A stretch of DNA of 20,000 nucleotides, taken from IMG/VR virus record IMGVR_UViG_3300025470_000023, one strand, 5' to 3'. The translations under genes and the position numbers were made by a program. Below are positions 1 through 20,000 of the stretch, one piece after another (the first letter of the stretch is position 1; every line of letters starts with the position of its first letter). The notes beneath the pieces were generated by a model, which was not told where the DNA came from, made no database searches, and worked only from the letters and a program-made list of their open reading frames with translations. The DNA is from an uncultured virus (IMG/VR IMGVR_UViG_3300025470_000023). Taxonomy: Duplodnaviria > Heunggongvirae > Uroviricota > Caudoviricetes.

Positions 1-2
1 AG

Positions 3-3000
3 CGCCTCGCCAAGCTGGATATGAATAACCCAGAGCACATCGAAGCTATTTCCGATGAGCTAAACAAGACACGCGTGCAGATCGAGCCTGAGAAGCTGGC
101 TGCACTGTCAAATCATTTTGATGCTATTATAAAGCCTAGTAAAACAACAGAGCAGAAGGCTTATGGCGCGCAAGGCGAACAGAACATCATTCCAAAAAGG
201 CCACCAACTGTGGACCTCGGAACGCAAAGAAAAACTACAGAACTCTTTAGCCCAGAAGCGCAAAGAGGGATGGAGCTCCTTACCCAAAGGATACAAGATG
301 TCGCCCGAAGTTATACAGAAGAGGGGCGAAACCCGGCGCAAGAATTGCTTAGGCAAACGATACCTACACAAAAGTTGCAACAAGACATATTGGGTCATTT
401 GGACACCCTCGGGGAAACGGTACGAGCATCGGGTGATTATGGAGCAGTTGCTAGGGAGATCATTACTGAAATCGGAGCACGTTCACCACAAGGACGGGGA
501 CGGCTTGAACAACTCACCCGAAAACTTGGAGCTTCTGAGCAGCAGCGCCCACGCGAAAGAGCACCATCACTTACCTCTAGGGAAATGGGCCAAGAACCAC
601 GAGGTGTGCTTGAAATGCCACAGCAAGGAGCGAAAGCACCTAGCGAAAGGCTTATGCACGAGGTGTTACCAACAAAACAAGCAGGAGAAATAGATGCCCT
701 CAACAAGCAAATCTCAAGCACGCCTGATGGCGGCAGCGGCGCACAACCCGTCTTTCGCGAAGAAGGTGGGGATCAAGCAGTCAGTGGCCAAGGAGTGGAA
801 CCAAGCGGACAAGGGGAGCAAGCTGCTGAAGTCGAAGCCCCGAAAGAAGTAGAGGCCATCCAGCAAGAAGCGCGTTCGCTCCAACCGGGAGATATTATCG
901 CCAACGATATGGGTGATAGAGTTGAGATCGTGAAATTGGGTGGTACGCTTAAAGACGGCACACAGTTGTATGAATGGCGTGACCCTGATGACCCCAATTT
1001 TGGTCCTACGAAGATGGCTACTTCTTCTCCTGAAGGTAGTGAAGGCGTGCTCTCTATACATACACTGCTGTCCCCATACCAATATCTTACGCCTGAAGGC
1101 GAACGTAAGAGCGCTCCCGGCGCTACTATAACTAGAGCACAAGAAGCACCTAAAACGGAAGAAGAGCTCACAGCGGTAGAACCGCAAAACCCTCGCGAAG
1201 CGTGGGAAGCCATGCGTAGTGAAGGCGATCCTGACCATAAGGCCCTACCGCGCGAAGCGCAGATTGCATGGAAAAGAGCCTTTGATGACGGCGCTGCAGA
1301 CAAGGCTTTCTTCGATCAGCTAAAGACCGCGATCACTCCAGAAGCAGATAGGCAGGCTGGCGAGACAGAAGAAGCCGTTGCCCCTTCTAAAAAAGACTAC
1401 GATGGTGATGAGTTCCTCTATAGCCGCGGTGAGAAACCAAAAGAAGCAACTAGCCGGGAGATGATCCATGAGACGATCAAGAACATCACTGGTGATAAGC
1501 CTACCGCTTGGAGCGTAAAAATCCATGACACGGTAGAAGATGCACAGAATCATTTGAATGAGGCTGTTTATGAAAAGCTGGATAGGGATTACCCGGCTAT
1601 TATGCGGGCTATTGACCATTTTGAACGCACGGGAGAGCTAGACCCTAATGATCCTTACTTGCCTCGTGGTGGTGTTGTATCTCGTGAGCGGCATATAGAT
1701 ATCCTGCGCGGAATAGCCAGTGATATACGCAAGAATGCTGAAGCTAAAGGGCTTACGGGGTTAAAACTTGAGCCCGATGCTAGAGGTTTCGTGCTGGGGA
1801 ACAAAGCGCATTTCGTTGTAGAAAACATCCCTAAAGGGCGGGAACTTGGGGTGATGCTGCATGAGGTGGGTGATCACCTCGGTATGGAAAAACTGTTGGG
1901 TACAGAACAGCGCTCTAGACTCGCAGCTAAAGTTGCCGATTGGGCCAAGACGCATAAAGGTCTTGAAGGTGACGTTGCTCGCGCTGCTATTGAACGTTCT
2001 CGTGGTGATGAATCAGAACACATCGCTTACTTTGTAGAAGAAGCGGTTAACCACGGCGTTGACCCCACTGCATGGAAGCCGAACTCTGGGTTTAGTGTCT
2101 GGTTCCGTCAGCTCTTGGCTGCATTCAAAGCTGGCTTACGCAAACTCGGTATCAAGAATGTTGATCGTCTGTCTGCTCAAGATATCGTAGATATGGCCTA
2201 TGGTGCGGCGCACCTTGAGTTGCGCAGTCGTTGGCATGGTGCCCCTAAAGACTTCAGAAAATTCCAGCTCAAGTATCGCGGCACTGGGGAAGGCGGCTTA
2301 GAGCCGGGTGATAGAAACGCTGAACACTTTACCGACATGATTGGTTGGGGGCATTACATGTCCGGTCGGCGTGGTATCGCTGAAGAATATCGTGATCGCC
2401 TGTCTGCGCAAGCTAAGCGTGGTACTGGAGCATTAGACCTTAAAGACTATAAAAAAGATTTTGATGTAGGCACTGACAAAGCGACCGCTTTTAGCGATGC
2501 CTATGAGATTTTACATGAAACTCGGGGGGATTTTATTAAGGCTAGGCGGCGCATAGGTTTGCACGCGCAAGAATTCACTGATGCCCTAAATGGAGTGTGG
2601 CCCACACCTAAAAATCTTCCAGATCTTATAAAACAGGCAGAGAAAGAACGTGACCTCGCATTACAGTTTATAGACACGTTTGAAAAGCACGGAGCTGAGT
2701 ATATTCCGGGCGAGCAACCAGAACCCACACTCTATAAACTCGGCATCAACGCCTTCGACCATGAGCTTATCGACTGGGAAAAACCCCTGTCTGAGCAAAG
2801 CCCTGACGTACAGCGCGTAGCTAATCGCGTAAAGAAGAAGCTGGAAAAAGAAGGAGTGCTTGACGACGTTGTCGATACGCTTAATTCAAATTGGGAAGAC
2901 ATCTCAGGTAGAGACTTCTATCGGTATGTGATGCGTAAAGCACGGGATACCGATGCTATTCCAGAGTTGTATGACTTGAGCGCCGTTAACGCAGAGAAGG

Positions 3001-6000
3001 CGGCATCTGAGTATTTGGACTCTCAAGGGATCAAAGGCATCAAGTACCCGACCCAAGGAGGGCAGGGTCCGGGCCACAACTACGTCATCTTTAGCGACAA
3101 GAATGTTCATATCGCGGGTAAGAATGTGCCGCGCACTGAAGCTGAAGGTATTCGCTACTCGCGTGCTCCTGAAGGGGAAGAAGAACGTCCCCCGCTAACC
3201 AAGATTGATCGCAGCTCTACCCTAAAGACGATCGCTAAGACTTTGAAGCGCGCGGCGTTGGCGGTTAGTGATCCGAGTGCTATGTCTGAGGAGTATGCCA
3301 AGTTCCGGCGGCGGGTGATCGCTGAGTCTGCAGGTCTGACCAAAGCTCTCGAGAATGAGCCTACCTACGATCCTGATACCGGCATTCGCGTGGACTATCT
3401 GCGGAACCAATACGACAGTGCCTATCAGTTATCTCTGGAAGGTCTGTTCAATGGTGTGCCTGTGCTTGAGCCTAAGACGGGTGTTGTGCGTATTCAGCCG
3501 ACGACTCGTACCAATCTCGATCGCATCATGGCAGATGCAGCTAAGCTACCGCTCAAAGTCTCCTATGACGGGCAGAAAAAGGAACCGCTCGAAGTCATGG
3601 CGGATATCTTCCGTATCAAGATGGGTGAACAGGAACTCAAAGAATACGAAGAAGCCAAGGTTAAGCTAAGAGCAATCGAACAGTTGCCAGAAGCTACGCG
3701 CAATCAGACCGACACCAAGGCGGAAATGGATAGGCTTAAAGAGCTTATCACTAATCAAGAAAGAGGCATTGGTCGTGAGCGTAATGTCACCCGCGAAGAC
3801 ATTCGCTGGGCTAATGACGAGATTCAACACGTACCGGGAGTGCAGGATATTCTGGATCGTTGGGGTGAGACTAACCAAGAGCTGCTACGTTTTGCGCGTG
3901 ACACCAACTGGATCACTCCTGAGAAGTATGAAGAATGGTCGGAGCGGCCCTCATACATCCCCATGTATAAGCCGATGGAAGATATCCTAGCAGAGCGCGA
4001 CGAGACACCTGCATTCCCCGGTGGTGGTCCTAAGACTGTCGGTAAGCTGTTCGGTAAGACAGGTGCGGCTAGTGCATTCCCTGTGAATGTTTTTGAGAGC
4101 TTGTCTCAGCACTATACGTCGATGATCACCAACTCCATGATGAACAACGTCAAGTATAGAGCCTTCCAGCAGCTTGAACGGGTAGGGTTGGCAGAGCGCG
4201 TTGCACCCACATACAAGGGTAAGGATGCTGTAAAGGCGCGCGCCGCTGGTAAAGACTTCCTCTATAAAGTGAAGGACGAAGAGGCATTCCGTTCGCTGAC
4301 GATGGCGAATATGTACAGCAACCCGTTCCTTGATCTAGTGGCGATCCCGGCTAATGTGGTTCGCCGTACGGCGCTGTTCCTGAACCCTGCTTACTACTAC
4401 AGGACGATGATCCATGATCCTCTCGCCGCTACGCTGACTACGACAGCTAAAGGCGCGATCGGCCCTGTGACTCCTGCAGATGCCCTGTATCAGATAGGCA
4501 AGCGGGCTGCGGGTTTTGATAAGTCGGCTAAGGATCTGCAGTACTACGGAATCAGCGGGCTCGCTAACATGGACGCCAACATGCACCGTTTCGCGCGGGC
4601 TCTTGGCGACTCACCGAAATATAACAAGTGGCTCCAGTACATTGATAAGGTCCACTCTTCTTTCGATGACGCTACGCGTACCATCGTCTATGAGGCGGCT
4701 AAGAAGGAAGCGGCTAAGGATGGCATCACTGATCCGCAGGTGATTAACGATATCGCCGCTGTTAAGGCTCGGGACTTTGCTGACTTTGCGGCCAAGGGCT
4801 CTAGTCAGCTCGTGCGTATAGCAGGTAAGCAGACTCCGTTCCTTCACGCGCATTTTGTGGGTCTGGATAAAATGCTTCGCTCTGCTACAGGGCACGGTAA
4901 GGACTCCAAGGAAGGTAAGGCTCAGCGTGATCGGTTTGTCGCTGGCGCTACGCTTGCGGCGAGTGCTGTAGTGGCTATTACTCTCGCTAACATACGTGAC
5001 AAGCGATACCGGGACCTGCCTATCGGTGAGTGGTCCAAGAACATCATTGCTGGATTTGATGATGAAGGGCGCGCAATCAAGATCCCTGTACCACAGGAAA
5101 TTGGCTTCTGGTTCAAGTTTGTTCCTGAGCTCATGACCCGTATGCTGATGGGCGTTAGTGATAAGCCTGAAGCGAGCAAGGCATTTCACGGTATGGCGAT
5201 AGATACATTGCTTCCTCCGGGTCTGGCTGACCCGATCAGTATCGCGGTGCGTGGTTGGTTGCAGATGCAGACGAATACCGAGTTGCATAGTGGCCTCCCG
5301 ATTGAAAGCCCGCAGGAACAGTTGCTCCTGCCAGAAGACAGGGACAAGAGAGCGACTATCTTTAGTAAGGCTCTGCGTGATCAACTCAAGAAGTATGGGT
5401 TGTCGGAAGACTTCTCACCAGATAAGTTCGACAGCTTTATGCGCTCCTATCTCACTACAATCTGGGATAACTCTGCTCTGGCCGCGACGATGATCCATGA
5501 TGCCTATACAGGCAAACGCAGTCTGTTTGAACTGCCTTTCAACAAAGACTTCACGGAAGTGTACCCCGGCGCTAAGGCATTCTTCAGCAATCCGAGAAAC
5601 ATCTCAGCTACGCCGCGCTTCTACGATATGGCCAAGCCGCTCTATGAAACGCTCAAGTCAGTCAATGCGGCGGCACACGGAGAAATGGATGACTCCGTAG
5701 AACGGTTTGATGAGTTACGCAATGATCCTGTTGTGATGCAACGCTACCGTATGGCGAAAGTGGCGGCTAAGTATCGGTCTAAGATTTCAGCTTTGGAAAA
5801 GGCGATCGAACAGCTTGATAACAGGCAGGATCTCACTGAGGCGCAAAGGCGCAAACTTTACTGGGACCGCATCAAGGATCGCAATGAACTTGCTAGAACT
5901 GCTGTAAATGAGCTCTCCAAGGGCCTAATGCAGGACAAGAAGTTCAAGGACGATGTAGAGAAATCTTGGAAGCTCTCTGTGTCTCCTGAAGACCTCGAAC

Positions 6001-6047
6001 GCGAGATAGGTAAGTTCAAGGAAAATACAGGTGATACGGAAGAATAA
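3..6047 (+). CDS. Giant polyvalent phage protein, probably internal virion/ejection protein (zincin-like peptidase motif, ART-like region, LPD38-like C-terminus); 5'-truncated by window edge
   Basis: The frame is open from nt 3 (upstream of the ATG at 21) to TAA 6045-6047. Motifs: GVMLHEVGDH (HExxxH, ~1860-1877); WHG...GTGEG...GWGHY...DWEKPLSEQ...GIKGIKY...NYVIF (ART-like, ~2230-3115); IKIPVPQEIG...GLPIES...SPDKFDSFMRSY (LPD38-like, ~5040-5600); xYSR domain-boundary motifs (FLYSR, IRYSR). No Cys seen in 2008 aa. Confidence 0.85.
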   Translation, partial: RLAKLDMNNPEHIEAISDELNKTRVQIEPEKLAALSNHFDAIIKPSKTTEQKAYGAQGEQNIIPKRPPTVDLGTQRKTTELFSPEAQRGMELLTQRIQDVARSYTEEGRNPAQELLRQTIPTQKLQQDILGHLDTLGETVRASGDYGAVAREIITEIGARSPQGRGRLEQLTRKLGASEQQRPRERAPSLTSREMGQEPRGVLEMPQQGAKAPSERLMHEVLPTKQAGEIDALNKQISSTPDGGSGAQPVFREEGGDQAVSGQGVEPSGQGEQAAEVEAPKEVEAIQQEARSLQPGDIIANDMGDRVEIVKLGGTLKDGTQLYEWRDPDDPNFGPTKMATSSPEGSEGVLSIHTLLSPYQYLTPEGERKSAPGATITRAQEAPKTEEELTAVEPQNPREAWEAMRSEGDPDHKALPREAQIAWKRAFDDGAADKAFFDQLKTAITPEADRQAGETEEAVAPSKKDYDGDEFLYSRGEKPKEATSREMIHETIKNITGDKPTAWSVKIHDTVEDAQNHLNEAVYEKLDRDYPAIMRAIDHFERTGELDPNDPYLPRGGVVSRERHIDILRGIASDIRKNAEAKGLTGLKLEPDARGFVLGNKAHFVVENIPKGRELGVMLHEVGDHLGMEKLLGTEQRSRLAAKVADWAKTHKGLEGDVARAAIERSRGDESEHIAYFVEEAVNHGVDPTAWKPNSGFSVWFRQLLAAFKAGLRKLGIKNVDRLSAQDIVDMAYGAAHLELRSRWHGAPKDFRKFQLKYRGTGEGGLEPGDRNAEHFTDMIGWGHYMSGRRGIAEEYRDRLSAQAKRGTGALDLKDYKKDFDVGTDKATAFSDAYEILHETRGDFIKARRRIGLHAQEFTDALNGVWPTPKNLPDLIKQAEKERDLALQFIDTFEKHGAEYIPGEQPEPTLYKLGINAFDHELIDWEKPLSEQSPDVQRVANRVKKKLEKEGVLDDVVDTLNSNWEDISGRDFYRYVMRKARDTDAIPELYDLSAVNAEKAASEYLDSQGIKGIKYPTQGGQGPGHNYVIFSDKNVHIAGKNVPRTEAEGIRYSRAPEGEEERPPLTKIDRSSTLKTIAKTLKRAALAVSDPSAMSEEYAKFRRRVIAESAGLTKALENEPTYDPDTGIRVDYLRNQYDSAYQLSLEGLFNGVPVLEPKTGVVRIQPTTRTNLDRIMADAAKLPLKVSYDGQKKEPLEVMADIFRIKMGEQELKEYEEAKVKLRAIEQLPEATRNQTDTKAEMDRLKELITNQERGIGRERNVTREDIRWANDEIQHVPGVQDILDRWGETNQELLRFARDTNWITPEKYEEWSERPSYIPMYKPMEDILAERDETPAFPGGGPKTVGKLFGKTGAASAFPVNVFESLSQHYTSMITNSMMNNVKYRAFQQLERVGLAERVAPTYKGKDAVKARAAGKDFLYKVKDEEAFRSLTMANMYSNPFLDLVAIPANVVRRTALFLNPAYYYRTMIHDPLAATLTTTAKGAIGPVTPADALYQIGKRAAGFDKSAKDLQYYGISGLANMDANMHRFARALGDSPKYNKWLQYIDKVHSSFDDATRTIVYEAAKKEAAKDGITDPQVINDIAAVKARDFADFAAKGSSQLVRIAGKQTPFLHAHFVGLDKMLRSATGHGKDSKEGKAQRDRFVAGATLAASAVVAITLANIRDKRYRDLPIGEWSKNIIAGFDDEGRAIKIPVPQEIGFWFKFVPELMTRMLMGVSDKPEASKAFHGMAIDTLLPPGLADPISIAVRGWLQMQTNTELHSGLPIESPQEQLLLPEDRDKRATIFSKALRDQLKKYGLSEDFSPDKFDSFMRSYLTTIWDNSALAATMIHDAYTGKRSLFELPFNKDFTEVYPGAKAFFSNPRNISATPRFYDMAKPLYETLKSVNAAAHGEMDDSVERFDELRNDPVVMQRYRMAKVAAKYRSKISALEKAIEQLDNRQDLTEAQRRKLYWDRIKDRNELARTAVNELSKGLMQDKKFKDDVEKSWKLSVSPEDLEREIGKFKENTGDTEE
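163..693 (+). CDS. HNH endonuclease (NUMOD3-like N-terminus, HNH core, C-terminal Cys finger) nested in the +1 frame of the giant gene
   Basis: 176 aa. YEHRVIMEQLLGRSL...EHVHHKDGDGLNNSPENLELL...HAKEH is a typical phage HNH core. SFQKGH and GYKMSPEVIQKR resemble NUMOD3 motifs. C-terminal CLKC...HLAKGLCTRCY. Confidence 0.88.
   Translation: MARKANRTSFQKGHQLWTSERKEKLQNSLAQKRKEGWSSLPKGYKMSPEVIQKRGETRRKNCLGKRYLHKSCNKTYWVIWTPSGKRYEHRVIMEQLLGRSLLKSEHVHHKDGDGLNNSPENLELLSSSAHAKEHHHLPLGKWAKNHEVCLKCHSKERKHLAKGLCTRCYQQNKQEK
694..852 (+). CDS. Small basic phage protein (52 aa) nested in the +1 frame of the giant gene; absent from the ORF track
   Basis: ATG 694 directly follows the HNH stop (TAGATG), with AGGAG at 683-687. 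Translation: MPSTSKSQARLMAAAAHNPSFAKKVGIKQSVAKEWNQADKGSKLLKSKPRKK*, TAG 850-852. It resembles, from recall, a widespread small phage protein type MPSxSKxQxxxMAAxAHNPxFAKKVG. Confidence 0.8.
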   Translation: MPSTSKSQARLMAAAAHNPSFAKKVGIKQSVAKEWNQADKGSKLLKSKPRKK

Positions 6048-6077
6048 AAAGAACCCCGCGGGAGTGAGGCGCGGGGT
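6046..6077 (-). terminator. Intrinsic terminator for the minus-strand replication block, at the convergence point
   Basis: 8-bp stem ACCCCGCG (6053-6060) / CGCGGGGT (6070-6077) with a 9-nt loop, followed on the minus strand by TCTTTTT. Confidence 0.7.
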
Positions 6078-6140
6078 ATAAAAAGGGGGGATTGAACAAT
6101 GATTCGACCGCGCGTAGTTTATGAGGCGGTCTATAGGCTG

Positions 6141-9065
6141 TCAATGTTCCTGAAGTGAGCTCTCATTCAGGCCGATCAGGGTAGCGTCGAAGCAATGTGC
6201 GAGGACAGACCCGCCGGGGAGCTTGGTGCCTTTACCTAGCTGACACCGCTCATCGCGCAGGATCACCTGCTCGTCTCTCAGGCCGTTGATGAAGGGGCCG
6301 TAGGGCAAGCGCCGCAGGCTGCACCAATTCCGCAGGACATTCGACGCGATGTAGAGCATCTTGGTGTCTGGCTCGAACCGCCCGACCAACTCACCCGTAG
6401 CTAACTGAGGTGGCACCGATGCCGCTAATACGCCGTCCACAGGGTCTAGATTGCCCCCTACGACCACGATGTTCCTGTGGTGCTCGTTGATGAATTCACC
6501 GATGACTTCGTAGGTGTTGTTGCTAGACTCCTGCTCGATGACTTCCTTCGTATCCTTCACCTGCTCCAAGGCCCAATTCCATACGCGCTCAATGTCGATA
6601 TCATGCAGACCCAACTGCTTGGCGATCTCAGCCCCAGTAAAGGCGCAGGACAGAGCCGCTGAATAGAAGCGATGCTCCTGACTGAACTCAGCCTCTCTAT
6701 CGAAACGGACCTTGATCTCGTTTCTGCGAAGCAGTACGGATTCCAGATTGGGCACCACGAACTTCATGAACTCCTCACCCGCAAGGCCGTAGTTGCCGAG
6801 GAGCAGGTGGTTGAACAGATAGTCAGATTCTTCCTTGGTCAGTGTCTCATCCTTCTGAATCTCGATCTCAAGAATACGATACCGTTCCCCGTCTGAGGAT
6901 GCCTTGAACGACTTGATCGTATCGTAGAGGCTGTTGTTCCCCGAGGTCAGCACCATCGTAGCCCATGAGGCGTTGTTCTTACGCTCCGCATTAACCTGAG
7001 CCTGCATACGGTTACGCCCTCTGTTGAAGGATATGCGGAACACGAAGTCACTGGCCTGCTCTGGCTCGATGTTGGTGATTTCGTCCACGGTCATGATGAT
7101 GTGGTTCAGTACACCGATGCGGCTCTCTCGTGAGAGCGGAGTGTCATTTTCGTTGAGCAGGGCTTCCTGCGGGTGCCCCCAGACGCTATTCGCCGCCATC
7201 TGCGCCGTAGACTTACCTACACCTGATGCTGTGTTGGTCAGGTGCGTGATCATACTGCCGAGCCCTGCGAACTTGTATAGAGCAGACCCGAAGCTCATAA
7301 AGAGAGCCAGTGCTCGCGCCTCGTTCCCCGGCTTGTTGTACGTGTTGATAACTTGCTTCCATGCGTCCAGTCGGCCCTCTGATCGGTAGATAGGCGCGAT
7401 CTCCTTGGTCGCTGATGAGGGTGGGCTATAAACGACTGTGCCCTGATTGGTGATTTCTCGTCCGCCGATGACGAACCGTGTGTCATTGTCGTGCCATCCG
7501 AATTGCATACGCGCTTGCTCCGCTTTGTCTTGTTCCTGTAGAAACCGCACCCAATCGTTGATATATCGACGAATTAGGTCCATACGCCGATCAATCTCGG
7601 CTACACCTTTACTGGATAGAATCTCCTGACACTTATCCTTCTTGGTGATCTGGCTCAGCGCCGCAGTGAATTCATCCATGCCGTCTTTCGGTAGGATGTG
7701 CGCGATCTGAATCATTTCGTCCCGCTCGGGGTCGTTAATACGTTTCTGCACCCACAGGTCATAGGGATAGATCAGGGTCTCATCGAGGTCTTCATCCCCC
7801 GTTTCCTCACCGTCATCATCCTTGCTTTTCCCTAGCTTGCCTTTGATTGCGACACCGCCGTTCTTGGGGCGAAGCCACGGCTTGGGGTATTCCAGAGGGA
7901 TTTCGATATCTACGAACTCCTTGAGGCCCTTGTGCCAGATCTGTTCCTTGAGATTATCCGTAGCAGTAGCCGGAGTGATGATGATCCCCAAAGCGATCGG
8001 ACTGTTGATTTTGCCTCTCAGGGGGCAACCCAAGCATATAGCGGCGCGCCCTTGATGCGCCTGAAAGGTACTGCACTTATGCGGAAAGGCTTCTAGCGTA
8101 CCCTCGGCCTTGGCGATCGTATCTTCCGGGTCATAGGCGGGGTGCTGATTAGAGATCTTGTGGATGGCAGTCTCCCAATCCACGCAACGCCTAGCGATAG
8201 ATAGTACACTGCGCCAGACTGGTTCTGGAGTACCCTCATGATCACGAGCGGCCATGGCGATCTGTTCGCACCCCATGCTACGGGAGATCTTCTGCTTGAC
8301 CTGCTTCCCGTCTTTGTCGGTTACGGTCTCGATCACATCTTCGTAGGTCAGGCTTTTCTTTACGATCTTCGAGAACTTGGCCTCGATATCCTTCTCTACG
8401 ACGGCCTTCATGATGGCCTCATCGCGCCCGGACATTTCCCGTGCTTCGACGAGTCCTATCAGCAATTTGAATTGGGGTAGATCGACAGGCTCCGCGAGCT
8501 TAATGGCGCGGACTTCTTTGGGGTTCGAGCGATCCTTGTTGTTGAATGTGCCGGGCACACGCAGGATACGCGCACCATCAGCCGTGACCACGGGATCAGC
8601 ATCGAAGCTGTAGTTTTCAGACGTACGCTTCAGAGCATCAGCTACTGGCTTCCAATCATTATAGGTCAGCGGTGTTTCGAGCGCCCAATACAGATGGAGC
8701 CCACGCCCTGAATTGACGATCGTGGGTAAGGGGAGGCGAGTCTCCTCTAGAAATGTTTGCAGGGCAAGCATCCCTGCCTTCTGATTCTCATACGGCTTGC
8801 CGGGGCCGCAGTCGATATCCATGTAAAAAGATTTATAACCCTCGGCATTCTTCGCGCTACGCTTACCGGCAGGGTCCTTGAATGTGGCGCAACCAAAGTA
8901 GACTTCGCGCCCAGCTTCCGACAGGGCGTTGATCGTGCCTTCTGCTTCTTCTACGGAAGCATGAAAACTTTGCTTGGGCGGTTGTGAGCTATCGCTCATC
9001 AGCCCCATGATGCAGACATGTCCGGTCGGGGCTAAAACCAGACGGAAAAACTCACTCCTTGACAT
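6141..9065 (-). CDS. DNA primase-helicase (N-terminal prim-pol/RepB-like domain, central Cys cluster, DUF927-like region, P-loop helicase)
   Basis: Motifs SFYMDIDCG, IVNSGRGLHLYW, DGARILRVPGT, CxxC cluster, QFGWHD, Walker A SGVGKST and Walker B MTVDE. ATG 9065 is preferred (974 aa) because the longer track start runs through the upstream terminator. Confidence 0.88.
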   Translation of the reverse strand: MSRSEFFRLVLAPTGHVCIMGLMSDSSQPPKQSFHASVEEAEGTINALSEAGREVYFGCATFKDPAGKRSAKNAEGYKSFYMDIDCGPGKPYENQKAGMLALQTFLEETRLPLPTIVNSGRGLHLYWALETPLTYNDWKPVADALKRTSENYSFDADPVVTADGARILRVPGTFNNKDRSNPKEVRAIKLAEPVDLPQFKLLIGLVEAREMSGRDEAIMKAVVEKDIEAKFSKIVKKSLTYEDVIETVTDKDGKQVKQKISRSMGCEQIAMAARDHEGTPEPVWRSVLSIARRCVDWETAIHKISNQHPAYDPEDTIAKAEGTLEAFPHKCSTFQAHQGRAAICLGCPLRGKINSPIALGIIITPATATDNLKEQIWHKGLKEFVDIEIPLEYPKPWLRPKNGGVAIKGKLGKSKDDDGEETGDEDLDETLIYPYDLWVQKRINDPERDEMIQIAHILPKDGMDEFTAALSQITKKDKCQEILSSKGVAEIDRRMDLIRRYINDWVRFLQEQDKAEQARMQFGWHDNDTRFVIGGREITNQGTVVYSPPSSATKEIAPIYRSEGRLDAWKQVINTYNKPGNEARALALFMSFGSALYKFAGLGSMITHLTNTASGVGKSTAQMAANSVWGHPQEALLNENDTPLSRESRIGVLNHIIMTVDEITNIEPEQASDFVFRISFNRGRNRMQAQVNAERKNNASWATMVLTSGNNSLYDTIKSFKASSDGERYRILEIEIQKDETLTKEESDYLFNHLLLGNYGLAGEEFMKFVVPNLESVLLRRNEIKVRFDREAEFSQEHRFYSAALSCAFTGAEIAKQLGLHDIDIERVWNWALEQVKDTKEVIEQESSNNTYEVIGEFINEHHRNIVVVGGNLDPVDGVLAASVPPQLATGELVGRFEPDTKMLYIASNVLRNWCSLRRLPYGPFINGLRDEQVILRDERCQLGKGTKLPGGSVLAHCFDATLIGLNESSLQEH

Positions 9066-9087
9066 AACGCCGCCTGAACTAAAGTGG

Positions 9088-9112
9088 AAGAAAAGGGGCG
9101 GCGAACCGCCCC
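9088..9112 (-). terminator. Intrinsic terminator with UUCG tetraloop between the SSB-like gene and the primase
   Basis: The minus strand reads GGGGCGG-TTCG-CCGCCCC-TTTTCTT, starting 12 nt after the stop at 9125. Confidence 0.85.
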
Positions 9113-9124
9113 CACCGACGAAAC

Positions 9125-10075
9125 TTAGTCGTCGTCTCCCCACTCAGCCAGAATGGAGGTCAGGTCTTGTTCACCCGCTTTCGGTGCAGGTGCAGAGGAC
9201 TTCTTTTCTTTCACGACAGGTTCAGACACAACCTCAGCTTCTTCTACAGGAGCCGGAGTCGGAGGAGCGATAGCCGCCGGAGCGGGGCGCGGAGGCATGG
9301 TAGGTGCCGCAGTCTTACGTGCGTCCATTGCTGCCGGAGTATAGCTGATGGCGTTTAGTGCATCTTCACCCTGCCCCTTTTCGATGATGATCGCGTACTG
9401 TTCATCGGACAGGTAGTCCACAGGACGGAAGAGCAGTTTAGGCGTAGCCGATGAAGTATCGAAACGCATCTCAGTGATGACGTTACGAATACCCGCACCA
9501 TGACCGTAGAGGAACTTGAGGTACGCACGGAACGGCATCATGCCATTGACGGGATCACCGAACACGGACTGCGAAGGCAGGACGAGCTGATACACATCAG
9601 AGTTTTCAAGGTTAGCCGTAAGAGCTTCAGGGTCCTGACTATTGTTAGCCAATACAACTGCGAGACGCTGACTGAAGCGGCAGGCACGGGAGGTGCCTTG
9701 ACCTGATCCCTTGGCATTCATTGGGCAGTTAGCACAGGAAGCAGACTGTGGGCTGGCCGCGCGAGCATCGGGCTTTGTACCATCGTTGGAGAAACAGGTC
9801 GGCTGTGTGACTTCACCTTCCTTGTAGACACCATCGTAGTAGGTCCGGCTCACCTTCTCAGCGGCGTTGACGATCACGATATCCATAGAGCGATCGTCGC
9901 TCTTGGTGACTTCCTGCCCATCGACAATCATACGGAAGACGTTGCCACGGATGGAGATACGCTTGTTGCCTGACCCTGACGAGCCGATCATGCGCTTGGT
10001 CAGGTCATCCGTATTGTTACGGACATGGTTAGGTACAACAGCTTTTTGATTACGGAAAATGGTCAAATCAGCCAT
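9125..10075 (-). CDS. Putative single-stranded DNA-binding/annealing protein
   Basis: RISIRGNVF N-terminus, Cys cluster (PTCFS, CANCP, RACRF), Pro/Ala linker and acidic aromatic tail (ILAEWGDDD). It lies between helicase and primase. GAGGA is 7 nt upstream of ATG 10075. Confidence 0.65.
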   Translation of the reverse strand: MADLTIFRNQKAVVPNHVRNNTDDLTKRMIGSSGSGNKRISIRGNVFRMIVDGQEVTKSDDRSMDIVIVNAAEKVSRTYYDGVYKEGEVTQPTCFSNDGTKPDARAASPQSASCANCPMNAKGSGQGTSRACRFSQRLAVVLANNSQDPEALTANLENSDVYQLVLPSQSVFGDPVNGMMPFRAYLKFLYGHGAGIRNVITEMRFDTSSATPKLLFRPVDYLSDEQYAIIIEKGQGEDALNAISYTPAAMDARKTAAPTMPPRPAPAAIAPPTPAPVEEAEVVSEPVVKEKKSSAPAPKAGEQDLTSILAEWGDDD

Positions 10076-10077
10076 GT

Positions 10078-10323
10078 TCAAATCCTCGTTAATGTATTTG
10101 ATTGTTCTGCAAGAGCGAGCACATCCGCTCGCTTGAAGCGCACTTGTTGGTTAAAGCCCACTCGGTAGGCTGTCAAAATCCCCCGCTTTCGCCAGTTGTG
10201 GAGGGTTGCTCGGGACACCCCAAGCTCCGCCATAACCTCAGCGGTGGTCATCACATTTTCCTCCGTAGGGGGAGGATCATAAGGCTCGAAAAATTCATCG
10301 TCAATCTCATCAAAATCATCCAT
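10078..10323 (-). CDS. Excisionase-like/MerR-type HTH DNA-binding protein
   Basis: MTTAEVMAELGVSRATLHNWRKRGIL...VRFKRADV. The start is either ATG 10323 (TGATG coupling) or ATG 10251 (GGAGG upstream). Confidence 0.8.
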   Translation of the reverse strand: MDDFDEIDDEFFEPYDPPPTEENVMTTAEVMAELGVSRATLHNWRKRGILTAYRVGFNQQVRFKRADVLALAEQSNTLTRI

Positions 10324-10715
10324 CACTTTTTCCTCACGCTAATGACGTACTCGCTGTCACTCGACAGCCCCATAGGCACCATCTCCGGGTTCTCCTCCAA
10401 CAAGTTCTTCATATTGGTCTGATGGATGCGTTGTTCCAGAAGGTGGTACGCATCGTGCTCCTTGATAAACTGGTACATGGACTCCCAATCGGTGGTCTTG
10501 TACCTGACGCTCAGCTTGCGCGTTGCTGTACCGTGGGCTGTCTTGACACTGTCTGCGCCCATCTCCTTGCAGATTTCGAGGAGCATATCGCTCACCTTGG
10601 TCTGCTTCTCCTTGAGCACGGCGTCTGCCGCTTCAAAGTCCTGCGACAGTTTCTGTCGCGCTGAGCGCAACTTGATGTATGCGCTGATCAGCTTGTCTGC
10701 TGTTACTTCACTCAT
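10323..10715 (-). CDS. Phage protein of the replication module (coiled-coil N-terminus), function unknown
   Basis: 130 aa; AGGAG RBS; DSVKTAHGT and TTDWESMYQFIKEH...LLEQRI segments. Confidence 0.75.
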   Translation of the reverse strand: MSEVTADKLISAYIKLRSARQKLSQDFEAADAVLKEKQTKVSDMLLEICKEMGADSVKTAHGTATRKLSVRYKTTDWESMYQFIKEHDAYHLLEQRIHQTNMKNLLEENPEMVPMGLSSDSEYVISVRKK

Positions 10716-10757
10716 CGTCCACTCCTAAATCAACCGCTACACTAACGGCGTATGGTC

Positions 10758-10785
10758 ATTTTACACACTTATATTACCCTGTCAA
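10758..10785 (-). promoter_or_regulatory. Sigma70-type promoter overlapping the helicase 3' end
   Basis: TTGACA (10785-10780), 16-nt spacer, TAAAAT (10763-10758); 42 nt upstream of ATG 10715. Confidence 0.7.
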
Positions 10786-13269
10786 CTCCTGTTGATACAT
10801 ATCTAACAAAGTTTCTTGCGCCAGAGTCCTTTCCTCCAAAGCTTTGTAGAGCTGGCGCTCCACGGCTGAGCTAACCAACTTCACCACAAGGCACGGGTTT
10901 CTCTGCCCCGCTCTATGCACTCGGGCGTTCGCTTGTAGCCAGATTTCTGCGGAGGTCACAGGACCGAACCAGATGATCGTATTGGCCGCTGTCAAAGTGA
11001 CACCATGCGCGGCTGACTGAGGCTGAATGATTAGAACGTGCGGGTTGGGCGTAGTCTGGAAGTCATTGAAAATCTCTGCCCTGCGTTTGGCTGACACCCC
11101 GCCGTGTATGGTGGCCGTAGTGATGCCCTGCTTCTCAAGGTACGTCTGTACCATGTCGATTGAATGTCTGAAGTTGCAGAAGATCAGAACCTTGTGGCTA
11201 CTCTCCTGTACGACCTCAAGCATCTCCTCTAACTTATTCTTACAGTCGAACTCGACAACCTCGCCGCTATCCGAATACACCGACCCACAGTTGTGGACGA
11301 TGACGGGACCTTCTTTCCCCGCTACAACAAACCTAGACCGGGGTCCGCAGTTAAGTAGGTCGTAAGTTGCTTCCCTTTGTTTGGGGACGCTTTCAGTGCC
11401 AAATCTATAGGCCAACCCGCCTTCAGGCGTCTTCTCAAGGTGACAGACTTGAGTCCGTATTCCTCTGCTGCTTGTGCTACAGTCATTTTTCCATTCGGTG
11501 TGTCTATAAGAATGTTCACCCTCGTGTTGCGCCCCTGATCCTTGGGTGTAGCCCACCGGCAATTCTCCGGTGAATACGGGCCGTTGTTGTCTATCCTGTC
11601 TAGCGTAAGCCCGTCCTTGTGCATAGGCCCCATATCCGACCAGAACATCTCGAATGAAGACCGCCAGCGTTCGCACACCACAATTCCACGTTCTCCGTAA
11701 TTTTTGTAGTCCTTGTCTAAAGGATCGTGACAACGCGCTACCATGCTGTGATAGTTTGAATACACTGGCTTTTTGCTCATTTTGTGTTTCTCGTTGCCGT
11801 GGTGGCATCCGCAACTTCTTGGGTGCTTCCTGTGCTTTGCTCTTAGATACTGACTCCTGCGAATTACGCGCCGCCCACAATCGCACAGGCAAAGCCACGT
11901 CGCGCATTGCACCGAAATTCCGCTCGTCGTTCCAGCTCTCTCTATAACTGTCAGGTACCCGAACTTCTGTCCTATTAAATCTTTTGCTGGATTTGCCATA
12001 AATAATATCCTCCGCTGTCTGCCATCCTGCGGTGGTGAGAACCCTATGGTCCGAAGTCATACGTACACCGTAGCACTCGCGCACTTCTTTAAGCCCACGA
12101 CATGCCAGCCCATCATGTGCTACCCATTCTTCACCATCCCACACTCTATGCGCTGTGGTTACTTCTTGAATCGGTACCCACCCAACGTCTGTAAGTACAG
12201 GTGTATTATACGCAATACAAGATATTTGTAACAGTTTGTTCATACCCACTGCCGCATTGAACGCTGTGATATCTGCACTGGCAACTTGGATCAGCATCTC
12301 TTTCTTGAGGAGCTTGTAGTATTTCTCCTGTTGCGCTGTGAGGGGCGTGTCACGCTCAGAGTAAAGAAGCTCTGGTAGATCGAGGCACTCATCCTTGGTG
12401 AACCTGATGGCAGGCTGAAGCACCTCATGGACTACCTGCTGTGCCTCGGGTTTGGGGATGTATTTGAACGCGCTGATCTTCAGCATGACTCGATCGCGGA
12501 ACAACCCTACGAACTGCGGAACACTCGTGGGATTCATCATCTTGGCGAGGCCGTAGGCATCGAGTGGGCTCTGTGCCGCAGGTGTGCCCGTCAGCATCCA
12601 CACCCATGTGTCCGGTCCGATCAGGCTATTGATCATCTTCCAACGCTTGGTCGTTGCTGTCTTGATGTAGTTGGCCTCATCCAGAACAATAAGGTCGAAC
12701 CCACCCAGAGCCAGCTCGCTACGCACGGACTCCACACCATCGTAGTTGATAATGACGAACTCGGCATTGGAGTCGATCACCTTGGCTCGCTTGGCTTTCG
12801 ATCCGTGGGCAATGTCTACCCTACGCTTCATGACCGTCCTGAATAGATCTGCTCTCCATGCTGAGTCCATGATAGACAGAGGGCAAATGACGAGTACCCT
12901 GCGAATGAACCCGAGCTTCATGAGATAGTCAGCCGCCCAGATAACGGACACGGTTTTGCCTAGCCCCTGCTCGTTCCAGCAAAATGCTCTACGGTTGAGG
13001 GTCAGAAAGGCGGCGGTTTCCTTCTGGTGATCGAAGGGCGTGTATCTCCCCGGCCAATCGTATTGACGCACGATAGGAGCCGGTGCTTTCTTGAAGCCCA
13101 GATTGCGAAGGATCTTTGTGTTAGGCAGGTTCCATTTGACTGCCACCTCGTAGCCGTTGCCATTGGGTAGCGAAACTTCCTTCACTACCGCAGACTTCGG
13201 AATCACTTCGGTGATCTTCTCTGGATTGCGGGTGCGCACGATGAGTGCGCGGTCCTCTACGATTTCCAT
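10774..13269 (-). CDS. SNF2-like superfamily 2 helicase precursor containing an intein (831 aa precursor, ~521 aa spliced)
   Basis: Motifs EQGLGKT, IINYDG, LDEA, MLTGTP, HGVTLTAA and QANARVHRAGQ. GAGGT lies upstream of ATG 13269. Confidence 0.92.
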   Translation of the reverse strand: MEIVEDRALIVRTRNPEKITEVIPKSAVVKEVSLPNGNGYEVAVKWNLPNTKILRNLGFKKAPAPIVRQYDWPGRYTPFDHQKETAAFLTLNRRAFCWNEQGLGKTVSVIWAADYLMKLGFIRRVLVICPLSIMDSAWRADLFRTVMKRRVDIAHGSKAKRAKVIDSNAEFVIINYDGVESVRSELALGGFDLIVLDEANYIKTATTKRWKMINSLIGPDTWVWMLTGTPAAQSPLDAYGLAKMMNPTSVPQFVGLFRDRVMLKISAFKYIPKPEAQQVVHEVLQPAIRFTKDECLDLPELLYSERDTPLTAQQEKYYKLLKKEMLIQVASADITAFNAAVGMNKLLQISCIAYNTPVLTDVGWVPIQEVTTAHRVWDGEEWVAHDGLACRGLKEVRECYGVRMTSDHRVLTTAGWQTAEDIIYGKSSKRFNRTEVRVPDSYRESWNDERNFGAMRDVALPVRLWAARNSQESVSKSKAQEAPKKLRMPPRQRETQNEQKASVFKLSQHGSALSRSFRQGLQKLRRTWNCGVRTLAVFIRDVLVGYGAYAQGRAYARQDRQQRPVFTGELPVGYTQGSGAQHEGEHSYRHTEWKNDCSTSSRGIRTQVCHLEKTPEGGLAYRFGTESVPKQREATYDLLNCGPRSRFVVAGKEGPVIVHNCGSVYSDSGEVVEFDCKNKLEEMLEVVQESSHKVLIFCNFRHSIDMVQTYLEKQGITTATIHGGVSAKRRAEIFNDFQTTPNPHVLIIQPQSAAHGVTLTAANTIIWFGPVTSAEIWLQANARVHRAGQRNPCLVVKLVSSAVERQLYKALEERTLAQETLLDMYQQELTG
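11290..12219 (-). mobile_element. Intein (310 aa) in the helicase
   Basis: Block A CIAYNTPVLTDVGWVPIQEV (Cys codon 12219-12217), block B MTSDHRVLT, block F TYDLLNCGPRSRFVV and block G VIVHN followed by +1 Cys. The ligated exteins read KLLQIS/CGSVYSDSGE. Confidence 0.92.
11322..11999 (-). CDS. HNH-family homing endonuclease encoded in the +1 frame inside the intein
   Basis: 225 aa: DLIGQKFGYLTVIERA...WLCLCDCG...SCGC, YKNYGERGIVVCERW, LTLDRIDNNGPYSPENCRWATPKDQGRN, and a C-terminal HTH-like segment. GGAGG (12013-12009) lies 9 nt before the ATG. Confidence 0.9.
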   Translation of the reverse strand: MANPAKDLIGQKFGYLTVIERAGTTSGISVQCATWLCLCDCGRRVIRRSQYLRAKHRKHPRSCGCHHGNEKHKMSKKPVYSNYHSMVARCHDPLDKDYKNYGERGIVVCERWRSSFEMFWSDMGPMHKDGLTLDRIDNNGPYSPENCRWATPKDQGRNTRVNILIDTPNGKMTVAQAAEEYGLKSVTLRRRLKAGWPIDLALKASPNKGKQLTTYLTADPGLGLL

Positions 13270-13321
13270 GTGTACCTCTGATAGCAACCACGTTAAGGCC
13301 GTGGCAGGAGCCTATCCAACA

Positions 13322-13546
13322 TTAAAGCAGGTCGTAGTCTTCGCCGTCAAAGACCTCGAACAGAGTTGGTTTGTTAGGGTTTTTGTTGAAGTACCATGCC
13401 TTCAACTTGGTCAGGTTGAACTTGCGCTCACGCGCGGCAATCTTGAAGGTAAACTGCACCATCGCGTCTACATGACGTTCGATCAGCTCCTCGGGAAAGC
13501 CGGACTCTCGCGCAATATCCTTAACTGCTCTAGTCGCTACTCTCAT
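13322..13546 (-). CDS. Hypothetical protein (74 aa)
   Basis: ATGA overlap with the upstream gene; fits the operon packing. Confidence 0.65.
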   Translation of the reverse strand: MRVATRAVKDIARESGFPEELIERHVDAMVQFTFKIAARERKFNLTKLKAWYFNKNPNKPTLFEVFDGEDYDLL

Positions 13547-13824
13547 TTTTTCTCTGGCTTATCGTACGTACCCTTCATAGAGCCATCACTATTCCGTTTG
13601 AAACTACGATTGGCACTGGGAGATTCTAGGAAGTACCCCGTCTTGTTGGAACCGCCCTTGGATAGCGCCTTCCTATGGGCAATGTCCTTGCCCTTACGAT
13701 CTACACCATCCTTGTCTAGCTTACGCCGAGCGCGTTGGCGCTCTAGCTTAGCTTCAAGTACACCGCCTTTTTTCTTCTGGCGAGCTTTTTCGGTTACCCA
13801 TTCCTGCTTATAGTTCCGTGGCAT
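13543..13824 (-). CDS. Small basic HNH-like protein (T7 gp7.7-like motif)
   Basis: RQRARR...GKDIAHRKALSKGGSN...SANRS resembles DVDHxxPLSKGGSN...NRS small phage HNH proteins. Confidence 0.65.
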   Translation of the reverse strand: MPRNYKQEWVTEKARQKKKGGVLEAKLERQRARRKLDKDGVDRKGKDIAHRKALSKGGSNKTGYFLESPSANRSFKRNSDGSMKGTYDKPEKK

Positions 13825-13825
13825 T

Positions 13826-14494
13826 TTAGTCTCCTTGATGAGGGCAACTCGTTACGTTGCACCACTTTCGGCAAAGACCGTTCGGGCGAGGGTTCCACAC
13901 ATCAGTCTGATAGGCATTTTCCAGAGCGGATAACAGCCCATGCAATTCAGAGAAGATGCTCAACCCATACTCTGCCGAGAAGTCTTGCTTCCTGTGATCT
14001 TTCTTTACTACAAAGAGTAGCATGGTTTTGATCTTTTCTATCTCTGGGTATTTGAGAAACAGGGCAGCGGCCATGAGAGCAAGCTGGCGAGTGTCGGCGT
14101 ATCGGCTTTCTCCTGTCTTGTAATCCAGTACCCATGCCCGATTGCCATCGACAATAACCAAATCTGCAATACCTCGAAACCAAACTTCAGGGTCGTAGTA
14201 ATCGCACGTTTCCAACCGCCCATCGACTTTCTTCACTCCCAATTTCATTTCACAGAACTTCTCGCCCGGATAGGCAACGAGCTTATCGAGGTAATCTTGT
14301 ATAAAGCTGAACCTCTGTGGAATGGGAGTGCCGTCTCGAATGTATTCCTCTGCCGCCTTATGCAGTTGCTCGCCGTAGATAGCCTTCTCTCCTTGCGTGA
14401 AGGGAACTTCCTTGGTGACCTTCTCCGCCTGATACTTGCGAGGGCAAGTCTCAAACGTCTTCAGTGCGCTGTACGACCATGCGGGTTGTTTCAT
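13826..14494 (-). CDS. Cas4-like PD-(D/E)XK exonuclease
   Basis: WSYSALKTFETCPRKY, GEQLH, RGIADL, VLDYKTG, QLALMA, and C-terminal CRKWC...CPH (1+3 Cys pattern). Confidence 0.88.
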   Translation of the reverse strand: MKQPAWSYSALKTFETCPRKYQAEKVTKEVPFTQGEKAIYGEQLHKAAEEYIRDGTPIPQRFSFIQDYLDKLVAYPGEKFCEMKLGVKKVDGRLETCDYYDPEVWFRGIADLVIVDGNRAWVLDYKTGESRYADTRQLALMAAALFLKYPEIEKIKTMLLFVVKKDHRKQDFSAEYGLSIFSELHGLLSALENAYQTDVWNPRPNGLCRKWCNVTSCPHQGD

Positions 14495-16323
14495 GCTTCC
14501 AGTTTCTTCATCTTGAATGACAGGTCTCTACCGTATCCACCCTCGGCATCTAGGGGTAGGCCCTCGGCCCACTTGGGAGGAACGCGAAGCTCGGTGATGA
14601 TAAACCGTCTGGCCTCATCAGCCTCGTCCTCGGGCACTACGCAATAGACCGCATCGTGAATGGTAAGTGCCGCCGGGTACTTCTTGTTGATCCGTACCAT
14701 CGCTTCACCCATTACGCATCTAGCCAACGCTTGAATTGTATTCTGATAGCACTTCGGCCCGTGAATACGTTCAAGTTTCTTGCGTACTTTGTAGCGCCAC
14801 TCGGTGCGCCCGTTCTCTTCCACTTGGTGTAAATCTGGATAGCGTAAGGACAACCCAGACGGCAGTATTATACCATGCTGGCCCATCACTTCGAGGGGTA
14901 GCACCTCACCAAACTGGAAGATGTAGTGATCGCGTATGTGCTGTAGAACCTTCTCGCCTTCATACCACGATTCTTTTACCTTGGTGTACTCGGTACGGTA
15001 GCGGTTAACCAGAGTTTGTGCGAGGTCTTCTCCAATGTCTTTCCCTGACAGTACCTTGATGGCATTCCTGAGCTTCTTATGTCCGGTGCCATAGATCAGT
15101 GAGAGCTGTGATTGCTTGCCGATGAAGCGTTGATCGTCGTCCACTTCCTCGTAGGCTACGCCGAAAATCGGCGCAATGAAGTCTCGATAGAGGTCGCGTC
15201 CTTCGGCAAGTAACTGCACCTTGTCCATCTGCCCGGCAAAGTAGAGACCCACACGGAGCTCGATGTTCGACAAGTCAGCACCCACGATGACGTATCCGTC
15301 AGGCGCAACGATCGCCTTCTTCAGCGTGGACCCACGCGGTACGTTCTGTAGGTTAATTTTATCCGTAGCTGACCATCGGCCCGTCATGGCTCCATAGTAT
15401 TTCAGCGGTACGGGCAGTGCTCCACCGATCTTCGCCATTTCAATGAACCGTTCGGTGCGCGTCTCCTCAAGCGTAGACTTAACACCCACACGCGCGGCGG
15501 CGAGTGTCTGAATACGGAGGTCTTCGTGCTCCAACAGGGCCTTCATTCCTTCGTCAGTCTTGGCGAACGCATAGGCTTGCTTGCCTGTGCGGAGAGACGT
15601 TTTCATGGGAGGCTCGATCCCTATGTCTCGCAGAAGATCAGCGAACTTATCATTGGACATGAAGTAGGCTTGCGCTACTCCGGCATCTGCGAGTAGCTGT
15701 ACTTTCTTCGCCTTCACCGCGTAAAGGTGTTCTTCTAGGATAGGCAGGTCTAGCTGTAGCTTAGGCTCAGAGTGCATTCGACAGGTCATATCAATCAGCT
15801 TGATCTCTGTCTTATCGAACTTGGGAGCCATCTTCTTGAATAGCGCATAGGTCAGGTCTACGTCATTACGACAGTAGGCCATATAGGCAGTCATCTCATC
15901 AGGTGCGAAGTCCTTCCGCTTCTTACCCTTGGCATCGAGAACTTCCTTACCCTTGATCCCCACGCCGTAATAGCGGGTCATCATATCGAGACTGCCCCCT
16001 ACTTCCGTGCCATGCAAAGCGCGACCCATAGACAGGGTATCCAGAATCATCTTGGGCTTATGCCCGAAATGCCACGTAAGAATAGAGGCATCGAACATGG
16101 AGTTATGAGCGAGCATTGCTGAGTTCGCCCAATCGAATTGATCTAGGAAGTTGGCAGTCCCCTGCTTCGTCCCTGTGTAGTGCTTGGTCGGCTCATCGTT
16201 CTTCTTGACCGCTACGCCGATCACTTCAAACTGCGGGTCATCTAGGTACTGCTGAGTGGTCAGCTTTGTCAGGCTGTACTCTTGCGAATAGAACGACTCA
16301 AAGTCGATCGTTAAAATATCCAT
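14491..16323 (-). CDS. Family A DNA polymerase with 3'-5' exonuclease domain
   Basis: ExoI IDFES, ExoII AHNSMFD, ExoIII YCRNDV, TGRWS, NLQN, motif A ADLSNIELR, motif B RFIGKQSQLSLIYG and motif C IHDA. Start is ATG 16323 or 16338. Confidence 0.93.
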   Translation of the reverse strand: MDILTIDFESFYSQEYSLTKLTTQQYLDDPQFEVIGVAVKKNDEPTKHYTGTKQGTANFLDQFDWANSAMLAHNSMFDASILTWHFGHKPKMILDTLSMGRALHGTEVGGSLDMMTRYYGVGIKGKEVLDAKGKKRKDFAPDEMTAYMAYCRNDVDLTYALFKKMAPKFDKTEIKLIDMTCRMHSEPKLQLDLPILEEHLYAVKAKKVQLLADAGVAQAYFMSNDKFADLLRDIGIEPPMKTSLRTGKQAYAFAKTDEGMKALLEHEDLRIQTLAAARVGVKSTLEETRTERFIEMAKIGGALPVPLKYYGAMTGRWSATDKINLQNVPRGSTLKKAIVAPDGYVIVGADLSNIELRVGLYFAGQMDKVQLLAEGRDLYRDFIAPIFGVAYEEVDDDQRFIGKQSQLSLIYGTGHKKLRNAIKVLSGKDIGEDLAQTLVNRYRTEYTKVKESWYEGEKVLQHIRDHYIFQFGEVLPLEVMGQHGIILPSGLSLRYPDLHQVEENGRTEWRYKVRKKLERIHGPKCYQNTIQALARCVMGEAMVRINKKYPAALTIHDAVYCVVPEDEADEARRFIITELRVPPKWAEGLPLDAEGGYGRDLSFKMKKLEA

Positions 16324-16619
16324 TCTTGTCTGCTCCATTGGTCGAGCATTGTTTTTAATTCGTCCACATTCACTTCGTTAACGACGATAGCGAAGCCACC
16401 ACAGCTTTTTATCTGGGCGATCTCCCTGTCCTGTAGTGCTGTGGTTTTCCCCTTTCCGGCCTTTGCCTCGATCGCAAAGAACCGACCACTCAGACAGCCA
16501 ACGAAATCTGGAATCCCAGCTCTGCCATAGCCATTGGCGGGTGGCATGAAGAAATAGCAACCGGGAACAGACTCGAGGACCTTCTTTATCTTGGCTTTTA
16601 TTTTTCCCTCTGGCGTCAT
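16311..16619 (-). CDS. VRR-NUC domain nuclease
   Basis: MTPEGKIK...GIPDFVGC...FFAIEAKA...TALQDREIAQIKSCGG. Confidence 0.88.
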   Translation of the reverse strand: MTPEGKIKAKIKKVLESVPGCYFFMPPANGYGRAGIPDFVGCLSGRFFAIEAKAGKGKTTALQDREIAQIKSCGGFAIVVNEVNVDELKTMLDQWSRQEWIF

Positions 16620-16847
16620 TCATTCGTCCACCGATAGAGTTGGGAGCACTTCTTCGTTCCCATAAATAAACGTGGTCGGTTCGTTCGGGCTGATGATGTT
16701 CGTCGTGTTGCCCACGCGGATCACTTGCGTGACCCCTGCGTTCTCCCCCAATCGAATTACGTTGTACCCCTCCGTGGTTGGCACGACGTACTCAAGGCCC
16801 TGACCGGGAGTGACGATCATTGCACCTGCTAGAAGTAGTCCGTTCAT
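16620..16847 (-). CDS. Hypothetical protein (75 aa)
   Basis: Tightly packed ORF with a 4-nt overlap to the upstream gene; hydrophobic N-terminus. Confidence 0.6.
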   Translation of the reverse strand: MNGLLLAGAMIVTPGQGLEYVVPTTEGYNVIRLGENAGVTQVIRVGNTTNIISPNEPTTFIYGNEEVLPTLSVDE

Positions 16848-17044
16848 AAGTCAACGCCTCGTCGTATTTCACATTCATCGCCAGACCGTGGCGAGTCGGT
16901 ATAAACAACCCAATTATTACGATCTTCACTTGCCTTGTCTAGCTCGATCTGCAGAAACCTAGCACACGTTTCTTTTACTCTGCAGTTGGTTCCTCGGCAT
17001 CGAGCCACATCATAGGGTAGGGATCTGAATTTATAAGTAGCCAT
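16844..17044 (-). CDS. Small Cys-containing hypothetical protein
   Basis: DVARCRGTNCRVKETCARF; ATG 17044 preferred over the TTG track start. Confidence 0.6.
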   Translation of the reverse strand: MATYKFRSLPYDVARCRGTNCRVKETCARFLQIELDKASEDRNNWVVYTDSPRSGDECEIRRGVDL

Positions 17045-17070
17045 AGAGAGTTTGCACCAGAGCAAAAAGA

Positions 17071-17238
17071 CTAATTATCCACAGAACGCTCATGTTCTAC
17101 CTCCACAGGTTTTCTACAACACATACATTCTCGACCTTCCTCGGGCTCCCACTTCTTGTGTGTGCCAATCTGATGCTTGCACTCGGTATCCCAGATCAAT
17201 TCAGCAACCTTCGTCCACTTGCAGGTTTCTTCCAACAT
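17071..17238 (-). CDS. Small Zn-ribbon-like hypothetical protein
   Basis: CKWT...WDTEC...CMCCRKPV; GAGGA upstream of ATG 17238. Confidence 0.6.
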   Translation of the reverse strand: MLEETCKWTKVAELIWDTECKHQIGTHKKWEPEEGRECMCCRKPVEVEHERSVDN

Positions 17239-17371
17239 CGTCGTCCTCTTTAGCAACAAGGTACACCCGCATAGTCTCCGGGCACACATAAAAAGTCATA
17301 CCCCTATAGTGATCCACAGGGTGCTGTCTACCGCAGATCTTGCACTTGGTCGTTTCGGTTTCAGCTTTCAC
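17201..17371 (-). CDS. Small hypothetical protein (CKICG motif)
   Basis: GTG 17371 overlaps the upstream TAG; GGAGG RBS; overlaps the next gene by 38 nt. Confidence 0.5.
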   Translation of the reverse strand: MKAETETTKCKICGRQHPVDHYRGMTFYVCPETMRVYLVAKEDDDVGRNLQVDEGC

Positions 17372-17670
17372 TATTCTTCTTCCTCCCACTCGATGCGGAT
17401 GCAGGCTACTCTCTTGTCTTTCCCAACTTCATCCGATTTATCAGCATGAACCTTGCTGTGGAAATAACACAGAAAATTCCCCGGATAAATATTCACCCAC
17501 CCCTCTTTCTTGACGAGCTTTGGTTTGATGCGGTATTCCATATCCTCATAAAAGATCACATGTTTTGCATTTGTAAATGACACCCATACCCCATCATCGT
17601 CCTTAATCTCAATCTCCTCACCCGCCGCCCACGCAACGATCACATCGTAATGACGGTGTTTAGTTCCCAT
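17371..17670 (-). CDS. Phage hypothetical protein (~99 aa)
   Basis: KHRHYDVIVAWAAGEEIE...EYRIKP...GWVNIY...RVACIRIEWEE; GGAGG before ATG 17670. Confidence 0.7.
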   Translation of the reverse strand: MGTKHRHYDVIVAWAAGEEIEIKDDDGVWVSFTNAKHVIFYEDMEYRIKPKLVKKEGWVNIYPGNFLCYFHSKVHADKSDEVGKDKRVACIRIEWEEEE

Positions 17671-17848
17671 CTTTCTTCCTCCCCTTAAACCTAACTCCAC
17701 GCGCTTCCAAGGCATCCATAGCCTTTTCGCGTTCTTCCGGTTCCATAGCTTCCAACTCCCGCATGATGCCCTCCGCTATGATGGCGAAGAAATCCCTCGT
17801 CTCGTCTGGGCTCATCATAGGGCTCAAACTTTTATCTCCCATATTCAT
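17660..17848 (-). CDS. Hypothetical protein (62 aa)
   Basis: Operon packing; AGGAG upstream. Confidence 0.55.
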   Translation of the reverse strand: MNMGDKSLSPMMSPDETRDFFAIIAEGIMRELEAMEPEEREKAMDALEARGVRFKGRKKDGN

Positions 17849-18056
17849 CTTTCTTCTCCTGTATACGTTTCCTCTGCTCTTTGCTCAACTTAGGCAGCTC
17901 GCTCCATGCGATCACACCCAGCTCGGGGTGATAGTCCCCGATGAACCCATTGCCGAACTCGCTGACCATGTAAATCTTCGTGCCCATCGGCGGCTTCTCG
18001 TCCATGACGAGCTTCAGCTTGGGCTCATCGGCAGTCAGTACGGGGCGTTCATACAT
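17832..18056 (-). CDS. Hypothetical protein (74 aa)
   Basis: GGAGG RBS; PPMGTKI...GVIAWSELPK. Confidence 0.65.
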   Translation of the reverse strand: MYERPVLTADEPKLKLVMDEKPPMGTKIYMVSEFGNGFIGDYHPELGVIAWSELPKLSKEQRKRIQEKKDEYGR

Positions 18057-18264
18057 CGGGGTCCTCCTTCACTATCGGCACATCGCGCCATTCGTACTCT
18101 GGCTCCAGTTGGTTCACGTACAGTTGCTGCAGAACTTTCTCTATGTACCCGTAGTACCCGCCATTTGCATCGCCGCTAGGTTTTTGCTTTTTCCTTTCCA
18201 CCCACCTAAAGCTGCAACAGGCGCTTGGTTTCCATATAGCGGGTTCTAAGTTGAATGGTTTCAT
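18049..18264 (-). CDS. Hypothetical protein (71 aa)
   Basis: GGAGG RBS; ATGA overlap; FRWVER...VLQQ...EWRDVP. Confidence 0.65.
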   Translation of the reverse strand: MKPFNLEPAIWKPSACCSFRWVERKKQKPSGDANGGYYGYIEKVLQQLYVNQLEPEYEWRDVPIVKEDPDV

Positions 18265-18470
18265 TCTTCCTCCAACGCTTTCAGCGCGGCTCGGGCTGTT
18301 AATCCAGCTTCATCTACGCAGACCCATCCTCCTGCAATCTTTTCCAACGCCTCAACCAACCCATCAACAAGGTCGGCGCGGATGTATATAACGTCTTTTG
18401 CTTCTGGATGCGATGCTGTCCATACGTTTGCATCCCCATCAACCCAAATCTTCTTCGGCGCTTCATTCAT
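18261..18470 (-). CDS. Hypothetical protein (69 aa)
   Basis: APKKIW...YIRADLV...LVEALEKIA; ATGA overlap. Confidence 0.65.
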   Translation of the reverse strand: MNEAPKKIWVDGDANVWTASHPEAKDVIYIRADLVDGLVEALEKIAGGWVCVDEAGLTARAALKALEEE

Positions 18471-18805
18471 TTCCCCTCCCTCACTTTCCTAGTCCTGTAG
18501 TACCGGCTCCTTTCGATACCGGCAGTTCTTATAGCATCGCAAACCCTCACTCCATCGTTGATTAGCGAACAGGCTCTAAGGAATGCCGCTTCAAATTTTG
18601 GGTCTGGTGTATAGGGCCCGGGGCCAAAGTTGGCACTGCAATAGGGCGATAAGAGTTTAAGAAGGTGCGCTCTCTGTCTTACCGAATTGCTCGTCCTTGA
18701 GTACCCTGCCAACTGCAGTCTGACCATCGCGCCGGGGAGCCCTTCCTTGGGATACCACTCTTTGAGTATGCGATCCTCTCCCGTAGTCCATGCGTAGTTA
18801 CCCAT
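18467..18805 (-). CDS. Putative DNA-binding protein (Myb/SANT-like N-terminus, HTH-like C-terminus)
   Basis: WTTGEDRILKEWYP...RTSNSVRQRAHLL; DAIRTAGIERSRYYR; GGAGG RBS. Confidence 0.6.
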   Translation of the reverse strand: MGNYAWTTGEDRILKEWYPKEGLPGAMVRLQLAGYSRTSNSVRQRAHLLKLLSPYCSANFGPGPYTPDPKFEAAFLRACSLINDGVRVCDAIRTAGIERSRYYRTRKVREGK

Positions 18806-19019
18806 TGTCTTTTTCCTCCCGCCAGTATTGTTCCCACGGCTCCACGTTTTCCACCTTCATAGTCGGCTTGAACCCACCGGGGTAGCTAGAAAGCATGGCC
18901 GCATCCCTAAGCTGATAAAGGCACTGCAGATAGCTCCTAGCCTTAAATATCTCGTCGTTAATGTGTTTTATCTCGGCCTCTTGGTGCTGTCGCCATTGCT
19001 CGAAGAGCTCTTCATTCAT
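18798..19019 (-). CDS. Hypothetical protein (~73 aa)
   Basis: GGAGG upstream; overlaps neighbouring genes. Confidence 0.55.
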   Translation of the reverse strand: MNEELFEQWRQHQEAEIKHINDEIFKARSYLQCLYQLRDAAMLSSYPGGFKPTMKVENVEPWEQYWREEKDNG

Positions 19020-19425
19020 CACCCCCTCCTATCTCGTGGTGTTTTTCTGCGAAACGGACGCCAGCTACAAATGTTAAATACTCTGGGGTTCCCATGTTAG
19101 GCAGTTCCTCCTGCGTCATCGGCTTCCTTGCTGGCGAGGGTCTGGTGTAGAGAGCGCGGCGTTTATATTCTGGGTACATCCCGGCGTCATCGAATACGTC
19201 CTTAGCTACATCAATCCACGCAGTGCTGGTTGATCCTTCAGCCATTGCTATTTGATACACAGGCTCTGCTTCTGGTTCTGGTCTGGTGTAGAGGGGTTCA
19301 AACCCATCAGTTTTATGAAACGCTACTATCTGATCTCCATTAGGCGTTGTTCTCATCCACGCCACAGGCTTATCTGCTTCTGGCTCGGCGGCGAGGTTCT
19401 TACGATTGTCTTGCGTAGTTTCCAT
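19012..19425 (-). CDS. Accessory protein with two PVxx...LYTRP modules; start lies inside the upstream HNH gene
   Basis: AEPEADKPVAW...PLYTRP / EPEAEPVYQ...ALYTRP; GAGGAG 4 nt before ATG 19425. Confidence 0.65.
   Translation of the reverse strand: METTQDNRKNLAAEPEADKPVAWMRTTPNGDQIVAFHKTDGFEPLYTRPEPEAEPVYQIAMAEGSTSTAWIDVAKDVFDDAGMYPEYKRRALYTRPSPARKPMTQEELPNMGTPEYLTFVAGVRFAEKHHEIGGGDE
19139..19293. repeat. 14-nt direct repeat (LYTRP module ends)
   Basis: GGTCTGGTGTAGAG at 19139-19152 and 19280-19293; also TCTGCTTCTGG at 19265-19275 and 19373-19383. Confidence 0.7.
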
Positions 19426-19909
19426 GATGCTCCTCTCTGGCTTTTTGCGCGGCTAACACAGCTTCCTCAACAGTCTTAAATGTTCCGATATTTATTTGCT
19501 TGTTGTGTTTCCATATAGAAACCCTGTATGTGCCATATTTCTCTCTGTAGTAGACGTTTTTGATGCCAGAAATGTTGGTCGTTTGAATTTTGCGGTTCCA
19601 ATTATTTTCTGTTGAATTTGCCGGTCTTAAGTTTTCAATTTTGTTGTCCAATCCGTTCCCGTTTATGTGGTCAAGAATGGCATCAGGCGCAGAACCATGA
19701 AACAAAAACCAAACGACATGATGTGCGCGTACTGATTTACCCGGAATTGCTTGAACGCTGTAGTATTTCTTTCGACTAGCCAACGATCCCGCTGGTTTAC
19801 CCTTCTTATTCCTTCCGCTATCCACTTTCCAAACCAAGCAACTTGGGCTTGATTCATCGTATTCATAGCGTTCAGCGGCCCGTCTCAGCAGTTCGGTTGC
19901 AGTACTCAT
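19400..19909 (-). CDS. Free-standing HNH-AP2 homing endonuclease
   Basis: RAHHVVWFLFHG...ILDHINGNGLDNKIENLR...ENNWN plus AP2-like SGIKNVYY...YRVSI...IGTFKTVEEA. GGGAGG and an ATGA overlap at ATG 19909. Visibly AT-richer than the flanks. Confidence 0.88.
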   Translation of the reverse strand: MSTATELLRRAAERYEYDESSPSCLVWKVDSGRNKKGKPAGSLASRKKYYSVQAIPGKSVRAHHVVWFLFHGSAPDAILDHINGNGLDNKIENLRPANSTENNWNRKIQTTNISGIKNVYYREKYGTYRVSIWKHNKQINIGTFKTVEEAVLAAQKAREEHHGNYARQS

Positions 19910-19998
19910 GCTTCCTCCCAAATACCAAGCGCCACATAAAGATCCTTCTTGCATTCGTATTCGGCAATGTCCTCGTGCAAACTGTCTCGGCCAAAGGC
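19906..19998 (-). CDS. 3' end of a hypothetical gene (partial)
   Basis: Open frame AFGRDSLHEDIAEYECKKDLYVALGIWEEA* ending at TGA 19908-19906, overlapping the next ATG. Confidence 0.5.
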   Translation of the reverse strand, partial: AFGRDSLHEDIAEYECKKDLYVALGIWEEA

Positions 19999-20000
19999 TG

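Follow-up and report, generated by a model that had tools for sequence, protein, structure and literature searches.

We describe a gene for a predicted HNH endonuclease that lies, in another reading frame, inside the gene of a giant polyvalent-type phage protein. The DNA analysed, called the window here, is a stretch of 20,000 nucleotides from an uncultured virus of the Caudoviricetes (IMG/VR record IMGVR_UViG_3300025470_000023). The HNH gene is nested in the giant open reading frame (ORF), is present or absent in frame at one site among related giants, avoids codons that would put stops into the host frame, and has similarly nested relatives in other phages. It is likely, in our judgement, that the HNH gene was inserted into the giant gene just 5' of a second nested gene, that it is neither spliced out nor a barrier to ribosomes on the giant gene, which would read through a segment kept clear of stops, and that it is probably a homing gene.

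Two genes nested in a giant ORF

The features are collected in Table 1; the position, strand, length, frame and other properties that an earlier note on this DNA had given for the HNH ORF all hold.

Table 1. Features of the giant ORF and of the segment nested in it (positions in the window)
Feature	Position	Strand	Evidence or remark
Giant polyvalent (virion-type) ORF, part in the window	3..6047	+	5'-open in the window; Pfam LPD38, E 3.2e-15
Block identical in the second HNH-bearing phage (L107), 0 differences	120..831	+	712 bases compared
Segment replacing 14 codons of the HNH-less allele L108	138..722	+	195 codons vs 14
Weak Shine-Dalgarno-like AGAAGG, 3 bases before the HNH ATG	154..159	+	Sequence
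Predicted gene of 176 codons for an HNH endonuclease, in the +1 frame of the giant ORF	163..693	+	Pfam HNH_3; PHROG HNH families
Shine-Dalgarno-like AGGAG, 6 bases before the small-gene ATG, within the HNH 3' end	683..687	+	Sequence
Conserved 52-codon small gene, same +1 frame as the HNH gene	694..852	+	phrog_16759, E 1e-22

The giant ORF extends beyond the window in its own genome, beginning 1,890 bases upstream and running to position 6047, with 2,645 codons in all; its homologues are single ORFs of 1,937–2,700 codons. Polyvalent proteins are a class of very large multidomain phage proteins with LPD/effector domains, encoded among virion genes (Iyer et al. 2017, PMC5512222). The giant protein has both an LPD38 domain and the very large size of this class, and tail-fibre, virion and endolysin genes lie upstream of it on the same strand. 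With gene context and family names as the basis, we consider the giant protein probably packaged in the virion (cf. PMC5512222).

The product of the HNH gene is assigned to the HNH endonucleases by family and predicted fold, and is presumably an active nuclease. It matches Pfam HNH_3 with 43.3 bits (cut-off 24.8; E 2.7e-11; profile positions 2–45 of 46) and 12 PHROG HNH families, and it keeps all 30 columns that are invariant in an alignment of 8 homologues, with the His/Asn/His motif and the Cys4 zinc site intact (H106, H108, H109, N117, N121, H130, H134, C149, C152, C165 and C168). The predicted model (pLDDT 78.5) has the beta-beta-alpha-metal fold, and its top match in VIA-align is I-HmuI, the HNH homing endonuclease of phage SPO1 (PDB 1u3e; residues 64–139 of the model, rmsd 2.9 over 73 residues), a middling match (Z 7.3) that is followed by I-PpoI and other HNH nucleases. 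Best structural match though it is, I-HmuI shares only 18% identity with the window's HNH protein; a sequence search of the PDB returned no match, and a Foldseek search of the PDB with the model gave nothing at E<=0.001. I-HmuI is intron-encoded. The window's HNH gene is absent as a called gene from a collection of 5.8 billion proteins, and a DNA search with positions 1–3000 of the window gave no match among deposited phages. Its Shine-Dalgarno-like sequence is so close to the ATG that it makes a poor initiation region.

The earlier note had counted 163–852 as one stop-free stretch of 230 codons and overlooked the conserved small gene at its end, whose ATG directly abuts the HNH stop codon. 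Standard gene callers miss small overlapping genes of this kind, as they do the HNH gene. In HNH-less alleles, AAGGAGG or GAGGT is found at the place that matches its Shine-Dalgarno-like sequence in the window. Homologues of the small gene were found among longer proteins (1,126 of them), and the family is usually free-standing (79 of 80 loci). Its giant-frame shadow is present in all 14 related giants examined. Comparison with the HNH-less allele L108 shows 16 differences in the 27 bases that make up the small gene's first 9 codons, but 9 in the 129 bases further on; each of these nine is silent in the +1 frame, and not one is silent in the giant frame.

Larger virion proteins of jumbo phages have the small domain as their N-terminus (phrog_22033, phrog_25121; 121Q gene 51), which would fit a giant that is really two genes, with the small gene as the true N-terminus of the downstream part and the two joined by a frameshift or a sequencing error. 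We consider this extremely improbable: there is no stop in the upstream part, the same arrangement came out of four independent assemblies, each of the 14 giants runs across the site as a single ORF, the short basic tail that ends the small gene also ends free-standing homologues (e.g. P0051), and in L108 and L109 the small gene has a Shine-Dalgarno sequence, a start and a stop of its own.

In-frame polymorphism and an open host frame

The HNH segment is carried by two of 14 related giants and not by the other 12 (13 of these giants have residues 600–960, two with and 11 without the segment that overlaps the HNH gene; the fourteenth, P0216, is also without it). The HNH-less giants include P0300–P0309, P0131 and P0216. 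In L108, whose flanks are 76–95% identical in amino acids, '...DAIKP' is followed by 14 codons and then by 'PDGG...', where the window has 195 codons, a net in-frame gain of 181 codons. The window's segment takes in the HNH gene and the small gene's first 9 codons, which have diverged. P0300 likewise aligns with the window on either side of the gap, so that the site is empty in both alleles. The earlier note had predicted giant homologues lacking about 180–200 codons in frame, and close and distant homologues alike have an indel of about 181 codons exactly here. No direct repeat flanks the window's insert (a repeat at 142–165/633–656, inside the HNH gene, looks like chance).

Scans of viral contigs added little at this site: the upstream part of the giant found only L003, a near-identical contig that ends before the site, the downstream part found two distant loci, and P0131 found 70 loci, all through another domain, with the small gene only in L023. 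In the contigs of four sequencing runs there was neither a joint nor an HNH-less allele. An assembly chimera, which the earlier note had named as a possible undoing of its reading, was rejected, as independent assemblies (L107 and contigs of runs X9 and X10) bridge both junctions.

Over 163–852 the host frame has no stop, as the earlier note had read, and the third frame has 12. The host-frame translation of this stretch has no Cys and no Trp (the whole giant protein is free of Cys) and is hydrophilic like its neighbours (GRAVY -0.88, with -0.73 and -0.90 in the flanks), which also bears the note out. Among HNH-frame codons that stand before codons starting with AA, AG or GA (at-risk pairs, where a T-ending codon would create a host-frame stop), 0 of 77 end in T, compared with 15 of 152 at other pairs; third-position T is 6.5% in the overlap, 24.9% in the other genes of the genome and 31% in each of the two flanking parts of the giant. 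When the 230 codons were recoded by the codon usage of the genome, the mean was 17.5 host-frame stops (minimum 6) and none of 20,000 recodings was stop-free; permuting the segment's own synonymous codons gave a mean of 4.2 stops (P=0.003), with a weaker result for the HNH gene alone (P=0.016). These values replace the naive probability of about 2e-5 in the earlier note. Elsewhere in the genome, over 9,360 codons, the same offset frame stays open for at most 153 codons.

Relatives of the HNH gene behave in two ways. At all 30 loci of a first set of homologues (about 22 of them distinct) the offset frame has stops, 4–30 each, as had been predicted for free-standing copies. A second set comprised 45 loci; the two full-length homologues in it that are closest to the window's gene, L190 and L196 (41% identity), lack any offset-frame stop, and both are nested in the +1 frame of long ORFs, of 2,829 and 1,884 codons (the L190 giant has an ART-PolyVal domain). 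They have no T-ending codon at their 70 and 77 at-risk pairs, and none of 5,000 permutations was stop-free. Since stops are avoided codon by codon not only in the window but also in two further nested homologues, it follows that selection keeps the host frame open across the HNH gene, a requirement of dual coding. A homologue with 66% identity is encoded among P0277–P0281. Separately, four short ORFs (66–79 codons; two distinct sequences, L217 and L231–233) also lack an offset-frame stop.

Such selection argues against removal of the segment, whether from the RNA by an unrecognised intron or by a long-range ribosomal bypass, in which case the host-frame filler would never be made and nothing would select against its stops; yet stops are avoided here and in L190 and L196. 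Bypass does exist, as T4 gene 60 shows, and Rfam covers described families only; but an Rfam cmscan of positions 1–1500, on both strands, gave no match at E<=1 and thus no covariance-model core of a group I or II intron, each insert has a length divisible by three, and the small gene is nested in every HNH-less giant too. We regard removal or bypass as very improbable. Nor does the insert look like an intein: it runs from '...KP|SKTT...' to '...SST|PDGG', with no Cys and no terminal His-Asn, and no Hint or intein Pfam family was found in the host-frame protein at E<=0.01, in agreement with the earlier note, which had seen neither intein motifs nor obvious room for a group I intron core.

Probable homing and a candidate target

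The preferred reading is an unspliced insertion, and its course was probably as follows. A free-standing HNH gene of homing type would have entered a flexible linker of the giant polyvalent gene, directly 5' of the small gene, itself nested in the +1 frame, and with a length that is neutral to the frame. Ribosomes on the giant gene would pass the HNH gene in the host frame and add about 181 hydrophilic filler residues to the linker, and the HNH and small proteins would be made from internal starts of their own in the +1 frame. The arrangement would persist because selection removes host-frame stops, and the endonuclease would probably spread through cleavage of alleles that lack it, close to where the small gene begins.

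The candidate target is suggested by the surroundings of the relatives. In L192–194 and L197–198, 36–37 bases separate free-standing relatives of the HNH gene from the beginning of a small-gene homologue encoded on the opposite strand; these relatives have 8 and 13 offset-frame stops. This head-to-head arrangement makes the 5' end of the small gene the probable homing site of the HNH lineage. The six residues that open the HNH ORF of L190 resemble the N-terminus of the small gene, but there is no small gene at the L190 locus; at L196 a small ORF follows the HNH gene, with no significant similarity to the small-gene family (E 0.52). On either side of the L196 insert is a copy of a direct repeat of 44 bases; the two copies share 70% identity and are spaced 669 bases (223 codons) apart. 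Scans with the L196 and L190 giants matched only themselves, and so give no empty-site allele for either. A tree of the HNH proteins has no resolved branching and neither supports nor rejects a single origin of the nested habit.

The window and L107, the second HNH-bearing phage, are identical over the 712-base block that includes the insert and differ at 69 of 2,010 bases (3.4%) in the upstream flank; an independent assembly from run X10 gave the same variant. Recent transfer with co-conversion of the flanks might leave such a block, and might also leave the sharp break in identity at the first 9 codons of the small gene, but ordinary recombination would give the same picture, and a 267-base stretch without differences is also found upstream. 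Giants with no more than 25–39% protein identity have almost the same DNA sequence in the small gene, which homing with co-conversion, if true, would explain.

A mobile endonuclease has to be weighed against a domesticated or decaying passenger, whose host frame would be open only for the integrity of the giant and whose protein would not be made or would have another role (DNA packaging is another process in which HNH proteins take part; PMC11855218, section 4.2). The poor ribosome-binding site and the presence of the HNH gene in just two of 14 giants would fit such a passenger. We think it rather unlikely, given that every invariant family residue is intact in the window's HNH gene, that all three nested homologues (41% identity) keep the full HNH_3 domain, that two phages with differing upstream flanks have the very same insert, and that relatives recur beside the small gene in three different arrangements.

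A further idea is conceivable but doubtful: that this HNH lineage is specialised on the 5' end of an overprinted small gene, with long-term 'frame-compatible' coding, making a three-layer gene-in-gene mobile module. If so, the free-standing sister endonucleases would be a natural control. The controls are in any case unusually clean, with empty-site alleles, free-standing sisters that bear stops and three nested lineages that avoid them.

Comparison with known systems

The closest parallel is the ShiLan domain, together with the insertion in Pacc40 gp60: hidden out-of-frame HNH genes in DNA methylase genes of actinobacteriophages (Arsenault, Gosselin and Gogarten 2025, PMC11855218). In both cases an insertion that leaves the host frame free of stops encodes the HNH gene in another frame, there are no intein or intron signatures, alleles with and without the insertion are scattered, read-through of the host is presumed, and a related HNH gene is found free-standing beside the host gene in other phages. 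The host, however, is a dispensable methylase for ShiLan and an inter-domain linker of a giant polyvalent virion-type protein here; the frame is the third for ShiLan and +1 here; the insert here lies right next to another conserved nested gene, the apparent target; and stop avoidance was measured here at the level of codons, while the term 'codon usage' does not occur in PMC11855218. A tblastn search with the window's HNH protein against 50,697 phage records gave nothing at E<=1e-5, in a collection that may not include the ShiLan and Pacc40 phages.

Other free-standing endonuclease genes split their host genes, e.g. mobE in Aeh1 nrdA, mobA in T4 gene 60/39 and seg in phage 25 gene 43 (Edgell et al. 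2010, PMC2988022), and a further free-standing case is known from ZC03/ZC08 (PMC5418858). They share with the present gene a sporadic occurrence within a coding region, without intron or intein, and a poor initiation region, as described for the free-standing endonuclease genes of T4 (PMC2988022); but there the product of the host gene comes as two polypeptides, which reassemble, whereas here the host ORF is whole and would be read through. Inteins with the homing endonuclease as a separate out-of-frame gene (bioRxiv 10.1101/2025.01.02.630785 and 10.64898/2026.09.14.751524) likewise have an HNH gene out of frame within a host ORF that stays open; their filler goes by protein splicing, in contrast to the insert in the giant gene, which has no intein features. 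An intein with a hidden out-of-frame HNH gene appears to be present in the SNF2 helicase gene of the same window, and both solutions would then stand side by side in one phage genome. As a nested pair, lambda Rz/Rz1 is also similar, with a small gene wholly embedded in the +1 frame of a larger one and with its own start (PMC5418858), but Rz1 is a lysis lipoprotein tied functionally to Rz, and the small gene here is a widespread, usually free-standing phage domain.

Our literature searches turned up no nested out-of-frame HNH gene in a giant or virion protein; the reports of out-of-frame HNH genes that they did turn up concern methylases or inteins. For annotation, long ORFs with T-poor third-frame islands are worth checking for hidden mobile genes. 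The splicing-free, dual-coding reading of the earlier note is supported; what falls is its newness, as a splice-free out-of-frame lifestyle was published in 2025 with ShiLan (PMC11855218). The giant polyvalent gene is a further example, and it extends this lifestyle from dispensable methylases to giant polyvalent, probably virion-packaged proteins of uncultured freshwater phages.

The nested ORFs and their surroundings

The window does contain a nested HNH gene, and this gene is under selection. The window comes from the minus strand of a viral contig of 35,499 bases (estimated completeness ∼56%), on which the giant ORF begins 1,890 bases 5' of the window and has a full length of 2,645 codons. 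The earlier note had described an HNH ORF in the +1 frame of the giant ORF, and this is borne out by the ORF listing (see the table), by a Pfam HNH_3 match (43.3 bits, cut-off 24.8) and by matches to 12 PHROG HNH families. Its statements that the host (giant) frame has no stop through the overlap (none across 163–852; 12 in the remaining frame) and that the giant protein is apparently Cys-free (0 cysteines among 2,645 residues) also hold. What it overlooked is a separate small gene (phrog_16759, E 1e-22), whose ATG lies immediately 3' of the HNH stop codon; the observation otherwise stands as written.

Features of the window discussed in the text
Feature	Position	Strand	Basis
Giant ORF	3–6047, 5'-open in the window	+	ORF listing
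HNH ORF, 176 codons	163–693	+	+1 frame of giant ORF; ORF listing
Small ORF, 52 codons	694–852	+	+1 frame of giant ORF, same as HNH; ORF listing
SNF2-family helicase ORF, 845 codons	10774–13311	-	Pfam
Putative intein, helicase residues 365–674	11290–12219	-	terminal motifs
HNH ORF, 225 codons	11322–11999	-	+1 frame of helicase; phrog_374

The searches support the earlier note's view that no splicing element is present: Rfam gave no match in 1–1500 at E ≤ 1, Pfam found no Hint or intein family in the host-frame protein, and no intein residues are seen at the host-frame ends of the insert. No promoter-like or terminator-like site was found in 1–1200. Against an assembly chimera, which the earlier note had considered, the junctions are bridged without gaps by L107 (a contig of a close relative) and by contigs of sequencing runs X9 and X10. 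Window and L107 show 0 differences in 712 bases across 120–831, versus 69 in 2,010 upstream; this would fit a recent transfer, and ordinary recombination would give the same.

Codon choice and relatives of the HNH gene

The open host frame across 163–852 is not due to chance. There, 77 of 229 codon pairs are at risk of creating a host-frame stop (the next codon starts with AA, AG or GA), and the first codon ends in T in none of these 77, versus 15 of the 152 other pairs. Third-position T is 6.5% in this segment versus 24.9% over 15 further ORFs of this genome (31% in each of the giant gene's two flanking parts). Base composition at third codon positions in the nested genes reflects that at first positions in the giant gene. 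When both nested proteins were recoded by the codon usage of the genome, host-frame stops averaged 17.5 (minimum 6; 0 of 20,000 stop-free); permuting the segment's synonymous codons among themselves left 4.2 on average (P = 0.003), or 3.1 for the HNH alone (P = 0.016). Elsewhere in the genome (9,360 codons), open runs in the offset frame (the host frame's position relative to the HNH ORF) reach 153 codons at most.

The window's own HNH is absent from the called proteins of a collection of 5.8 billion, in which its best homologues have 66%, 48%, 41%, etc. identity; all invariant His, Asn and Cys positions are retained. Its predicted structure (pLDDT 78.5) is nearest to I-HmuI (Z 7.3, rmsd 2.9 over 73 residues), followed by other HNH nucleases; Foldseek alone gave no match at E ≤ 0.001.

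Offset-frame stops, which the earlier note proposed to look for in homologues, number 4–30 in every HNH-core ORF of 30 viral loci (about 22 distinct). A second set, of 45 loci, was collected with a profile; here the two full-length homologues most similar to the window HNH (L190 and L196, 41% identity) are free of such stops, with 12 and 16 in the other frame. Each is nested +1 within a giant ORF, of 2,829 codons and with an ART-PolyVal domain in L190 and of 1,884 codons in L196. Their at-risk pairs are T-ending in 0 of 70 and 0 of 77 cases, though 23 and 29 codons end in T, and none of 5,000 own-codon permutations is stop-free. The L196 insert lies between 44-base direct repeats (70% identity) containing the ATG and its first codons, spaced 669 bases (223 codons) apart; the first six residues of the L190 HNH ORF resemble the N-terminus of the small gene. 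Free-standing relatives (L192–194 and L197–198, with 8 and 13 offset-frame stops) lie 36–37 bases from the start of an opposite-strand small-gene homologue (E 9e-28 and 7e-8 to the family profile). These head-to-head loci and the nested cases together show that the HNH group recurs at the 5' end of the small gene. Among ORFs of at least 97 codons the host frame is open in nested members only; the HNH tree is poorly resolved and does not tell whether nesting arose once.

Some short HNH-core ORFs (L231:3905–4278, also in L232 and L233; L217:4070–4270) have no offset-frame stop and low third-position T, L231 having two overlapping same-strand ORFs of ∼120 codons each. These may be further dual-coding cases.

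The small gene and alleles without the HNH

The small ORF, preceded by AGGAG 6 bases 5' of its ATG, also matches residues 1–46 of two PHROG families annotated as 'virion structural protein'. Its family is very large (1,126 matches among longer proteins; homologues in 134 deposited phage records, e.g. in phage 121Q, where gene 51 starts with it), and Pfam searches found no family covering it. The 52-codon form is complete, since the short basic tail at its end recurs at the end of homologues, P0051 among them. Among the best 80 small-gene loci in viral contigs, 79 are free-standing. In jumbo phages the domain forms the N-terminus of virion structural proteins.

A giant gene of 2,699 codons found by metagenome scan (L108) has flanks 76–95% identical to those of the window and lacks the HNH: between '...DAIKP' and 'PDGG...' it has 14 codons and the window 195, so that the two differ by a net 181 codons, in frame. 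The earlier note had predicted alleles lacking about 180–200 codons. The small gene is nested at the matching place in L108; its start codon is GTG, and AAGGAGG lies 6 bases 5' of it. Its codons 10–52 differ from the window's at nine bases, all nine synonymous in the small frame and none in the giant frame; therefore the small frame is the constrained one, the giant frame there being a free linker.

A full HMMER search with giant residues 401–1500 matched 588 proteins, mostly of 2,000–3,000 residues, so a single giant ORF is the norm. P0125 (2,254 aa, from L107) is 98–99% identical over residues 1–913 and 1690–2645, overlap included; P0131 (2,221 aa; 57–59% identity at both ends) lacks the HNH overlap and retains the small-gene shadow (the giant-frame translation of the small gene). 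Among 13 giants matching residues 600–960 in a word-index search, two have the HNH overlap and 11 do not. The small gene is nested in the +1 frame of all 14 giants examined (these and P0216); each has the shadow, with a conserved pair of residues that corresponds to the nested start codon, and P0300 aligns with the window on either side of the empty site. In more distant giants (L109, 25–39% identity, and L023) as well, the +1 frame contains a nested small gene, complete with a Shine-Dalgarno-like sequence and an ATG of its own.

Small-gene relatives nested in giants lie at L108:12021–12176, L109:3001–3177 and L023:298–456. Over ∼75 bases (L109:3050–3130, window 755–830) the small-gene DNA is almost identical, the giant proteins being only 25–39% identical, which hints at a recent exchange of the segment. 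The middle of the giant protein (window ∼855–3170, residues ∼920–1690) is mosaic, being replaced by unrelated segments of different length in L107, L108 and P0131, and both ends stay 57–99% identical despite the swap; this looks like domain shuffling within the polyvalent protein.

Proposed origin and comparison with known systems

We consider it quite probable that a homing-type, free-standing HNH gene entered a part of the giant gene that lies 5' of the nested small gene and encodes a hydrophilic linker (GRAVY of the host-frame filler -0.88; neighbours -0.73 and -0.90). The giant protein would be translated straight across the HNH segment, the HNH (poorly) and small proteins would be made from internal starts, and selection at synonymous sites would hold the host frame open. 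Stop avoidance, HNH-less alleles and the lack of a splicing element support dual coding without splicing, as the earlier note had interpreted the locus. For polyvalent proteins of phages, packaging in the capsid and, in some cases, cleavage by peptidase domains of their own have been proposed (PMC5512222); such domains might trim the filler away.

In the SNF2-family helicase ORF of the same phage, a 345-residue gap separates the two helicase lobes. Inteins commonly start with Cys and end with His-Asn, followed by Cys. Helicase residues 365–674 have Cys first, His-Asn last and Cys next after; no Hint family was detected in them, and by their terminal motifs they look like an intein. The ORF in the +1 frame of this putative intein matches an HNH endonuclease (phrog_374, E 1.7e-60), with 0 stops in the helicase frame across it and 21 in the other. 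This would be a second hidden HNH; inteins with a hidden HNH have reportedly been described in 2025–2026 preprints.

The paper on the ShiLan domain is said to have had a precursor study in 2023 (PMC9957025). The ShiLan domain and the insertion in Pacc40 gp60 are stop-free insertions in phage methylase genes that hold out-of-frame HNH genes, have no intein or intron features and are disjunctly distributed; in other phages a related HNH gene stands by itself, 5' of the host gene (PMC11855218). On that description the window HNH belongs with these elements, whose kind was published in 2025. Literature searches found nothing in print on this out-of-frame arrangement within giant or virion proteins. 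Endonuclease insertions that split genes are different: they divide the host protein into two pieces (PMC2988022; PMC5418858). Compared with the ShiLan and Pacc40 insertions as described there, the host gene class and insertion site are different here, the HNH is in the +1 frame, it stands in tandem with a second conserved nested gene that is its apparent target, and codon-level evidence is given, a matter that PMC11855218 does not address, the term 'codon usage' being absent from it. These features make the window HNH a good test case.

Follow-up and report, generated by a model that had tools for sequence, protein, structure and literature searches.

Two HNH-type open reading frames (ORFs) in the genome of a freshwater phage of mid-range GC content (~51%) lie wholly within longer genes on the same strand, and both are displaced by one nucleotide relative to the gene that contains them. 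This arrangement raises the question of whether the shared geometry reflects a strategy selected in this lineage, as the initial annotation proposed, and of how the surrounding genes tolerate an insert that they must read in another frame. The reading that we favour, at a probability of roughly 0.8, is that the window (the whole 20,000-nt stretch of DNA analysed) carries two separately acquired selfish homing-endonuclease cassettes, lodged by two different routes in hosts that look essential and are left unbroken, and that the common offset is a matter of descent plus coincidence.

Two nested HNH-type genes

3..6047, + strand: host 1, represented by the last 2014 codons of a giant 2645-aa ORF that contains an LPD38 domain
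163..693, + strand: nested ORF1 (P0001, 176 aa), a gene of the HNH_3 homing-endonuclease type lying at +1 to host 1
10774..13287, − strand: host 2, the gene of an SNF2-family helicase with a predicted intein in it
11322..11999, − strand: nested ORF2 (P0002, 225 aa), with zinc-ribbon, HNH-like (DRID...N) and HTH segments, +1 to the helicase/intein frame
19400..19954 (alternatively from the second ATG at 19909), − strand: HNH3 (P0003), a non-nested HNH_3 gene assigned from Pfam and its stop count

The coordinates agree with the geometry originally described. ORF1 (163-693) falls entirely within the longer ORF at 3..6047, ORF2 (11999-11322) falls entirely within the ORF at 13287-10774, and the distances to the respective host frames (163 − 21 = 142 and 13287 − 11999 = 1288) both leave a remainder of 1 on division by 3, so that each nested ORF sits at +1 to, and on the same strand as, its host. 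Both ORFs also start in the context TTATGGC, over host codons TAT GGC. The two proteins had been described as mutually dissimilar, and a profile comparison of P0001 with P0002 detected no similarity (hhalign E 0.19). Thirteen other alternative-frame ORFs in the window (99-257 aa) had no Pfam match. Comparison of the window with a phage collection by blastn gave five short matches, in the helicase gene, and none for positions 1-2500.

A predicted intein in the helicase gene surrounds ORF2

Host 2 matches the Pfam models SNF2-rel_dom (6e-22) and Helicase_C (7.8e-18) and the family phrog_62 (3.2e-99), with an 831-aa form starting at the ATG at 13269. An insert of ~310 aa, at the point LLQIS|C, is missing from the helicases of Pseudomonas phage Rollin, Rhizobium phage RHph_TM3_14A and Acinetobacter phage Effie, and 49 of the best 120 database homologues lack it as well; these are 519-528 aa long, and the nearest of them is 94% identical. 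The following features are located within or across this insert.

11290..12219, − strand: predicted intein, 310 aa, helicase residues 357-666, recognised by its blocks, its absence in homologues and its Hint fold
12009..12013, − strand: Shine-Dalgarno motif GGAGG, 9 nt 5′ of the ORF2 ATG, inside intein codons A-E-D-I-I
11323..11364, − strand: dual-coding stretch, where the last 14 codons of ORF2 coincide with block F of the intein as read in the host frame

The insert is a predicted intein of the Hint-domain type, on the basis of its motifs and its modelled fold. Blocks A (CIAYNTPVLT), B (MTSDHRVLT), F (YDLLNCGPRSRFVV) and G (VIVHN) are present and are followed by a Cys at position +1, and the splicing residues (Cys1, the TxxH of block B, and the C-terminal HN with Cys+1) are invariant in 9/9 aligned sequences. 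The AlphaFold2 (AF2) model is confident at both ends (residues 1-75 and 280-310, pLDDT 78-87), and the middle portion read in the host frame (77-279) falls below 50. A structure search with the model returned inteins or Hint domains as all of the top 27 of 48,161 chains, with Z scores of 8.4-13.7 and rmsd values of 2.1-2.9 over 106-114 aligned residues. Searches against the Pfam and NCBIfam intein models (E up to 1-10) found no match, and a phmmer search of PDB sequences found no intein; the family is divergent in sequence, and only structure prediction resolved it as an intein. The presence of an intein in host 2 had gone unnoticed in the initial annotation.

P0002 matches PHROG families annotated as HNH endonuclease (phrog_374, 2.8e-60; phrog_3377, 5.1e-53), and the Pfam HNH models gave no match to it even at E 10. 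Its motif, LDRIDNNG...NCRW..Q..N, has an Arg where the first catalytic His would be expected, and this residue is invariant in the 15/15 nested and free-standing relatives that were aligned. The motif lines up with that of P0003 in an hhalign comparison of weak significance (E 0.26). The AF2 model of P0002 (mean pLDDT 80.4, with tail residues 216-225 below 50) has as its best structural match the HNH restriction enzyme PacI, a weak one (Z 6.2 against an advised level of 8, rmsd 2.5, 75 residues). Given the lack of a Pfam HNH match, the His-to-Arg replacement and the weakness of the PacI match, P0002 may bind DNA without cleaving it, or may cleave it through a variant mechanism.

This intein, with the nested ORF inside it, was found at 24 of 105 relatives' loci (17/27, and 7/78 in a further set). 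All 24 have the +1 offset, the intein motifs and a host frame without stops; locus L145, where the frame at the host offset is open for only 180 aa, was left out of this count. The interrupted genes encode helicases, family A DNA polymerases (phage APSE-1, Caulobacter phage RW and Shewanella phage SFCi1) and, in two cases, other products. The ORFs in the three polymerase genes are 41-45% identical to P0002 over 86-98% of its length, and lie in inteins with the same motifs, offset and stop-free host frame as the ORF2 locus, the host differing in being a family A DNA polymerase as opposed to an SNF2 helicase. RefSeq already annotates the APSE-1 example, P46, as an HNH endonuclease inside P45; the annotation covers only the C-terminal 140 aa, whereas the frame can be read from a GTG lying 228 nt before that. 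Antisense hosts were also considered and discarded: 9 of the 78 further loci have an antisense frame that is stop-free across the HNH match, each stretch no longer than 903 nt, or about the length of the gene itself, and thus not a host ORF.

An insertion in a giant LPD38 gene contains ORF1

P0001 matches the Pfam model HNH_3 over residues 87-131 (2.7e-11; 43.3 bits against a cut-off of 24.8), and the H...N...H residues can be read from its sequence in the motif HVHHKDGDGLNNSPENL...H. It matches 12 PHROG families, of which 11 are annotated as HNH endonuclease. Full-length relatives exist in databases, the best being only 66% identical, and a tblastn search of phages with P0001 gave no match at 1e-5.

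128..714, + strand: inserted cassette with ORF1 (boundaries accurate to about ±15 nt), mapped by blastn and by aligning the DNA to metagenome locus L072, which lacks the insertion, and by protein alignment
154..159, + strand: weak Shine-Dalgarno-like AGAAGG, 3 nt 5′ of the ORF1 ATG, read from the sequence

The cassette consists of ORF1, a leader of ~35 nt and a trailer of ~20 nt. It replaces ~41 bp of the insertion-less allele for a net gain of 546 bp (182 codons), so that the host frame is kept. AGAAGG is a candidate ribosome-binding element for ORF1, inferred from position, and its spacing is short. Host 1 begins 1893 nt 5′ of the window start and encodes 2645 aa, and the insert (residues ~685-861, in a low-complexity linker) is therefore internal and not N-terminal. 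Of eight giant-protein homologues compared, six (P0009-P0014) lack it. A search with P0009 for DNA of the insertion-less giant allele found none in viral contigs, and a metagenome scan gave two loci. No RNA data set figured among 24 runs listed, and the contigs of four DNA runs contained insertion-bearing fragments only, with no joint that skips the insert. At locus L071 there are no mismatches to window positions 120-831 and 75 mismatches over 3119 nt upstream, the identical tract sitting within an unevenly diverged region.

Splicing signatures of known types are absent from this cassette. Rfam searches of the whole window at gathering thresholds, and of positions 1-900 at E ≤ 1, gave no match to the described intron families that Rfam models; the insert has no Cys/Ser/Thr ... 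HN intein boundary motifs, and its host-frame peptide contains no Cys. With its patchy insertion, stop-free host frame and own start in another frame, the ORF1 cassette matches in layout the read-through insertions of the ShiLan type published in 2025, and would be a further instance of them.

Selection holds the host frames open

Host-frame stops are absent from both nested genes, against expectations from genome codon usage of 13.05 for ORF1 and 15.35 for ORF2, and no stop-free sequence arose in 3000 resamplings of genome codons for either gene (0/3000 each). When each ORF's own synonymous codons were permuted, 46/3000 sequences (1.5%) were stop-free for ORF1 and 0/3000 for ORF2. The ORF1 value means that part of its openness comes from generally low use of T at the third codon position (0.07), which could be a pre-adaptation and not the product of purging. 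This synonymous-shuffle check, which the initial annotation had suggested, thus found the host frames emptier of stops than chance, compared with 14 stops at the equivalent offset in the non-nested HNH3, where stops had been reported before.

The depletion has a simple codon-level signature. HNH codons ending in T never precede AA, AG or GA in ORF1 (0/40, against 13/80 elsewhere) or in ORF2 (0/52, against 41/128 elsewhere); in the control gene HNH3 the corresponding values are 14/46 and 34/97. An open frame might instead be common in free-standing HNH genes, and the opposite was found in their relatives: stops occur at the equivalent offset in 30/30 relatives of P0001 (5-30 stops each) and at the host offset in 10/10 free-standing relatives of P0002 (10-44 stops), with a median of 12 stops across the 78 further loci. 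The relatives of P0003 in viral contigs, at four loci, were too few for a control tally. Selection therefore holds the host frames open at both loci.

Comparisons of ORF2 with seven relatives' loci (four distinct sequences) show that the third positions of HNH codons take 54-86 of the 90-158 substitutions, and that identity is 76-88% in the HNH frame and 56-73% in the host frame, much like the 54-72% of the unused third frame. Family matches, stop tests and this substitution pattern uphold the earlier claim that the nested ORFs are real genes. That they arose by chance or are decaying, and serve no function at present, is scarcely credible: the missing canonical first His of P0002 and the weak ribosome-binding site of ORF1 would suit decay, and they are outweighed by the strong family matches, the full-length relatives, purifying selection in the HNH frame and the failure of all 13 other alternative-frame ORFs to match Pfam.

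The shared offset

The proposal that +1 nesting is a selected strategy of this lineage is not supported. The 24 nested relatives represent one intein family and hence one origin, the geometry of ORF2 being inherited, so that two independent events are left, and two such events agree in offset by chance with a probability of 1/2. It looks as though the +1 offset of ORF2 was inherited with its intein family and that of ORF1 arose in an independent single event. TTATGGC likewise looks like a coincidence, a possibility that had been allowed for from the start: it occurs three times in the window against 1.95 expected (62/200 shuffles reach three), and it is kept in only 3/13 relatives' loci inspected (L004, L006 and L007), and is thus neither enriched nor conserved.

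The alternative, that +1 is a recurrent and positively selected geometry here, possibly as the one offset where silent NNT-to-NNC changes in the HNH gene can remove all host-frame stops, is unlikely. It would accommodate the occurrence of +1 in both nested ORFs and in every nested relative, as well as the absence of T-ending codons at at-risk sites; at the other offset, moreover, Met followed by I, M, T, N or K creates a stop that cannot be silently removed, and ORF2 has one such pair. Beyond the reduction to two independent events, what tells against it is that the other offset is nearly as repairable, with 0, 1 and 0 silently unremovable stops across the three HNH genes (the one being in ORF2), and starts with fewer stops in free-standing genes (a median of 8 against 12, and in P0001 relatives a range of 3-19 against 5-30). 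The available portions of two published accounts also place the ShiLan HNH and an EndoVII intein in ‘frame 3’, not +1 (PMC11855218; bioRxiv 10.1101/2025.01.02.630785). The notion that the genetic code itself singles out +1 was dropped, the difference in unavoidable stops being slight.

A broader form of the idea, that in mid-GC phages +1 may be preferred for hiding nucleases as the only offset at which silent third-position T-to-C changes erase every stop, is doubtful. If it were true, the rule ‘no T-ending codon before AA, AG or GA’ would serve as a general means of detecting read-through selfish genes without annotation, and one phage would combine three piggy-back modes: buffering by an intein, read-through as a linker, and 5′ fusion with a resident gene. 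The last of these modes concerns HNH3, which had been described as free-standing: it is indeed non-nested, and it is not simply free-standing, as its 5′ end is common to a resident gene of a related phage.

Proposed expression and alternatives

In the arrangement that we favour, ORF2 would be the mobility gene of the intein, present as a separate gene in place of an in-frame intein domain. It would start from its own GGAGG-N9-ATG between splicing blocks B and F, +1 out of frame. Ribosomes translating the helicase would read the ORF2 region as an unstructured spacer of ~200 residues, and protein splicing would then excise intein and spacer jointly. ORF1, by comparison, would be an HNH_3 gene dropped into the low-complexity linker of the 2645-aa LPD38 protein. 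Host 1 ribosomes would translate the insert in the −1 frame of the HNH gene, adding ~180 residues of extra linker that are presumably retained in the mature giant protein. At both loci selection would act on the protein sequence of the HNH and on the host frame only for the absence of stops, the latter being achieved by never placing a T-ending HNH codon before AA, AG or GA.

Two other accounts of how these genes are expressed have to be weighed. Ribosomes could enter the HNH frames from the host frames by programmed +1 frameshifting, with the HNH proteins made as host-HNH fusions; the same-strand +1 position of both ORFs and a T-rich run (ATT ATT TAT) before the ORF2 start are compatible with this. 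Such fusions are highly improbable, however, when the ORF1 frame is closed by a TAA at 130-132 and opens only 10 codons 5′ of its ATG, the ORF2 frame opens only 19 codons 5′ of its ATG, and no conserved slippery site was seen. Among the start contexts of 12 relatives that were compared, most also show a GGAG-type motif 5′ of an ATG (read by eye), despite differing surroundings. It is also very unlikely that the ORF1 cassette gets cut out, whether as an intron that escaped recognition or through some cryptic element for protein splicing or cleavage, the open host frame then being incidental. Rfam is limited to described intron families, and the authors of the ShiLan study likewise could not fully rule out splicing (PMC11855218, section 4.4, in the part of that paper available). 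Against removal stand the lack of an Rfam match, of intein boundary motifs and of any Cys in the host-frame insert, and an intron would have no need of 177 stop-free host codons, over which 13 stops are expected.

Relation to described systems

Both kinds of arrangement, an out-of-frame HNH gene in an intein (ORF2) and a read-through HNH gene (ORF1), have already been described. The closest parallels to ORF1 are the ShiLan domain and the insertion in Pacc40 gp60, in which an HNH gene is hidden out of frame in actinophage DNA methylases (Arsenault, Gosselin, Gogarten 2025, PMC11855218). From the available portion of that paper, these insertions share with ORF1 a patchy distribution, a stop-free host frame, no known signs of intein or intron, and an HNH gene that starts independently, in another frame, close to the 5′ end of the insert. 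They differ in host (DNA methylases, as opposed to a low-complexity linker site in a giant LPD38 protein), in offset (‘third frame’ for ShiLan, as opposed to +1), in start (a leaderless GTG for ShiLan, as opposed to an ATG with a Shine-Dalgarno-like element) and in genome (actinophage, as opposed to a mid-GC phage from fresh water).

For ORF2, the available part of a preprint on non-canonical actinobacteriophage inteins describes homing endonucleases in a separate reading frame (bioRxiv 10.1101/2025.01.02.630785). As at the ORF2 locus, the splicing domain is in the host frame and the nuclease is a second ORF between the splicing blocks, and the authors propose that such elements arose when a free-standing endonuclease gene invaded an intein. 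The layouts named in that part are an in-frame HNH, an antisense LAGLIDADG, an antisense VSR-like nuclease and an EndoVII-like nuclease in frame 3; none of these is an HNH-like ORF at +1 on the same strand, as ORF2 is. Fractured genes, in which a free-standing endonuclease gene lies between the halves of a split intein (Dassa et al. 2009, PMC2677866), also have the endonuclease as a separate ORF in an intein-interrupted gene. Their coding overlaps are short, between the 3′ end of the nuclease gene and the downstream intein part, and the host is split into two ORFs rejoined by trans-splicing, whereas the host frame here is continuous.

No new principle is established by these findings, and a frame ‘rule’ is unsupported by the tests made. 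What the window adds is the occurrence of both published out-of-frame hiding modes side by side in one mid-GC freshwater phage genome, a giant LPD38 polyvalent protein as a further host of read-through insertion, and a simple signature, visible in the codons, of selection to keep the host frame open. The concern that gene callers miss nested HNH genes was justified: in a collection of 15 billion proteins, the exact host 1 protein occurs on 8 contigs and the 831-aa form of the helicase on 11, and neither exact nested sequence is present, which implies that nuclease counts in phage catalogues are underestimates. Signs of homing are indirect only, namely the patchy distribution of the inserts and an identical cassette within diverged flanks.

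Two nested HNH reading frames

Two HNH-type reading frames lie entirely within longer same-strand genes:

163-693 (+): ORF1, 176 aa (protein P0001), inside the host 1 ORF 3..6047(+)
11999-11322 (-): ORF2, 225 aa (protein P0002), inside the host 2 ORF 13287-10774(-)

Offsets to the hosts are 142 nt and 1288 nt, both 1 mod 3 (+1), and both frames start in the context TTATGGC, as the initial annotation had described. The two proteins are also dissimilar and of different type, as it had proposed: P0001 matches Pfam HNH_3 (2.7e-11), P0002 matches the PHROG 'HNH endonuclease' families phrog_374 (2.8e-60) and phrog_3377 (5.1e-53) with no HNH match in a Pfam search, and no similarity was detectable between them. 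Both layouts are real and selected, and each belongs to a kind already known. The nesting stands, but the description of the hosts requires correction. Host 1, a protein with an LPD38 domain, is far larger than the window suggests (2645 aa, beginning 1893 nt upstream of it), with ORF1 covering residues ~685-861, and the segment of host 2 (an SNF2 helicase) around ORF2 is an intein.

The expectation that gene callers miss such genes was confirmed by a search of ~15 billion sequences, which held neither exact nested protein, although host 1 is present on 8 contigs and host 2 on 11; the nearest relative in the database shares 66% identity with P0001. A Pfam search with 13 other alternative-frame ORFs of the window gave no match, and ORF1 and ORF2 are thus not part of a general excess. 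The P0002 motif, LDRIDNNG...NCRW..Q..N, has Arg where the HNH motif has its first His, a replacement found in 15/15 aligned family sequences, nested and free-standing; given this residue and a best fold match to PacI at Z 6.2, nuclease catalysis by P0002 is only putative.

Selection on the overlapping frames

The open host frames are not due to chance. When synonymous codons were resampled from this genome's usage (3000 resamples), 13.05 host-frame stops were expected in ORF1 and 15.35 in ORF2, against none observed in either, and 0/3000 resamples were stop-free in each case; permuting each gene's own codons left 46/3000 stop-free for ORF1 and 0/3000 for ORF2. The third HNH gene of the window, HNH3, served as control; its equivalent frame contains 14 stops against 13-13.8 expected. 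The mechanism of avoidance is visible in HNH codon choice: a host-frame stop requires a T-ending HNH codon ahead of AA, AG or GA.

Table. T-ending HNH codons at sites at risk of a host-frame stop and elsewhere
Gene; at-risk sites; elsewhere
ORF1; 0/40; 13/80
ORF2; 0/52; 41/128
HNH3; 14/46; 34/97

Overall T at position 3 is just 0.07 in ORF1, and part of its openness may therefore be pre-adaptation. For ORF2, substitutions were counted against the loci of seven relatives (four distinct sequences). HNH codon position 3 takes 54-86 of the 90-158 substitutions, and identity over the overlap is 76-88% in the HNH frame, 56-73% in the host frame and 54-72% in the unused third frame. The position-3 bias and these identities place the HNH protein under purifying selection, and the similarity of host and unused frames implies that the only constraint on the host frame is to remain free of stops. 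GGAGG lies 9 nt 5′ of the ORF2 ATG, relatives likewise have a Shine-Dalgarno sequence plus ATG, and a stop closes the HNH frame 19 codons upstream, features of the sequence that favour independent initiation over frameshifting.

ORF2 within an intein

When host 2 is aligned with phage helicases that lack the intein (three: Rollin, RHph_TM3_14A and Effie), its insert of ~310 aa falls between LLQIS and CG.VY, and it is an intein. It starts CIAYNTPVLT, carries block B MTSDHRVLT (TxxH) and block F YDLLNCGPRSRFVV, and ends VIVHN followed by Cys; curated sequence models give no match. In an AlphaFold model built from 9 sequences, residues 1-75 and 280-310 are beta-rich and confident (pLDDT 78-87) and the middle (residues 77-279) is below 50. 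Among 48,161 PDB chains the top 27 places are all inteins or Hint domains (Z 8.4-13.7, rmsd 2.1-2.9, 106-114 residues aligned). Helicase residues 430-656, taken up by ORF2, are the linker that joins block B to block F and that houses the endonuclease domain in a canonical intein, yet ORF2 is shifted by one base from the host frame. Its final 14 codons share their sequence with block F; the ORF2 model has a mean pLDDT of 80.4, with an unconfident C-terminal tail over that block. Some helicase homologues (P0049, P0077, P0086 and P0145) contain a different insert, a canonical intein recognised by Pfam (PF14890, PF13403, PF07591), and more than one intein type thus invades this helicase family.

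Among 105 loci with P0002 relatives (27 and 78 further), 24 are nested, in ORFs of ~500-1100 codons, some ending at a contig edge. All 24 have no host-frame stops, the identical offset and the same intein motifs, and their hosts are SNF2-type helicases, family A DNA polymerases (Hamiltonella phage APSE-1, Caulobacter phage RW, Shewanella phage SFCi1) and two other genes. Free-standing relatives commonly open at the host offset, which the initial annotation had named as counter-evidence, were not seen: they contain 10-44 stops in the 27-locus set and a median of 12 in the 78-locus set. The other same-strand frame is open in none of the loci examined, and an open antisense frame occurs in 9 of the 78, spanning just the length of the gene (at most 903 nt). 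ORF2 and its intein belong with APSE-1 P45/P46, where RefSeq already places the 'HNH endonuclease' P46 inside P45. At that locus P46 is annotated from 2717, but 2471 is where the homologous frame opens, a GTG follows at 2489, and within 2489-3139 tblastn similarity to P0002 starts at 2501; the open frame and match indicate that the APSE-1 gene is probably ~76 codons longer than annotated.

The ORF1 insertion

The ORF1 insert is present in 2 of 8 giant-protein homologues compared, those of this genome and of a 99% relative; in its place the remaining six read ...HFDA-[IL]KPKE.PSAEQIPE.GA-PDGGSG.... Relative to an insertion-less metagenome locus (L072), window ~128-714 stands in place of 41 bp, a net gain of 546 bp or 182 codons, between PEAP-type repeats on one side and a Gly/Gln/Glu-rich stretch on the other. 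An Rfam search of the window found no intron, and intein boundary motifs are absent from the host-frame insert. Against a second insertion-bearing locus (L071) there are no mismatches over 120-831 and 75 in the 3119 nt upstream, a pattern consistent with recent transfer of the cassette, although the region as a whole diverges unevenly. Both nested elements appear to be absent from a related phage (a 67-kb contig, presumed common source of homologues P0012 and P0053), and contigs from four DNA runs carry the insertion-bearing form alone.

The giant gene is mosaic, 849-3176(+) having no blastn match in L071 and its flanks being 97-98% identical; homologues span 1937 to 2645 aa. The 35,499-bp contig is probably incomplete, as contigs of up to 68,681 bp carry the same helicase and giant protein. 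Freshwater metagenome runs were the only ones to contain at least half of the words sampled from window 1-900.

Frame preference and start context

The proposal that +1 nesting is a selected strategy is not supported. The 24 intein cases form a single lineage with inherited geometry, leaving two independent events here, which would agree by chance half the time. An argument from the genetic code could weakly favour +1, as the sole offset at which silent changes can remove every host stop; however, unavoidable stops at the other offset number just 0, 1 and 0 in the three HNHs, and that offset begins with fewer stops in free-standing genes. The published analogues also occupy the other frame, the hidden ShiLan HNH 'in the third frame' (PMC11855218) and an EndoVII-like HEN placed in frame 3 (bioRxiv 10.1101/2025.01.02.630785). 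ORF1 is, like the ShiLan domain as described there, a 'hidden out-of-frame HNH', but host gene, offset and start signal differ. A same-strand +1 HNH-like ORF is not among the non-canonical intein layouts named in the accessible text of that preprint. The shared TTATGGC may well be the coincidence already suspected, with 3 occurrences in the window against 1.95 expected (at least 3 in 62/200 shuffles) and retention in only 3/13 relatives' loci inspected.

Other endonuclease-like genes

19400-19954 (-): HNH3
16311-16619 (-): ORF of 102 aa that overlaps the family A DNA polymerase gene at its start

HNH3 has the stops attributed to it but is not simply free-standing. Over 144 nt, made up of its first ~26 codons and the DNA upstream, it shares 99.3% identity with a related IMG/VR phage (locus L152, 2934-3966), in which the shared ORF runs on as an unrelated ~150-aa protein, and homology returns at 99% just past the HNH3 stop. 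These shared flanks indicate that 782 nt of resident DNA have given way to a 491-nt HNH cassette, which is joined in frame to the 5′ end of the resident gene. The 102-aa ORF has no Pfam match at 0.001 and matches phrog_93 'endonuclease' (1.2e-17); its PD...EAK motif looks VRR-NUC-like. The same PHROG family also matches the helicase intein in its N-terminal part.

Follow-up and report, generated by a model that had tools for sequence, protein, structure and literature searches.

What is a complete reading frame of 52 codons, with a Shine-Dalgarno (SD) sequence of its own, doing inside a gene of about 8 kb, directly behind a homing-endonuclease gene that is itself nested in the same host gene? 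The locus lies near the beginning of the window, by which we mean the whole 20,000-nt stretch of DNA analysed here, from an uncultured virus of the Caudoviricetes (IMG/VR record IMGVR_UViG_3300025470_000023). The arrangement raises two questions: whether the nested frame is a gene and, if it is, which of the two overlapping readings came first. Our best explanation, which as a whole we consider likely, is that the ORF at 694–852 codes for a functional protein, that it belongs to a large phage family which is still uncatalogued, and that it lies wholly inside an LPD38 giant gene.

The nested small gene and its giant host gene

The small gene (694–852, + strand) encodes 52 amino acids followed by a stop codon. 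Both it and the HNH ORF ahead of it are in frame 1, whereas the giant ORF that contains them (3–6047, + strand) is in frame 3, which places the small gene in the +1 frame relative to its host. An AGGAG Shine-Dalgarno sequence (683–687, + strand) lies 6 nt upstream of the ATG, still inside the HNH gene at its 3′ end. The final three bases of the spacer, AAATAG at 688–693, are the HNH stop codon, and this TAG (691–693) abuts the ATG of the small gene (694–696), the adjacency that characterises a coupled gene pair.

A sequence-only reading of this DNA had described an AGGAG-N6-ATG right after the HNH stop and a 52-aa peptide whose bases give a Gly/Gln/Glu stretch in the host frame, and had proposed a likeness to a widespread small phage protein family. 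The sequence and the translations of frames 1 and 3 agree with the description, and the proposed likeness turned out to be well founded. Residues 1–45 match profile positions 1–45 of 58 of phrog_16759 (E 9.9e-23, 81.3 bits), a small phage protein family without an assigned function, and the first 45–46 residues align with phrog_16759, phrog_22033 and phrog_25121 at E values from 1e-22 to 4e-15. Beyond these profiles, 1337 protein cluster representatives (clusters at 50% identity) match the small protein at E ≤ 0.001, and tblastn found it in 155 GenBank phage records. Among the 150 best homologues, 45 are no longer than 100 aa, and free-standing ones of 52–90 aa are common. Searches of Pfam (E ≤ 0.1), NCBIfam and the PDB sequence set gave no match, so a widespread, unnamed protein module of more than 1300 clusters is absent from all three collections. 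As a control, none of 16 other alternative-frame ORFs of at least 70 aa within these giant genes matched any PHROG.

The host gene is larger than the window reveals. The window's 5′ end leaves the giant ORF open, and on the full contig the whole gene runs from window position -1890 to 6047 and encodes 2645 aa. Its product is predicted to be an LPD38 polyvalent virion protein: residues 2297–2451 of 2645 match the LPD38 domain in Pfam (57.1 bits against a cut-off of 27), and the three features of such proteins (Iyer et al. 2017, PMC5512222), namely the domain, a very large multidomain protein and a setting among late or virion genes, were all found. A lysozyme-like stretch of the protein matches phrog_873, and the gene is preceded on its strand by tail-fibre, virion-structural and endolysin genes. 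A variable central module (849–3176, + strand), delimited by blastn, starts at the stop codon of the small gene. Over this module the window genome (W) has no homology with two other contigs that carry the nested ORF, L005 and L006, by blastn, with which the protein alignment agrees, and a contig from run X10 departs from W after position 848 and continues as L005-type sequence. GenBank phages hold no close DNA relative of window positions 1–3000, and tblastn with the giant protein returned distant matches covering 7–26% of the query. When viral contigs were scanned with alignment A1 or with the downstream part of the giant protein, no relative could be confirmed, and the scan with its N-terminal part yielded one contig, which ends at residue 392, short of the insertion site described below. 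Neither sigma-70-like promoters nor intrinsic terminators were found in 1–1200, which lends weak support to expression from the mRNA of the giant gene.

Five other contigs (L005, L006, L053, L063 and L073) keep the nested peptide sequence. All six nested copies share the identical relative frame, an SD-like motif and an ATG or GTG start, with GAGG or GGAGG placed 4–6 nt upstream of the start in 6/6, while their tails vary in length and sequence and stop at different places. Four of these contigs (L006, L053, L063 and L073) lack the HNH gene and carry the ORF in the +1 frame of homologous giant ORFs, which upholds the earlier suggestion that the nested overlap is ancestral. To the accompanying question of how often homologues lie in such giant genes, the answer is rarely. 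In a sample obtained by a pattern scan of viral contigs (at least 119 stretches, 80 loci examined), 3/76 true family members were nested, all in this one giant-gene clade, the others being free-standing or fused. A metagenome scan (at least 599 stretches) brought out, among the matches listed, only L005 and L006. In six of seven HNH-less protein relatives (P0003 and P0005–P0010), conserved giant-frame residues, here the only guide, suggest that the nested reading is present as well.

Selection on the two frames and the age of the overlap

Which of the two frames does selection see? The part of the small gene common to the HNH-less relatives forms a dual-coded, conserved DNA island (715–849, + strand). 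It is 92% identical to L006, against 78–82% for the flanking giant-gene DNA (blastn), and hardly anything outside it, if anything at all, can be aligned by blastn to L053, L063 and L073. Between L053 and L073, the differences fall 2, 0 and 14 times on the first, second and third positions of the small-gene codons (binomial p 1.2e-5), and 15/16 leave the small protein unchanged while altering the giant one. The same is true of 10/10 differences between W and L006 over codons 8–47. Amino-acid identity among the L006/L053/L073 pairs is 96–98% in the small frame versus 67–69% in the giant frame. The most divergent nested copy, L063, gives a weak third-position excess (16/38 and 20/49 differences, p 0.16–0.17), and W and L005 are identical over the cassette, the selection signal coming from the other pairs.

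Because nearly all changes among the nested copies alter the giant frame but not the small one, selection acts on the small gene. Conservation in the host frame alone, which the sequence-only reading had named among the outcomes that would speak against a small gene, is ruled out, since the substitutions follow the codon periodicity of the small frame. What was found is purifying selection that acts on the embedded frame and does not depend on the host frame, the pattern by which embedded genes are recognised. With selection on the small frame, the giant frame there is a stop-free linker only. Such openness is not the rule in the family: the frame equivalent to the giant one has at least one stop over the domain in 68/75 family members and, given the residues of the small ORF, the probability that the giant frame across it holds no stop is 0.004. 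As judged from the sequences, the giant frame over the small gene must stay open.

The small family is found free-standing or fused in hundreds of unrelated phages. Since its members mostly stand alone and occur far more widely than the overlap does, and since the giant frame over the small gene amounts to a stop-free, Gly/Gln/Glu-rich linker only, we infer that the small gene is the older, constrained reading and that in this clade the giant ORF spread its reading across it. A long gene reading across an older short one is the reverse of usual overprinting. The small product would be made by internal initiation on the late mRNA of the giant gene, as suggested by the SD-like motif and the ATG or GTG that every nested copy has retained for itself.

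The HNH cassette and alternative explanations

The HNH gene is carried by an inserted cassette of 587 nt (128–714, + strand; blastn break points against L006), which takes the place of 41 nt in L006, a contig that lacks the HNH gene, and so lengthens the giant frame by 546 nt, or 182 codons. The insert is present in 2/9 aligned giant proteins and missing from 7/9, and the earlier proposal that an HNH gene had inserted just ahead of the small gene thus finds support in the relatives. The HNH_3 homing-endonuclease gene itself (163–693, + strand, frame 1) encodes 176 aa out of the giant frame. Residues 87–131 match positions 2–45 of 46 of Pfam HNH_3 (PF13392; E 2.7e-11, 43.3 bits against a cut-off of 24.8), and the ORF matches 12 PHROG families, 11 of them annotated as HNH. 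A weak SD-like AGAAGG (154–159, + strand), recognised by its resemblance to the consensus, lies 3 nt before its ATG. The HNH protein had no match among GenBank phages at E ≤ 1e-5 (tblastn), and the contigs of four freshwater runs held no joint that skips the insert. Between W and L005 there are 0 mismatches over 120–831 (712 nt) and 69 mismatches in the 1727 nt upstream, with 2–7% difference per 200-nt bin just upstream of the identical tract. With the cassette also came 7 new codons for the beginning of the small gene, whose native SD, start codon and first 7 codons were displaced; the replacement codons are unlike those of the HNH-less copies and agree with the family consensus MPS-x-S.

How does the giant frame cross such an insert? 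Across the 176 HNH codons it meets 0 stops versus 13.3 expected (exact P 7.7e-8), and 30/30 related HNH ORFs have 4–30 stops in the corresponding frame. Third-position T makes up 7.4% in the HNH gene versus 26% genome-wide, and the at-risk codons end in T in 0/60 cases, compared with 13/115 among the other codons (Fisher p 0.003). On these counts the HNH gene is purged of host-frame stop codons, and the purge argues both for a long residence in the nested setting and for giant-frame ribosomes reading through the HNH gene.

It might be argued that, in the HNH-bearing genomes, the small gene is an untranslated passenger, a relic kept only because the insertion is recent. Its native SD, start and 7 codons have indeed been displaced, and the identity of W and L005 over 120–831 gives no sign of selection after insertion. 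However, the cassette brings an ATG that is intact, preceded at 6 nt by a canonical AGGAG, together with 7 codons that fit MPS-x-S, and the stop purge implies a long residence, during which an unused ORF would be expected to decay. We therefore hold such a relic to be improbable and favour a small gene that is still expressed.

Alternatively, a programmed -1 frameshift near codon 50 could fuse the small ORF to the downstream two-thirds of the giant protein, whose N-terminal domain it would then be. A -1 shift would indeed carry ribosomes from frame 1 into frame 3, and proteins of 263 aa and 878 aa in phages 121Q (gp51) and PHA46, which their depositors annotate as virion structural, begin in frame with the domain. 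Nevertheless, inspection by eye revealed no X-XXY-YYZ slippery heptamer ahead of the stop in the window, the nested tails differ in length, sequence and stop and therefore hold no conserved shift site, and the domain commonly exists free-standing, as the short homologues described above attest. A frameshift product is thus very unlikely, and an independent small protein is the reading that we retain.

Could the HNH segment instead be a self-splicing group I intron or an intein, removed to give a giant protein without the extra residues? Introns often encode HNH endonucleases, and the disjunct distribution of the insert is typical of such elements. Yet both strands of 1–1500 gave 0 Rfam matches at E ≤ 1, and an intron need not avoid host-frame stops, which are purged here. 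As to an intein, Pfam recognises no intein domain in the giant protein, and the HNH gene is out of frame, which excludes it from being one. We give removal by splicing very little credence, and take the segment to be most probably a translated insertion. That frame 3, low-complexity and without a family match over 128–852, is open by chance or sequencing error, with the HNH and small genes simply lying between two separate genes, is extremely improbable, since the arrangement recurs in L005, L006, L053, L063, L073 and independently assembled contigs of runs X10–X13, the chance of an open frame is 7.7e-8 over the HNH gene and 0.004 over the small ORF, the seven HNH-less relatives (2094–2576 aa) run unbroken across the insertion site, and the N-terminal 684 aa have no stand-alone homologue among proteins of 376–1197 aa in a search of limited sensitivity.

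In the history that we propose, the HNH_3 cassette would have entered immediately upstream of the small gene in W and L005 and swapped out its native ribosome-binding site, start codon and first 7 codons, the giant protein gaining some 182 linker residues instead of breaking. The small gene, which starts at the TAG/ATG junction, would then be initiated through AGGAG or by re-initiation after HNH termination.

Comparison with known systems and a possible role of the small protein

The T4-like seg and mob genes are free-standing homing endonuclease genes that spread with co-conversion of flanking markers. In a similar manner, the 712-nt tract of perfect identity surrounds the HNH gene in genomes that have diverged just upstream, and the replaced sequence at the site is unlike that of the HNH-less allele, which is what destruction of the target would lead one to expect. 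Those genes, however, lie between genes or split them, whereas the HNH gene described here sits inside a coding sequence that is left translatable. For the small gene, a parallel is offered by the embedded gene pairs of dsDNA phages, such as that of lambda, in which the o-spanin gene Rz1 is embedded in the i-spanin gene Rz. In both cases a larger gene wholly contains, in its +1 frame, a complete small gene with its own start, and a single late mRNA serves for the two products, as we infer for the present pair. The differences are that the small gene here belongs to a mostly free-standing family, that its host gene is about 8 kb long and that the two products have no known functional pairing.

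The HNH cassette has a counterpart in the ShiLan-type hidden, out-of-frame HNH elements of mycobacteriophage DNA methylase genes, as portrayed by Arsenault, Gosselin and Gogarten (2025, PMC11855218). In both an HNH ORF (195 aa in ShiLan, 176 aa here) occupies an alternative frame of a host gene with no host-frame stop, the HNH protein has flanking Cys-rich, zinc-finger-like parts, and its presence among close relatives is disjunct, here in two of nine giant proteins and as an identical tract amid diverged flanks. The ShiLan element lacks an intron or intein signature, and here the Rfam (E ≤ 1) and Pfam searches found none. The two differ in that the host here is not a methylase but a giant polyvalent virion gene, in a phage known only from freshwater metagenomes, and in that the insert sits in a linker ahead of a second, older nested gene, to which it supplies the ribosome-binding site and first codons. 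The two elements are likened by arrangement, and the stop purge is quantified here. Because the cassette has no giant-frame stop and is identical in two otherwise diverged genomes, it is, as far as these features define the class, a second example of the hidden HNH insertions that were first described in 2025. The purge supports that class quantitatively, and the class now includes one more kind of host gene. Both nested genes will escape gene callers, and depletion of host-frame stops could serve as a genome screen for further hidden elements.

What might the small protein do? Its AlphaFold2 model (mean pLDDT 84) has helices at 6–17, 19–25 and 29–39, and the sequence has a basic tail. Foldseek with this model returned no match at E ≤ 0.001 (best E 2.8), VIA gave a best Z-score of 3.3, and the weak Foldseek rows, all at E > 2, were mostly helix-turn-helix DNA binders, a resemblance that we take as a hint from the model. 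More can be drawn from the jumbo phages, whose copies are 59–70% identical to the small protein (tblastn, among the best matches listed) and are free-standing or in-frame N-terminal, whereas nesting is confined, in the sample of 76 members, to the giant-gene clade. The T4 prohead protease site prefers Leu or Ile (Leu/Ile-x-Glu). Of the internal copies of the domain, 60/61 are preceded by [LVI]-x-E-[KR], and the prohead proteases of SPN3US, phiKZ, 201phi2-1 and T4 all cleave after Glu (PMC5694885). Compared with the T4 internal proteins and giant-phage ejection proteins, the small protein is likewise small, basic and encoded among virion genes, and the motif ahead of the domain in its larger homologues fits a mature N-terminus made by such a protease; the nested copy differs in starting at its own Met, without a propeptide, and packaging and cleavage are in its case our conjecture.

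Since the jumbo-phage domain either opens virion structural proteins or follows [LVI]-x-E-[KR], we suggest, with low confidence, that the small protein is a basic, head-internal protein packaged in the virion and possibly DNA-binding. Through the motif context, what the family does can be put to the test in jumbo phages that are already well studied. A broader and more doubtful proposition, offered tentatively and as a whole, is that the dual-coded island is a near-invariant fixed point in a fast-evolving giant injected protein, serving as a landing pad for module swapping and for the homing endonuclease; that the HNH gene adapted codon by codon to hide in the host frame; and that the small product belongs to a near-universal, unnamed class of head-packaged basic proteins, released from precursors at prohead-protease sites in jumbo phages and made by internal initiation here.

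Kinship with DUF3008 (PF11450) was considered and rejected at the level of membership, as 0/35 aligned family members match PF11450 at E ≤ 10 (HMM). In an ESM Atlas neighbour cluster (rank 8, score 0.93) 37% of the members carry PF11450, which is a lead to a distant kinship. No HNH gene was found at E ≤ 1e-5 among the neighbours of free-standing family members; these neighbours belong mostly to families of unknown function (phrog_12985, phrog_8198), and a few are tail-fibre-like.

A small gene nested in a giant gene

The locus combines three reading frames on the plus strand. Frame 3 stays open from the window start to 6047 as part of a giant ORF of 2645 aa within the 35.5-kb virus contig that contains the window, while the HNH ORF (163-693, 176 aa) and the small ORF (694-852, 52 aa) share frame 1. 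As the sequence-only reading had described, AGGAG (683-687) is followed by AAATAG, whose last three bases are the stop of the upstream ORF, and then by ATG at 694; the translations it quoted for the small and giant frames were both reproduced. An LPD38 domain occupies residues 2297-2451 of the giant protein (57.1 bits vs a cut-off of 27), which also has a lysozyme-like stretch, and upstream of its gene, on the same strand, lie tail-fibre, virion-structural and endolysin genes. Iyer et al. predicted that phage-type polyvalent proteins are packaged and injected (PMC5512222), and both the giant protein and its gene setting fit this type. A non-exhaustive search of the literature on polyvalent proteins and nested or overlapping genes turned up no account of a gene lying inside a polyvalent or LPD38 gene.

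Further nested DNA copies were found on contigs L005 and L006, among the metagenome-contig matches listed, and on L053, L063 and L073, among the matches listed in a back-translated pattern scan of viral contigs. In 6/6 nested copies the small ORF has the same relative frame, with a GAGG/GGAGG-type motif 4-6 nt before an ATG or GTG start. In the case of the HNH-less copies (L006, L053, L063 and L073) the motif is coded by a Glu-Val pair of the giant protein (GAG GTN), the start region of L006 reading AAGGAGG-N6-GTG. The presence of the same frame, SD-like motif and start codon in copies without the HNH gene points to an ancestral overlap, as had been proposed. The giant protein has relatives of 2094-2576 aa, and the giant-frame reading of the small ORF is kept in 9/9 aligned giant proteins, even where both flanks are diverged or unalignable, and from the protein only we infer a nested small frame in the relatives P0003 and P0005-P0010. 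As to how often homologues lie within giant genes, only 3/76 true family members in the viral-contig sample were nested among the matches listed, and therefore the small gene is far older than the overlap. Rz1 within Rz is a textbook example of an embedded gene; the present case differs because the embedded gene here is the older, widely distributed partner.

Which of the two frames is under selection? In this overlap, the third position of the small codon is the first of the giant codon, and the second of the small codon serves as the giant wobble. Counted at small positions 1, 2 and 3, the differences were 2/0/14 between L053 and L073 (binomial p 1.2e-5), 1/0/9 between the window and L006 over codons 8-47, and 4/1/12 between L006 and L053. 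When each difference was classified singly in both frames, most proved silent in the small frame and giant-changing (15/16, 10/10 and 13/17, respectively), with 0 in the reverse class, giant-silent and small-changing, in those three pairs. Amino-acid identity among the pairs of L006, L053 and L073 is 96-98% when read in the small frame and 67-69% when read in the giant one. The divergent L063 gives a less clear picture: 18 differences are silent only in the small frame, 11 only in the giant frame and 20 in neither. Across the small ORF the giant frame is nevertheless kept open: given the peptide sequence and the codon usage of this genome, the probability of finding no giant-frame stop there is 0.004, and among the matches listed the giant-equivalent frame contains at least one stop over the 47-codon domain in 68/75 sampled family members (median ~5), three of the 7/75 without a stop being nested copies.

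Insertion and accommodation of the HNH cassette

The 176-aa ORF encodes an HNH_3 endonuclease (Pfam E 2.7e-11, 43.3 bits vs a cut-off of 24.8), and 11 of the 12 PHROG families that it matches are annotated as HNH. Its suspected insertion just in front of the small gene is borne out by L006, whose homology to the window ends at 127 and restarts at 715, and by the alignment, in which ~190 residues of this genome and of the relative P0004 are absent from 7/9 giant proteins. Here 587 nt stand for 41 nt of L006, which lengthens the giant frame by a net 182 codons. With those 41 nt the small gene lost its native SD-like motif, its GTG start and its first 7 codons; the cassette supplies AGGAG, ATG and 7 other codons, which remain in line with the family consensus.

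Across the HNH gene the giant frame has 0 stops and the third frame has 10, whereas 13.3 giant-frame stops are expected with the HNH amino acids fixed and genome codon usage (exact probability of none 7.7e-8); in 30/30 related HNH ORFs taken from viral contigs, the equivalent of the giant frame holds 4-30 stops. Third-position T amounts to 7.4% in this gene vs 26% genome-wide, and T-ending codons are 0/60 before a codon starting with AA, AG or GA vs 13/115 elsewhere (Fisher p 0.003; P = 7e-4 even with the gene's own rate at not-at-risk codons). An intron or intein at this site is unlikely, because no Rfam family matched over window 1-1500 and the HNH is out of frame. With the host frame protected in this way, the most likely product is a giant protein with an additional Glu/Gln/Gly/Arg-rich insert in an existing Pro/Ala/Glu-rich linker region. 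In this linker, ~60 residues before the HNH site, the relative P0008 (alignment A1) has an in-frame insertion of ~83 residues with the look of a folded domain, which suggests that the linker tolerates insertions in general. The ShiLan domain of mycobacteriophage methylases, described in 2025, is likewise an out-of-frame HNH that does not close its host frame (PMC11855218). The HNH of 163-693 would be a further such hidden HNH, here in another host gene and with its stop purge demonstrated statistically.

The cassette is also present in L005, which shows 0 mismatches to the window over 120-831 vs 69 in the 1727 nt upstream, the last at 104, 107, 113 and 119; homology stops at 849. Contigs of four freshwater runs bear this out: one joins L005-type flanks to an identical cassette, and the remaining ones are identical to the window except for one base at 889 in run X12. 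Recent transfer of a homing element, with co-conversion of the flanking DNA, would be expected to leave such a pattern.

The central ~2.3 kb of the giant gene (849-3176; equivalents 10625-11779 in L005 and 10177-13212 in L006) is a swapped module without homology among the three sequences, the gene ends on either side being 78-98% identical; its left break falls on the nested gene's stop codon. A second, unrelated HNH gene lies among small ORFs near the window end (19403-19954, minus strand, phrog_99, E 1.8e-58), and therefore the genome has more than one. At 13829-16338, minus strand, the 615-aa DNA polymerase (phrog_17) and a 222-aa exonuclease (phrog_69) occupy two adjacent ORFs with a slight overlap and are not one protein.

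The small-protein family and its possible role

The peptide had been likened to a widespread family of small phage proteins, and indeed tblastn located the domain in 155 GenBank phage records and HMMER, against 1.84 billion cluster representatives, returned 1337 at E <= 0.001 (65 at E <= 1e-10). The small ORF matches phrog_16759 (E 9.9e-23) and also, over profile positions 1-46, two PHROGs labelled 'virion structural protein'; the 52-aa protein had no match in Pfam, NCBIfam or PDB sequences. Among the best 150 of the 1337 homologues, 45 have up to 100 aa, 65 have 101-300 aa and 40 exceed that length; in 64 the domain begins at residue 1 and in 61 it is internal (9 unparsed), and 16/150 retain an 'MP' or 'LP' start behind an upstream extension. 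Records above 180 kb among the tblastn matches listed are all jumbo phages (121Q/PBECO4-like, K64-1-like, 201phi2-1 and KTN4-like). DUF3008 is found on 37% of members of one ESM Atlas neighbour cluster, but its Pfam model matched 0/35 family members at E <= 10.

The Lys-rich basic tail seen in the sequence follows three helices (6-17, 19-25 and 29-39) in an AlphaFold2 model built from 35 sequences (mean pLDDT 84). Fold searches gave no significant match; the charge of the protein and weak helix-turn-helix rows, at E > 2 only, might suggest DNA binding. Virion structural proteins begin with relatives of the small protein, as in 121Q and PHA46, where proteins of 263 and 878 aa annotated as virion structural have the domain at their N-terminus. 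The motif [LVI]-x-E-[KR] stands before the domain in 60/61 internal copies (P0026-P0164), the family 'MP' becoming 'E-K/R'. The T4 prohead protease prefers Leu/Ile. The prohead proteases of SPN3US, phiKZ, 201phi2-1 and T4 all cleave after Glu (PMC5694885). The motif looks like a prohead-protease site that would expose the domain as a mature N-terminus. Most simply, head-packaged proteins would have the domain as their mature N-terminus, and the nested gene would give a free copy of it during late expression.

Several longer members (P0019, P0038, P0039; alignment A3) have in common a Gly/Lys-rich C-terminal motif, G-I-A/E-x-K/S-G-x-T-K/R-G-R. In L015, L065, L071 and L026 a second frame is open for 123-386 codons across the small-protein domain, which could reflect additional, partial overlaps with adjacent genes in unrelated phages. 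In the freshwater runs X10 and X13, short contigs share only 32 bases (784-815) with the small gene and run on from this match into a different homologue; therefore, other members of the family occur in the same habitat.

Follow-up and report, generated by a model that had tools for sequence, protein, structure and literature searches.

Probable mobility of a dual-coding intein in a phage helicase gene with an out-of-frame nuclease gene

How can an insert in the helicase gene of an uncultured phage encode an apparent intein in one frame and an apparent nuclease in another, and do the two together form a mobile element? The locus is carried on a 35-kb phage contig; the stretch analysed, called the window below, comprises 20,000 nucleotides of IMG/VR record IMGVR_UViG_3300025470_000023. 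The helicase frame consists of an N-extein of 350 aa, an intein of 310 aa and a C-extein of 171 aa (insertion site KLLQIS/CGSVY), and without the intein its product has 521 aa (Table 1).

Table 1. Features of the helicase-intein locus (positions in the window)
Feature	Position	Strand	Remarks
SNF2-family helicase precursor gene	10774..13269	(-)	831 aa from ATG 13269; SNF2-rel_dom E 6e-22, Helicase_C E 8e-18
Sigma-70-like site GTTACA-16-TATAAT (putative)	12205..12232	(-)	straddles N-junction: -35 in extein, -10 in intein
Predicted class 1 intein, stop-free throughout	11290..12219	(-)	930 nt = 310 aa, C1...H309-N310 then Cys+1
N-terminal splicing region: block A (C1) and block B (T55-x-x-H58)	12000..12219	(-)	dN/dS 0.03-0.15; pLDDT 91-97 at residues 1-70
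GGAGG Shine-Dalgarno (SD)-like site	12009..12013	(-)	9 nt 5' of nested ATG; spelled by intein codons GCG GAG GAT
Nested nuclease gene (putative), 225 aa	11322..11999	(-)	ATG 11999, +1 frame; phrog_374 E 2.8e-60; model mean pLDDT 82
Intein-frame linker, about 206 aa, predicted disordered	11377..11997	(-)	unconserved as protein, yet stop-free
Predicted active site D134-R135...Y142...N146...N158	11526..11600	(-)	general-base His absent; possibly PacI-like
C-terminal splicing region: block F (D287) and block G (H309-N310)	11290..11376	(-)	pLDDT 92-96; Cys+1 = 11289-11287

Judged from its sequence, the insert is a class 1 intein that would splice in cis. It lies in frame with the helicase, empty alleles exist, and the intact blocks A, B, F and G that a sequence-only reading of this DNA had reported are borne out by C1, T55/H58, D287 and H309-N310 and by a recovered Hint fold. 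Among 39 intein sequences compared, C1, T55, H58, D287 and N310 are invariant and H309 is retained in at least 90%. In the structural model pLDDT exceeds 90 in both splicing parts and is mostly below 50 in the linker, i.e. the linker is predicted to be unstructured, and the top Foldseek matches are inteins (E 4e-4, Ssp DnaB mini-intein). Pfam and NCBIfam did not recognise the intein, and TIGR01445 scored below its cutoff. In a canonical bifunctional intein, blocks B and F flank an endonuclease domain that shares the intein's frame, whereas here the nuclease is in the +1 frame.

The nested ATG is located at an offset of 220 nt within the intein, and the nested gene overlaps block F because its TAG ends 32 nt short of the intein end. 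An SD-like site precedes the chosen homologous ATG in 13/13 helicase-site members examined, the starts in this comparison having been picked partly by SD score, and the intein residues at this place vary. The sigma-70-like site at the N-junction is a putative promoter and a lead only: the promoter scan of the window found 2 sites with 1.0 expected, and this site passes the scan at the same place in only 3 of 38 helicase-site members. Family-wide, 56 of 169 long members have promoter-like sites (about 13 expected), a count drawn from related sequences with sites that vary between clades; of the 12 short members, 0 have one (0.4 expected).

Purifying selection acts on the nuclease frame but not on the intein-frame linker, which is nonetheless kept free of stops. 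In six pairs drawn from four colinear sequences, dN/dS was 0.11-0.20 for the nuclease frame versus 1.08-2.43 for the linker, and 20 of the 29 listed differences in the diverged contigs of run X11 sit at nuclease third positions. The intein frame contains 0 stops; when the nuclease gene was shuffled synonymously 1000 times, the mean was 11.6 and no shuffle reached 0. In the +1 phase a stop in the intein frame can arise only where a nuclease codon has T at its third position, so that a silent T-to-C change removes the stop; none of the 64 nuclease codons before AA, AG or GA ends in T, versus 41 of 160 other codons. The same avoidance is seen in relatives, with a mean of 0.06 intein-frame stops versus 8.7 expected in 33 +1 genes and 0 versus 3.6 expected in 27 +2 genes; L013 has a frameshift and two stops in its intein frame. 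The contigs of all four sequencing runs compared contained no indel, although no contig spans the whole stretch, and those of X8 agree with the window at both junctions. A direct joint of the exteins, as in an empty allele of the same phage, did not occur in these contigs. None of 24 listed runs with the sequence was an RNA run, which has no bearing on whether the locus is expressed. The sequence-only reading had rightly recognised the GGAGG formed by intein codons, the overlap of the nuclease end with block F, an intein frame open beyond chance, an off-frame linker within the precursor, for which dN/dS is about 1 or more, and a separate nuclease gene, the start and SD-like site of which prove to be conserved. 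The compensating indels that it had named as a way of bringing the nuclease into frame did not appear in these contigs.

The nested protein has an N-terminal CxC..CxC domain, a core of beta-beta-alpha-metal type and a C-terminal helix-turn-helix. Its PHROG match is named 'HNH endonuclease'; Pfam returned only a weak helix-turn-helix, and neither Pfam nor NCBIfam recognised the nuclease core. R135, Y142 and N146 are each present in 172/172 long members of the family and N158 in 171/172, and Tyr142, Asn146 and Asn158 are also retained in all 27 free-standing relatives. The best PDB sequence match of the nuclease is I-HmuI (E 0.076), the general-base His of which (position from PMC3384342) aligns with Arg135. 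All 172 members have this Arg instead of His after the metal-binding Asp, in contrast to phage homing endonucleases of the I-HmuI type, in which I-HmuI keeps the His. Of the 225-aa HNH protein claimed by the sequence-only reading, frame, length and position (11999-11322) stand, but the canonical H-N-H motif does not. A structural comparison ranked PacI (3m7k) 1st of 48,161 chains, with a Z of 6.2 that falls within the tool's 'common' range (rmsd 2.4, 75 aligned), and Foldseek on the nuclease model returned nothing at E<=0.001. The core sequence alone had a single match in the PDB, which was unrelated. In active PacI, a representative of group 20 of the His-Me fingers, a loop Tyr takes the place of the His (PMC5714182). 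PacI is a dimeric restriction enzyme; the nested protein likewise lacks the His, and its invariant Tyr142 may be the counterpart of the loop Tyr. The nested protein thus appears to be a separate nuclease, not a canonical H-N-H enzyme, that would cleave DNA; it may be PacI-like with Tyr142 in the role of the His, a pairing that reflects likeness of the whole fold only.

The helicase intein belongs to an old and widespread phage family (25-88% identity). The nuclease is out of frame in all 172 long members (129 in +1, 43 in +2, 0 in frame), including 111/111 of those found by scans with the splicing domain only; the alternative-frame layout proposed for the window thus recurs in every long relative found. 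The survey took the best 80 of 277 and the best 80 of 326 matches, with profiles built from out-of-frame members; 19 of 332 N-region matches without a C end and 4 of 188 clusters (L045_1717, L287_450, L063_2958 and L276_2500, which had a wrong start, a frameshift or an intein of another type) were dropped before the counts. Host proteins in the family are helicases and DNA polymerase A, and APSE-1 P45/P46 is one of its cases. An in-frame form was sought in 77 longer homologues, which yielded no full intein, a blank that is weak evidence; only P0023, a database protein from a single contig in which extein, intein N-part and nuclease are fused in frame, has an intein N-region, and 0 of the 77 have a C-region. 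Short members are scattered on the tree of the splicing domain, with 10 changes needed for 12 rows (93 columns, poorly resolved), which fits repeated nuclease loss. On the nuclease tree, which left out L370 (nested, cut off) and L091-L098, free-standing genes separate the main +1 clade from the +2 and long +1 clades, and a single origin of all nested nucleases was not rejected (AU p 0.46; 36 of 199 rows). The nuclease clades track the insertion site, as expected of target-specific enzymes, and the 38 helicase-site rows form one clade with a support of 98. No description of this intein family or its His-less nuclease was found in the open-licence literature; an earlier one may exist elsewhere.

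The distribution of the insert points to homing. The nearest helicase loci are empty at the insertion site in 79 of 80 cases, the remaining one being a copy of the window's locus. A tree of 21 intein-bearing and 62 empty exteins, which left out two helicase-site inteins with short upstream DNA, requires at least 8 changes versus 18.7 for shuffled labels. The sister group of the window's extein consists of empty alleles (80%, support 99), and the window's nuclease is 86-88% identical to nucleases in exteins of only 62% and 49%. Up to 30 nt from the site the window is nearer those intein-bearing loci (0.77-0.87) than its nearest empty kin (0.60-0.63), whereas at 60-180 nt the reverse is true. 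It should be noted that the 30-nt flanks find a match about as good (0.73-0.80) in two empty alleles from the presumed donor clade, so that this short tract may reflect target preference, and that patchy presence can also result from repeated loss; the patchy spread and the short tract resembling co-conversion together favour homing. The DNA appears to move as one unit. The proposed uncoupling of homing from splicing thus applies to the two proteins and not to the DNA, and the idea that the locus is a snapshot of a free HNH gene invading a mini-intein was not upheld, since the family is old and the data do not support a recent invasion.

It is probable that the helicase insert is a mobile, dual-coding intein and that a nuclease made from an internal start drives its homing. 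Ribosomes on the helicase message would read straight across the intein, its Hint domain (approximately residues 1-73 and 282-310) would fold round the disordered linker, and class 1 splicing (C1, T/H of block B, D of block F, H-N and Cys+1) would release the mature helicase. Other ribosomes would initiate at the nested ATG via the internal GGAGG and produce the free nuclease, which would nick or cut an intein-less helicase allele near KLLQIS/CG in a co-infecting phage, and repair would copy in the whole element with about 30 nt of flank, as the distribution and the flanks suggest. The overlap of the frames is cheap, because silent third-position changes clear intein-frame stops. The same model has been argued for other inteins (10.64898/2026.09.14.751524 and the accessible part of 10.1101/2025.01.02.630785).

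Instead of by independent initiation, the nuclease might be made by ribosomal frameshifting, as a fusion of extein, intein N-part and nuclease, or by reinitiation through translational coupling. The +1 frame is already open from offset 163, 57 nt 5' of the nested ATG, and an internal SD motif can stimulate ribosomal frameshifting, both of which count in favour of such a route. It is nevertheless quite improbable, because the 13 helicase-site members retain an ATG at the homologous place, preceded by an SD-like site at a spacing suited to initiation, in L075, L077 and L079 the +1 frame becomes open no earlier than this ATG or the codon before it, both +1 and +2 layouts occur, and no stable RNA fold was found around the nested start (z -0.58). 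A role of the nested protein in DNA binding or another phage function (competition, regulation), with the intein spreading by ordinary recombination, would agree with the replacement of the general-base His by Arg in every long member and with PMC5714182, which lists groups with this fold that lack the His and have lost activity. This reading is unlikely in view of the retention of Tyr142, Asn146 and Asn158, the Tyr that stands for the His in active PacI, and nuclease clades that follow the insertion site.

That the layout is due to an assembly error or to a decayed in-frame endonuclease domain has a negligible probability and, on the family sequences, is already refuted: the in-frame fusion of P0023 could be cited in its support, but P0023 stops at the nuclease end and lacks blocks F/G and the C-extein, the four runs show no indels, and the same layout recurs in 172 clusters and in cultured phages. 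The record of Sodalis phage SO-1 labels the gp38/gp39 insert a 'type I self-splicing intron', which would have the element leave as RNA together with its nuclease gene. This is hardly credible for the window, where the protein-splicing residues are conserved, the intein frame is actively held open and no Rfam family reaches its gathering score; moreover, the record of Ent1 annotates a related insert as an intein.

The general layout of an intein with an out-of-frame nuclease gene has already been described, and the concept is not new; the sequence-only reading had left this point to the literature, and the architecture is indeed in print. The window shares with the non-canonical inteins of Gosselin 2025 and Phillips 2026 an alternate-frame ORF, purifying selection on it versus a relaxed, disordered linker, and a patchy distribution. 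Phillips, DeSimone and Gogarten (10.64898/2026.09.14.751524), who credit Gorbalenya 1998 for alternate frames, report a cyanobacterial dnaX intein with a LAGLIDADG gene in a +2 ORF. Like the window, it has a same-strand out-of-frame nuclease, putative Shine-Dalgarno motifs, a disordered intein-frame linker, and a low dN/dS for the nuclease frame against a high one for the intein frame; mini and empty alleles coexist in that system, and a secondary-invasion model is put forward. The dnaX case concerns one chromosomal site and one frame, whereas the present family has a His-less beta-beta-alpha-metal nuclease and occurs in phages, in two frames, at several sites and in at least two host proteins. 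According to the accessible part of Gosselin, Arsenault and Gogarten (10.1101/2025.01.02.630785), actinobacteriophage inteins carry an endonuclease VII-like gene in frame 3, and antisense LAGLIDADG and VSR-like genes also occur. That part likewise describes a full intein with the nuclease in a separate frame and an unstructured in-frame region, and a model in which a free-standing nuclease invades an intein; it differs from the window in what appear to be other nuclease families and in the hosts (polymerase, minor capsid, terminase and thymidylate synthase, no helicase among those it names), and its HNH inteins are in frame. EndoVII was absent among the listed Pfam, PHROG and fold matches of the nuclease, and no actinophage genus was among the ten commonest names in the phage search with the window's intein. 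The ShiLan element (Arsenault et al., PMC11855218, as far as its accessible text goes) carries, within a host frame that stays open, an out-of-frame HNH gene that apparently homes; it has neither a splicing domain nor a detectable RBS, whereas the window has a complete intein and an SD site.

Closer relatives are found in cultured phages, and the intein query matched 194-195 phage records. The intein of the APSE-1 DNA polymerase P45 (NC_000935.1) belongs to the same family (34% over all 310 aa), and related inserts interrupt the polymerases of Caulobacter phage GB2A, Shewanella phage SFCi1, Jerseyvirus and Sodalis phage SO-1; the host of the APSE-1 type is DNA polymerase A, that of the window an SNF2 helicase. 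The same nuclease is nested in +1 (APSE-1, GB2A, SFCi1) or in +2 (LP31). RefSeq enters APSE-1 P46, within P45, as 'HNH endonuclease', the records of GB2A, SFCi1, LP31, AB1 and Ent1 list no nested gene, and the passages of the APSE literature that were available do not discuss the nested P46 layout.

A bolder and rather doubtful extension would be that this phage family is mobile via a separately transcribed as well as translated His-less nuclease, with Tyr142 as base or nucleophile and homing possibly via a nick with a covalent protein-DNA intermediate. The promoter would be written into the splicing domain and, in the window, become whole only on insertion, with the target gene supplying the -35 and the intein the -10, and the arrangement would be a stable end state across several sites and two frames, not a step toward an in-frame intein.

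Out-of-frame intein nucleases have been termed rare (10.64898/2026.09.14.751524 and the available part of 10.1101/2025.01.02.630785), and yet this one phage family comprises no fewer than 172 distinct members, every one with its nuclease out of frame, at helicase and several polymerase sites. The nested nucleases are often unannotated in cultured phages, and thus many phage inteins catalogued as lacking a nuclease may be mobile. The window's case explains how the overlap comes cheap, silent third-position changes clearing every stop. Caulobacter phages offer a cultured and harmless test system for independent translation and homing, and the activity of the widespread His-less phrog_374 nucleases becomes testable.

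The window belongs to a 35.5-kb phage contig with a replication module of DNA polymerase A, exonuclease, primase and SNF2 helicase. The helicase gene carries an insert of 930 nt at KLLQIS/CGSVY, which begins with Cys and ends with His-Asn, followed by Cys+1. The ORF nested in this insert matches phrog_374 (E 2.8e-60), is preceded by GGAGG 9 nt 5' of its ATG, and extends into block F. All coordinates and counts that the sequence-only reading had given for the intein and the nested ORF proved to be exact.

Features of the window discussed in the text
Feature	Position	Strand	Remarks
SNF2 helicase ORF	13269-10774	minus	831 aa with insert, 521 aa without
Nested ORF	ATG 11999 to stop ending 11322	minus	225 aa, +1 frame, 220 nt into insert
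Sigma-70-like site	12205-12232	minus	GTTACA in extein, TATAAT in intein codons 4-5, across N-junction
Small basic ORF	13543-13824	minus	93 aa, adjoins helicase, without Pfam match
DNA polymerase	14491-16338		PAKCYQN/CIQALARC site empty
HNH_3 gene, nested	163-693	plus	176 aa, Pfam E 2.7e-11, AGAAGG site upstream
HNH_3 gene, free-standing	19400-19954	minus	

The two-frame overlap is neither chance nor a sequence error. When the codons of the nested gene were shuffled synonymously, the intein frame acquired 11.6 stops on average and was free of stops in 0/1000 shuffles, in line with the earlier claim that this frame is open beyond chance. A stop in this phase requires T at the third position of a nuclease codon that precedes AA, AG or GA, and T-ending codons are found in 0/64 such positions, versus 41/160 among other codons. 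The non-nested homologues from the nuclease scan (n=19) have 7-42 stops in the corresponding frame. Compensating indels, which had been named as a possible source of error, were absent from the contigs of four freshwater runs, no one of which spans the whole stretch, and both intein junctions are unchanged in X8, a run that is not marked as a possible source.

The splicing blocks had been read as intact; C1, T55, H58, D287 and N310 are invariant in 39 aligned family members. In the AlphaFold model, residues 1-70 and 281-310 have pLDDT values above 90, and the residues between them mostly values below 50; the top Foldseek matches are mini-inteins. Four colinear relatives give dN/dS values of 0.03-0.15 for the N-terminal splicing region (where dS is close to saturation), while the linker DNA has values of 1.08-2.43 in the intein frame versus 0.11-0.20 in the nuclease frame. 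This contrast indicates that selection acts on the nested protein and that the linker serves only as a passage; the dnaX intein of Phillips et al. (10.64898/2026.09.14.751524) has the same two-frame pattern.

The nested protein had been read as an HNH nuclease in a separate +1 frame. The out-of-frame nuclease gene stands, but a textbook H-N-H identity was rejected, because Arg135 aligns, in a weak match, with the general-base His of I-HmuI. Among the best 80 matches per scan, Arg135, Tyr142 and Asn146 are conserved in 172/172 nested genes and Asn158 in 171/172, and 27 free-standing relatives share this pattern. The best structural match of the nuclease model among 48,161 chains is PacI (a middling Z of 6.2, rmsd 2.4, 75 residues), and Foldseek returned no significant match. 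According to three reviews (PMC3384342, PMC5714182, PMC4081073), PacI is without the general-base His and employs a loop Tyr instead. We infer that the nested protein is a putative Tyr-dependent nuclease.

The suggested search for alternative-frame nucleases in related inteins revealed a large family. The queries were the intein, the nuclease and their respective profiles (derived from out-of-frame members), five named phages were added, and all counts in this paragraph refer to the best 80 matches per scan. The N-region was matched 332 times, 313 times with a C end, forming 188 clusters at 95% identity, four of which were dropped as mis-called. The remaining 184 comprise 172 long members, 11 mini-inteins and one with a partly deleted nuclease. 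In 172/172 long members a nuclease ORF of at least 150 aa is out of frame (+1 in 129, +2 in 43, in frame in 0), including 111/111 of those found via the splicing-domain profile alone. By flank patterns, 39 clusters are in SNF2 helicases and occupy at least two nearby sites there; most of the rest are at three polymerase A sites.

No complete in-frame intein was found among 77 longer nuclease homologues; the near-copy L013 is frameshifted. Family inteins are found in the polymerases of APSE-1, Caulobacter GB2A, Shewanella SFCi1, Gardnerella AB1 and Salmonella LP31, and RefSeq names the nested P46 of APSE-1 an HNH endonuclease. Nine loci (L246, L283, L340, L397, L267, L413, L378, L231, L200) have two family inteins close by in one polymerase gene, frequently one +2 plus one +1. 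In L050, L054, L058 and L183, of a longer +1 nuclease clade, the ORF passes the intein end by 22-31 nt into the C-extein. GenBank labels a polymerase insert of Sodalis phage SO-1 (L435:2578-3336) and its nested gp39 a self-splicing intron; although so labelled, the insert matches the family intein N-region, and the label is probably a misannotation.

At the homologous ATG of 13 helicase-site members, SD-like sites have energies of -6.6 to -9.5 kcal/mol versus backgrounds of -3.2 to -4.1 and rank in the top 2-12% of positions, in a test that is not fully independent, as starts were picked partly by SD score. The intein residues that spell the site differ (AED, AGD, KEV, AGE, ARD, IKG, CKE, AQE). 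The window's promoter-like site would be complete only upon intein insertion; 3/38 helicase-site members pass the scan at this place. Promoter-like sites in or adjoining the N-terminal splicing region were found in 56/169 long members versus about 13 expected, and in 0/12 short members, but kinship of the sequences inflates the count, so that a promoter for the nested gene in or beside this region is a lead only. In other clades, near-consensus promoter-like sites recur at fixed positions within the splicing region; an example from many +2 polymerase inteins is TTGACA-17-TATAGT, whose -10 box lies at intein nt 47.

The same phage contains another nested gene, the HNH_3 gene of the plus strand, which is similar to the ShiLan element and lies entirely within an open 2645-aa ORF, in the +1 frame. 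No intein of the window's family and no Pfam intein domain was found around it. The host frame has 0 stops versus 3.1 expected (23/1000 shuffles get to 0), 0/29 distant relatives are nested, and no colinear empty allele was found.

The sequence-only reading was unsure whether the architecture had been reported. A nuclease in a separate frame of an intein is already published: Gosselin et al. (10.1101/2025.01.02.630785) describe such inteins, among them one with a same-strand EndoVII-like gene, and propose that free-standing nucleases invade inteins, and Phillips et al., who credit Gorbalenya 1998, describe a dnaX intein whose LAGLIDADG gene lies in the +2 frame and has SD motifs (10.64898/2026.09.14.751524). 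HNH genes out of frame without an intein appear in Arsenault et al. (PMC11855218), and two APSE papers, in their accessible parts, mention the intein or P46 label in passing only. No account of this helicase/polymerase family was found in the open-licence literature, nor was any mention of its size, of its use of two frames, of the helicase as target or of the His-less nuclease.

Of the best 80 helicase loci, 79 are empty and the remaining one is a copy of the window locus. An extein tree of 21 intein-bearing and 62 empty alleles requires at least eight changes. The window's sister exteins (80% identical) are empty, with Ser at +1, and its nuclease is 86-88% identical to nucleases in exteins that are only 62% and 49% identical. 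Up to 30 nt from the site, the window matches the latter loci at 0.77-0.87 and the empty sisters at 0.60-0.63, whereas at 60-180 nt the order is reversed. Flank pattern and distribution are consistent with homing and short co-conversion, though two donor-clade alleles that lack the intein resemble the 30-nt flanks about equally well. Nuclease clades track the insertion site, and 38 helicase-site rows form one clade (support 98). In the phage whose empty helicase allele is the closest, the DNA polymerase contains a family intein (L101:39-944) at PAKCYQN/CIQALARC, where the polymerase of the window has none.

The sequence-only reading had also suggested that the locus may show how a free HNH invades a mini-intein. 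In the free tree, free-standing genes do come between the main +1 clade on one side and the +2 and long +1 clades on the other, but a single origin is not rejected (AU test of 36 rows, p 0.46). The short members are dispersed over the (weak) tree, with 10 changes for 12 rows, a pattern closer to that of repeated loss than to that of an ancestral state. The element is real, under selection and probably mobile, and these results indicate that the arrangement at this locus is long established and stable and does not stem from a recent invasion.
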